Assembly: GCA_950097015.1 (NCBI GenBank)
Contig: CATNEN010000033.1
Location: 2,604,001-2,668,000 of the forward strand
DNA: 64,000 bases
Direction of reading: 5' to 3'
DNA from: Macrostomum hystrix
Lineage: Eukaryota > Animalia > Platyhelminthes
The translations under genes were made by a program, and so were the position numbers. The notes below the pieces were generated by a model that worked only from the letters and a program-made list of their open reading frames with translations, did not search any database and was not told where the DNA came from. How positions within the stretch are numbered: the first letter of the stretch is position 1; the number at the start of each line of letters is the position of its first letter. This document shows, in pieces, positions 1 to 64,000 of the stretch.

Positions 1-262
1 ACTCCGTTTGAAACATTTTAGACATGATTGACGTGTGCCTGACAACGGGCGGACAAAAAGTGCTTTGCTCTTCTTGAGCAACGGAAAAAACAACTCGAGG
101 GACAATGGGATTTCAGGGAAGAACTGGCAGAAATATTTGGTTTAAATGGGCACCAGCTAGTGTTTCCTGTTGCCCGTTGTCAATGTATACAATGACACAC
201 TACAGGGCATTGGTTTAATAATTTAAAGAACCTCAAATTGTTGATAACCTATAGTCTTAGCA

Positions 263-599
263 GGGGGAGTGAGTGGCACAGCGGTTAACGCGTCTACCTC
301 TTGCACCAAGGTCCCTGAGCTCGATTCCGCGGCGAGGCCACAATTATTTCGGGGCGCAGCCGCGGAGAGAAGGCTTGGGGGGCTTGTCGTGCAATTTACG
401 CCCTAGAGGGCCAACCTCGAAGGCACAGTGGGAGTGTACCTTGCCTGATGATAAGAAAGTCAGGGCAGATGTACACACCTGTGTGAGCGTGAGGAGTCAG
501 CGAAATGGGCAGAATTGCCTCCTGGCTGGCTGCGGGTCTAGTGTCACCAAATGATATGCCATTGCCCGCAGCCCTCCTGAAATTAATATTATTATTATT
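263..599 (+). mobile_element. tRNA-derived SINE, full length (copy 1)
   Basis: Head GGGGGAGTGAGTGGCACAGCGG (A box) and GAGCTCGATTCC (B box); (ATT)n tail at 588-599; flanked by direct repeat GTCTTAGCA(GG) at 254-264 and 600-610; body matches copies at 7759-8081 and 9642-9840. Confidence 0.85.
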
Positions 600-669
600 G
601 TCTTAGCAGGCTGAAAGGTTGCTCACTTTGCTTATGATTTATTCTAACCGCCCACGGTTGAGTCAACAA

Positions 670-683
670 GTATCCATGGCAAC
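670..683. promoter_or_regulatory. RFX X-box motif GTATCCATGGCAAC
   Basis: Matches the 14-bp X-box pattern GTNNCC-AT-GGCAAC; about 520 bp upstream of the ATG at 1201. Confidence 0.4.
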
Positions 684-1200
684 CACAGCGACTGTAGAGT
701 CACAATTCAATCGTCAGTTGCGCAGCAAGCAACTAGTTCGTGACTTCTCATCTGTTTCGTGTCTATTCATTCACTGCCGTAATCTCTGACTATGCACTAG
801 TGCTGGCAGCACTTGAAAACAAAGGAAAGAAATTGTTGCCATTTCAATGGATTTCCGTGTAACCGCTCTTTCGGTTATCAATATGAGATCAATTCAGACC
901 ACTTGCACCGAATAAGTTCTATATTTTTCTTCCGGAAGCATCTGCACTGTACAGGGTGCACTTTTCTGCGTGAAGTATCTCAGCCTCATGTCACTGTTCT
1001 AATCTCTCCCGTCACTCCCGCTCAGTATTTCTCCCAGTTCTCTTTCCTTCACTCTGATTGAATTCTGCTGCTGATCAGTTCCCATTGGTTGGGGAGGGGG
1101 TTGTGCTCCTTTTATAGACATCAGTCAGCAGCTACCCACCTGATAAGCACTCACGGAGAAGTCAATAGTAGAGTGTCTAGTGGCTTTATCTATAGATACC

Positions 1201-1494
1201 ATGTTCAAATCATGCTCGCCGCATTTTGAGACGAGGTCATTGGTTCGATTCCTAGTCGCCTTCCTGACTGCGGCAGCCGCGCCGTGCCCAGTCGCCGCGG
1301 AGGGCGGACCGACGGTCAGGCTGGAGTGGTGGCACTATTTCATCATCGCCTGCTGCGGCGGGCTGCTGCTGGGGGCCATCGTCGTGTACTGCTACTGCAA
1401 GAAGCGCCACCCTGTAGCGCTGCACGAGCCGCAGGACCCGAGGCGCGTCATCCGGGTTGGGAACATTGTGGGAAAACTCAACCAGCTGGCCTGA
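1201..1494 (+). CDS. Small single-pass membrane protein (97 aa), unknown family
   Basis: ATG at 1201; GC-rich codon-like sequence; hydrophobic leader (LVRFLVAFLTAAAA), TM helix WWHYFIIACCGGLLLGAIVVYCYC followed by KKRH stop-transfer. Confidence 0.6.
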   Translation: MFKSCSPHFETRSLVRFLVAFLTAAAAPCPVAAEGGPTVRLEWWHYFIIACCGGLLLGAIVVYCYCKKRHPVALHEPQDPRRVIRVGNIVGKLNQLA

Positions 1495-1569
1495 GACATT
1501 TGAGTCCGCTATGACACCTAATACTTAAGTAATACTTCAGATTAGATTTATTCTTTAATTGAAATGGAT

Positions 1570-2770
1570 TGATAGATCAGACTAGATTGATAGATGAGAT
1601 CAGATTATATTGATAGATGAGATCAGACTAGATTGATAGATGAGATCAGATTGTATTGATAGATGAGATCAGACTAGATTTATAGATGAGTTCAGACTAG
1701 ATTGATAGATCAAATCAAACTAGATTGATAGATGCGATCAGACTAGATTGATAGATGAAATCAGACTAGATTTATAGATGTGATCAAACAAGATTGATAG
1801 ATGAAATCAGACTAGATTGATAGATGTGATCAAACTAGATTGATAGATGAAATCAGACTAGATTGATAGATGAAATCAGACTAGATTTATAGATGTGATC
1901 AAACAAGATTGATCGATGAGATCAGACTAGATTGATAGATGAGATCAGACTAGATTAATAGATTTGATCAGACTAGATTGATAGATTAGATCAGACTAGA
2001 TTGATAGATGAGATCAGACTAGATTGATAGATTAGATCAGACTAGATTGATAGATTCGATCAGACTAGATTAATAGATTAGATCAGACTAGATTGATAGA
2101 TTAGATCAGAATAGATTGATAGATGAGATCAGACTAGATTGATAGATGAGATCAGACTAGATTGATAGATGAGATCAGACTAGATTGATAGATGAGGTCA
2201 GACTATATTGATCGATGAGATCAGACTAGATTTATAGATGAGTTCAGACTAGATTGATAGATCAAATCAAACTAGATTGATCGATGCGATCAGAGAAGAT
2301 TGATAGATTCGATCAGACTAGATTGATCGATGCGATCAGAGAAGATTGATAGATTCGATCAGACTAGATTGATCGATGCGATCAGACTAGATTGATAGAT
2401 TCGATCAGACTAGATTAATAGATTAGATCAGACTAGATTGATAGATTAGATCAGAATAGATTGATAGATGAGATCAGACTAGATTGATAGATGAGATCAG
2501 ACTAGATTGATAGATGAGGTCAGACTATATTGATCGATGAGATCAGACTAGATTTATAGATGAGTTCAGACTAGATTGATAGATCAAATCAAACTAGATT
2601 GATCGATGCGATCAGAGAAGATTGATAGATTAGATCCGACTAGATTGATAGATTAGATCAGACTAGAATGATAGATGAGATCAGACTAGATTGATAGATT
2701 AGAGCAGACTAGATTGATAGATTAGATCAGACTAGATTGATAGATGAGATCAGACTAGATTGATAGATGA
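1570..2770. repeat. 23-bp minisatellite (GATAGATGAGATCAGACTAGATT)n
   Basis: Direct inspection; about 50 slightly variable units. Confidence 0.95.
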
Positions 2771-3312
2771 AATTTATTAAAGCTATCGCTTCTTTTTTGT
2801 AAATATTATTGATACAGTAGAATGAGTGCAAGTGATATTGAATGGCAATATTTGTAACTGTACAATATTATGTGTACACAGATCTGCAGCATTTGTTTCT
2901 GTGTACCAATAAATTACTTCGCATCGAATAGAGTGTTTCGAGTATTTAGAATTCGTAATAAACTGTTTGGATTTTTTATCAATTTAAATAAACAAAGTAA
3001 ACTTTTAAAAAGTTTATCAATTATCAATCAAAGAAATTAATTGCGTGCAATATCTATTTATTAAGATAATCCATGTTAGCAGTGCATCTTTTATGATAGT
3101 TAAAACATTAGAATAAAGGAAGCAAAGGTTGCACAATTAGACATATCATTGCCATCTGCATTTATATAATATCTGCATTTCTTGAAGTCCGTTAAAATCG
3201 ACTGGTTTGTAAAGTAGCTTTTAACCAAAAGGCTTTTTCTTCTTAACTTCTGACATGGAAATCAAATAATAGCTGTGTATAGCCATGGATAAAATATTGC
3301 AGAAAAAGTAGG

Positions 3313-3675
3313 AGGACTCCGTGAGGACTCCGTGAGGATTCAGTGAGGATTCCGTGAGGACTCCGTGAGGATTCCATGAGGATTCCGTGAGGACTCCGTG
3401 AGGATTCCGTGAGGACTCCGTGAGGATTCCGTGAGGATTCCGTGAGGACTCCGTGAGGATTCCGTGAGGACTCCGTGAGGATTCCGTGAGGACTCCGTGA
3501 GGACTCCGTGAGGATTCCGTGAGGACTCCGTGAGGATTCCGTGAGGACTCCGTGAGGATTCCGTGAGGATTCCGTGAGGACTCCGTGAGGATTCCGTGAG
3601 GACTCCGTGAGGATTCCGTGAGGACTCCGTGAGGACTCCGTGAGGATTCCGTGAGGACTCCGTGAGGATTCCGTG
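3313..3675. repeat. 11-bp minisatellite (GTGAGGAYTCC)n
   Basis: Direct inspection; accounts for spurious ORFs 3221-3679 and 3340-3687. Confidence 0.95.
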
Positions 3676-4174
3676 GCAATTAAACAAATCCTGCAGGTGC
3701 CAGAACTAACGTTGCTTATAAAATATGTAGAGTCCTAAATTTGTTAGAATAAAGGCACTGTTAAAACAAAAAAAAGCAAAATGAGAAAAAAAAGTCGGAA
3801 TAATTGTTAAAGAAAAGCTGTTTCTTTTTTAACAGTTGAAGGCAATTTTAAGGGGTGGTGGTAAAAGATAAGCAAATTAAAATAATAAAAGTACATGCAT
3901 TCCGCAATGGAAGTTGACTACTTAAATAAATATAATTCTTAAATAAAACCTGGACAAACAATTCACAAAAAACTGTCTTTTCTTTCACAAGAAAACATTT
4001 GAACTCAAAACTTGCACTACTCGGTTGAGAATTCAAATTAAACTTGTTTTTTTGAATTAAACATACGAATATTGTGACTAGGTGAACTCAAGAAAATACC
4101 TCAGACTGCTCAGAATTGCTCCATGATTAAATAAACACATTCGAATTTTTTGTTTCAGTAAATACCATCTAATT

Positions 4175-4248
4175 ATTAGCTTCAGCAACAATCCCAGAAT
4201 TAGCTTCAGTAATAATCCCAGAATTAGCTTCAGCAACAATCCCAGAAT
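4175..4248. repeat. 24-bp tandem repeat x3 (ATTAGCTTCAGCAACAATCCCAGA)
   Basis: Direct inspection. Confidence 0.85.
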
Positions 4249-4870
4249 GTACTATGACATAAAAGCCATTAAAAGACTGGTTGCAATTTCAACAAGCAAA
4301 TCTCGCGAATCCGGTGGCCCTAAGCAAAAAAGATTTCCACTTAAAAGCATCAACCAAAAGAGTCAAGCGGGGTAGAGAAAAAAGTCAATAAACAGCAAGC
4401 TGGGAACTGAGTGCAAAAAGGAAATTCACTCAGAGAGGAAAAACAATATTGCAGGAGCTTCTAACAGACAAAAAATCCCGGAGCCCGAAGTAACCGAACA
4501 ATGAGCTGCATGGCTAGGCCAAAACCCGGGGCAGCAGCACGTGTTGCCACCCGGATGTGAGACCCGCCTAATCAGAATCGCGATCGAAGGAGTAAAAGGT
4601 GAGCGATGGAGAGAGCGCCGGCGGCTGAGTATTGCGCTGAAAACACCAAGAAAATATATAGAAAACCTTAATTCTTCTACAATAAAAAAAAGCTCAACAC
4701 GCTACTAAAGGAAAATCGCTGGTGGTAAGTAGGCATATTCGAAAATGGTGAGAACTTTTTAAGACAAGAAAATAATGCATTTCTATGTAGGAGATAGAAT
4801 GAATTATAAATTTCGAGCTTCACTGTTCTGCTCTGTTCTGTTCTCCTGCAGACTGCTCAGAGTTCTGTCT

Positions 4871-7800
4871 CTACTGAAGGACGCAAGCTGCCGATGTGGC
4901 CTTGCCCATGGCCTCACTTCGCTTCTCCTCGGCTTTGGCCGTCTGGTTCTTGCCGTTGGGCGCGGCGGCGGCGGCTCCACCCGCTTTACCGCCCTTCTTG
5001 CTGGCGCCCCCGTTAGTGGCGGCTGCGGCGGGCGGAGCAGCCGCGGTGGCTGACAAGATTTTGTCCACCTTGTCCACCTGCGGGTTTAATGAGGAGATCC
5101 ATGACAGATTTGCTGAGGGGCCAGTGACCTTTGATGAACGAGCTCAATGACCCCTTTGATGAACGAGCTCAATGACCGTGATGAACGAGGTCAATGACCC
5201 CAAGGATGAAGAGGTGAACATTCCTTTGTTCAAATATTTCAAAAGCTTCAGCTCACCGACAGAACATCCTTGCCACTCTTGCGCGCCTCGTTCACCAGAG
5301 TCTGAAGCTGTTTCTGAAGTAAAAGCAAAATCGATGTTACTTTAGAAACTTGATTGCATAAGTAAAAGTGCAATTCAGGACTTTTAATTTTAGATTTGAG
5401 GCCAAGAGGGACTCACTATTTTCTGGTCGCTTCGCTCGCTCTTCCGCTTCAGGGTGTCCAGCTCGGACTTCAGGTTCTTCGCCTCAGCACCAGCCGCCGC
5501 GGCTGCAGCCGGCGCCGGGCGCTGAATAAAAGCGAGGTAGAAAGGTTACAGCTATGCGAACTAACGAGAAACGAGTAACGACTTAGATCCCAAAATCAAT
5601 GATAAAAAGACAGGAACGATTGGCTATCGGCTAGTGATTGCCATGAATATTGACAGAAGCGGCTAATTATTAACGACTTTTGATCACGGTTCACGATAAA
5701 ACGTTCAGAAGTACGTTTAACGATTGACGATTACGCACCTAACTACATAGAACTCGTACCACTTTGCTAACGACTTTGAAAATATAATTGAGATATAGTG
5801 TCAATGTTCCAGTTAGATATAAAATCATTAACGAGTAAGATCTGAAACCAAAAACTTTTTTAACGATTAACAAAAAATATGTAACGGTTTAACGAAAAAA
5901 ATTGACAATTAACAAAAAAATGTAACGATTTAACGAAAAAATCTTCTGATTAACGAAAAATACCTAAGGATCAACGTAAAAGATGTAGCAAAAAAGAAAA
6001 TTATTTTGTTCTTTGTTTTTAAAAAAATGAATTCGTTTTAATGATTAATCACGCTTAATAACTTACGACTATAAATATCCACTCATTCACAAATCTAGGC
6101 CCGAATTAATCCCTTGCGTCTTCCTGCGCCTCATCAGCGACAAGCTGACCAGCTCACCGAGTCCACGCATCCGGCCGGCTTGTCCCCCTGCATCAGCTCC
6201 TTGGTGGTCTTGTTCGACTTCTTGCCGGAGTCCTTCTGCCGGCCCCACAGCTCGAAGATGATGTAGGACTTCTGCAGGTACTCCATGAACTGCTTGGTGA
6301 CCGGCTTGTAGGTGTACTTCTTCTCAAAGCTGAACTGAGGATTGACCGCCTTTTTCACTTCGACAGTTCGGGTGAATTCGTCCTCCAGGTAGAACTTGTA
6401 CTGGCAGTAGTACTGAAAGGGTTTTGCAAAGCTTTCATGCTTTCTATATTTAGTGTTTCATCGCACCTTATAAATGGCGGGGTGAAGTGGCGAAGCTGCA
6501 ATGCGCCCGACTCTCACACAAAGGGTCCCGAGTTCGAATCTTTGGCAACTTTGGCAAGGCTACTCACTGCGGCAAACCTGGCGGACAGGTCGTGCCCCTC
6601 CTTGACCTTGACCTTGAAGTTCATGGTTTGGCCAATCACATCGTCCGGCTCGGAAAATTCCTCGCCGAGATCTCGAAACTCCGAATCGCAGGGCCGCAGT
6701 TCGATTTCCAGCTTGCCCTGATCCTCGCCACGGAAGTCAGTGACGCTGAAGCTCTCGGCGACCTCAATCATGTAGGCCAGGCTCTGCAGGTACACGTGGC
6801 AGGTGCCAATCATGACGGGCGAGTCGGCCGGCTCCCAGAAGGGATCATTCTCCTGCGGCAGCTTCCTATCTTCTCCCTCCATGTAGTTCTGGTAAATGTC
6901 GCGCATGAGGTACTTGCGATCGGAGAACTTGTCCTTGGACCAGAAGAACTCATTGCCCGAGTCCAGGTTGTGCACGCTAATGTAAACCTGAGAAGCGGAA
7001 GTGCAAAACAAAATGCTTATTTTTAACAGTTGGGCCTTGCTACTCTACTTAAAGTAGAACTATGGAAATATTTGATTGCTACCTCAGTGCGACCCTCATT
7101 TTCACGCAGTCCGCGACCTTGCGGCGACATGAGCACGAGCTCGAAGCGGACCCGCCTGTCCATCTCCTCGGACATGGCGTTGGCCTCCTGAACCTGCGGG
7201 TACAGCTTCACCAGGTCGTCCATGAGCAGCATGTCCTCTGCAATGCGCAGGATTGAAGTTTCAGTGCGGAATTCAAGAGCTTTGGCATTGGCGAATCAAG
7301 CGAGCTCAAGCAGAAGGCCTCACCAGCACTGCTGCTCTTGGCCTTGTCGCCCAGCAGTCCCATCACGCCTGAGCTCTCGGCCAGCTCCGCCTGCGCCGCT
7401 TCGAAGGTGGGGACCGGCGACGGCGACGCCGCCCCGGCCTTGGGATGGTCGAACACGTACAGGTGGTTGTTGCCGAACAGCACGCGATCATGATGATGCA
7501 GCAGAGTCTCCTGAGCAACTTCGCGACCGTTGATGCAGACTTTGGCGCCATTCAGAGGCGTCAGCGTCACCTTGTCGGAGGAGTTGATCAGCGTGGCATG
7601 CTGCGGTAGAATGCTGCGGGAGAGGTCGAGGACATGAAACTCTGCTGTAATCTTGAATAGCCGTCACAACCTGTCAATCAACCTTTGAAGTGCATGCAGA
7701 CAATTTTTTATAATAATCGTTCTAACACCTTTGCCTCTTCAATATAGATCATCAGGGAATAAAAAAATTAATTGCAGGAGGGCTGCGGGCAGTGGCACAT

Positions 7801-10800
7801 CATTTGATGACACTAGACCCGCAGCGAGCGAGGAGGCAATTCTGCCCATTTCGCTGACTCCTGAGCACACAAGCACTCAGATACCGTACTCAGGCACTCG
7901 CTCACACAAGTGTGTACTTCTGCCCTGACTTTCTTATCATCAGGCAGTGTACACTCTTATTGTGCCTTGGAGGTTGGCCCTCAAGGGCGTAAATGGCACA
8001 ACAAGCCCCCAAGCCTTCTCTCCGCGGCTGCGCCCGAAATGAATGTGGCCTCGCCGCGGACTGCACTGCCACTCACCCCCTGATCATCAGGGATTCGCTG
8101 ACTTGGAAGCGGCAGTCCGTTTTCAACGCACCTGATACCCCGCAGCTGGAACTCCGCCTCCCTGCCGATGGTGTGGCTGCCCGGCTGACAGAAGTGCACA
8201 ATCAGGCCGCTGAGCGACGGGTCCTCGTTGAGGTTCCACAGGTGCGGCTGCTGCTTGCGCCTCTCTCCCAGCGCCTCCTTGTCTCGAATCTGCGCCTGTG
8301 ACTCAGCCTGGGCTTGGGCCAGCTTCTCAGCCCACTCGCGCTCCATCGCTTCCATCTCCTCCTGGTTGCGCTTCATCAGCTCCCGCATTCGCTCCTCGGC
8401 CTCCTCCTTGCCTTCACTTTCTCCGCCGACCCCGCCGCCACCTCCTCCACCGCCGCCTCCCTTGAGCATCTCCATGAGGCGCAGGTTCTCCTCGCGCAGC
8501 TCCCTGATGAGCTTGTCCGTCGGGCTCTCGTTCACCACAGCCTTGGTCTTGATGGCCTTGGCCCGGTCCGCAAAGCGCAGGGTCGACAGCGTCTCCTCGT
8601 AGTTTATGTCCGCCGGAGACAGGGCGGCGATCTTGGAGGGTTGAAAATTGATGCGGCCTTAAGTGGCAGTGCTTTTTTTAATTGTCCCATTACAAGTATG
8701 AGCGCTGGAACCTCACCATGACCGTCCTGCTGTTGCCACCCAGAGCATTCTGTAGAAGCTTGGTGAGCACAGAGTCTCGAAAAGGAACTGAAATTATATC
8801 CGAAAGCTTGTTTGGTACGAATATCTTAACTGAGATAAGAATACAGGATCCAAAAACATCCGATCCGAACACACACCGACAACTTTGGTGTTGCCCATGG
8901 ACTGGTCAGCCAGGGCCTTGATACAGTTTCCCAGGGTGCTAAGGGACTGATTGATGGCCGAGCCTTCCTTCAGCCGGTCGCCTGTGGCTCCAGTGGAATC
9001 AGCTCGCTCACTGCAAGCATGGGGTGGTTAGACTTTGATGGAGTGTACATACGATGGTCATTCAGACTTTGAAGAATACAATGTACATTGGTTTTGAGGT
9101 GAGAGATGCTGATGGAGTGGGGTTGATGAGCAATGTACATTAATCGAATGGTTTTGAGACCAGTCTTTACTCCTGCACTCTGCCATTTTGGGTGGGTGTT
9201 TAAGATTTGGGTGGGAAATGTCTTTCAATTGAGCTGGTACATTTAATGCCTGTTCACAATTTGGAACAGGCCCGCTGTTCGACAATTCAAGAAGACCATT
9301 ACCTGCCAGCCAAATCAACCAGGTTCATGACCGAAGATCGGGTCATGCTCTGTCCGCTATTGTCCAGAGTCTTCTGCGTGAAGCTGATGGCCACGATGGT
9401 GTGGGCCCGGCTGCTGGTGGCATTCATGTTGGTGGCGGCCACCGTACGGTTGTGCGTGCCCTCGGCGATCTTGGCCTCGATCTGGGCGTAGCTACTCACC
9501 GGCGAGGTAGTCAACTGCTCAACGTAGAAGCCCTGCATAGAGAGAGTGGCGAGTGACTTCGGTCAATTTTGGGATGGCAAATGAAATCGAAGGAATACTT
9601 CTTACTATTTTGGAAAGCCTCGCATTAACCACCACTAACCCTATAATAATAATTGCAGGAGAGCTGTAGGTCATGGCACATCATTTGGTGACACTGGACC
9701 CGCAGCCAGCGAGGAAGCAAGTCTGCCCATTCCGCTGACTCCTGAGCACACACACACACAGATACTGTACGCAGGCATACGCTCACACATTCAGTGTGAA
9801 AAAGACTCGATCTGTGTACATCTGCCCTGACTTTCTCATCGTTGATATCTCAAATCGCCAAGTTAACTAGTAAGTGCGATAACTCCGAACTTCACCTTGC
9901 TCGGATGCTGGCGCACTTTTAGGCCGCCTTTGACCGTCTTGGATACTAGCAGATCCCGCACCTGCTCATTGTAGATCTCAATCATGCTCAGAGACACCTG
10001 ATACTCTTCGCCAGATTTCATGCCTGGCTTCTTGGCCTCGATAGCTTTGAATAGGTCCTCGCAGGCGATGGGCACAATGCCCTTGTTAGCCTGGTAGCCA
10101 ATCATTGAGTAGCTCTTGCCGCTGCCAGTCTGGCCATAGGCGAATAGGCTGCAGTTGTAGCCCTCCCAGGCGTTGTCAAGGACTCCGCGGCCCAGATCGT
10201 TAAACACTTTTTGCTGATAAAAAATGCATATAAAACACATTACGTAGTTGCCAACGCGTTTACGTTAAGTGTCTAAAAGCAACGAAAGAAATTATCTGTT
10301 CAATAAAGCCTCTGCAGGGACCCACCTGATCAGCGTATTTAGCATTGGCCGGTGCGAAGTAGCCGTTTGTCTGCTCAGTGAAGCCGTCGTGAGACCAGTA
10401 AGAGTAGTCGAACGCGAATTTCTTGTCCTGACCGCTGGCCGGATCCGTGATGATGGTCTGCGGCCCGTCCATCTTGATGATCAGCTTGCTGCCGCGAGTC
10501 TTCTCGCGTTCGTTGTGTCAGTTGGTTGCGCCAACAAGATTTCAGCGCTCGAGTTAAGGAAAACAACTTGTAACATTCTTCAACAAGCACATCTTCCAAA
10601 TCTGTCCCACATCTTCCAAATGAGTAATCTAGTGTTCTGATAATTATGTTCATAACTTCAGGGTTACTTTTAAAAATACATTTAAATATGCATAGCATAG
10701 TGTTTTGTTTTCTTTGTGTTTGTTATGTACGCCCTAGAAAAGAAAATATTAAAAAATAAAAAAATAATGAGAATGTAAAATATTAGTATTTTTCTTCGTT

Positions 10801-11558
10801 GTTATACAACTTTAATTTTTATTAACTGAATTCATTGAAACTATTTTCAGAAGTTCTCCAAAAAAGTGTAGATAGACATAAATTTGGGCAACAACAAAAG
10901 TACTATGGCCTTGAAGTCTTTAACAATATAATTCATAATTATTAATTATACTTATATACCATAAGCTAAAAGTACTACAACAATAGATGTTTATTATACA
11001 GGTCAGATTTAAGGACTTAAAACATACTCTTTTTAAATCTTTTTTAGAACGCATACTTTGCTAAAGTTTTTTGTTTACCGATCTAGTTATTTCGCAATTT
11101 AATTATTTGTGTATTACAAATATGTAAGTAGTAATGAAATGCCATATTGCTATAGTAATGTGTGAAACACTTGCACAAAAGGAACTGTGGTCGATGCTTT
11201 ATGTCTACCATACTAAACTATAAATGGTTGAACATAAAAAGCGTCGACATATAAAGATTCAAGCGGAATGTCACATTATTTCATTGAAATTTCAACGCTG
11301 TTTTAACCAATGCAAACTCTAGGTACTCTACGAAAAAACTAAGCTGAAAATATATTTCAAGATAATCTTAAAATAGATATTCTCGATTAGATATCCATTA
11401 AAATGTTTATTGAACGCTGTAACTGTATTCCTGTATGTAGCGCATGAACCCACGTCCCACTTTCACAACTGGATAAGCAAAAGCGATATTTTACAACTGA
11501 ATAAACGAAAGGATATGAATGGGCGAACTCGGACGGCGACTTTAACGTTGTCTGCCAT
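4871..11558 (-). CDS. KIF28: Kinesin-3 family, KIF28/KLP-6-like: motor, coiled coil, FHA, stalk/tail, C-terminal CaaX (CVLQ)
   Basis: Exons (minus): 11558-11517, 10514-10326, 10213-9896, 9532-9303, 9010-8877, 8787-8717, 8631-8132, 7613-7324, 7237-7083, 6987-6568, 6412-6158, 5521-5417, 5313-5257, 5077-4871, phases consistent. Motifs [29 protein letters not shown]-loop [47 protein letters not shown]...[11 protein letters not shown]. Confidence 0.9.
6478..6541 (+). mobile_element. tRNA-like SINE head fragment in kinesin intron
   Basis: GGGGTGAAGTGGCGAAGCTG (A-box-like) and GAGTTCGAATC (B box); no body or tail recognised. Confidence 0.45.
7759..8081 (-). mobile_element. tRNA-derived SINE (copy 2), head internally deleted
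   Basis: Reverse complement of the copy 1 body; 12-bp TSD GATCATCAGGGA at 7747-7758 and 8082-8093; lies in kinesin intron 8131-7614. Confidence 0.85.
9642..9840 (-). mobile_element. 5'-truncated SINE (copy 3)
   Basis: Matches the 3' half of copies 1 and 2 including the (ATT)n tail (TATAATAATAATT on plus); lies in a kinesin intron. Confidence 0.75.
10515..11516 (-). other. U12-type (minor spliceosome) AT-AC intron, kinesin intron 1, 1002 nt
   Basis: Minus-strand 5' site ATATCCTTT at 11516-11508, branch TTTTCCTTAAC at 10563-10553, 3' end TGACAC at 10515; removal joins RVRPF to NEREK in frame; no GT-AG pair gives this junction. Confidence 0.9.
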
Positions 11559-12382
11559 TGCACACTAAAATTTTGGAACGGTGAAAAATCTAATGAACAA
11601 TTTTTAAGACGACCCGAATGAAGTTTTACTAGACGGCATTTACTTTCACTAGAAAAATCTAGGGCAACCGAAACTCAAACAAGGCTATTACTACAGAAAA
11701 TAAACACAAAAGTTTTATATAGCAAGTTTAAAAAAATATTAGTAGTCCAAGATAATTTTTATTTATATTACTAATTTAAAAACAGTTATTGATTTGTAGT
11801 TTTGCTTTAATTGATGTATTATTGTTTAACTATACCGAATCGCCCTAACACCGTTAGAGCTAAATTTTGCTTTGAACCTTCTAATGGCACCTTCTCATAA
11901 TTATACGGCGGTGTCACTTCGTTCTCGCACTTTCTAAAAACGCGTTTGTTTAAAAGTTCTTTTCTCTTAAAACTTTTTTCTCGCTATGTCTAATAGGTAG
12001 CATGACTGCGTTTTGTTCAACCAGACTTCAGCCTGAAGTAATTTTCGAAGCTTAAATTTTGGCGATCGTTTTTATTCTTGTTGGGCGCCTAGAGACTAAA
12101 CAGCTGTGTGTGCAGCTTTTGGAAGCGCTGCACAGTAGCTGCATCGGTGCCATTCGCTTGACATCTGGCCCAACTATGTTAAGTGCAATATAATTTTGTT
12201 ACCATCATAAGATTGTCAGTATAAGACGTAGAAATCTGAAGGGAATTTAAGAGTTCGTTAGCAGAAAACAAAAAGCTAAAAAGAGCAACAGCAGAAAGTG
12301 CGAGCAACCGAAAGGAGAATGATTAGACAAAAATCCGCCCCCAGAGATCAACTATTCATTTCAGCGCAGGCCCGGTTCGGCA

Positions 12383-12960
12383 TGACAGCAGCTGTGCCGA
12401 CGTGGAGCTGCCTGAGACCGGATCCGCAGAGGCGCTGACGTGGAACTGCCGGAGACCGGATCTGCAGCTGTGCTGACGTGGAATGGCCCGAGACCGGAAC
12501 GCAGCTGTGCTGACGTGGAGCTCCCGGAATCAACCCGGCCTGTCCCGACCTGCAGCTGCCTGCATCGACCCAACCCTGCCGAAACTGGAGCCGCCCGGAC
12601 CCGATCGGGAATGAGATCGGGAGGAGGCCGAGACCGCACAAGAAGGTGGGATCGATGAAAGAAAAGGGTTGGCGTGCCTGCCAACCAACTAGTTTAATGA
12701 CAATAACTGTACTAGACTCGAGGCTGCGACCTCACTCACCCCCAATTCTCATGCGTACTGCTGCTATGGTATTATCTCCCCCTCGGATCGAGGGGTTTTA
12801 AAGACACTATATATATCGGTGCGGAGCGCGGAAAAAGATTCGCCGCTCCAGTTAGTTAGAGACTCACTTTGAGCTCCGTTTAGAAAATCATTGTGTTTGC
12901 GTTCTTTCTTAAGTAGAATCAGTGATAACGATCTAGAGAGATCACCACTGCCAGCCGGTA
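12383..12960. mobile_element. Possible retroelement remnant: 4 degenerate ~39-bp GC-rich repeats, a purine tract (GAAAGAAAAGGG), then an LTR-like TATATATA...CAGTT segment
   Basis: GC-rich island with repeated GCAGCTGTGCYGACGTGGA; no second LTR, TSD or protein motif found. Confidence 0.25.
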
Positions 12961-13380
12961 TACTGAGTATCGATAGTCGTTAGGAGTTATAGCCTTCAAG
13001 ACTTTTAGACTGCAATAAACCGCTAGACAAAGTATAGGAAAACTACGAGTGAAGAAGAGGAACATAAAACTTGAAGCGCTATAGTCAGAAGACTCGAGCT
13101 ATGACGTAGAAATTGCTCACGGAATGTTTTGTTCTGCGATGCACAGTAAAAAAACTGACGATAGTACCAAGACATTTTTTGCGTATACTAATTGAAGGCT
13201 AGTTTTTTATATATTCGCACTTTTGTTTTATTGTTGCATCTATCAACTACGAGCGTAGATGTACACATACATGCCTGAAATCGTTAAAAAGTACATAAAA
13301 CGGTAAGAAAGTAAATGTGCAGACGTTAAGCAAATCAAGGAAATGATTAGAATCCGGTGTGCCGAAAGCAGTTGAGTGAA

Positions 13381-13394
13381 GTTACCTTAGTAAC
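13381..13394. promoter_or_regulatory. RFX X-box motif GTTACCTTAGTAAC
   Basis: Near-palindromic 14-bp X-box (GTTACC-N2-AGTAAC); about 1.8 kb upstream of the kinesin ATG. Confidence 0.35.
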
Positions 13395-13669
13395 ACATCT
13401 AACAAGTGCTTTTGGTCACTGTCGCAGCTAACTATACAAACAAAATATGAGCACGAGTAGGCCTATTTATCGTTATATTACTCTGGTAAAAATGGTTGCT
13501 CACTGGTATCAGGTCTGCATGTGGTGTCGAATAAATTTTTTTCAGTTGACAAGAAGCTGAACCTTAAAACGCTGAAGCACAAAGTAAAAAAACAGAAGTT
13601 TATTTGGCACTGGCAATTTATCTTCTGTTAAATACCGGCCTAATCCAAGGTGGAAATTGTTACCGACTT

Positions 13670-14092
13670 TTATTCGCCAGCCACCAGGTAGTAAATTATG
13701 CTGTAAAGTAGGACGAAGAACAGCACCAAATAGTACACTAGCTTGAAGGTGCAAAAGTACATAGCCCGCTTAATATAGTTTCGATTGTTGATTTCAAATG
13801 GATCGAACAGGCCAATTTGTCCGCGCGGCAGTGTCAGACAGCGGTAGAAAAGGTAGCAGGGCAGCGGAGCCGCAAGCAGGAACAGAACCCAGTGCAGCGA
13901 CAGCAGCAGCAGCAGCGGCAAAGCGGCGGCCGCGGCTGCCTCTGGCCACACCCATTTATTTAGCCGATCGCAGCCTTCGCGAACATTCAGATAATCGCAG
14001 TCCAGATCAGACAGGGTCATCAGCAGGTAGACAGCTAGGATTAGTAGGGCCAGGCTGCCAATTAGGCAGATGGACATAGCTAGGATAGACAT
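13670..14092 (-). CDS. CNIH4: Cornichon family protein, CNIH4-like, intronless
   Basis: First ATG at 14092; cornichon motifs LSDLDCDYLN..EGCDRLNKWVWPE and GLFDPFEINNR, three hydrophobic segments, C-terminal KLVYYLVLFFVLLYSII. Confidence 0.85.
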   Translation of the reverse strand: MSILAMSICLIGSLALLILAVYLLMTLSDLDCDYLNVREGCDRLNKWVWPEAAAAAALPLLLLLSLHWVLFLLAAPLPCYLFYRCLTLPRGQIGLFDPFEINNRNYIKRAMYFCTFKLVYYLVLFFVLLYSIIYYLVAGE

Positions 14093-16074
14093 GGCAGCTG
14101 GGAGCCAGTGCACTGCTGCTTGCTGGTGCTACTGCAAGACCAAGTATAGATATTTTACCAGGTATACTTTAATACGAGTAGAACCAGAGGATTGTAAATG
14201 AAAATGTGGCAGTAAGCAAGCAGTAGATATACAAACTAGTAACTGTTTAGCTTGTTTACAAATTTTAATGGCAATAATGGATGCTACAGATACACCATCA
14301 AGACTTCAGCAACAAAAAACTGTCTAAAAGTTTTCTGCCGAATAGCTGGTCAAGGGTGTTCATTATATTGTTAGAATAGGCAGCACTGGCTAGCTATCAT
14401 TTTGTGGTTCTGGTAGTGGCAATTCCAGGCCCAACACTTCAACTTATTTAACTACTTACCCCATGTTAATGACCATTGAATGAATTATTTATCATTAGAT
14501 AGTGGATTTGAGTTGTGAATTTGATGTTGGTGTTTGTTTATGAATCTGTCTATCTATGTCTATTGCCAGTTAAGTTGCACTTGCTTATTTAAGTAAAATA
14601 ATGATTGTTTTCACTTAAAAATGAAATAGGAATGAGGAAAAAGCTTTCTGGGCTTTAAAATTCATAGAGATGATGGAATTTCTAGGCAAAACAATTGACC
14701 AGATCATTCCTTTACTAAAATACTAACAAAATTCTGTTTAAAAGTTAACATAAAGTTAAATTTGCTTTATTCAGTTAAAAGTTTAGATAACATTAATACA
14801 TATTATTAATATGTATAGCTTGTTTCTAGGCAATAAGCTGGATATTAAGCAATATAACAATATGACATGGACAATAGTAGCAATGATATGTTATTGACAG
14901 GAGCAATTAATGTCTACAACTAGTAACAAGCTACTCCAACCATGTCCTGCAGGTCCACACTGGCAAAAGCCATTGTAGTAGAATGCAGATGGACATAGTG
15001 CAAGCAAGCTATTGGGCTCCTTGAACTTAAATACTAAAAAATAGTTCTAGCCTTAGAAGGTTAAAAAACCAGTGTACATTCAAGTTTTCAGGGGTACTAA
15101 GTTAAAAAAATATCTACATTTGCTCCATCTACAACCACTTTCTATAGATATTGGCTTCCCTATCACAGTATGACAACACTTTGTTAGACATAAGGAATTA
15201 AAAATTTTAGAAGCAAATTCTTGGTCAGATATTTTTGTGGGATAGGCCTAATAGCTAAGAAATAGAGTCAAGTCCCCCAAAACTTTAAGAGTCAGAGTAC
15301 TGAAGATTACTAATATTTATTATAAGATAGACAAAGAGCTTTTGTGGGTTACCCCAATATATAGGCCATATTGAAGATAGCTTTTTGGTTACATTGGAAG
15401 TATTTATTTTTTTATGAATTTTTAAGCATATGTCAGCCTTAACTGTGTGCCAACCCAGGCTTCATTGGCTATTTTTACATTTATGGTATAGGCCTATTAA
15501 ACACTGTATAGAGTTTTTTAAGTTTAACTCTTTTTCAATTAGCAATGTACCTAGACTAACTAAATATGCTACCCAGAAAAACTAAATAAGATAGGCCTAC
15601 TTAGACTAGGCCTATTAACGATGATAAGCCGTGGATAGATGACAGATTTTTCGGCACCAGTTCCAGTTCCAAAGAATGCATAGCACAAAATTCTTAGCAC
15701 TCTTAGCATTTCTTAGCACAAAATGCTTTAAAATATCAAAACTGCCAGAAGTAATCTACTCAAAAATTAAATTTCATCCAGATTCTCTGGCTAATCACTG
15801 AGTAATAGCCTTCTACTTTATTATAGAATGCATGTCTCGTTGATAACATGATAGGTTATAAACAGGCACTCAACGTTTTAGGAAAAATGCAATATAACAA
15901 TTCGACTTTCTTACCAAGTGCGAAAATCGAGTAAAGTACAAATTATATTAAAAATACTTAACCTTTTATAAAAATGTGTTTATCAAACTAAAAACAATTA
16001 ACATCGTCACAGATAAAGCTGGATAAATTTTTGAATCAGAAAATTTTTTGTAGACTGGAGCACGGGTCTTCCCC

Positions 16075-16180
16075 AGTCGTTTTCCCGTCTGCAACTTTTT
16101 CCCCGCGAAAAATTTTCCCGCAGCGAGGTTTTTCCCGCAGATGTTTGCCCCGCCGAGACTTTCCCGCCATCGGTTTTCGC
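16075..16180. repeat. Cluster of TTTTCCC(G) motifs resembling subterminal repeats of a DNA transposon end
   Basis: About 6 spaced TTTCCC/TTTTCCCG motifs; no inverted partner found. Confidence 0.35.
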
Positions 16181-17767
16181 ACCGAAACACACCTCCGATT
16201 TCATCACCATTTTTCTTGTCGTTGCTTACCACACAAAGACTAAAATGCATGGCATCCGATTCCTTAGAAGCGGAATCATATAGTAAATTGGCTTCACTCA
16301 TTTTAAGATATCTTGCCCACCGGCAATTGCTAGCGAAATCCAGTGCTCGAAAAAAATTATTTTCGAAATTTTTTTGCCTTCCTTCAGGCAAAGCTTCGAC
16401 TGTATGCTGAAATCTTGGTGGGGAAGGCATAGGCAAGAAAAAATGGCTAGAGAATTGTTAGGGTGTTTCGGTTTCGAGCTTTTTAATTCACGAATCTATG
16501 AAATAGGTAATTGACTCCTAATCACATGGTCAGAAGTTTGAAAAAATGCAATAATATGTAGCATTAGTACATCTAAATAATATATATGGGGGAAAGTGAA
16601 GTATTCTTCAATTCAAGCACTTAATTTCAGTTGCTTATGTTGACCAAGGTGTATAAATGGGCATCGGCATTAGCTGCGGTAGAAATTAGGTCGCATTTGG
16701 CGGCCCCTATTGTGTCGTGGTCTGAAGTCCGCGCAGCTATTTTTAACAAGTATCTCGTCGAGGCACGACACGTCGACAACCACTACTGCACATAGTAGTG
16801 TTCGAAGATTGTTAAAGTTAAAATCCGCGCGAGCTTTTACTGGCGTCTGTAATTGATGAAGTTATAATGAAAGAGTTATAGAGTTTAACCTTTATTTAAT
16901 AGTTAATACGCTTTAATTGATTTCTATAGTTCGTTAAAAATTGGCAGTCGATAGGTGTATATAGCTATTCATATAGGTCTAGTAAGTCTTTCGACAAAAA
17001 GCACACTTTAAACACAATTTTCAAGCCCGCATTCTCTTCCGCAGTAAGTCCTAGAAATAGGCGCTAGGTCCAATAACAGGCGTGCTTGATTGCCGCCAAG
17101 TCAAAGCCAAATCTCGCAGATAAAATGACAATCTCTGTCTAGGACAAGATCCGATGAGCAAATAAAACAACCTCAAAACTTCAATGCGACCGAAGCCAGG
17201 CCGGAAATCTTAATAAACCCTGGAAGTTCACACTTGACAATTCCCCCGAGTTTCCCCCGGGAATGTGGACAATGCAGCTTAACCTGACAATAAATGTGCA
17301 AATATGGCATGGCATGGCATGGCGGCACATCAAAGAGACTTGCAAAATAGCAAAAAATGTAAAACTAATAGTGGTAATGAAATTTTAGACTGTCTGAAAC
17401 ATTTTCTAAACATCCTTTTAATCATGAATAGTTATTGCCTCAAACTCAAATTGCTTATGAATGACATTCTAGTTAATTTACGACTGTCTGCTAATATCGC
17501 TGCGTTAAATTTAATGATAACAAATTACTGTCTGGGGTAAAAATTCCAGAACTGCGTTCAATTCATGAAAGCGAACCCGACCGGCATCTCGCCCGACCGA
17601 CGGGTCGCGCCGATGCTGCAGACGGTTGATGAAGGGGACCCTGGTGCCTGGGATGCTGAGAACAAAGGTCCCAACGACAGATGGACTCAGAATATTGAAC
17701 CAATATGACAAAGACATGTTTGTTGTCCTTGCCACCAGGGTCTTCGACAAGAATTGCTGAATATCTC

Positions 17768-17955
17768 GACGATGTAGACGTCGGACGGCTTTGAAAGTTA
17801 GTTCATCGTTAAGGACGATGTAGACGTCGGACGGCTTTGAAAGTTAGTTCATCGTTAAGGACGATGTAGACGTCGGACGGCTTTGAAAGTTAGTTCATCG
17901 TTAAGGACGATGTAGACGTCGGACGGCTTTGAAAGTTAGTTCATCGTTAAGGACG
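17768..17955. repeat. 46-bp tandem repeat x4
   Basis: GACGATGTAGACGTCGGACGGCTTTGAAAGTTAGTTCATCGTTAAG starting at 17768, 17814, 17860, 17906. Confidence 0.95.
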
Positions 17956-18519
17956 AACATTTTATCGGTATGGCGGATTTAACTTATTGACTTATTTGAA
18001 ATACACCGGTCTGCTCATTCAACTCGTTCTGTCAAGGCTTCTCATTCTCGTATAAGTTGAAATAAGTGCGCAACTGGCGCAGTGACTGTTTGCTGTTGTA
18101 GGCACTGAAGTGACACAAATGATTGGGACCTGGAAGTGGTCAACTCAACTTATTTTAAATGCGGTATGTGCTTCTGAGGCGAGCTAGTGAGGCAGCTAAT
18201 CAAATTAAACTCTATTCAACTGCCCAGATGTCAATAAACACAGCAGAACTCGACAGACCTAAGTATATTGCGGAAAATGTTTGCACTGATTTTCAATTGG
18301 AGTCCGCTAAGTGGCACCAATTTTGTGCAAAGCAGAGAAAAGGTCTTCTTTCTCGTAGAACAAAAATAAAGTTAAAAAAATTGGAGCTATATGTGGCTGA
18401 CGAATCCCGTACAAAAGACAAGATTTAATAGTAATTTGAGAGAGCAACACAATCTATTCAATCAGGGTTTGAAGTTATGAGAACAGCTGCAACTTTTCTC
18501 TGAACTCAGTCAATGTATC

Positions 18520-18925
18520 GAGGGAGATGAAGGGATGGGTTGGTGAGTGTAAGGAGATGAAGGGATGGGTTGGTGAGTGTAAGGAGATGAAGGGATGGGT
18601 TGGTGAGTGTAAGGAGATGAAGGGATGGGTTGGTGAGAGTATGGAGATGAAGGGGTGGGTTGGGAGAGTAGGGAGATGAAGGGATGGGTTGGGGAGTGTA
18701 AGGAGATGAAGGGATGGGTTGGGGAGAGTAGGGAGATGAAGGGATGGGTTGGTGAGAGTATGGAGATGAAGGGATGGGTTGGGGAGAGTAGGGAGATGAA
18801 GGGGTGGGTTGGGGAGAGTAGGGAGATGAAGGGATGGGTTGGGGAGAGTAGGGAGATGAAGGGATGGGTTGGGGAGAGTAGGGAGATGAAGGGATGGGTT
18901 GGGGAGAGTAGGGAGATGAAAGGGT
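18520..18925. repeat. 30-bp G-rich minisatellite (GGGAGATGAAGGGATGGGTTGGGGAGAGTA)n
   Basis: Direct inspection; four G-tracts per unit. Confidence 0.95.
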
Positions 18926-19241
18926 TGGGGCAGTTCGGAAATGAGTTAGAAGAAAGTGGGGAGATGAAGGGACACACAAAACTAAGAGCACATTACGAGG
19001 CACACGTGGATGAACAAATATCATTTTCGCAAGTTATTCAGTGCATTCAAGGAATTGAACACGATGCAGGCGCAGACAAACTCCGAAGTTTTTACAGCGA
19101 GGAACGAAACAGTGCGACGGCTAGGTAAGAAGGCACAAGCACGATAGTCAAGGTATTTTCACAAAACAGAAAAGACACAGATGCTGAAATGACACATCTA
19201 ACACAACTTGATGTTCTGGAGTTTCAAGTTCAGGCAGGATC

Positions 19242-22200
19242 TCAGGGTCGAGCGTTGAATGAGAAGTTCCTGGCCGACAGCGCAGTCTCGAATGCCGCGG
19301 CTGCAGCGGCGGCAGCTGAGGCGGCCTCCGTGCTCGCCGCTGGCTGCTGACTTGCTGGCCAGCCAAAGGCGGCGTTCGCCATCGCTAGGTACTGGCAGTA
19401 CTGACCGCAGATCGACAGGTCCACAGCTGGCATCAGGGGCGTCAGGGGTATCAGCGGCGGTGGTGGTGGAAGCCGTGGCTGCGTCAGCGGCGGCGGCGGC
19501 ACAAGCGACCTCGGTTGTTGGGGGCGGAACTCACCGGCCGCAGCAAACGCGGCCGCAGCGTCGGGCCCTAGGAGAGTGTCGATGTCGAAGTATCGCCTTG
19601 GCAACGGCGCTGAGGAAGTCGCTGCGGTCGGCTTCGTCCGCTTCCCGACGTCGGCGGCCGACTGTCCCGCGCCGGCTTCCGCCTGCGGCCGGACTCGCCT
19701 TTTCCGGCGTCGATAGTTGCCGTTCTCGAACATCTCGTCGCAGTTGTCGGCGAGGGTCCAGTAGTTGCCCTTGCCGGGCCTGGCCTTGTCTCGCTGCATC
19801 TTGACGAAGCACTCGTTCAGAGACAAGTTGTGCCTGATGCTGTTCTGCCAGCCCTGCTTGTTCTCGTGGTAGTATGGGAAATTGTCCATGATGAACTGGT
19901 AGATGCCTGTCAGGGATGCAGCGGTGGGACAAGTCTGAGTTTGTTGCTACTGCCGGATTGGGATCATTGGGGTCGGAACTCCCCTTCAGTTGGGAACAGA
20001 AGCCATGGCTTATCAATTAAAGGTTTCTTATGAAAGAATAAATAAAATATAGAATATTTGTTTACTTTGCTGAACTGCAGAATCAGTCCTGTCAATATTT
20101 ATAATTATTATAAAATAAGCTCCTAGCCTAAAACAAAACAAGCTCGGCATAATTTGCGCGGCATTTTCTGTTGTTTTAAGAGGCTCGAGCGCAGTTGCGG
20201 CCGCTTGCAAAAGCAGAAACTTAAGTCAAGTGTGTAGTCTAGGGGAGTCTCCCAACTGGGTCCAGCGATGGCTGGTTTGTTTGAAATGTGTAATTTACTT
20301 ATTTATCAAAAAGCACACTATGCAGAAGTGCCTGTTCAATTGGCCCTCGGCTGCTACCGTTAAGAGCGGGAGCGGCGCGGGAGGGCCACTTCTTCCTCCG
20401 CCATTCAGGGCTTCGCGCGGCATAAACAGAAAACAAGCACTCAGGCGGCAGATAGCGGAGCCGCATTCGAGCCGGCGGGCACTTCATTGATGCGGCGCGG
20501 GCTGTACGAGAGCCCCTTCCCACACCCACGCTGGTATGCGGACCTGCTTAGCATACTGGATCCCAGCATGCCAAAACAAAATAACTTCCGGATCAGGCCT
20601 AGCCGCTATGCAGTGTAAATAAACAGACCAGCCTGCACTGTGGCGGCCTGAGGAATTAAAGGCCAATTATAAGCCAAACTGGGGAGCGACTTTAGGGATT
20701 CGGCTCTGGACTTTTCACATCTCACCTTTCGGCTCCATTTGAAAGCCATCTCTCTGTTTGCCTACCTGTCCGGCTATCTACCTGCCTGCCTGCCTGCCTA
20801 CCTGCCTTGCCTACCTGCCTGCCTGCCTGCCTACCTGCCTACCTGCCTGCCTGCCTACCTGCCTGCCTGCCTGCCTACCTGCATACCTGCCTGCCTAACT
20901 GCCTGCCTGCCTGCCTACCTGCCTACCTGCCTGCCTACCTGCCTGCCTACCTGCCTGCCTACCTGCCTGCCTGCCTGCCTACCTGCCTACCTGCCTGCCT
21001 ACCCGCCTACCTGCCTACCTGCCTACCTGCCTGCCTGCCTGCCTACCTGCATACCTGCCTGCCTAACTGCCTGCCTGCCTGCCTACCTGCCTACCTGCCT
21101 GCCTACCTGCCTGCCTACCTGCCTGCCTACCTGCCTACCTGCCTGCCTACCTGCCTGCCTACCTGCCTGCCTACCTGCCTGCCTGCCTGCCTACCTGCCT
21201 ACCTGCCTGCCTACCCGCCTACCTGCCTACCTGCCTACCTGCCTACCTGCCTGCCTACCTGCCTACCTGCCTGCCCACCTGCCTGCCTACCTGCCTGCCT
21301 ACCTGCCTGCCTGCCTGCCTACCTGCCTACCTGCCTGCCTACCTACCTGCATACCTGCCTACCTGCCTGCCTACCTACTTGCATACCTGCCTACCCGCCT
21401 ACCTGCCTACCTGCCTACCTGCCTGCCTACCTGCCTACCTGCCTGCCCACCTGCCTGCCTACCTGCCTACCTGCCTGCCTACCTACTTGCATACCTGCCT
21501 ACCTGCCTACCTGCCTACCTGCCTACCTGCCTGCCTACCTGCCTGCTAACCTGCCTGCCCACCTGCCTGCCTGCCTGCCTACCTGCCTGCCTAACTACCT
21601 ACCTATCTATATATATACTCGTATATATATATATCAATCTATAAATCCATAAGTGATTATACTAATAAACATATTTCTATTTACAGCCGTGTAAAAACTA
21701 AAATAGAAACTGGAAACTGTGGATTGGTACTTTCAAACTCTCCAAAATGAAGCAGGTGCTCCCAGAAGATCAGTATTAATAGCCCCAGTAGATCTGCAAT
21801 TTACTTCAAAGGCCCAGCTCGAAGGCAGCTGGCATCGCTGGCAACAATTTCGATGCACGACCAATTTATTACAATGGCCAAACTTCAACAGCCCAGTCTC
21901 TGCTCTAGCTCTAGCCGCAGCCAAACGCAAACATGTTTTCAACAGCTGGCTGCAGCTAAATTTGGAACCTGCAGACGCAGCTGCGCTTAGCACCGCTGGG
22001 CCCTGGCTCATCCCGGCGATGGCAGCACGACTGCGTCAGCCATGCGGGTTGGGGGGCTCAGCAGAAGCCTATACTGTACTGCACCTGAAGCCTACTCAGC
22101 AGAAGCCTACTACTGTACTGTACCTGAAGCCTGCTCAGCAGAAGCCTATACTGTACTGCACCTGAAGCCTACTCAGCAGAAGCCTACTACTGTACTGTAC

Positions 22201-22420
22201 CTGAAGCCTGCTCAGCAGAAGCCCCCAATCGTTGCTCACCGTTGAGCGTAATCCTTCTATCGGGTGCACTTTTAATAGCCATGGCAATCAATGCGATGTA
22301 TGAGTATGGCGGCTTCTGCTGCGTTTGCGGCTGCGGCTGCGGCGGCGGCGGCTGGCTCGACTCCGTCGGCATCGACGAAGATGCGGACATGAGAGCCCGG
22401 TAATAAGCAGCCGTATCCAT
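19242..22420 (-). CDS. FoxL1: Forkhead transcription factor FoxL1-like, two exons
   Basis: Exons 22420-22240 and 19906-19242 (phase 1, G|GTGAGC...ACAG|GC); forkhead [15 protein letters not shown]...[37 protein letters not shown]...[13 protein letters not shown] is FoxL1-type; eh1-like YFDIDTLL. Confidence 0.85.
20755..21605. repeat. (CCTG/CCTA)n tetranucleotide array in FoxL1 intron
   Basis: Direct inspection; accounts for ORFs 20739-21644 and 20807-21652. Confidence 0.95.
22065..22222. repeat. Short degenerate tandem repeat (CTGAAGCCTACTCAGCAGAAGCCTA...) next to the FoxL1 donor site
   Basis: About 5 alternating ~32-35 bp units. Confidence 0.85.
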
Positions 22421-22924
22421 GCTGAGCAGGCGGCAATGGTCCGAACAGCGCAACTTTCCCACCTGACACAGCGCTAAAAACAGAGGATAAAAAAGTTAAA
22501 AGCTTGGGATTTCGCTCCAAGTAAAATCGAATCCAGCCAATGAGTAGGTGAGGCCTGCTCTCATTGGCTAATAGGATATTTGGAACGATAGACTATTTCT
22601 TGAGGTTGTCCTGACACCGATTTTCTGAATACACAGTTATATGACAAGCAGCACTGAATAACCATTTCGGAATGTTAGAAATACCGCGGCCATGCTAAAT
22701 GGCACAATATTGCAAAAAATCAATCCTGTACAACTGCAGGTCCAACTTATAAATACCTATCCCACACTCTGAGATTGTTTATGGTTGAACCTGTTAACTC
22801 ACTGCTGCCATGCAAAAATTATTAGATTTGTTTATAACGGTTTCCGCGATTTGAGGAATATAATTACTGAATTTCTAAAACTATGAGACGGCTTAACAAG
22901 TTGACCATCAAAGAACTCCGATCA

Positions 22925-23345
22925 CAGCTGCTAATCCTCACAGCTGCTAATCCTCACAGCTGCTAATCCTCACAGCTGCTAATCCTCACAGCTGCTAATC
23001 CTCACAGCTGCTAATCCTCACAGCTGCTAATCCTCACAGCTGCTAATCATCACAGCTGCTAATCCTCACAGCTGCTAATCCTCACAGCTGCTAATCCTCA
23101 CAGCTGCTAATCCTCACAGCTGGTAATCCTCACATCCTTAGTTGGTAACTCCAAAGCTGGCAATCCTCAGGGGGTAACTCCAAAGCTGGCAATCCTCAGG
23201 GGGTAACTCCAAAGCTGGCAATCCTCAGGGGGTAACTCCAAAGCTGGCAATCCTCAGGGGGTAACTCCAAAGCTGGCAATCCTCAGGGGGTAACTCCAAA
23301 GCTGGCAATCCTCAGGGGGTAACTCCAAAGCTGGCAATCCTCCAT
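22925..23345. repeat. Compound minisatellite: 16-bp (CACAGCTGCTAATCCT)n grading into 29-bp (GGTAACTCCAAAGCTGGCAATCCTCAGGG)n
   Basis: Direct inspection; shared core AGCTG..AATCCTCA. Confidence 0.95.
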
Positions 23346-24311
23346 AGGCAAAGCAGTTAAACAAAATACAGTCAAGCATATACCCGCCTGACTTTTAGCC
23401 TTGCCCAAGAGAAACTGGGATGTGAGGAGTGGGAGAGCTCTGGTAATCCCAAATAGGAAGCACAGGCTCCTGTACCAGTTTCGGATCATTATTGTGGCAT
23501 GAAGCAAAAGATGCAGCGGATCCCACCCCCGAACATGGGTGTCGACACACCTCTGGTCTGGAACAGATAATATTTATATTGATAATAAATAACTGGGACT
23601 GCCCGGCGATTCTTTGACCAGTTTGGGGTATTAACCAGGCCGCAGCCATTGCTGTTTGCTGTTGTTGAAGTGTTGGCTTCAATGGCTGGGCGCGGCCCAA
23701 TGTATTCAAGTTGTTTCTTTGCAATTATAAATGGGGGCCGCCCAGCATAAGAATGAAACAGATTTGTATCTGGCAGCAGCCCGACTTCATCGCCTCCTGC
23801 CGCAAGTGGCTCCCCTTATCTTCCCTTTGAGGATTTCCACGGACAGAAAAATCGGCCCCTAGCCTTTGTTTATTATTCACTCCCGCGGGGGCCAAAGCGG
23901 AGGCAGCACAATATAACAGGCCGTATAAAAAACAGGCCTTGAACTGTTTGTTATAAATAACAGCCTGCAGGCACCCTCCTGTCCGGCTTTTGATCAAATT
24001 CGAAACAATAACAGAGCCATTGCCAGTCCGCGGACAGGAAGTCAAGGTGAGATTTGCGCCATCAAACCACCGCTGGTATATTATTGGGCAGGTTTTGTGT
24101 ATTTACATTTCGTTGCAAACTTTTACAGCTTCAGCTGCCAAGTGAAATTTGGGCAGGCGCTGCCCCGGACTCCTGTGCAACTACGAGCTGGCTGATCGAC
24201 ACTTTTGCATGAGCCACTTTCTGATGCACGCAGCCCCGCCTTGGCAGCTTTCCCAACATCTATTAGCTCTCCATACCCCTTCCTAGCACTTCGGAGTCCT
24301 GCCTGCTAGCT

Positions 24312-24870
24312 CCCTGCCTTCCGTCACATCTTCCTGCCTTCCGTCACATCTCCCCGCCTTCCGTCACATCTCCCCGCCTTCCGTCACATCTCCCTCCCTT
24401 CCGTCACATCTTCCTCCCTTCCGTCACATCTCCCCGCCTTCCGTCACATCTCCCCGCCTTCCGTCACATCTCCCCGCCTTCCGTCACATCTCCCTCCCTT
24501 CCGTCACATCTTCCTCCCTTCCGTCACGTCTCCCTCCCTTCCGTCACATCTCCCCGCCTTCCGTCACATCTTCCTCCCTTCCGTCACATCTCCATGCCTT
24601 CCGTCACATCTCCCTCCCTTCCGTCACATCTCCCTCCCTTCCGTCACATCTTCCTCCCTTCCGTCACGTCTCCCTCCCTTCCGTCACATCTCCCCGCCTT
24701 CCGTCACATCTTCCTCCCTTCCGTCACATCTCCATGCCTTCCGTCACATCTCCCTCCCTTCCGTCACATCTTCCTCCCTTCCGTCACATCTCCCTGCCTT
24801 CCGTCACATCTCCCTGCCTTCCGTCACATCTCCCTGCCTTCAGTCACATCTCCCTCCCTTCCGTCACACC
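24312..24870. repeat. 20-bp minisatellite (CCTTCCGTCACATCTCCCYS)n
   Basis: Direct inspection. Confidence 0.95.
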
Positions 24871-25564
24871 TCCCACCCTACCGCCTCATCATTCTCAAAC
24901 TTTTATTTCCTCCAATCCTGTCTAACTCCCACCCGAACCTATTAATCTCCCTAACTCTAACACCTTTCAGCCTGTATCCCTCAGCTCCACACCTTTCAGC
25001 TTTCTACTCACTATTCCGAACGCGTGCAGCTGTACCACGATATCGATATTACATGGAGCCCTTACCGCCTGATCATAGCCTTACTTCACTACTAGTGAGT
25101 AGTTCATAACGCCAGTCGGCTAAGCCGATTCAAAGCCGAATAAAGCAAAAATAAACAAGAAAACAAATCCGGAAAACACTTAATTTGAAAAGCGAAAAAT
25201 CGAAATAAAAGTGTTCGCCTACACAGTTGGAGATGAGACTGCGAGTTGTATATTTTTTAAGAAGCAACAAAGCGTGCGACGGTATATTTTGTTTGCATAT
25301 ATATATTATATATAGAAAAATATATATATTAGTCGATAACAAAAACGATATTGCACAAGAATGCCAAACAGACCAATGAAAACCGAAATGAGAATCAATG
25401 GCTATATTTATGCGCATTGGTATATTAGCGACTTCAATCACTGAATGATTAGAATAAGCTGTCTCAATTGTAAAGCACTGATGAAATAAATGAACAATTA
25501 GAGAATGAGAAAGCAGCGCCTAGGCAACGAGAGCTTGAGAGTGAGAAAGTAGAGAAAGAATTGA

Positions 25565-26190
25565 GAGGGTGGGAAATGAGAGGGTGGGAAATGAGCGGGT
25601 GGGAAATGAGCGGGTGGGAAATGAGAGGGTGGGAAATGAGAGGGTGGGAAATGAGAGGGTGGGAAATAAGCCGGTGGGAAATGAGAGGGTGGGAAATGAG
25701 AGGGTGGGAAATGAGCCGGTGGGAAATGAGAGGGTGGGAAATAAGCCGGTGGGAAATGAGAGGGTGGGAAATGAGAGGGTGGGAAATAAGCCGGTGGGAA
25801 ACGAGCGGGTGGGAAATGAGAGGGTGGGAAATGAGCGGGTGGGAAATGAGAGGGTGGGAAATGAGAGGGTGGGAAATGAGCGGGTGGGAAATGAGCGGGT
25901 GGGAAATGAGAGGGTGGGAAATGAGAGGGTGGGAAATGAGAGGAATGAAGTCTAGGGCAAAATGAGAGGGTGGGAAATAAGCCGGTGGGAAATGAGAGGG
26001 TGGGAAATGAGCGGGTGGGAAATGAGAGGGTGGGAAATGAGAGGGTGGGAAATGAGCGGGTGGGAAATGAGAGGGTGGGAAATGAGCCGGTGGGAAATGA
26101 GAGGGTGGGAAATGAGCCGGTGGGAAATGGCAGGGTGGGAAATGAGCGGGTGGGAAATGACAGGGTGGGAAATGAGCGGGTGGGAAATGA
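25565..26190. repeat. 15-bp G-rich minisatellite (GAGAGGGTGGGAAAT)n
   Basis: Direct inspection; one interruption near 25945-25960. Confidence 0.95.
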
Positions 26191-27254
26191 GGTGAGAAAG
26201 CAGGGGCTAAGACAGCAAGGGTCCCAGGTCAAGCGGGTCAGAGTGCTCAGGGGTGGAGCAGCAGCGGAGGAGTCGGGCTAGACAGAATGAGATACAGAAC
26301 ACCAGCTGAGAGCTGAGCTGTAGATTGTTTCACAATCGCTAGGATAAAACTATTGGAAAGTTGAGGAACATTAAAAATGGGGAAAAGAAACAAAAGCAAG
26401 CGAACAGAAAAAGCAGCAAAAGCATACGGATAGAAATTTGATGATTCGGTAGAGAAAATAGCACCTGAACGAATTAGGAAATGCTCAGTTCCATCAATGC
26501 TTAATTGGGGCTAAAAACAGTCGACCAGCTGCATAGCCAATTAGTTTAGTTGCTAGGGGGGACTTTAAAAAACACAGACAAAGGAGATCATTGTTATAAA
26601 ATAAGCTGAATGTGAATAAAATGGATCGCAACAAAACAAAAAAACGGAATCAAAGCTCGACTTAGCCAAAGATTGCAATCGGCTCTAACAAGACTCGGCT
26701 TAAATATTGGACCAGTTCTGCTTTAACCAGCTTTCAACGAAAAATATAACAGAGTGCAACAGCAAATAACAGAACAAAAATATAACAAAAATAATAACAA
26801 ACAACACAACGCCGATAACAAGTTCTCATTGGTTTGCTGAATTCTCATTGCCAGACTTATTTCAAATTGGTCAATTTTGAGGGTGGATGCGGCTGAATGA
26901 CCGGCCCAGGTGTCATTTCTGTGTGTCTATCTTTTAATTTGATGCTTTTTGTTATAATTTATGGCGCCAATTTGAAACAAGTCTAGGGCAAAAAATTCTA
27001 GGAAAATGGCGACAGGTAAGCGCCAAAAAAGAGAGCCAGACGCCACAGAAAACGTTTGTTTACTAGCTGGCAGTGAGTGAGTAAAAATAGGCCTGGATAT
27101 AATCAGCTGTTTTAACTTGGAAAGCGCATGCAAAAATTAACAAAAAACTTTAAAAAAAAACTGGGCCGCGCCTAGCCGGAAATAAGTGAGGCGTGAACAT
27201 ACAAAAAAACAAATAAACAAACAAAACGCGAGTCCTCATACTCTGATCGCATAC

Positions 27255-30200
27255 TCACTGGTCGGCAACGGCCGACGGACCCGGGGGCAGAAGAAGGCTC
27301 TGCTGCTGCTGCTGCTGCTGCTGGGTCTGCTGCAGGCCGCTGCACCGGTAGATGTAGATCCTGTAGTCCTTGCTAGCCAGCACAATGGACCCATCGTCTA
27401 GCAGGTCGATGTCGAAGCACTGGGCGTGCTTGATTCGCGACTCCAGGGCCTGCACAGGCCGGCCCTCCGGCGTGAAGACGGTCACGTTGAAATTGTTGTG
27501 ATTGTCGGCCACGACAATGTTGCCATCGGAGCGGACTGCCACACCGATGGGGTAGTTGGTAACGCCGCTCATGCCAATCTGGCCCATGTAGGCGCCGTGA
27601 TAGTTGAACACGCGAATGCAGTGGGCGCGATTGTCACTGATGTAGATCCTGTAGTTATTGTCCACCGCGATGCTGTTGGGAAACTGCAGGCGGCTGCACT
27701 TGAAGGTCTTCAGCACGATGCCGCTGGAGTCGAAGATAACAACGCGCATGATTTTGCACTCGATGCAGATCACCCGGCCGTCTCTGTCCACGCAGACTCC
27801 GCGCGGGTGCTGCAGCACGTCGGAGCCGAATTTTCTAAGAAATTCGCCTCGGCGAGTGTACACCTGCACCTGGTGAGTTGGAGATCGCTCGGTTATCACA
27901 ATATTGCCGGTGGCGCGGTGAACCGCCACGCGATTCGGGTACGTGAACTGGCCCTCGCGGCGGCCGTTCTCGCCGAAATGGAATCGCAGCTGGCCAGTGA
28001 CGCTGAACACCTGAATGCGGTGGTTGTTGGTGTCGGCCACAATGATCTCCTGCTCGGCGTTGACGGCTACTCCGCTGGGCTCCGTGAACTGGCCGTCTGT
28101 GAGGCCGAATTCGCCGAATTTCCTGAAAATGGCGACAGGTGAAATGAGTTTCGTCTGGAATATGTTCAGATGCGTATGGGATCTGGGTTGATTGGGATGT
28201 GACATATAGAATCATTGTGACTTGATAGGAGGATCCATGATCAGTGTGGCATGGTATGAGGATCTGGGATCAGTGTGACATGGTATGAGGATCTGGGATC
28301 AGTGTGGCATGGTATGAGGATCTGGGATCAGTGTGGCATGGTATGAGGATCTATGATCAGTGGGGCATGGTATGAGGATGAGGATCTGGGATCATTTTGG
28401 CATGGTATGAGGATCTGGGATCATTGTGGCATGGTATGAGGATCTGGGATCATTGTGGCATGGTATGAGGATCTGGGATCAGTGTGGCATGGTATGAGGA
28501 TCTGGGATCAGTGTGGCATGGTATGAGGATCTGGGATCATTGTGGCATGGTATGAGGATCTGGGATCATTGTGGCATGGTATGAGGATCTGCGATCAAAT
28601 TGTGGCATGGTATGAGGATCTATGATCAGTGGGGCATGGTATGAGGATGAGGATCTGGGATCATTTTGGCATGGTATGAGGATCTGGGATCATTGTGGCA
28701 TGGTATGAGGATCTATGATCAGTGGGGCATGGTATGAGGATTTATGATCAGTGTGGCATGGTATGAGGATCTGGGATCAGTGTGGCATGGTATGAGGATC
28801 TGGGATCAGTGTGACATGGTATGAGGATCTGGGATCAGTGTGGCATGGTATGAGGATCTGGGATCATTGTGGCATGGTATGAGGATCTGGGATCATTGTG
28901 GCATGGTATGAGGATCTGGGATCAAATTGTGGCATGGTATGAGGATCTGGGATCATTGTGGCATGGTATGAGGATCTGGGATCAGTGTGGCATGGTATGA
29001 GGATCTGGGATCATTGTGGCATGGTATGAGGATCTGGGATCAAATTGTGGCATGGTATGAGGATCTGGGATCAGTGTGGCATGGTATGAGGATCTGGGAT
29101 CAGTGTGGCATGGTATGAGGATCTATGATCAGTGGGGCATGGTATGAGGATGAGGATCTGGGATCATTTTGGCATGGTATGAGGATCTGGGATCATTGTG
29201 GCATGGTATGAGGATCTGGGATCAGTGTGGCATGGTATGAGGATCTGGGATCAGTGTGGCATGGTATGAGGATCTGGGATCAGTGTGGCATGGTATGAGG
29301 ATCTGGGATCAAGTGTGGCATGGTATGAGGATCTGGGATCAGTGTGGCATGGTATGAGGATCTGGGATCAGTGTGGCATGGTATGAGGATCTGGGATCAG
29401 TGTGGCATGGTATGAGGATCTGGGATCAGTGTGGCATGGTATGAGGATCTGGGATCAGTGGGGCATGGTATGAGGATCTGGGATCAGTGTGGCATGGTAT
29501 GAGGATCTGGGAAATGTGAGACTAGGCCCTATACTTGAAATATCAGTTCAGCTGAACCCACGTGTGGTACTGAATCCTGGCCCTAGCAACCAGCGGAGCA
29601 GACGGTGAGCTAATGTGCGAGCGAAGAAGGGCCTCAGTCAGCTGCTGATCAATAATGCCCAGCGCCTGGCTCTGCTGCTGCTGAAGTTGCAGCGCCTGTT
29701 GCTGATCGATGAGCTGCTCGATTGCACCAGGCGATATAGGCAAATCCGGCTTGGCCACAATGGCACAGTTGGCAGTGCCGGAGTCCAGAGCAACGGATGC
29801 CGGGTTGCAGTCGCTTCCGTGAGACCAGAGCAAAGCGCCACCGCCGCCACTGAGCTGACTCTGCTGCCGCTGTCGCTTCTGGCGCTGCTGCAGCCCGTCA
29901 GCAGCCAGGAGCAGTGTAGCGGCCGGCTGCAATGGGGCCGAGTTTTCCTTGTCGGCTGTGGCCAGAGTCGGCCAGCAGTTCAGCGAGGCGGACGAAGAGC
30001 TCGGCGCTGGGGCAGCCGCAGTTGTGGGCAGCGAGAGGTCCTCAGCTATGGCTGTCTGCGAACGCTGGTGCTGTTGCTGATGATGGCGGCCTTCGCCAAT
30101 GGCACCGAGAGGATTGCCGGGACGGCCCGTAGCAGCAGCTGCGGCGGCGGCCTGTTGTATCGAAGTGTGTGAAAAATCCCAAATTAGCTTTGATGCCATA

Positions 30201-32873
30201 GTATTAGACTTTTATCATAAACAGAAACGTCCGATGCAGTCATTGATCCCAAATGATCCTAAGCATAAAACATCCCAGGTAGGCTTTGATCCCCAGTAAA
30301 CAGCGCACCTGCATCTGATCTGGCCCGACAATGCTGCCCATGAGTCCCAGGGCGTGCGCTACAATGGACGGCGGCGGCAGATAGGCGACGCACTGGCTGG
30401 GGTCTCTGTCCAGCTCCGGGTAGCGATGCTGCAGCACAGAGTCCAGGGTCGGCTCCAAGGCAGCGTAAAGCTTGGCCCGCTCAGCCGGGGCGGAGTGGGG
30501 TCCCGAGTGCGCGTGCATGAGGGTGTAGTGCCTGGCCAGCAGCTGCATGTCCTGACGGAGCTGCCGCTTGGCTCGGTGCAGCCCGGCACCACAGTCGGCT
30601 GCGCAACGGTTCAGCTCCTGAGTCAGCTGCTGACGACGCTCGGCGATGGCGGTCTGCAGGCAGGGCGAGGTGGCGAAGCCAATGGAAGACAAGCGATTTG
30701 AAAAACGGACTGAAGGAATGCGTAAACTGAACTAGGGGAGGTGGACCTGAAGGAATAAAGGGTAGTGTAACTGAAGGAATAAAGGGTAGTGTACCTGAAG
30801 GAATAAAGGGTAGTGTACCTGAAGGAATAAAGGGTAGTGTACCTGAAGGAATAAAGGGTAGTGTACCTGAAGGAATAAAGGGTAGTGTACCTGAAGGAAT
30901 AAAGGGTAGTGTACCTGAAGGAATAAAGGGTAGTGTACCTGAAGGAATAAAGGGTAGTGAACCTGAAGGAATAAAGGGTAGTGTACCTGAAGGAATAAAG
31001 GGTAGTGGACCTGAAGGAATAAAGGGTAGTGTACCTGAAGGAATAAAGGGTAGTGTACCTGAAGGAATGAAGGGTAGTGTACCTGAAGGAATAAAGGGTA
31101 GTGTACCTGAAGGAATAAAGGGTAGTGTACCTGAAGGAATAAAGGGTAGTGTACCTGAAGGAATAAAGGGTAGTGTACCTGAAGGAATAAAGGGTAGTGT
31201 ACCTGAAGGAATAAAGGGTAGTGTACCTGAAGGAATAAAGGGTAGTGTACCTGAAGGAATAAAGGGTAGTGTACCTGAAGGAATTTTGAAATTGAAGGTA
31301 ACAAACCATGAAGCAATCAATTATTGAAAGACCTGATGAAATCAAGGATTAACAGACCTGATGAAATCAAGGATTAACAGACCTGATGAAATCAAGGAAT
31401 TACAGACCTGATGAAATCAAGGATTAACAGACCTGATGAAATCAAGGATTAACAGACCTGATGAAATCAAGGATTAACAGACCTGATGGAATCAAGGATT
31501 AACAGACCTGATGAAATCAAGAATTAACAGACCTGATGGAATCAAGGATAAACAGAAGTGAAGCAATAAGCAGGCCAAACCTGATATTCCTGGAAGCTGC
31601 GGTCGATCCGCTCGGCGACCTGCTGGCAGGTGTCCAGCAGCTTGGCCTCCCAGTCTGGCAGGGAGTCGAGTGTGCGCTGCACCCAGTCCAGGCGAGTCTT
31701 GGCAGCGTGGCCGGCAGTCTCCAGCTGGGCGGCCTCGCGCTGCAGCATGTTCTGCGTCAGCTGCTTGATGGGGTGGCCGCGGTGCTCGCCGGCCAGGCAC
31801 TCGTCGCAGATTGGCCGGGCGCAGTGGGCGCAGAAGAATGTCAGCGACTGGCGGGTGGGCAAGATGAATTCGAGTGCCGAGTCTAATACGACTAAATTTC
31901 TATTCAGCCCGCATAGTGAGGTTAGAAGTAAACAAAGGTGGTAAACAATTTTCTGTGTCTGAGCTTGTTTCGGTTTGATACGATAATCTGAGGAAGGAAA
32001 ATAGACGATATATCAAGGTGGATATTTGGGATTTGAGGTGGATAGGTTGGATGTCGAGGTGGATAGGTGTGATTTGAGGTGGATAGGTGTGATTTGAGGT
32101 GGATAGGCGGGATTTGAGGTGGATAGGCGGGATTTGAGGTGGATAGGCGGGATTTGAGGTGGATAGGCGGGATTTGAGGTGGATAGGCGGGATTTGAGGT
32201 GGATAGGCGGGATTTGAGGTGGATAGGCGGGATTTGAGGTGGATAAACGGGATTTGAGGTGGATAGGTGAGATTTTGATGTACATAAGTGGTGGGATGCC
32301 AATGAAGATATTTCAGAAAGGTCAGCAAACCTGTGAACGGTGCTCGCTGCACGGCACAGCAGGCTGGCTCTCAGGTGTGGCGGAGCCGGGCGCCAGGCCC
32401 AGGAAACGCTCGCCAGCGAAGTTGCACAGCAGCTTGGCAGCCGGCACCTCAGGCGCGTCCGGACAACGACGGCAGCGATAGGCGGAGCCGCCAGGCAGGC
32501 ACAGGACGGCCAGGCCGGAGTCCAGGCAGGTGTCGCAGTAGTGATGACCGCACGGCAGGATTCGGGTTAGTCGGCGCTGGCTGCAGTAGCCGCAGCTGAC
32601 AGCCCAGCGGAGCATGTCCTCCGGGTTGCGGCAGGCCGACAGGCCGTCAATATCGTCATCGGCGTTGGTATCCTCGGAGTCTGGCGGCATTGCTGACAGC
32701 GGCTGCGGCGGAGAATAAGCAAAGCCGGAGGCCAGAGCGTTGGTGGGGCCGCGCGTGCTGCTAGCCGGGCTGCAGCTTGCGGCTCCGTTGTGGCTGCGGC
32801 CGCCGCCGCTGCTGCTGCCAACGCTGCTGGTGCTGCCGTGGCCGATGCAGCCGATTGACAGCTTAGGGCTCAT
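27255..32873 (-). CDS. brat: Brain tumor (Brat)-type TRIM-NHL protein: RING, B-box, coiled coil, NHL propeller
   Basis: Exons 32873 (acceptor at 32918)-32331, 31847-31581, 30653-30309, 30151-29562, 28122-27255; B-box CSEHRSQ|SLTFFCAHC...CDECLAGEHRGH; NHL YHT|KFGEFG..GQFTEPSGVAVN..IIVADTNNHRIQVF...YPNRVAV...LASKDYRIYIYR matches Brat. Confidence 0.88.
28240..29512. repeat. 29-bp minisatellite (ATGGTATGAGGATCTGGGATCAGTGTGGC)n filling the last brat intron
   Basis: Direct inspection. Confidence 0.95.
30746..31282. repeat. 24-bp minisatellite (CCTGAAGGAATAAAGGGTAGTGTA)n in brat intron
   Basis: About 22 near-identical units. Confidence 0.95.
31330..31555. repeat. 25-bp minisatellite (GACCTGATGAAATCAAGGATTAACA)n in brat intron
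   Basis: About 9 units. Confidence 0.95.
32030..32272. repeat. 20-bp minisatellite (GATTTGAGGTGGATAGGCGG)n in brat intron
   Basis: Direct inspection. Confidence 0.95.
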
Positions 32874-33027
32874 TGGCGTCTGCGCGCCGACGACAGAATA
32901 GGTGCGGCTCTGAGCCTCCTGGAATTAAGCAAGATGGGACTCCGACTCATACAATGGGAATTCGAGTTAATTTAATCCATAACGCAATACAAATGTTGTA
33001 AGTTGTAAGAATAGATTAGTTTAGGCT

Positions 33028-33765
33028 TTTGGATTAGACTGACTCAGGCCTGTGGATTAGATTGACTCAGGCCTGTGGATTAGACTGACTCAGGCCTGTG
33101 GAATAGACTGACTCAGGCCTGTGGATTAGATTGACTCAGGCCTGTGGATTAGATTGACTCAGGTCTGTGGAATAGACTGACTCAGGCCTGTGGATTAGAT
33201 TGACTCAGGCCTGTGGAATAGACTGACTCAGGCCTGTGGATTAGATTGACTCAGGCCTGTGGAATAGACTGACTCAGGCCTGTGGATTAGATTGACTCAG
33301 GCCTGTGGATTAGATTGACTCAGGCCTGTGGAATAAACTGACTCAGGCCTGTGGATTAGATTGACTCAGGCCTGTGGATTAGATTGACTCAGGCCTGTGG
33401 AATAGACTGACTCAGGCCTGTGGATTAGATTGACTCAGGCCTGTGGAATAGACTGACTCAGGCCTGTGGATTAGATTGACTCAGGCCTGTGGATTAGATT
33501 GACTCAGGCCTGTGGATTAGATTGACTCAGGCCTGTGGAATAGACTGACTCAGGCCTGTGGATTAGATTGACTCAGGCCTGTGGAATAGACTGACTCAGG
33601 CCTGTGGATTAGATTGACTCAGGCCTGTGGATTAGATTGACTCAGGCCTGTGGAATAGACTGACTCAGGCCTGTGGAATAAACTGACTTAGGCCTGTGGA
33701 ATAAACTGACTTAGGCCTGTGGGTTAGACTGACTCAGGCCTGTGGATTAGACCGACTCAGGCCTG
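33028..33765. repeat. 23-bp minisatellite (GACTCAGGCCTGTGGATTAGATT)n
   Basis: Direct inspection. Confidence 0.95.
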
Positions 33766-33964
33766 TCAAAAATAATTATGGACCTAAGCCCAATTAAAGA
33801 AAAATTAAAACGGCGCAAACGGCTTAAAGTAGCTTTTTATTTTTTATCATTACATAATTGCATTCACAAAACACGGTATAATTAAAGTTGTCTAGCACAG
33901 TTGAACTTATAATGAGCATTGCAATCTGAATAGGAATACAATAATATAGTGATTCAAAATGCTA

Positions 33965-36862
33965 CTAGTCTGCCGGGTCAAGGCCAAGCAAGTCTGCTGT
34001 CGGACAAGGCGAATTACTGCCAGCTTTGACTGCGCCGCAATGACTGGCGAATGATTCAACAGGCTCAGTCCACACTGCCGGGACCCAATCGCTGCCAACA
34101 TTCTCGTCCAGCTCGGACAGACTATTCCGGCGAGGCCAAACTAGTTGATTAAGGCTTTCGCCGTTGTCGCCAAGGATCGCCGATCTGCATAAGTCCTCTT
34201 GTGAGGCCGAACGCTTCCAGTGACGCAGTAGGGGCTGGGCGGCCGGATCGGCTGGCGGAGGCCCACAGTGCGGTAGGAGGTTGCTGGCTTCGGCGGACGT
34301 ATCAGCTGAGGCCTGGCAGCCTGAGAGCCACCAGCGGGATTCCAGGTAGCGCCAGGCCCTGGTGCGGGATAACAGAGTCTGCGGGCGAAGGAGATGGCTC
34401 AGGATGACAGGATTGCAGGCATTTGAGCTGCCTCAGACCCCCTGATACTCCAGTGAGCTGTCACAGACCCCTGATACTCCAGTGAGCTGTCACAAACCCT
34501 TGATACTCCAGTGAGCTGTCAAAAAACCTTGATACTCCAGTGAGCTGTCAAAAACCCTTGATACTCCACTGAGCTGTCAAAAACCCCTGATACTCCACTG
34601 AGCTGTCACAGACCCCCTGATACTCCAGTGAGCTGTCACAAACCCTTGATACTCCACTGAGCTGTCACAAACCCTTGATACGCCACTGAGCTGTCACAGA
34701 CCCCCTGATACTCCAGTGAGCTGCCACAGACCCTTGATACTCCACTGAGCTGTCACAAACCCTTGATACTCCACTGAGCTGTCACAAACCCTTGATACTC
34801 CAGTGAGCTGTCAAAAACCCTTGATACTCCAGTGAGCTGTCACAGACCCCTGATACTCCACTGAGCTGTCACAAACCCTTGATACTCCAGTGAGCTGTCA
34901 CAAACCCTTAATACTCCAGTGAGCTGTCACAAACACTTAATACTCCAGTGAGCTGTCACAGACCCCTGATACTCCACTGAGCTGTCACAGACCCTTGATA
35001 CTCCACTGAGCTGTCACAAACCCTTGATACTCCACTGAGCTGTCACAAACCCTTGATACTCCAGTGAGCTGTCAAAAAACCCTTGATACTCCAGTGAGCT
35101 GTCAAAGACCCCTGATACTCCACTGAGCTGTCACAAACCCTTGATACTCCAGTGAGCTGTCACAAACCCTTAATACTCCAGTGAGCTGTCAAAAAACCTT
35201 GATACTCCAGTGAGCTGTCACAAACACTTAATACTCCAGTGAGCTGTCACAGACCCCTGATACTCCACTGAGCTGTCACAAACCCTTGATACTCCAGTGA
35301 GCTGTCAAAAAAAACTTGATACTCCAGTGAGCTGTCAAAAACCCTTGATACTCCAGTGAGCTGTCACAAACCCTTGATACTCCAGTGAGCTGTCACAAAC
35401 CCTTGATACTCCAGTGAGCTGTCACAAACCCTTAATACTCCAGTGAGCTGTCAAAAACCCTTGATACTCCAGTGAGCTGTCAAAAACCCTTGATACTCCA
35501 GTGAGCTGTCACAAACCCTTGATACTCCAGTGAGCTGTCACAAACCCTTGATACTCCAGTGAGCTGTCACAAACCCTTAATACTCCAGTGAGCTGTCACA
35601 AACCCTTGATACTCCAGTGAGCTGTCAAAAACCCTTGATACTCCAGTGAGCTGTCAAAAACCCTTGATACTCCAGTGAGCTGTCAAAAAACCCTTGATAC
35701 TCCAGTGAGCTGTCAAAAAACCTTGATACTCCAGTGAGCTGTCAAAAAACCTTGATACTCCAGTGAGCTGTCAAAAACCCTTGATACTCCAGTGAGCTGT
35801 CAAAAAACCTTGATACTCCAGTGAGCTGCCGATGGCCCAACGATCATGTTTTACACCCAACTCATTACAACTTAATGCACAATGCTCGTTCGCATAGAAC
35901 CTTTGTTGTTAGTCACTAACACTAAAGGTGCAAATACAGGAAACTGGGATGTGTGACATATAAAACATACGATTCGAAATTCTACAAAAAATTATTTTCT
36001 CACGGTAAGAAGTGAAGATTTAGTGCAACTAGCTAAGATGAGCTTATAGCAAATGCAAATTCTCAGCTAAGTAATTCGAGCTGGCCGCATATTTGTTATG
36101 TAAGACGCAAAGCTGATGCAAAATAGCAAGCCAGCCTTTCTGGTCACTAAAACTATGTCCATTCGGAACCAATTAAGTGACTAAGAAAGCGGATACAAAG
36201 GGCCACATTCGGCTTATTCTATGCCTAAAAATTAAACAGAAACGTCTTAATAAAGGATCTGGGAGGTTAGTAGACCAATTTGAGGATCTGTTGGAAGGGC
36301 GGCAGTGCCATCTGAGGATCTGTTGGAAGGGCGGCAGTGCCATCTGAGGATCTGCTGGAAGGGCGGCAGTGCCATCTGAGGATCTGCTGGAAGGGCGGCA
36401 GTGCCATCTGAGGATCTGCTGGAAGGGCGGCAGTGCCATCTGAGGATCTGCTGGAAGGGCGGCAGTGCCATCTGAGGATCTGCTGGAAGGGTGGCAGTGC
36501 CATCTGAGGATCTGGGTGGATGGCAGCCCCATCATCAGGATGTCATACAGAGAGCCAAATTGTCTTACCTTCTCAGCTAGGACAGAGGCATCGGAGCCAA
36601 GACAAGTAAGAAGCGAGCCGTCAGTTACCTAAAATTCACAATAGCGAGCTTTACTCTGAAAGCTGCATAGCTTCTTAGACTACAATTGAATGAAAGCATT
36701 AATTCTTACCCTGCGATTCTTGCACGGCAGATCGTCGACAGCCGAGGGCGCCCCATCGTCCCATTCGTCAGGCGCCGACGACGCGGCCGCTTTTGATGGC
36801 GCAGCTACGACCGGCGCTTTTCTTCGAATTCGACCTTTGAAGTAGCTCCAAGTGGACTTCAT
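33965..36862 (-). CDS. Unidentified multi-exon gene (starts MKSTWSYFKGRIRRK)
   Basis: Exon 36862-36710 (AGG|GTAAG), exon 36628-36569 (TTTTAG|...AAG|GTAAG), and a stop-free ~155-codon GC-rich frame from ~34430 to TAG at 33965-33967; the link to the last exon is unresolved. Confidence 0.45.
34436..35828. repeat. 29-bp minisatellite (GATACTCCAGTGAGCTGTCACAAACCCTT)n
   Basis: Direct inspection. Confidence 0.95.
36277..36515. repeat. 32-bp minisatellite (GAGGATCTGCTGGAAGGGCGGCAGTGCCATCT)n
   Basis: About 7 units. Confidence 0.95.
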
Positions 36863-37599
36863 GTTTCAGATGCAGTATATGTATGTATTATTTAGCAAGG
36901 ACTGGAATCACTTGGCTCAGCCATTTCATGTGGGACAAATGCAGCGAGACTTTATAGATACGAGATCCTCCTCACAAGCAATTCGCATGCGAATTCCAAT
37001 GCCTCTGCTGAATATCTGACCCATGACTTCTACAGAAAATAGCTGCAGTAGCAGCTAAGGCAGTGAAGTGAGTCAGCCAATTCACTGCTAAAAATCGATA
37101 CTTATTTTGTTCCAATGGCTTTTAGTAGATCAACCGAAGCTGTTATATATATATTAAGTGTGTTGGGGAAAGGAGATATGAGCTGCTTTGAGCAATCGAT
37201 TAAATGTCTTTGCACCCTGCTCGATATTAGAATCCATGAACGAAAGCTCCAGCTGTGTGCATGTACAAACGAGTAGTACGAGTACAAAAACGAAATCCGT
37301 CAGAAAATATCTCTATATGTTGCATGATCTTTATACAGACTAGTATTGATCATTTCATCTCGGTTTTTTCGTAGCTAATAATCTGATAATGCAGATCAAA
37401 GTCAGATTTTGACATTCAAAATTATAGCTCAGTGTTCAGTTTGATTGGACTGGAAAAATCGTCATCAAATGACACAACTGAGTCCTGTTCGAATATTGCA
37501 GTTTTAGCCAATACAATCTACTTGAGACATAATGCTACGTAGTGTTGTAAACTTTCTACAAGAAAAAACTATTCTTATTGCTACTTGTAGCTACTTAAA

Positions 37600-37871
37600 C
37601 ATACATGCGCAACACCCGGCCGACCCGGCCGAGTGAAACGAGGGCCAAGCAAGGTAAGTCGCAAAAACCAATCGACCAAGCGCAAAAAAATCAAAGGGGG
37701 GACCAAGGGACAAAAAAGGAAGGCGGGAAGAAAAGGAAAAAGGGGAGAGAAAAAGAGAGCAAATGAGAGCAAACTAAGTCATAAATAGAGCAATGAAACG
37801 AACTAAGTCGCAAATGAGAGCAAAAACTAAGTCGCACGGCCGGCTAAGATTTGGGAGGTTGTGCATGTATG
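37600..37871. mobile_element. MITE copy A, 14-bp TIR CATACATGYGCAAC, 8-bp TSD
   Basis: TSD TACTTAAA at 37592-37599 and 37872-37879; CA...TG termini. Confidence 0.9.
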
Positions 37872-39524
37872 TACTTAAATACTAGGCCAATTGGAGCTAA
37901 ATATGTTAATTAAAGAAGGCTATATTGCTATGTTTCACCTAAGGTGGAAGGTATGCATTGGGCAACAACAAAAATGGATTTGGACATTAACACTAACATT
38001 ATTACAAATTCCTGGCTATCTACTAAATACTAGCACATTTTCTGGTATTCAGGATAAGGATGATACATAGTAAACTGGACATTTTAAAGGCAAAAAAGTT
38101 TAATGAAAAATTAGGTTCTTTTCAAATGCCAAAAACATTCCAATTCATTGGCCTCCAGGCAGGCTTTTTTCTCTAGGGAAGAAGCTAAACTGACTGCTAG
38201 ACAAGAAGACAGATGGGAATAGCAAATAAAAAGAAGCAATATTGAATTCACATATCTTGGCCCAACAAGTTGCAAATCTAATCCATGAATTTCATTTAAT
38301 GGACTAGGCTTTTTATACTGGGTTTAACTTTGGGAACACTTAAGTCACAGGGAGCCAAGCCTAGACTCTAAGGTGGGTGGCAAACTGTTTTGATGCAGTT
38401 TTCTACCATGAAGCTGGTCATCACTGTTGCCATATGGCTGAACACATTTTCATGGTGCAGCAGAATCCTTCTAGAGCAGCAGCAGCCATGAGGCCTAAGT
38501 TTCTTTAAGTGATCACAGCTGTGTGAAAGCTTGAGTTAAACATTTTGTCTATTGGGTATCATAACAATGGCCACCTAGTGGTAGGCCACACATACTGACA
38601 AAGATAAAGAAAATCACTTTTTTGTGATAGGAATACCAATTGCAGGACAGTTGGTCACAAGTCTCAAGAGCCCAGTCAGGCTTTGTGGAACTTAAGAATA
38701 GAATCACCACTTTTTGTCACCAATGACAATGTCCAAAAGCCTTTGGCTACTACCTAGACCAAAGCTGCACAATAATTCCTAGTGGTAGCAAACTCTCTCC
38801 TTATTCTGCTCCTTTATCAGCAGGTGGGATACCTAGTAGGCCACTACCTAGTAGTGACCTAGCAGAGACCAAGGTGGTTTATACTGGATAGTATGCAGGC
38901 AACTATCAGAAATCCTGATCCTGAATCCTTGCTAATCATTGCCATTATGATGTTTAGATCTTTATCTACAAGAGCCAGGACAGCTGTGGCTCTGGTCACA
39001 GTAGTGCTAGGTCATTTAGGTTGAGGGGGTCACTATTCTAGGTCTACCCAATGTTGAGCTACTTGATCCAAATAGTGATAATATGATAGGAAAGGGCTTG
39101 GTCCCTAGTTTTATGAATGAAGTCTGCATGGATTTTGTCTATGCTTTCTCTCAGTTGTGAACTCATGAAAAGTAACTAAAAATCAACAGAGCTCTTAAAA
39201 GCTGATTATAAAATGAAAAATAACAAAAAAATGATTTGGTACTATTAAAGTAGTCCCTTGTGATCCATTTTAGTTCTGTTGTGGTCTGGTCTGTTTCAGT
39301 GGTTACACAAATTACAAGGACCCTTTGGCTTTGACTGCACTTATGTATAAACTACTTGAAATAATTTGTGTTCTATGGAAAAAAAACTGTTTTTAAACTT
39401 GAACAACAATGGAAGTTAGGACTGTGCACAGGCCTATTAGCCTATGCACTTTGAGAATTATAAGGTTGCTTGCTAATAATATTTTAAGCCCATTGTAGTT
39501 CAAATGATAGATAAATCTCATAGC

Positions 39525-39999
39525 GGCAAAGTTCTACTTCCGTTTGTTATATTATTTTTTCGTTTGAATTTGTGCCACACGTGCATTCTGAGTTTGAAAA
39601 AGTTGTGCTGACGTGGCTTTGCCGTGACTTGACACTTGGATCTATGTCTATGGCAAAATCTGGCAAATATGGGGGAACAGGAAGCTTAGGCACAGAAATT
39701 CTGTAGCTGAAGATTTCGCGAAGGCCAAGCTGTGTCAAATGCATGGCATGAGTGCTGCTCTATTCAAAAGCCACCTCGAAGAATTCTTATGGCACCGTCT
39801 ATACCACAAGAATAGCTTTGGTGCCCTCCTCTACTGGATTAGGCACTTACCCGGGTTGAAAGAAGAAAGACTGACCAAGACTTTTCAGAACTGTCTGACC
39901 AAACTACTGACTTTTTGTTACCGTTAAACTTGTTTTTTTGTCGTTATCTGTCGTTTGCAAACAAAAAAATAATATAACGAACGGAAGTAGAACATTGCC
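39525..39999 (+). mobile_element. Internally deleted Merlin element (non-autonomous)
   Basis: TIR GGCAAWGTTCTACTTCCGTTYGTTATATTATTTTTT at both ends; TSD CTCATAGC (39517-39524; right copy split by MITE B); transposase C-terminal remnant MHGMSAALFKSHLEEFLWHRL at 39739. Confidence 0.85.
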
Positions 40000-40005
40000 C
40001 TCATA

Positions 40006-40286
40006 CATACATGCGCAACACCCTGCCGACCCGGCCGAACCGGCCGGGTGAAACGAGGGCCAAGCAAGGTAAGTCGCAAAAACCAATCGACCAAGCGCCA
40101 AAAAATCAAAGGGGGGACCAAGGGACAAAAAAGGAAGGCGTGAAGAAAAGGAAAAAGGGGAGAGAAAAAGAGAGCAAATGAGAGCAAACTAAGTTGTAAA
40201 TAGAGCAATGAAACGAACTAAGTCGCAAATGAGAGCAAAAACTAAGTCACAAGGCCGGCTAAGATTTGGGAGGTTGCGCATGTATG
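40006..40286. mobile_element. MITE copy B
   Basis: Same TIR and body as copy A; TSD CCCTCATA at 39998-40005 and 40287-40294. Confidence 0.9.
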
Positions 40287-40920
40287 CCCTCATAGCTTAT
40301 GATTTTGGTAATTTTGCAATTTTAAACTGAAAAATTAATCATGTCAAACTTAAAACTGCAAGACTACCAAATGAACTACTAAAACAAAAGTATACATTTT
40401 TCTAGCACAAAGAATATGTTAAGGGTTTAAAATCTATAGCCATAGGTTCTAGCCCATTTAGTATATTTTATACAAAAATATTTTTTTAAAGGCAGAGCTT
40501 ATTCCCATGGTCCCGTGCCAATAACTTTCAATTTTATCCACATGGATCCGTGCCGATAATTTTCTGCTTATCCACACGGCAGCTTGTATGAATAGGTCTA
40601 CAACTCTTTATATAAATATGACGTGCCGCTAATTTCTGAAATTTTATCCTAACGGTTCTGTTCTTTGAAACAAGGCCTTTTCGGGTTTGAACGTTTTGTT
40701 GAACCATCGAGCCAATAGATCGACAAAGTTGACAATGTGTTATGACAGTGTTCTACATTTCAACCTACACATTCATTAACCGACATTAATGTCATCCTTT
40801 TTAATTATTGTAATAACAAATTATTAAATTTTGTAATTGTTACATGTTTTCATTCATCATTTTCACATTTTCACATTTTTCACATTTTCATTCGAATTGT
40901 ATTGACTTAAAAAAAGTAAG

Positions 40921-42456
40921 GGCGATTTTCCTCTTTCGTTCGTTAAATTATTTTTTCGATTTGAATCGGTGCGTAGATGCGAAAAAGTGACGTGGCAGCA
41001 TTTGAAATTGTGCCTATTAAAAAAATGATGTGGCAGTAGTGGAAAGGACATGGGGTTGCTGCTGACACATGTCTATGGCACTACTCACCTACTCGGTTCG
41101 TGGCAGAGTATAGGCAACAGCTTGCACTCGCTCCTTGCTCCCCTTCCCACTCTCGCATGAGCTTTGACTTATCGCATTGAGTCTTCACTTGTTAAATTTT
41201 ATTAAATTTTACTCGAACTGCAACATGGCTGGGCGCCCAGCGGCACCTACATTCATCGTCCCTCCTGGACAACTGCGTCCCTCGCTGGAGCTGTGTGACA
41301 TAAACTTTACGATGCGCGAGCTGGCCAACATCACCCAGACGCCTAGAGACTGCATCAACTGGATGGCAACCTTCCATCTTCTGGCCAACCAACAGACATG
41401 CTCAACATGCCCCGGAGCCCCGGCAATGCGTCTGCAGCAGCGCACGGGCGATCGCTTTGTGGACGGGCTTGCTTGGGCATGCACCGGCTGCCATGGCCAG
41501 GTCTCCATAAGAAAGGGCTCTTTCTTCGAAGGTAGCCACATCACGCTGCGACAACTGCTGGACGTCATCTGGTGGTGGGCCAAGGAGGCAAAGCAGGGCG
41601 AGTGCCAGACCTAGTGCAACATCGGCCACAATGCCATTGTCGACTGGCAGAATTTCATCAGAGACGTCTGCGCCCAGTACCTCATTGACCATCCCGTCGA
41701 ACTTGGTGGTCCTGGCAGAGAAGTAGAGATTGACAAATCCTACTTCTTTCACCGAAAGTACCATCAAGGTGCGCACCGGCCTGGTCAATGGGTACTGGGC
41801 ATGGCTGAGCGTGGCGCCAGGAAGTGTGTCATGATCCCGGTTGAGAACCGCACTGCTGCAACGCTGCTGCCACTGATTCAACGGCATGTTCTTCCCGGCA
41901 CGCATGTCATTACTGATGGGTGGCTAGCATACGCGCAGCTGCAGAATCATGTGGTCATCAACCACCGGCTTGCCTTCGTCAATCCGCAGGATCCCACTGT
42001 GCATACGAACCTGATTGAAGGCACGTGGGGCAACTGCAAAGCGAAGTTCCGCGCCATGCACGGAACAAGCAAGGCGCTATTCGAGTCACATCTGGAGGAA
42101 TTTATATGGCGTAAGATGCACCCACAGAACGTGTTCGGAAACATTCTCTTTTGGATTGCGCACTATTACCCCCTGTGAACTGTGAACTGCTGGGGCTCCA
42201 GTTGAACCATATTGGACTTTGTGAGACTCTCTGTATGCCAGAGCAAGCTACGGGACGCAGTGCCCTATTTTTGTCGTTTACTGTTGTTACATGTCGTTTA
42301 CCATTACCGTTTGTCTTTAGTTAAACAACTCCATCCAACTTTCCGAGAAAAATTTAAGTCCTAGCATCCCATTACTGTCGTTTTCTGACATTACTCAGTA
42401 GTCACAACTTGTTTCTGTCGAAAACATAATTTAACAAACGAAAGGGGAAAATCGCC
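40921..42456 (+). mobile_element. Merlin (IS1595/IS1016-like) DNA transposon 1
   Basis: ~38-bp TIR GGCGATTTTCCYCTTTCGTTYGTTAAATTAT; 8-bp TSD AAAGTAAG at 40913-40920 and 42457-42464. Confidence 0.92.
41225..42178 (+). pseudogene. Merlin/ISXO2-like DDE transposase with one in-frame stop
   Basis: ATG at 41225; Zn-ribbon CxxC...CxxC, SIRKGSFF; TAG at 41612-41614; EIDKS (EIDES in copy 2), TDGW, HTNLIEGTWG. Confidence 0.9.
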
Positions 42457-44567
42457 AAAGTAAGAAGTCTATCAAAGAAAATCATACGAGTCAACCAGCA
42501 GAATTCTAGTCAGCACCAAACTCGTCACACATATTATACATCATTGTTATTCTTTTACACTATGCATTGATAGTGTACACTATACACTATACTCTGAAGC
42601 AAAAGCCTTGTGCTCAGAGAAGATTAGGAAGGGACTTGAAAGTAGACCTATTCATATAAGCTGCCGTGTGGATAAGCAGAAAATTATCGGCACGGATCCA
42701 TGTGGATAAAATTGAAATTATCGGCACGGGACCATGGGAATAAGCACTTTTATTTTTAATTGCTAATATATGCATACCAGCACAGCTAGCTAAACACTAT
42801 ATATGTTCTAAATAAAAGTTTTACTATCACAGTCACAGATTCATAGAAAACTTTATAGTACATAGCTAAGAAGCTTAGGAATGAATATATCTAGAATTCA
42901 ACACAATAATAAAAAGAATAACAAAAATGCAAAAGACTAAAGTTAAGAGTCTAGTAGGCCTAGGCCATACCTGAACCTACAGTCTACAGAGCCTAACACT
43001 TTAAGCTAAATGTGTACTTAAAAATAAAAAGTAACAAAATGATCTAGAAAGGAAAAAAATCGAAGTAACCAAAAAGTTAGAGTTTGAGCTTTAATTGTTC
43101 AACGAGAAAAAGTGATTGCAATCTATTAACTAATTAACGACGACGCTCATGAGACTGCGACTGCACGTCGGTTTGTGTTAAGTGTTCCATATTTTTTAAT
43201 AGGCCTAACGTTCGTGTTAGCCTGTTAGGCAACTGGCGGATTAAAAATGTTTTTTTAGTTGTAATACTTCTAGCTTCTATTTAAATTTAAAATCTTTCGT
43301 CTAATGATTAGTGAACTAAAGCAACTTCTTTTACTTAAAAACTAGTTAATCTGACACTCTATTTGTTTAAACATCTGACGATTACTGTAAATTGTCGGAT
43401 TTGGATTTATAGACGTCCAGTGTATTACTTTATTTTTATAACGCCACTCAGGATTGAATGTTTTCTAACGCAAATATTAAAGTGCGCGTAAAGTCTAAAG
43501 TACAAAGTTCTCTGTGCTTGTATTTTTACCAAATTTTCAGGCGAATCGTGGCTGCACATATTGCAAGCCTACGTTCTTCAGACTTCACAAAAGTTGTGTG
43601 TCAATCATCTTTGTGCTGATAGGAAGCTCAAGAAAGTCACAATGCTGTGCCATTTTTGAGGTCGGTCTGTGCTATTTTATATTTCGATTAGCAAACAATT
43701 TTTGTATGTGGGTTTCGTATTAGAACAATGAAGTTTTTATTCTTTTATAAAAGACTATTATAACTGATATTTTTTAAGAAATCTAAAAATAAAAACTATT
43801 TTTACTTTATTATTCAATTATACTTAATTATTTCATTATAATTTATGCTACAATGTTTAATAAAATATGTCTGACTGCCTAGCTTTTTGTAGCAATGTCT
43901 ATGAGTACTTTTTGTGAAGGTTAGTGACTTGTTTGTTTATTTAAATTTTGAATTAAAATTAGCTGTGTGAGCTAAAACTGTCTTACTATACAAATATTGT
44001 GTTTGATGGTTAAAAGGACATGATGTTTAATATCTTTCTAGCTTAGCAATAACCAACTATCTAAACACCTGTTCATCATCTTCTGTCTTGACTTTGTTGA
44101 CTCAAATGACACTGCATACCAATATTTTGATGTGCTCATTATGTGGGATTTGGGAACAAGCTATAGGCCCTATACTTTCTTATTCGTTATTCTTTATATT
44201 TCTTTGGTCACTTAGACAAAAATATTAGAAATATTGAAGAATTTAGCAATAGTGCACTTTTGTTCGCAAAAGTATTTTTCAGTTTAAAATGGAAAGTTCG
44301 AAACCAGAATATATGCTTAAAATTATACGAATAAACAGAATATATGCTAATATACACTTTTGTCTTAGTCTATGGTCGAAATCCTTAAGCGTGCATGTGG
44401 GATGCTCTATTATTATTTTTTCATTAAATCTGTGCCATGCCTTTTTTGTGCCACGCTTGAATGCTACTTGAAATGCAAGTTGTCTGTGGAAAAAATAGTT
44501 TAAAAATCGAAAAGGGGCTCTAGTGGGGGGCTTATACTGTATCCCTTTAGCTGAGAAGCTGCTAATA

Positions 44568-44806
44568 CATACATGTGCAACCTCCCAAATCTTAGCTGGC
44601 CATGCAACTTAGTTTTTGCTCTATTCACGACTTAGTTTGCTCTCATTTGCTCTCTTTTTCTCTCCCCTTTTTCCTTTTCTTCACGCCTTCCTTTTTTGTC
44701 CCTTGGTCCCCCTTGATTTTTCGCGCTTGGTCATTTGGTTTTTGCGACTTACCTTGCTTGGCCCTCATTTCACCCAGCTGGGTTGGCTGGGTGTTGCGCA
44801 TGTATG
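44568..44806. mobile_element. MITE copy C (opposite orientation) inside the Merlin-2 5' region
   Basis: TIR CATACATGTGCAAC...GTTGCGCATGTATG; TSD TGCTAATA at 44560-44567 and 44807-44814. Confidence 0.9.
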
Positions 44807-44846
44807 TGCTAATATCAGCTTTTTCTTTTGGACAACATATTGTATC

Positions 44847-45824
44847 ATGGCTGGATGACCACCAAGACCCTCGTGGATAATTCCGCCGAATGAAGTGCTG
44901 CCAGCGAATGCTCTACTGCAACTAGAGCTGAATGCGCGCGACCTGATGGCTGCCACGGCAACACCAGAGGATACAATGCGCTGGATGGCCAAGGTTGGGC
45001 TTATTGGCAACCAACATACATGCTCCTGTCCAGCCCAGACCCCTATGAACCTGCAGCGTCGAGCTGGTGATCACTTCGTAGATGGCTGGGCCTGGGACTG
45101 CAAGACTTGCCGCAGTCAGCAAAGCATCAGGAAGGACTCCTTCTTCGAGCGTAGTCACCTGACACTGCAGCAGCTTGTCACCTTGCTGTACTGCTGTGCC
45201 AAGAATGAGACCAAGATGGCTGCGATGCACGAATGTCGCATTAGCGATCATATGGCTGTGGACTGGCTCAACTTTGTCAGGGACATTTGCTGCCAGTACT
45301 TCATTGACCACCCGATGCAACTTGGTGGACCTGGCACTACTGTTGAAATTGATGAAAGCAAATATTTTCATCGCAAATACCAACAGGGTGCATACCGTGA
45401 GGGTCATTGGGTCCTTGGCATGGTAGAAAGGGGTAGCCCCAAGTGCGTGATGGTTGTTGTGCCTGACAGGTCTGCTCAGACACTGCTTCCAATAATCCAG
45501 CGGTTTGTCCTGCCCGGCACACGGATCCTGACTGACGGTTGGCAAGCCTACAACCAAGTGGCGAATGTAGTTGGTGGCCACGGAGACCACGGTGTCGTGA
45601 ACCATCGACTCCATTTTGTGGACCCAAATGACGCGACTCTCCACACCAACACGATTGAGGGAACGTGGGCGCATTGCAAGGCCAAATTCAGGGCCATGCA
45701 TGGAACAAGTGATGCCCTCTTCGAGAGCCACATCCAGGAGTTGATGTGGCGCCGACTGTTCGGAGCAAACAGGGCTTTCGGAAACATGCTTTTCTGGATT
45801 CGCCACTACTACAATGGCCAGTGA
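44847..45824 (+). pseudogene. Merlin DDE transposase, nonsense codon at position 4, otherwise intact
   Basis: ATG GCT GGA TGA CCA aligns with MAGRP of Merlin-1; downstream frame open to 45824 with EIDES, TDGW and NTIEGTW catalytic motifs. Confidence 0.85.
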
Positions 45825-46361
45825 CAAGCTCTGTTTCCGCCACTAGAACACTGACGAGTTGGCAAGTTCGGCAACCAAAGAGCTAAAAAGAGACACTGTG
45901 CTCTGGCACAATCGTTAGAATTGTTCAAAGCATCAATTTTTGTCGTTGTTATTGTTTTCTGGTTTCAAAGTTTTAAATTTAAACGAAAAATAATTTCGCT
46001 AACGAAAGTGCACTATTGCCAAGAATTTTTGTAGCCAGCAATTGTTAAGTTGTCAATAGAAGCTTGTTGAAAAATAGAGGCAAAAACTAGGCAGATGAAA
46101 GCCTGGGTTTTGCTATTTGAGAATTTTTGAAAATACAAAATCGCTTTGAAGATATCTCACTGCTATGAATATTATGTCATTAGTTGTGATAGTGTGGTGC
46201 TAACTTTTGTACTGTGGTTTAGTTCAACAGAATTATATAACTACACTTTAATTTTGTATAATTCATAATACAAACTTCTAGTATTTAATCCAAAGTTATT
46301 TAGGTAATCACAAAACTCGCAACCTTAGGCTTCAACATCGAAAGCAAGTGGCAGGCAGCCA

Positions 46362-48505
46362 ATGTCCATGCTACCAATGGCGCCTCCTCATCGCCAGCCA
46401 CTGTCCATGCTGGCCTGCTTTCTAATTGGCAGTTTCGCTCTGGGATCCTGGATTGACATCAATGGCGTCTTCAATGAGCTGCCGTTGATGGTGAAGACTC
46501 TTCCAGAGGGCTGGTCGCTGCCATCCTACCTGGCTGTGATTGTTCAGCTGGGCAACATTGGACCAGCCGCTTTCCTGCTCGCCAGTCGCCTAAGCCGCGG
46601 CCGATTCACCGATCGCGCTGGAGTCTTCCTCATCAATGCCACTGGCGCCGTGGCGCTGCTGGTGCTGACATTCGTCTGGCCAATCACCGTTGACAATCGC
46701 AGCCTGCCCCTGATGCTGGTGGTGCTGGCGCTGTCATTGGTTGATTGCTCCTCCTCTGTGGTCTATCTCAGCTACATGTCAGCTTATCCGACTGTCTACC
46801 TGAGCGCACTGTACGTTGGCGAGGGCGTTGGAGGCCTACTGCCTGGATTGCTGGCCCTGGCTCAAGTGAGAATAGTTTCGACTAATCTGCGCGAGTATAT
46901 AAAATCTATGCTAACACATGTACCTCTAAAATTTTAAATGCCTCTAGACTTCTCTTTTATCTAAACTTGTTTTCTTTCTTTACGGCTCTACTGTTTCCCT
47001 GCCTACCGCTCTACACACGCTCATTTCTTCCTTCCCTTCCTCCTGTCTCTCCATTCCCTCTCTTCCCGCCCCCTCTTTCCCACCCCTCTCTTTACTATCC
47101 CTCTCTTTCCCACCCCTCTCTTTCTCACCCCTCTCTTTCCCACCCCTCTCTTTACTATCCCTCTCTTTCCCATCCCTCTCTTTCCCACCCCTCTCTTTCC
47201 CACCACTCTCTTTCCCATCCCTCTCTTTCCATCCCTCTCTTTCCCACCCCTCTCTTTCCCACCCCTCTTTTTCCCACCCCTCTCTTTCCCACCCCTCTCT
47301 TTCCCACCACTCTTTTTCCCATCCCTCTCTTTCCATCCCTCTCTTTCCCACCCCTCTCTTTCCCACCCCTCTCTTTCCCACCCCTCTCTTTCCTATCCCT
47401 CTCTTTCCCACCCCTCTCTTTCCCACCATCTCTTCACCGCCCCCTCTCTCCCCCAATCCCCAGTCCATCTCTCCTCCGCTCTCCCTGACTTACCTACCTC
47501 TTCTTCGCTTCGCTTCTACCATCTATCTTTTCTCTCTCCTCATGCAGCTCTCCCTCTCTCATTCGTGTTATTTCGAGTACTTAGATATGTGAAATGGTGG
47601 AGCCAACTTGTATTCAGGGCTCCGGCGGCGCCCCGGTCTGCATCAATGGCACCCATCCGGTGTACGCGCCGCCACGCTTCTCAGTTAGCGTATTCTACGG
47701 CCTGCTGTGCGGCATGCTCTGCTACAGCCTCCTGGCCTTCTGGTTGCTCACCGTCTGGCCGTTTCGCGGAGTCGCCCGGCCAGCCGTGAAAGATCATGGC
47801 GCGACTGTTCAGGTGAGACTGCAGGCTGCGAAGATTCACTTGGACTGTCACTCCCGGGTTTTAAGTATTTTTTGTTCTAAACTGTCATATCCCGCTTGTC
47901 CACAGATTTCACCGGTGCCTGTCGAACAACCCGCGCCACCGCCGGACGAGAACACTAGCCTGCGGCAGCCGGGTCGTAGCTCTACCTCGGCTCCGAATCG
48001 GCCCATGCTGCTAGCATTAGTAGTACTGCTGAACGCATGGGGCACCGGCCTGTTGCCATCACTGCAGTCTTACTCGGCCCTACCCTACGGCTACAGCGCC
48101 TACCACCTGGCCGTGACTCTTTCAAACTTAGCCAATCCTCTGGCCTGCTTCTTAACATTCATTTGGCGTGCTCGGTCTGTCACCGTCCTGCTGGTCCTGG
48201 TTACCACCGGCTGCTGCGCCTGCGCCTACGTTACAGTCCTGGCCGCGATGTCGCCGGAGCCACCCCTAGTCGGCAACAATCTTGGCGCCGGCTTGATGAT
48301 TTCGGCCTGGACTGCCGCCTCCGGCCTATTCAGCTATGCAAAAGCGTCTATTGCGGCTACACTCAGCGAGGATGCGGCAGGAGACGGACGCCGCTGGCTG
48401 CGCCTTACCGGAGTCGCCACCCAGGCCGGTGCCGCGGTCGGCGCCGTCATAGGTTTTCTACTCAGTGTGGTCTTCGCTGTGCTGCGCGACTCACCACCGT
48501 GCTAA
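46362..48505 (+). CDS. SLC52A: SLC52 family riboflavin transporter
   Basis: Exons 46362-46865, 47618-47812, 47906-48505 (all phase 0, GT-AG); motifs GSWIDINGVFNELP, LPEGWSLPSYL, VDCSSSVVYL, LLPSLQSYSALPYG, GVATQAGAAVGA. Confidence 0.88.
47070..47450. repeat. 15-bp pyrimidine-rich minisatellite (CCCCTCTCTTTCCCA)n in SLC52 intron 1
   Basis: Direct inspection. Confidence 0.95.
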
Positions 48506-51300
48506 GCAATGCTCGCAGAAGCAATCAGTAACAACATGCTTGTGCTTTATTGATGTACTGCTCATGCTAAATAGGTGCTTGTACTTTAGTTGATTGAAAA
48601 TCTTCAACCACAGTAAGTAACAAAAAATATTTTTTTAAAGAATTGAGCAAACTTTGTAAATTTGTTTGGGTTTATCAAAAGGAAATATCCAAATAGGACT
48701 CTATTAAAGGAGGGTATTTGGTTGGCTTAAACTAGAACAGACTTGCGAAAATGAGTTCGTTTCTCGTAACCGTTTATGTGCTAGTGACTGAGGTTCAATG
48801 AGGAGCTTTTGTCCTAGGTAATTCGCAGCAGATCCAGTACTTCCAGTTTCTGAAGTATCCGATTCTAAATTCTGCCATGTCTTTTAGTTAACTGCCTTAT
48901 TGAATAAAGTCTCGCTTTGCTTAGTTGCTTCCTTATATTTTGTTTTTGTCATTAAACAACGATTCTAGTTATCTTTTCAGTGCTGTTTTAATCGTTTGCT
49001 CTCATTACTCATTATTTATGAGAATAGGGTGACGAGAAGTATGTAGTATTATACACTATACTAGCTCTTTTTCGTCAGGTTATTTTTTGCAAGCGATTTT
49101 TTCTATCGGTGTCCGTCCATTTTTTCTGCTTTGCTTCATTCTGTTGCTTTTTGACGTTCCGTTTTTACGAGTATTTGTTACCAAATTTTATCGAATATAC
49201 TGAAATAATCAAATTTAGTGCTTTAAATTAGCCGTCGCTTGATTGAATTTTCTACGAGTATATTCTTGGATATTTATAATTTATCCATACCTCATATCTA
49301 CGATCGAACTCTTTTTTGGTGCTTTTTAAACTTGCAAATAACGGCGCTTGTTTGTTTATGCTCTAGCCATAGTTGGTTGTCACAACCATTATTAAATTTA
49401 TATTGGCGTGAGTAGTAAAGGGTGGCTTATTGTAGTCCTAACAAGGGGGTATTCTCTCGTTCAAATGGAGTCTAATACGCTCGTATAAGCCACCCCTTGC
49501 TAGGGTCACCCAAAATTGCACCACTTAAAAAACCCTCTAAAGGGGTAAAAATTGACTTAAAAATCACAAAAGCCTTAGGCCCTTCTTCTACTATGGGGTA
49601 TCCTAAAATTACGTCAACTCCGTGACTGGACCTCATCTAGTCCCGATCGCATTCGCATTTTTAGCGGCAGTGGCAGCATCAACAGTAGCAGCAGCAGCAG
49701 TACTATACGATTTGACAGTATACGTGGTGAAGCGTCTGGATGGCTGGTCAGCAGGCGATGCGTCAATTCTAGTACATCGAATGGAAGTGCGGCCTCTACT
49801 AGACGGCAGAATATACTTACACTGCCTACATTAGCCATCTCGGACTGTGCGACGTCGTTCTCTGTTACAGGGAATGGGTCGATGCAGTACAAGATGACGA
49901 ACGGATCCACTGCCCGACCAGTTGTAGAGTCAGCAGTAGATCGAGCTGCTTTGACGACGACCAACTATTCACATTCGGAACGCATTGTAGTAAACAGAAT
50001 AGCGTCGACGATGCCGACTTCACGAATGTTTGTTATTTTTATACTTAACAGTTGTCGCCTAAATCTAAATTGATGGCGCAGTTCAGCCAGACGGTCTGCA
50101 CTATACATTTCGCCTAATGATGTTTCGTACCTCTCACGTGTGTCTACACGGATTGGTCCGATCGCTTCACGAATACCACCGAATAAATAAGAGTCTTGCG
50201 GTCCAGTATTGTTAGCAAGTTTTTTGGTGGTTGTGACGCTCGACGATTTTGGTACAGTAGATGACTTCCTCTCGGTCACCGATTGAACGGCGGTACTCGT
50301 GGCAGCGACAGCAGCATTAGCACTGCCAGTGCAAACAGATAACGCAGCAGGATGAAGACTATTAACACAAATAACAGAATCATTTACAGCCGTATTAGTC
50401 AATGTCGATTCTGGAACAACAACTGCGTCAATCACAACGGACATCGATGATGACAAATATCATACTGTGCGTGCTTCAGGCCTGTGCTTCAGGCCTGTCA
50501 CCGCCACCAGATAGAATTGCGAGACGCGGTATATGAGTTCTGATCCTAATGGAAAGCCATCCAGATTGTGCACGTGTGGCATTCTCGTCACCATCGATAA
50601 CTACACGCACAGCATCATCAGATGTAGTAAGTAGCCATAGTGCCGACTGGCCATTGTACATTGCCCATTGTACATTGTTTCGCGAAAATACTGATATGTT
50701 CTTAAACGAAGGAAAGGGCAGTACTTTTGCAAAAGTTCTTGAAGTAACGTGGCCACATCTTATGGTATTTTCGCGAAGCTGCATGCGTATTCTTAGACGA
50801 AGTGTCTTGTACCTTTTTACCATAGACACATTTAGTATTTCTGCAAATTGCCAAGAGTCTATGTATTTTTTAATGTGAATGTATTTTTTCGCGAAAAGAC
50901 TATATACTGTGTACTATATTGAATACTTATGAATGAAAAATAATGGCAGTTTTTACCAAAATACTAACGATACGATGACGAAAATATTTTAGCAAAAAAA
51001 CGTGTTCTAAAACGAATACAAAATGATTTACCATTAACCATAATCAGATGACTGATGAGATAAATCAGTAATAAAGATATTAATATGCGAATACAGATGT
51101 TTGCAGCTAGTCAATCGGTTATTATTAAATTTCATCAATATATTTATACTCCATACAGTATATAAAACTTCATTAATTGAACAAAAATCATGTTATTCTA
51201 CAATTAGTGGGACAGTCTGATTTGTAAAGTCGCAAGAGCAAAATTAATAGTGTAAACTATAATACATAACATTCTGTATAAATTCTGTATCTTACAACAT

Positions 51301-53200
51301 TCATTGTTCGATCAAATTTTGCCGTTCCCGAAGCCTCGCTCTTAGACGTTCCCTTTGTTGGATAGTCATCCAGTAGCGAACTCCATGTATGATGAGCTGA
51401 AGTTCAGCTTGGGCGTCCTCAAGAAGCTCTAGCACTTCCATGATGTCTTGTGCTTCATCCTCTCTTACACCAGTCACGAACAAGACAGCCTTATAGTCTT
51501 CTGCTGACCGGTGATGTTGCAGCCATTCTTGAGTGCGCCGTAATAATAAGCATAACTCATAACTCAATAGGCGTCCTAGCGGGAGGTGCCGCGCGCCGCG
51601 AGTGGACCCACGCCAACATCGTCGGCATCCCGAAGAAGCCGGGCACCACACGGATGGAGGAGCATCGTGGGATTTCGCTTATGTCCTGTGCTGCGAAGCT
51701 TTTCAACCGGGTGCTGTTAGCACGGTTACAGCCTGGGCTGGACCCGTACCTGCGGTACGAGCAGAACGGGTTCCGGCCTCGTCGTGGCACAGTCACGCAG
51801 ATCCTGGCCCTCCGCCGCATCATCGAGGAAGCGCGCATCCACCAGTCAAGCCTAGTTGTCATCTTTGTTGACTTCCTCAAGGCTTTCGACTCGGTGGCCC
51901 GCGGCGCGCTGCCTCTCGTGCTCCGTGCTTACAACGTACCGCAGCAGCTGATCTCCGCCATCATGACGCTGTACCAAGACACCACCGCTGCAGTAGCGAC
52001 GCCAGACGGACCGTCGGACCTGTTCAGCACGACCTCCGGAGTGCTGCAGGGTGACACTCTGGCGCCCTTCCTCTTTGTTTTGCTGATGGACTGGGTGTGC
52101 AGAATCGGCCTGCCGACCGCAGAGGACGGCTTTCTACTGCAAAGGCGCACCAGTCGGCGACACCCGGAGAAGAGGCTGTCCCTCCTCGGCTACGCGGACG
52201 ACCTCGCCCTGCTGTCTACGATGGCCGAAGGCGCCCAACGGCTGCTGGATGGCCTGACTGCGGCGGCTGCGAGGGTTGGCCTCGTCATCAACGCCAAAAA
52301 GACCGAGGTGCTGACGGTGCCGCACGATCTACCCGCCGAGATCCGACTCCGACTCCGAGACGGCGATGCTCCTGGGACGGTGCTCCCGAAGTGCCGTCAG
52401 TTCCTCTACCTCGGCGGGCTGGTGCCGGACGTGAGTGACGACCTGGCGAGACGGCGCGGCAAGGCCTGGGCCGCCTTTCGATCTGTTCGGGCGGTGCTGC
52501 TCTCGGAGGCCCTGTCGGACAGCGCCAGGTCCCAGCTGTTCCAGGCTGTTGTCGAGACTGCCCTCCTGTACAATGCTGAGACCTGGACGCTGACCGGGGC
52601 GCTCGAGGGGCAGCTCGACGCGGCGCATGCGGCTCTGGTTCGTGCCGCGTTCGGCGCTCGCCGCGGCCCTGGCAGCGAGACGACCGACTCCCTGTACCAT
52701 CGAGCGCGCCTGACGCGGCCTTCTGCCCTGCTGAGCAAGCGACGTCTGCGGCTTGCCGGGCATGTCATCCGGGCCGAAGCCTACTGCCCAGAGCCGCTGC
52801 AGGACGTCCTGCTGTGGACTCCGCAGGGACCTCGCAGGCGTGGACAGGGACGAACGGCTCGCTACATCGACCGTCTTTTTGATGATGCGCGAGCACCCAG
52901 CCAGGCAGCCGGCGTGAAGCACGTCAGAGACCTTGCCCTGAAGCGCGCGATTTGACGCCCCCCTTTTTTGGCCACTTGTGGTCGGCGCGGGGCGTGAGAT
53001 TATTATTATTATTATTATAACTCATTAGCACTACACTCAGCATTTGGAACACCGCGCTGCAAACTAGGTAGCTGCTCGAAGCACCCTCGATGCGCTATGA
53101 ACCGGCCAATGCAATCTATGCGACAGCTGAGAAAGAGTTGAAATACGTGCGGCTGAAGATACATTTGCGCTAACTGCGTCTGATGGGCAATGAACGACAT
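51301..53200 (-). pseudogene. Orphan 144-aa ORF split by a LINE insertion
   Basis: Removing 51561-53025 joins ...NAECSANEL to CLLLRRTQEWLQHH... in frame (435 nt, ATG 53200 to stop 51301). Confidence 0.7.
51561..53016 (+). mobile_element. 5'-truncated RTE-like non-LTR retrotransposon (LINE) with uninterrupted RT frame
   Basis: Frame open 51561-52955: RGISLMS, QNGFR, FVDFLKAFDSV, GVLQGDTLAPFLF, YADD; 3' hairpin and (ATT)n tail; TSD ATAACTCAT at 51552-51560 and 53017-53025. Confidence 0.92.
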
Positions 53201-53287
53201 GTTCAGTCAGTTAGTAAATCAAGCCAGCCTAAAGCTAAAAAAATAGCTAAGCAAAATTTTTTTTTAACTTTAATCAAAGTCTCCATA

Positions 53288-54803
53288 CAAGGACTTCTAT
53301 ATAATAGCATCTGGACTGGAAACGAGAAATAAATTTCACAATTATTTTACCACATGAGGCCAATGTTTAGCCGAGCACAGCGGCTCTCCAGAGAAACATA
53401 TCTACTTAAGCCGTCACACATCTCAAGGCGCCTACATTCCAGGCATGCACATTGAATTTGGTGGAAATCCTATGTTGTGGAGAGAAATGGAGTCTACTTT
53501 TTTCGGAGAAGCATTTCCAATTGATTTCAATGGCGTTTCAAATTGGCATTCCATCGGTCCCCAGCTGTTCACCATAGACACTTGCTCCAGAACTGCCACG
53601 ACTTATGGCCACGTAGTGGCACTAATTTGAATTGGATCAGATTTCCTAGTTGTTTCATTTCATACTCAACGCAGTTTCCTCAGTTTTCTTTGCCAAGGAT
53701 TTCTGCGCCATAAAAGCATATCCTTCACTATGGTGAACAAGTGTTCCGCATTCGGTTGCAAGAGCGGCTTCGCTAATAGTTCAACGCCAGGTACTGTGAC
53801 ATTTCATTGCTATCCACTCAACAACCCGAGTCTATTGAAAAAATGGAATAAAGCAAATCCGAGGAAGGCGTTTTAGCCCACGAAGTATTCTCGTATCTGC
53901 TCGCTTCATTTCACCACTAAGGACTTCGTCGAAACAACTCGAGATAGCAATAGCACTCGCAGAGAGAAGAAAGGCCAGCTGACCAATCGTTATCTAAGGC
54001 AAGATGCGGTGCCAACTATCTTTCTTAATGCACCTGCATACCTTTCTTCTGTCCGGCAAGCAGCTCGGAGCACATGCTCTGCGACATCATCTGCGCGTCT
54101 GGAGGCTGAAAACATGCGTCTCAATGATCAAATCGCCGACTTCTTTGCCAAAGATTCAATTCTCAGTTGCTCGCCACGAGAAATTCAAGAATTGCTCGAA
54201 TCAGAGGAAACGAGACCAGATGGCTTTCAAACTGCAATTTGCAACGAATGAGATGAGATGATGGATGACAGCAACTATCTGGAACATTTCATGGGTCAGA
54301 CGATGTGCACGGATGGCCATGATGTGAAAGAAGGAATCGTCTGTGCATTTTTCAACTGCATGATGAAAAATCTAGTCAAGGACGTTTCGGTTAGTGGAGC
54401 TGGGGCTCGAAGTAAGCGAAAGTCGACCAAACTTTCCAGTGCCAGAACAGACAAGTAACTTTCATTTGATGCCAATACGACCTCTGTGAACACTCTTCTG
54501 TAAGTTCTACGTTACCATTGCCTACGTGTTTTGTTTGTTACAGATTGTTTGAAGCACACCTGCATATGCGTTAATCCATTTGAATTTGCGTTGCTGCTTT
54601 AAGGTACTCGTAAACATAAATTAATAATCTGAAGAAAGGAACTAGCCAGTTAACATTACATCTCTGGATTTCCGACATTTGAATTTCCGATCTTGCATTT
54701 CCCAATTTGACAGATTCCATAGAAAGCAGGGGAAAAACTGGCCTCATGAGGTAATGGGTATTTCTTCGCTTCCAGTCCAGATGCTATTATATAGAAGTCC
54801 TTG
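53288..54803 (+). mobile_element. Internally deleted P-element/THAP9-like transposon
   Basis: 34-bp TIR CAAGGACTTCTATATAATAGCATCTGGACTGGAA; 8-bp TSD TCTCCATA at 53280-53287 and 54804-54811. Confidence 0.9.
53730..54458 (+). pseudogene. THAP-domain transposase remnant (N-terminal THAP plus extreme C-terminus)
   Basis: MVNKCSAFGC...FHCYP...W...ICSLHF...LRQDAVPTIF; in-frame TAG at 53874 and TGA at 54249; catalytic core absent. Confidence 0.85.
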
Positions 54804-55064
54804 TCTCCATAGAGTATATTTTAGCAAACACAGATGAGTCCGTCCACAGACAAATCAAATGAATACAGGCCAGTCTGGGTATTAAGAACAAGAAATCTTT
54901 TTCGGCCAAGAGAGCAGCCCATAGCCCAGACTACCGAGTGATAAAATACAATACAATCGCCAGGGCGACTTCTACGGATCCAACCTGAGAGTTGTAGGCA
55001 GGATCAGCCTGAGACAGCTGAAACCAGTGGCTGCTGACACAGAAGAATACCTGCATGATACAAC

Positions 55065-55432
55065 ATGAGCAACATGTTTCCATTATTCTCTGCGCCCTTC
55101 CGGGCATTCGTTATCGCCTCCGCTGCAGCGGAGTTAGAAGCAGCATTGAAAGCTGCGACTGATGCAGCGAGTGCCGCGGCAGCAGAGGCCTTCGGGCCAG
55201 GACGGCGCGGGGCAGAGGAGGCAATGGCCGCAGCTATGCGGCGGGTCAGGGCGGCCATGCTACGCATCGCCAGGGCCCGCCGCATAGCTGCGGGCTTGGA
55301 CCCCTATGTGAGTAGCAGATTTCGACTTTGATTTTCATTTGAATATTTATTAACACATCTGATAACATCAGAGCTAACAAACTACATGAGACCTAAAACC
55401 CATCTTTCATCCCGCAGCCGGGTGTGCTATGA
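55065..55432 (+). CDS. Small Ala-rich orphan protein (~85 aa, two exons)
   Basis: CAACATG start; donor TAT|GTGAGT at 55308, acceptor CCCGCAG| at 55417, then CCG GGT GTG CTA TGA. Confidence 0.4.
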
Positions 55433-55444
55433 GGATTCCAGGCA

Positions 55445-55520
55445 TTTCGGCGACAGTTAATTTCGGCGACACTGAAAATTGTGACTTCGGCGACAAGCAA
55501 TGTTAAATTCGGCGAAAAGT
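55445..55520. repeat. Four spaced TTCGGCGA motifs (transposon-end-like)
   Basis: Direct inspection; no inverted partner in the window. Confidence 0.4.
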
Positions 55521-56702
55521 TTCTCTTTCACTTTCACAAATCATTTTATATGGCTATTTACTCGTATTTAGTCTCTTCTTACTAACAAAACCAATGCGTC
55601 TATATCCTACCGTAACCGCCTACAGCCTACGAAATACTTTCCTTTTTTGTTAAATGTAACAAACACGTGTGCTATGACAAGCAATCCTGTGACGTGCTGA
55701 TTGTTTGTTGGGATAAGAAGCTTGATAAATATCCGCACTCTGACTTTGTACCCACCAACCTAAAGAGACTGACCAATTGTTTGAGCGAACCACATGTACT
55801 GTGGTTTCCGCGTTTATTGAATCGAAATTTAAATTTTATCGTATAGCCACATCTTAAGTACCATGCATGCAAATGCAAATGTTTCGCGTAATTTGTTGTA
55901 AAAAGTAGTACGTTGCTGTAGCACAAAGCTAAATTTCACAAAGTTAAAATACTCGACATTAAAACATGACTGTGTGGAGATACAGTACATTAGACACGCA
56001 TCGAAAGAGTGCAGTCTCAGTCTTGAAAGGAAAAGTTAGCATAAGATTCACACCAAAAATAACGAACAGCATTGCATTATGTTAAAAGCATTAAAGGGCG
56101 TTTAGCCGTGGAACATTTAGCCGACTGCAGGCTTCCAGCAGTGCCTCCTCAGATCGCAGTCCTTCAGACTTCCTTTCCTTAATCGGAAATTGGTGTACAT
56201 TTTCACCATAAAGCATGCTGGTATGCTGGTATGTAAGCGCATAGAGAATAATTTCATAAGAAAGCCCCCTGGTTTCACGGTCGGGGGTGGGTGAGGGCAT
56301 TGCGTCATTCGCGCAGAATATATGCTGAATATATGAGACGTGCAGAATATATGCTGAAGCGATCTGACATTATTGTTAAACAAAAAATTGAAAATAGAAA
56401 TAAAGACGAGTTTGTTTGTTAGTTAATTATTCGTTTTATAGTTCTCACAATCCATTACTTCTTTTGTTGGTTATTTATTTTATCATTTAAATAATATGAA
56501 CTGACTGGCGGTTATGCGGTGTACATTGGCAGTTTAAATGTTTTAAACTACGAGGGGTGTTTCTACGAGAATTAAACTACGAGAATTTAGTCATAACTTT
56601 TTAATGGATAAACTTTAAACAAAGTCCCCTATAGGTACGTTTCTGACGATTTTTCTTAAATATGACGACAGAATGTGTCATAAAGTAAGATTTTAGCAAA
56701 AA

Positions 56703-56733
56703 CGTCATTTTTTCTGAGTCATAAAAAATGACG
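56703..56733. other. Perfect dyad CGTCATTTTTT-N9-AAAAAATGACG
   Basis: 11-bp arms, 9-nt spacer CTGAGTCAT. Confidence 0.8.
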
Positions 56734-58384
56734 AACAACATTTTTACTTAAAACCACGTGAACCACGAGCCTTTCCATGCCTTCTATCATGTGCTGCAGT
56801 AAGAAAGCCATAGGATGATAAAGAAGCGGTCTATTAGAGCAAAAAAATATGACGTGGACAGAAAATATTGACCCATGACACAAGCAGAACAAAATCTGAC
56901 AAAATGACACACGCTGACGGCTTTAACATTTTATTTACGGTTAAACAAAGAAGAGTGTTTCCTGATTTTAATTTTAATGGCTTTTGCTTAATTTAGTTTT
57001 AGTAATTACATTTTTTGTTTTATATTACTTAACTAATTGTATAAGAACATATTGCAAATATTAAGTAGTTTTTTTCAAACTACAGCACGCTTCTAGGTCG
57101 ATAGAGATTGCTAGACGTTGCTAAAACCTAGTGCTACTAACTTGGTCCTTACACATGAGAGATGGTCCTCACACATTGGCTTCGACGACCAATTTTAATT
57201 ACTTTTCCTTTCCTTTCTTCTCTGTGTGGAACTTTTTCCTTTGGCCTAATAATAGCTAAAGTTGTTTAAATAATAATGTGGGCTTGAACTGCAGGGTGCA
57301 TGCATCTAAAATCTATATCCTAACTTTCTATAGTCAGCATTCTGTTGCTAGATAGGCTTTTGACGGTCCTAATAGCAATTTTGTAACTTTTTTTCTAGGA
57401 TAAACTTTTCTATATATGATAAGACCTTCAATAAGTACATTATAGATAATATGGGTTATTGAGATTATATAGGCTCAATGCGAATAATTTTGGTTTAAAG
57501 TTCAATAAGTCAATAGCAATCTAGTAAAGTTTAAGTATGTAAATTATAAAGGCATTTGAAACAGAGTATGTTAGGTAGATCATTTACTAAGGACATTTTG
57601 GTTAATAAAGTATGAAATTATATATATAAAAACTTGATAAGTTCTAATTCTAACACTTTATTAAGTTTTTTCTATTTATAGTATAGCTGGTGTTGGCTAT
57701 GTTGGCAGCCAAATTTTTTTATGGTTTAATCATTGCATTGATTATATATCTTATGAGTGTTAAGCATGGTAATAGTTGGTACCCAGAAAAATAAGTTACC
57801 AAAAGCATTCTGCTAGAACTTCACATTAAGAGGTATTTTTATAGGTATGACTTTCTTTCTAATATGCCATGTATTTGCCAAAACATTGCTTTGCAATAAG
57901 TCTATATGTTTTTGGTATGGTTTATATGACATTGACCAACTCTAAAGCTAGTCATTCCTTTGTGGATAGTATAATCCAACTTAAGACCTCTATGCTAGTT
58001 ATCTTGCTATCTAGATAGTGATAGTGTTTATATTATATAAATTGAAGACAGGTAAATAAGCAATATCTTGACTTGAATCCTAGTATTGATAGCTTGGTAG
58101 CAATTTTTTAAACATTGAATGCATATTATTTTAAAGCACTTCCTGTATTGTCAGACTTTTGACCATAAATATGCTTTGTATTGGCAATATGGATATTAGC
58201 TAACTTTAGAATTCTTAACATTAGTACAAATGAAAATATTATAAAGCTATGTCTTGGATAGTATTACCTAGTAACATAAACATTCCAGGATAATATTGCC
58301 TAATTGAATACTGAAATGGTCTATAAGAGAGCCATTGGTATCTTTCAAAAAGATTTTTGAGACAATTAGAGACCTAGAAATTTG

Positions 58385-59197
58385 TTCTGTGAGACTGCAA
58401 AAGTGACGGTTGCACATTTTAGAAAATATGACCTCTGTGTGTTCTATGAGACTGCAAAAGTGACGGTTGCACATTTTAGAAAATATGACCTCTGTGTGTT
58501 CTATGAGACTGCAAAAGTGACGGTTGCACATTTTAGAAAATATGACCTCTGTGTGTTCTATGAGACTGCAAAAGTGACGGTTGCACATTTTAGAAAATAT
58601 GACCTCTGTGTGTTCTGTGAGACTGCAAAAGTGACGGTTGCACATTTTAGAAAATATGACCTCTGTGTGTTTTGTGAGACTGCAAAAGTGACGGTTGCAC
58701 ATTTTAGAAAATATGACCTCTGTGTGTTCTATGAGACTGCAAAAGTGACGGTTGCACATTTTAGAAAATATGACCTCTGTGTGTTCTATGAGACTGCAAA
58801 AGTGACAGTTGCACATTTTAGAAAATATGACCTCTGTGTGTTCTGTGAGACTGCAAAAGTGACGGTTGCACATTTTAGAAAATATGACCTCTGTGTGTTC
58901 TGTGAGACTGCAAAAGTGACGGTTGCACATTTTAGAAAATATGACCTCTGTGTGTTCTGTGAGACTGCAAAAGTGACGGTAGTACATTTTAGAAAATATG
59001 ACCTCTGTGTGTTCTATGAGACTGCAAAAGTGACGGTTGCACATTTTAGAAAATATGACCTCTGTGTGTTCTGTGAGACTGCAAAAGTGACGGTTGCACA
59101 TTTTAGAAAATATGACCTCTGTGTGTTCTGTGAGACTGCAAAAGTGACGGTTGCACATTTTAGAAAATATGACCTCTGTGTGTTCTGTGAGACTGCA
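58385..59197. repeat. 57-bp tandem array x~14 directly upstream of the recombinase gene
   Basis: Unit TCTGTGTGTTCTRTGAGACTGCAAAAGTGACGGTTGCACATTTTAGAAAATATGACC, near-identical copies. Confidence 0.95.
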
Positions 59198-59338
59198 ACT
59201 CAACTTAAATTAGCAACTCAATGTCTCAACCCGAAAATCTGAGATTTTCACATCGTACAATTACCACATGTGTGTGAACAGCAGTCTGAAGAAGCAACTA
59301 AATTCAGTCTAATTCGGTTTTCATTTCGCTCTTCAGCG

Positions 59339-62300
59339 ATGGAATCCAATCATTGGTCACCTAATCGGCCAGCACGCAAGCCTCCAGATGCATCCACAAG
59401 CCTGCTTCAACATCTCCTAAACGATGCACCAATTTCAATGCTAGAGATGCAAAATCTTCTATTTGATGATCCACAGTCTAAACAAATGCAAGATGGAGTC
59501 CAAGTCATCGACCCGAAGGCGCCACTGATTGCCGCGTCTGATCAGGTGCAAGATGGAGTCCAAGTCATCGACCCGAAGGCGCCACTGATTGCCGCGTCTG
59601 ATCAGGTGCAAGATGGAGTCCAAGTCATCGACCCGAAGGCGCCACTGATTGCCGCGTCTGATCAGGTGCAAGATGGAGTCCAAGTCATCGACCCGAAGGC
59701 GTCGCTTACTGCCGCGTCTGATCAGGTGCAAGATGGAGTCCAAGTCATCGACCCGAAGGCGCCACTGATTGTCGCGTCTGATCAGGTGCAAGATGGAGTC
59801 CAAGTCATCGACCCGAAGGCGCCACTGATTGCCGCGTCTGATCAGGTGCAAGATGGAGTCCAAGTCATCAACCCGAAGGCGTCGCTTACTGTCGCGTCTG
59901 ATCAGGTGCAAGATGGAGTCCAAGTCATCGACCTGAAGGCGTCGCTTACTGCCGCGTCTGATCAGGTGCAAGATGGAGTCCAAGTCATCGACCTGAAGGC
60001 GTCGCTTACTGCCGCGTCTGATCAGGTACAAGTGACAAGCCAAGTCAGTAAGAGGAAAGTAGGTGCAAATAGTAATTCAAAAGTCCGGCTCTACAATGAA
60101 ACCGACTGTGACCTCGACGCTGATGAGGCATCACAGTCTCTATCATCGAGTATTTTCCGTCTGCAGCGTCGTCGATTATCGATGATAATCGCTGTGTGAA
60201 AATGGACAAGTCTCTTCGATCGATCGGAAACATTGCCAGTTCCAAAAGGACTATATTGAAGCCGCGTCAAGGCGTTGACTATGTATGTCATGTCGATCCA
60301 ACGCACATTATTAAGGCATCAAGAATTAGGCAACATTTTTTTAGGAAGCATGAAGCTCAGATGTTGGAATATGCTTCCTTTGATGACCTTAGAGAGGAGT
60401 TAATTTCATTCAACGAAAAGCGATTTGGTAAGCTGCATAAAGTTAAGAGGAATACCGACAAATCAACAAAGCGACAAGGCAAGGATTACAGGTGCCACTT
60501 AGACAAGTGTCATTTAATAAAAAAATCCAGATTTCTAGAACACTACAAGCTATTTCATGCCGACGAGCTCAGATCTGAGGGCCGCAAGAGTCTCATTGAA
60601 AAAAGTAAGAGATTTACTATCCAGTTTCTTGCTGCCGAAGATGCACAGAGTTCTACTACACAGATGCCGAGGGACTGTGAACTGCAGAAGTCGCTTGATG
60701 TCGAAAACTCAACTGAATCGACAGATGAAGATAAAGAAGAACATCTGATAGCCACATCTTCAAATGCAGTTGGTGTTTGTCCACGCTGTGAAATCCCTGT
60801 GACTAACATTTCAAGCCACCTGAAAAACTGGCACAAAATGAGCTCCGAAGAAGCAAAAGAGTGCATTGCTGGAGTGAAGGAGAAAATCGTCTCGTCATAT
60901 GTTTCAAGTAGCTGGATGGCGAAATCTGCGCACGCTAGTTCATCTGCTGCAGCTGAAGAAGAATGGAGTTCTGAGCCAACTTCGGAAAGTTTCTACAATC
61001 ATCTAAGGTTGTTTAGTGGTGGGAAATTTGCCGAGTCAACTGCTAAGCAGTCACGAAGGTCTCTCGATAAAATTATGTCGGTTCTTGGAGTTGTTCGACC
61101 ACTAGAGATTATTAGAGAGAAGCATCGCTCTCAAATAACCGTCTTCCTAACTGGCAAATCCAATTCATTCTCCGACGGCACGAAGTCCTACGTTGAAGGA
61201 TTAAAGCGCTTTGGCCAATATCTAAAGAGCTCATTCTCAAGGCTTGTTTCCAGCAACGGATTGTCAAGTGACTTAGAATCATTTCTATGCACATGTCATA
61301 GTTACGGAAAGTCCAGAGTCCGCGACAAAAAAATCGCCGAAGCAAAGCGCAGGCGCAAATTAGACAAGAGCCTTCTTTCTGTGAACGAACTAAATGTTTG
61401 CTTAAACGTCCTTGAGTTCTTTCGAAAAGCCGCCGAATCGACGTCTGTTGGATCTCAACAGCATCTTTTGTTCCTTGGCCTTCACTTCATTTTCGGCAAA
61501 GCAAACTTTCATCGCGCGGACGCTGTGTCGAACGCAAAGATGGAGCAATTTTTCGAGTGGAAGAGGGATTTGGAGAACGATCCCGATGCCATGTTTGAGG
61601 TTGTGGACCATAAAACCTCGACACAAGGTGCTATTTTCGTATCTGTTTCTGAAGTTAAGGAAAGCTTGCTGGCCTATGGTGAGTTCAGGCTGAATTGTGG
61701 CGCTGTTCTCTCAGATTTTTTCTTCGATTACGGTCGTCAAGTCGCGGGCCACTCCTTTTCGACTTTCCTGCGTAGTCTACGCCGCACTTACCCGATCTTG
61801 AACGATCTGAAGCAGTTCGACGTCAAATTTTTTCGACACTTTTTCACCACAAAAGGTCGAGAGCACCTAAACGAAGAAAAGCAAAGTGTACTGCACAAGC
61901 GAATGAATCATACAAAGCAAGTAGCAGTGCAAAGCTACATGGCTACTACGTCTAGTCTAGCCAAAGAAGGTGAAAAAGTTGCAAAAGAGCTTTTCGATAT
62001 CGCTCTTTCAGAGCCATGCAAAGAAGTGAGCCAGGTGGCTCTAGAGTCTGAAGTCGAAGTGAGGACTCCTGAGTTTGTCAGTGAGGCACAGAATGCTGAT
62101 ATGAAGAAAAGTAAAACTGCAGCTAGCAAAGGTGCATCTAAGCGAGTTCACCTAAGCCGCCAGATCAGTACTAAAGTCCGCAAGAATCGAGCCAAGTCGC
62201 AGGATCCGAAGACCTTCAAAACTATTAATCATGGAAGACGTTCAAAGGCGCAAGCCATTTCAAGAATAGTATCATCACTAATTCATCCAAATGATCAGTC

Positions 62301-62643
62301 AACGCTAGTGCAGGAGCAGGAACAACCGCGAACGTTTGCAGAGGGTGACGTCGTCTTGGCAAAACTAAAAAGTTTTCCTTGGTGGCCAGCACTAGTTTGC
62401 CGCGAGCAAAAAAGTAACGCTTTTTCTCGCATTGCTTCCAGTGGCAATCATTTTCTGCATGTTCAGTTTTTCGAGGAACCACCTACTCGAGAGTGGATAA
62501 CTTACAAAAACGTGAAACCGTTTAGTCCGACTGACGCCTCTGCTGACTGCAGTAATGATCCTGTTCTGTTGGCGGGAATGAACTCAGCACGACAAAGCCT
62601 GATGTTAAGCAAAGTGAATCGACTAAATATAGCTAAGTCGTAG
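59339..62643 (+). CDS. Tyrosine recombinase (Crypton-like) fused to 20-aa repeats, C2H2-like fingers and a C-terminal PWWP domain; ~1061 aa if spliced
   Basis: Exons 59339-60047 and 60167-62643 via intron GTAAGA...TTTTCCGTCTGCAG (phase 1); YR motifs NFHRADAV (R 61513), DHKT (K 61612), KFFRHFFTT (R 61834), MNHT (H 61909), VQSY (Y 61936); PWWP FAEGDVVLAKLKSFPWWPALV (62377-62388). Confidence 0.75.
59488..60027 (+). repeat. In-frame 60-bp coding repeat x9 (QDGVQVIDPKAPLIAASDQV)
   Basis: Exact 60-nt period inside ORF 59270-60199. Confidence 0.95.
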
Positions 62644-63486
62644 TCTGTTTTTAACAATAACTCAACCTGTAGTACATTTTTTCACTTCTGGAATCGTCAA
62701 AATGGTTCCTGTACTTATTTGCACAGTAAAGGGAATATTAGAAACTCCAAACTAAAGCAAGCATAATTTCACTCATGCTGTATCCATAAAATCATGCTAA
62801 TCATTTAACTACCAAATTAGAAGCTCAAAATGGAGAAAAAAGTAGTGTCGTTTTTTGTCATGTGCCATTGATCGTGATTGCAATCACCAAGATACTCGTA
62901 ATTTTCTATGTTCGAAAAGTTCTGTTTTTGCGAGTTTAACACATTTTTTTAAACGTCTAAACTTTTCTAGCAAAGTTGCATAAAATATTTGATATTATAC
63001 GAGCTATTAGCTAAAATCCTAAGCGCTGACTGTGTAAAGCAATAAGTCAACGTTAATGAACCTAAAATTGTCTAAGGCTTCTAAGAAAAATTCACTAGCA
63101 TTCATGAGGCTTTTCACGAAGCGATTCCAGAACCAGAATTATACAAGAAAAATAGCGTTATAACTAATGACTGTTAATAACACGATAAAGCAAGAAGATT
63201 CGATTTTATACGATTTTTAGCCACTTTTATTATTATAGTCAATCTTTCTCAAAAGTTTCTGAATATCTCTCGACTATTTCTCATCTAGGTGCTGAAAAGT
63301 TATAATTGACAAAATGGTTCTGGTTCTGGAATCGGCACCGACAGTACGAAAAGCCTACTTGACATCGTTCAAGCAATCGCTAATAATTTACTAATTTACT
63401 GCTTTCGTTCCGTTTCGTTTTTCATAATGTATCTAATGGCGTTTCGTTTCGGGCTCAAATGCTTTTCGTAATCTCGTTCACTGGTT

Positions 63487-64000
63487 CTTTAATGTTTCAT
63501 TATATTTCATCATGTATTGAGCTCTAATTTTTGCGTCATCTCAATCACAGTTCTTTAATGTTTAATTATATTTCATCATGTATTGAGCTCTAATTTTTGC
63601 GTCATCTCAATCACAGTTCTTTAATGTTTCATTATATTTCATCATGTATTGAGCTCTAATTTTTGCGTTATCTCAATCACAGTTCTTTAATGTTTAATTA
63701 TATTTCATCATGTATTGAGCTCTAATTTTTGCGTCATCTCAATCACAGTTCTTTAATGTTTCATTATATTTCATCATGTATTGAGCTCTAATTTTTGCGT
63801 TATCTCAATCACAGTTCTTTAATGTTTCATTATATTTCATCATGTATTGAGCTCTAATTTTTGCGTCATCTCAATCACAGTTCTTTAATGTTTCATTATA
63901 TTTCATCATGTATTGAGCTCTAATTTTTGCGTCATCTCAATCACAGTTCTTTAATGTTTCATTATATTTCATCATGTATTGAGCTCTAATTTTTGCGTCA
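63487..64000. repeat. 66-bp tandem array (x>=7.8, runs off the window) downstream of the recombinase gene
   Basis: Unit TCTTTAATGTTTCATTATATTTCATCATGTATTGAGCTCTAATTTTTGCGTCATCTCAATCACAGT. Confidence 0.95.

Follow-up and report, generated by a model that had tools for sequence, protein, structure and literature searches.

A Macrostomum hystrix tyrosine recombinase gene that ends in a PWWP domain: a probable single-gene DNA transposon that may read chromatin

A gene which joins zinc-binding motifs, a tyrosine recombinase (YR) and a PWWP domain raises two questions: whether it belongs to a mobile element, and whether the enzyme which mobilises such an element picks its landing sites by chromatin state. 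The gene lies on the forward strand of a 64,000-nucleotide stretch of the genome of the flatworm Macrostomum hystrix (contig CATNEN010000033.1; hereafter the window, with positions counted from its first letter), and an initial annotation of this stretch had described it as a candidate chromatin-targeted, Crypton-like transposon. The answer to the first question which the evidence favours is that the region from 56626 to beyond 64000 is, with good probability, one copy of a YR-mobilised single-gene DNA transposon which moves by the mechanism proposed below. As to the second question, the enzyme may pick its landing sites by chromatin state.

The zinc knuckles, the recombinase and the PWWP domain are encoded by an intronless open reading frame (ORF) of 815 amino acids at 60196-62643 on the + strand, which appears in the ORF list as the initial annotation had reported. 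The start which that annotation had given to the gene, position 59339, instead marks the ATG of another ORF (59339-60199), which lies upstream in a different frame. The N-terminal coding part of the gene lies in frame 2 at 59339-60166 (+ strand), as identified from the ORF list, from Tandem Repeats Finder (TRF) and from homology to a protein of Macrostomum lignano, and it contains nine 60-bp coding repeats (59487-60032, TRF) which are translated into 20-aa units. The N-terminal motif of the upstream ORF has its homologue at the N-terminus of P0017, a protein of M. lignano (E 2e-6), and the M. lignano protein P0001, to which the 815-aa ORF is related at 48-51% identity (690 aa), has the same layout as the window gene, in which an N-terminus is followed by coding repeats and then by fingers.

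In this assembly the two parts are separated by a frame break at the site of an indel (60167-60178, + strand), which was located with contigs of runs X1 and X5. Where this assembly has the 10 letters of 60168-60177, DNA contigs of run X1 have 41, a net gain of 31 nt which restores the frame, and it is only if this variant is substituted that the upstream ORF joins the 815-aa frame in this assembly. Loose letters are also present at this site in a contig of run X5; 30 of them form 10 sense codons, and they are probably the same insertion. Another means of joining the two frames, a short intron at 60137-60166, was considered and rejected because it would be only about 30 nt long and because the contigs show an indel instead. 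A 3.5-kb Logan contig crosses the whole gene unbroken, which implies that a near-identical second copy is absent from that sample, and with k=31 the locus proves unique in run X1. Divergent contigs of run X5, which are 90-95% identical to the window gene, point to paralogous copies in the same species; in one of them, 2 nt are inserted at 61066. The gene is also covered by contigs of runs X4 and X5, whose end near 62785, in the manner of a transcript 3' end, suggests that it is transcribed, the library type of runs X4-X7 being unrecorded.

The membership of the protein in the tyrosine recombinase / type IB topoisomerase superfamily, which the initial annotation had read from the order of the catalytic residues, is confirmed at the level of the predicted structure, on the basis of the structural matches of an AlphaFold model together with the family-conserved residues R440-K473-R547-H572-Y581. 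The recombinase occupies 60970-62034 (+ strand) and consists of a core-binding domain (approximately aa 259-390) and a catalytic domain (approximately aa 392-613), which are modelled with a pLDDT of 82. When the model is compared with the PDB by Foldseek, XerA and XerD lead with a probability of 1.0, and the best 30 matches in the AFDB Swiss-Prot search are all XerC, XerD or XerA. The best 24-27 matches obtained by VIA-align are all YRs or type IB topoisomerases, with middling Z scores of up to 9.6, and there is no competing fold among the best 24. YRs and type IB topoisomerases are found again by a VIA search of 48,161 chains which is independent of Foldseek, and both the N-terminal and the C-terminal domain structures match members of the superfamily when they are taken in isolation. 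Overall, the best structural matches are recombinases of the Xer/Cre/lambda type or type IB topoisomerases. Profile methods applied to the sequence detect less: Phage_integrase (PF00589 of Pfam) has no match on the window protein or its near relatives, the distant family member P0013 reaches 24.1 bits against PF00589 (E 3.5e-5), which is below the cutoff of 27.1, and the family profile finds no solved recombinase among PDB sequences.

The active site has the composition that the initial annotation had described, with R440 encoded at 61513, K473 at 61612, R547 at 61834, H572 at 61909 and Y581 at 61936. All five residues are invariant between the window protein and its M. lignano homologue and are conserved across 14 family members, and the spacing of 9 between H572 and Y581 is the same as in XerD. 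The annotation's remark that the first His of the HxxR motif is replaced also holds, and it extends to the whole family: this position is occupied by K544 in the K544xxR547 motif of the window protein and by R, T or S in its relatives. Given the missing His, catalysis is putative and would be non-canonical. The vaccinia topoisomerase has a KxxR motif (K220/R223) which resembles that of the window protein, although the window K is not conserved in relatives. Poxvirus type IB topoisomerases are also among the best structural matches of the catalytic domain (Z 9.3-9.6, rmsd 3.5-4.5 Å), but the window protein differs from them in having a Xer-like core-binding domain and a Xer-like spacing of the catalytic residues.

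All three of the zinc-binding motifs which had been annotated as C2H2-like exist, but two of them follow the CHHC pattern of U11-48K rather than the classical C2H2 pattern. These two CHHC-like knuckles (C31..H52 and C100..H121, at 60286-60558 on the + strand) were recognised from their spacing, from the family alignment and from Pfam. Both have the form C-x5-H-x9-H-x4-H, with ligands which are invariant in comparison with P0001 and a pattern which recurs in the family alignment. The form of the CHHC knuckle PF05253 is C-x5-H-x9-H-x3-C, of which the C-x5-H-x9-H portion fits, while the last ligand is here an H after x4. The scores against this Pfam family (zf-U11-48K) range from E 0.86 for the window protein and E 0.026 for P0001 to E 8.6e-5 for P0003, whose 22.8 bits are above the cutoff of 21.1; GTSF1 matches the family profile at E 5.6 only. 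The third motif (C195/C198/H208/H213, 60778-60834, + strand) is a C2H2-like finger of the form CxxC-x9-H-x4-H, identified in the family alignment, where all four ligands are invariant in 11 of the 11 aligned members; the family profile has weak matches to C2H2 fingers among PDB sequences.

The C-terminal PWWP domain, likewise proposed in the initial annotation, is borne out by Pfam, by alignment with MSH6 and by the ESM Atlas, in which the closest clusters are PWWP. Together with the helices which follow it, the domain spans 62344-62640 (+ strand), up to the stop codon. Its core (aa 717-783) matches PF00855 at E 1.1e-14, with 55.2 bits against a cutoff of 25.6, and 41 PWWP chains in the PDB match it, the nearest solved relative being the PWWP domain of MSH6 (PDB 2gfu; E 2.4e-13, aligned over aa 713-814). 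The identity with MSH6 (PDB 2gfu, 6oqm) is about 35% over 102 aa and continues through the helices after the barrel, whereas the rest of the window protein is unlike this mismatch-repair protein. F726, W729 and F756 align with the Y/W/F positions of MSH6 which we take to be the aromatic cage of its PWWP domain, a cage reportedly treated by Li et al. in 2013. As judged from these aligned residues, a methyl-lysine aromatic cage is present in the window domain, and we infer that the domain would bind H3K36me3. Word-indexed searches for proteins, in which the query was either the PWWP region on its own or a piece comprising the YR tail plus the PWWP domain, found no second YR-PWWP junction outside the window, and no report of a YR-PWWP element, or of a tyrosine-recombinase transposon which carries its own PWWP domain, was found in the literature.

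The evidence for mobility comes from M. lignano. The family is narrow, with 14 matches among 1.84 billion representative proteins, and the alignment of flanks that the initial annotation had recommended yielded both ends and empty sites for the sister copies in this species. Two copies (L001:7203-16586 and L004:7187-17691) are 99.2% identical and 9.4-10.5 kb long; the ends are sharp, the flanks are unrelated and the genes nearby are different. Their coding sequences, in which both ORFs are intact, differ in only 2 codons outside changes in repeat number. At the empty sites (L005 and L007), flanks which are 99.9% identical meet at CCCC or CCC; the sequence without the element is ACGA-CCCC-GAAGG, and in the occupied site the element is bordered by CCCC on either side. 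By this comparison of occupied and empty sites, the M. lignano sister element is shown to be mobile and to have inserted at CCCC, and these relatives of the window element have jumped recently. At each M. lignano locus a 14-nt arm occurs exactly twice, in inverted orientation, once at each end, and inverted subterminal AAAAATGAC motifs accompany the ends of the element. The L001 copy holds one long ORF and no reverse transcriptase, and arrays of 80-bp and 190-bp units separate the stop codon from the right end. The copies shown to be mobile have no PWWP domain. A weak PWWP-like tblastn/tblastx match at L001:18368-18421 falls outside the element, which ends at 16586, and was dropped as a chance match; the first exon of a second M. 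lignano family (64 aa, L002:9899-10090), which has the look of a small-beta-barrel reader, was set aside, having no Pfam match.

In the window, similarity to the M. lignano element starts exactly at the element boundary. The left terminus (56626-56647, + strand) consists of CCCC, TATA and the 14-nt arm GGTACGTTTCTGAC; no other match occurs in the window, where 0 would be expected by chance, and it agrees with the left end of the element in M. lignano at 20 of 22 positions. It opens a left terminal block (56626-56960, + strand), delimited by homology to L001, in which (A)nATGAC / GTCAT(T)n motifs are clustered; in inverted form, the (A)nATGAC subterminal motif recurs at the right end in M. lignano. 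The nucleotide identity of this block to L001:7203-7324 and 7389-7437 is 78%, compared to 66-70% in the coding region. A 57-bp tandem array of about 14-18 units follows at 58269-59309 (+ strand; TRF and repeat finder), in which each unit includes a 29-nt module ending in AAATATGAC that agrees at 25 of 29 positions with a module of the M. lignano 190-bp array. Between 56626 and 59309 there are 19 occurrences of the motif A[AT]ATGAC, compared to 14 in the other 56.6 kb. Downstream of the gene, a 66-bp tandem array (63352-64000, + strand; TRF and repeat finder) runs off the window, and probably corresponds to the arrays downstream of the gene in M. lignano. No right-end arm was found in the window up to base 64000, and the right end of the element lies beyond that base. 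The recombinase gene is the only gene within 56626-64000. A reverse transcriptase ORF at 51450-52955 is outside the left end of the element, Pfam has no matches on the ORFs to the left of the element (49.6-55.3 kb), no part of the window at 1-55000 resembles 55001-64000, and Rfam and tRNA scans of 54-64 kb returned nothing credible.

An array that runs off the window end is what might be seen if the gene were not an element of its own and were part of a much larger element with a recombinase and an SF3 helicase. This reading is very improbable: the M. lignano sister is self-contained in 9.4-10.5 kb with one gene, as delimited by two copies and an empty site, there is no helicase within 10 kb at the M. 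lignano loci, and the window shares the left end and the gene order of that element. The window copy could also be a genuine insertion which is now immobile and non-functional, a relic whose N-terminus is frameshifted and whose right end may be truncated, and the frame break at 60167-60178, the right end that is not found in the window and the 2-nt insertion in one divergent X5 contig are all in line with this. The 815-aa frame is, however, fully open, every catalytic and cage residue is intact, the variant which restores the frame is present in X1 contigs and probably in X5, and the X4 and X5 contigs, of unrecorded library type, end like a transcript 3' end, so that a dead relic is judged unlikely.

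The sister element places the window copy among single-gene DNA transposons mobilised by a YR, and the label of Crypton-like transposon given in the initial annotation stands in part: the mechanism and the layout support it, while the lack of a DUF3504 match and the 14-nt terminal inverted arms do not. Crypton DNA transposons (Goodwin 2003; Kojima and Jurka 2011, PMC3212892) share with the present element a eukaryotic host, a tyrosine recombinase as the sole enzyme, the absence of reverse transcriptase, short terminal direct repeats matching the target, and a presumed mechanism in which circle excision is followed by microhomology integration. Their 4-6 bp end repeats, which reflect target microhomology, have a counterpart in the CCCC of the M. 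lignano element and its empty site. CryptonA recombinases match DUF3504 at E <= 8e-12 (PMC3212892), whereas none of the 14 members of the present family matches this domain (PF12012) at E up to 10, and the recombinase is therefore not a CryptonA recombinase; in its R-H-R-Y tetrad, moreover, the His is missing. Terminal inverted repeats are said to be absent from Cryptons (PMC13465315), while the present element has perfect inverted arms of 14 nt, subterminal motifs and large internal tandem arrays, takes up 9-10 kb for a single 3.3-kb gene, and encodes CHHC-like knuckles, to which the window lineage adds a PWWP domain. A YR retrotransposon of the DIRS, Ngaro or VIPER type, which would bring reverse transcriptase and RNase H together with long repeats in a split direct or inverted arrangement, was rejected because there is no reverse transcriptase inside the boundaries set by two copies and an empty site.

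Crypton recombinases have repeatedly been domesticated in animals (PMC3212892), and the window gene could accordingly be a host gene, in which a captured recombinase gained a PWWP domain and now serves, immobile, as a chromatin protein or site-specific recombinase. KCTD1, ZMYM2-4, QRICH1 and KIAA1958 are likewise animal genes that combine a recombinase-derived domain (DUF3504) with zinc fingers or other chromatin or transcription domains, and the uniqueness of the window locus at k=31 in run X1 and the lack of a PWWP domain in the copies shown to be mobile would both agree with such an origin. Known Crypton-derived host genes are, however, syntenic single genes which have lost the catalytic Tyr and Arg (PMC3212892), whereas the window gene keeps all of R-K-R-H-Y and sits inside element termini. 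The genes which flank it differ from those at both M. lignano loci, so that synteny is not shared; the left arm still nearly matches that of the active element in M. lignano, conservation is higher in the terminal block than in the coding sequence, and the layout of the arrays around the gene is the same as in M. lignano. Domestication is thus considered quite improbable.

The mechanism that we propose for the mobile element begins with binding of the recombinase to both arms, upon which the element would be excised as a circle. The joint of this circle would read arm - CCTATA - arm and form a core site similar to lox or FRT. Recombination of the circle with any CCCC in a chromosome would follow, through microhomology as in Cryptons or in the way of CTnDOT and Tn916. 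The (A)nATGAC motifs, which lie beneath the ends and within the internal arrays, probably serve as accessory sites of binding; the zinc knuckles may perhaps bind them, and the AAAATGAC module is a candidate site for these knuckles. Cre/loxP and Flp/FRT, together with the Tn916, Tn1549 and CTnDOT integrases, share the two-domain fold (Z 7.0 for the Tn1549 integrase), and their joints, like the predicted one, have two inverted arms around a spacer of 6-8 bp; the conjugative transposons Tn916, Tn1549 and CTnDOT also share integration with little or no overlap homology. Unlike these systems, the present element is eukaryotic and nuclear, its arms and spacer are deduced from the integrated ends alone, and no Xis-like factor was identified.

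The sequence requirement of such a reaction is only about 4 bp, and the choice of site must therefore come from elsewhere. In the window lineage, the PWWP domain would most likely tether the recombinase or the circle to methylated nucleosomes of the H3K36me2/3 type, and this tether would bias integration toward methylated chromatin; because the M. lignano copies shown to be mobile lack the domain, guidance of integration by chromatin is something which we infer. A different role for the domain in a mobile element can also be envisaged: tethering of the circle through mitosis, or competition with MSH6 at H3K36me3, by which a mismatched crossover joint would be spared from repair. Tethering of episomes to chromatin by reader domains is established for some viruses and offers a precedent for the former, and the resemblance of the domain to the MSH6 PWWP, C-terminal helices included, together with the heteroduplex joint that 4-bp microhomology integration would imply, is compatible with the latter. 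Reader domains fused to integration enzymes are found in the DDE integrases of chromoviruses, which carry a chromodomain. The PWWP domain of LEDGF reads H3K36me3 and steers HIV-1 integration into transcribed genes (PMC4176367). Since these reader-integrase precedents (PMC4176367) concern target choice, a role of the domain in something other than target choice appears rather unlikely. The window protein shares with the chromoviral and LEDGF/p75-HIV-1 systems the coupling of a chromatin reader to an integration enzyme; those enzymes, however, are DDE integrases of retroelements, and LEDGF is a separate host protein, whereas here the reader is fused in cis to the tyrosine recombinase of a DNA transposon.

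The full description which this suggests is that of a YR transposon which reads histone methylation through its own PWWP domain, as a one-protein equivalent of LEDGF and integrase, and which acts on a lox-like site of two 14-nt arms with a 6-nt spacer between them, requires only about 4 bp of homology with the target and comes from a recombinase lineage distinct from all named Crypton groups; as a whole it is put forward tentatively, at a probability appreciably below even. If the PWWP domain does bias integration, then close lineages with and without the reader constitute a natural experiment, in which the landing sites of the two can be compared. The ends, the target and the probable core site can now be defined, which makes biochemical tests straightforward, and the element could supply a small recombinase of animal origin with a defined site.

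The 815-aa frame reported in the initial annotation is present on the plus strand at 60196-62643, and its assignment as a tyrosine recombinase (YR) rests on predicted structure and motifs, the recombinase models of Pfam having produced no match on the window protein and a family profile having retrieved no recombinase from the sequences of solved structures. An alignment of 14 family sequences yielded an AlphaFold model of aa 251-630 with a mean pLDDT of 82, and the fold that had been anticipated was returned by all four structure searches. Foldseek against the PDB placed archaeal XerA and XerD first (probability 0.99-1.0), with further XerA chains, Brujita integrase and Cre behind them; the best 30 matches among the Swiss-Prot AlphaFold models were all XerC, XerD or XerA, with both domains covered; and a second look with VIA-align scored variola topoisomerase IB at Z 9.6, Brujita integrase at 9.5 and XerA at 9.2, with 27 of the 27 best matches inside the YR/topoisomerase IB superfamily. 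A search independent of Foldseek, over 48,161 PDB representatives, agreed, matching core-binding domains on their own (lambda Int, at an rmsd of 2.6 A across 89 aa) and, separately, isolated catalytic domains, Tn1549 integrase being among the matches.

The proposed catalytic residues R440, K473, R547, H572 and Y581 are invariant relative to the family protein P0001 and conserved family-wide, with a spacing, nine from H to Y, that we take to be Xer-like. The noted loss of the HxxR His is also borne out, since this position is K in the window, R in P0001, and T or S in other relatives. PF00589 matches the distant member P0013 with an E value of 3.5e-5, under the gathering score. The recombinase family is tiny: a search of 1.84 billion representatives gave 14 proteins at E <= 0.001, made up of Macrostomum lignano proteins and a few metagenome and Logan contigs, and the sole close protein relatives of the window gene are hypothetical proteins of that flatworm.

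Three C2H2-like motifs had been described in the protein. The third (C195, C198, H208, H213) is C2H2-like, with all four ligands invariant in 11 relatives, but the first two (C31..H52 and C100..H121, both C-x5-H-x9-H-x4-H) have, as read from their residues, the CHHC pattern of the U11-48K/GTSF1 type with His as the last ligand; the Pfam CHHC score is weak for the window protein (E 0.86) and above the cutoff for its relative P0003 (E 8.6e-5). The C-terminal PWWP domain was recovered by Pfam at aa 717-783 with a score of 55 bits (E 1.1e-14; cutoff 25.6), and its ESM Atlas neighbours are PWWP clusters. Its best solved-structure match, the MSH6 PWWP (2gfu, E 2.4e-13), outranks NSD3, NSD2 and DNMT3B, in an alignment which spans aa 713-814 at ~35% identity and includes the helices after the barrel. 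In this alignment F726, W729 and F756 fall on the Y, W and F that form the methyl-lysine cage of MSH6. A 374-nt contig of sequencing run X9 (labelled as probably RNA and as coming from a third coded organism) is identical to 62317-62690, the PWWP-coding end, and nothing else of the gene is found in that run.

Directly 5' of the 815-aa frame, in another frame, lies an ORF of 309 codons (59270-60199, plus strand; first ATG at 59339), and in the assembly the two do not join. The relatives P0001 and P0017 are single continuous ORFs of 1,076-1,117 aa in which an N-terminal motif is followed by coding tandem repeats, the knuckles and the recombinase; the upstream ORF contains an N-terminal motif of the same type (E 2e-6), after which come nine repeats of 20 aa. 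In run X1 a DNA contig, identical otherwise over 3.4 kb, has 41 letters in place of the window's 10 at 60168-60177, a net gain of 31 nt which is the exact amount for fusing both frames, and loose letters also appear at this site in a contig of run X5, where the 30 shown read as ten sense codons. Across 60167-60178 the assembly version thus breaks the frame, and the X1 (apparently also the X5) version restores it. Because of these contig letters the break is an allele or an assembly slip, and an intron at this position is ruled out. Contigs of runs X4 and X5, of unrecorded library type, extend across the gene to about 62785, a stopping point that resembles a transcript end, and X5 contigs at 90-95% identity indicate paralogues in the window species.

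Flank alignment and a search for empty sites, which the initial annotation had proposed, were informative for a sister element in M. lignano. Two copies, L001:7203-16586 and L004:7187-17691, are 99.2% identical except in array copy number, and only two codons, one synonymous and one non-synonymous, separate their coding sequences; the similarity ends abruptly at both sides, and the adjacent genes differ. The element runs from CCCCTATAGGCACGTTTATGAC on the left to GTCATAAACGTGCCCC on the right, and a 14-nt arm, GGCACGTTTATGAC, occurs exactly twice per locus, inverted, once at each end. Two further M. lignano sequences, L005 and L007, recovered via look-up of a neighbouring 74-aa protein, match both L001 insertion flanks at 99.9%, and the flanks abut there. 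At the empty site the sequence is ACGA-CCCC-GAAGG (CCC in L007), and CCCC flanks the element on both sides at the occupied L001 site. By these alignments the M. lignano element inserted recently, at a 4-bp microhomology, and insertion at microhomology is described in the Crypton model (PMC13465315). A head-to-tail junction of the ends would have the form arm-CCTATA-arm, arranged as in loxP or FRT. The proven-mobile M. lignano copies carry a C-terminal basic repeat of KKRGPGGQQ type and no PWWP, and protein searches recovered no other PWWP-bearing copy.

A second M. lignano family (P0009/P0015), of the same zinc-finger recombinase clade, has an intron-containing gene in an element of ~8 kb. Its copies at L002:8481-16903 and L003:7692-15640 are 99.3% identical within unrelated flanks, have sharp ends (CCATACTTTCC...GGAAAAGCC) with CC at both, and contain internal 450-bp tandem repeats; one copy sits in an intron of a UQ_con gene. 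An end-to-end junction of its termini would read GGAAAAG-CCATA-CTTTCC, a design similar to that of the first family. The first exon of the P0009-type gene (L002:9899-10090, plus strand) encodes 64 beta-rich residues (RVLVYWQD...GAFVMYNDENGKSWIGCVGK) whose pattern recalls small reader barrels, and a Pfam search of this exon gave no match.

Similarity between the window and L001 starts exactly at the M. lignano left boundary. Positions 56626-56747 are 78% identical to L001:7203-7324, above the coding-region identity, and the left end of the window copy (56626-56647, CCCCTATAGGTACGTTTCTGAC) occurs nowhere else in the window and agrees with the M. lignano end at 20 of 22 positions. No right-end arm occurs in the window before base 64000; since the M. 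lignano right end lies 3.3-4.4 kb after the stop codon, past two arrays, that of the window copy is expected beyond this base. Clusters of (A)nATGAC underlie the ends of both elements, inverted at the M. lignano right end, and the tandem arrays of both share a 29-nt module (TGACGGTTGCACATT..AAA.ATGAC; window 58404-58432, repeated in each 57-bp unit, and L001:15008-15036) which ends in the ATGAC motif and is kept at 25/29 positions despite proteins that are only about 50% identical. The module array lies upstream of the gene in the window and downstream in M. lignano. A[AT]ATGAC occurs 38 times in the L001 element versus once in 13.9 kb of flanks, and the ATGAC motifs are probably accessory protein-binding sites.

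The window as a whole is animal DNA with many tandem arrays (27 TRF rows). Long arrays with periods of 15-57 bp, many of 0.5-1.4 kb, are unusually dense at 1567-47452 (for example 1567-2770, 28211-29512 and 34424-35828), and several produce long spurious ORFs on both strands. Left of the element are host gene fragments with a forkhead domain (19245-19889, minus strand) and NHL repeats (27258-28205, minus strand) and a two-exon SLC52 riboflavin transporter gene (46362-48505, plus strand). A reverse-transcriptase ORF of 501 aa (51450-52955, plus strand; RVT_1, E 1.6e-29), 3.7 kb left of the left end and outside the element, probably belongs to an unrelated retroelement.

By its layout and likely mechanism the window element is Crypton-type, as had been suggested, being a DNA transposon that relies on a YR alone and whose short direct repeats stem from microhomology with the target, but it differs from Cryptons in its terminal inverted arms and from CryptonA, whose recombinases match DUF3504 (PMC3212892), in that a Pfam search of the recombinase gave no DUF3504 match. 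A domesticated gene of the DUF3504 type is rejected, given that the catalytic residues are retained and that the gene lies inside the element termini. The initial annotation knew of no described YR-PWWP fusion; a full-text literature search likewise found no paper pairing Crypton with PWWP and nothing on such elements in Macrostomum, and the four papers having both “tyrosine recombinase” and “PWWP” describe no fusion in their titles and abstracts. We regard the element as a separate lineage of YR transposons whose recombinase carries a fused chromatin reader. As roughly CCCC is all that the target must supply, the reader domain is a plausible, though still tentative, source of regional site choice, for which LEDGF/p75 and chromoviral integrases would be the analogues (PMC4176367).
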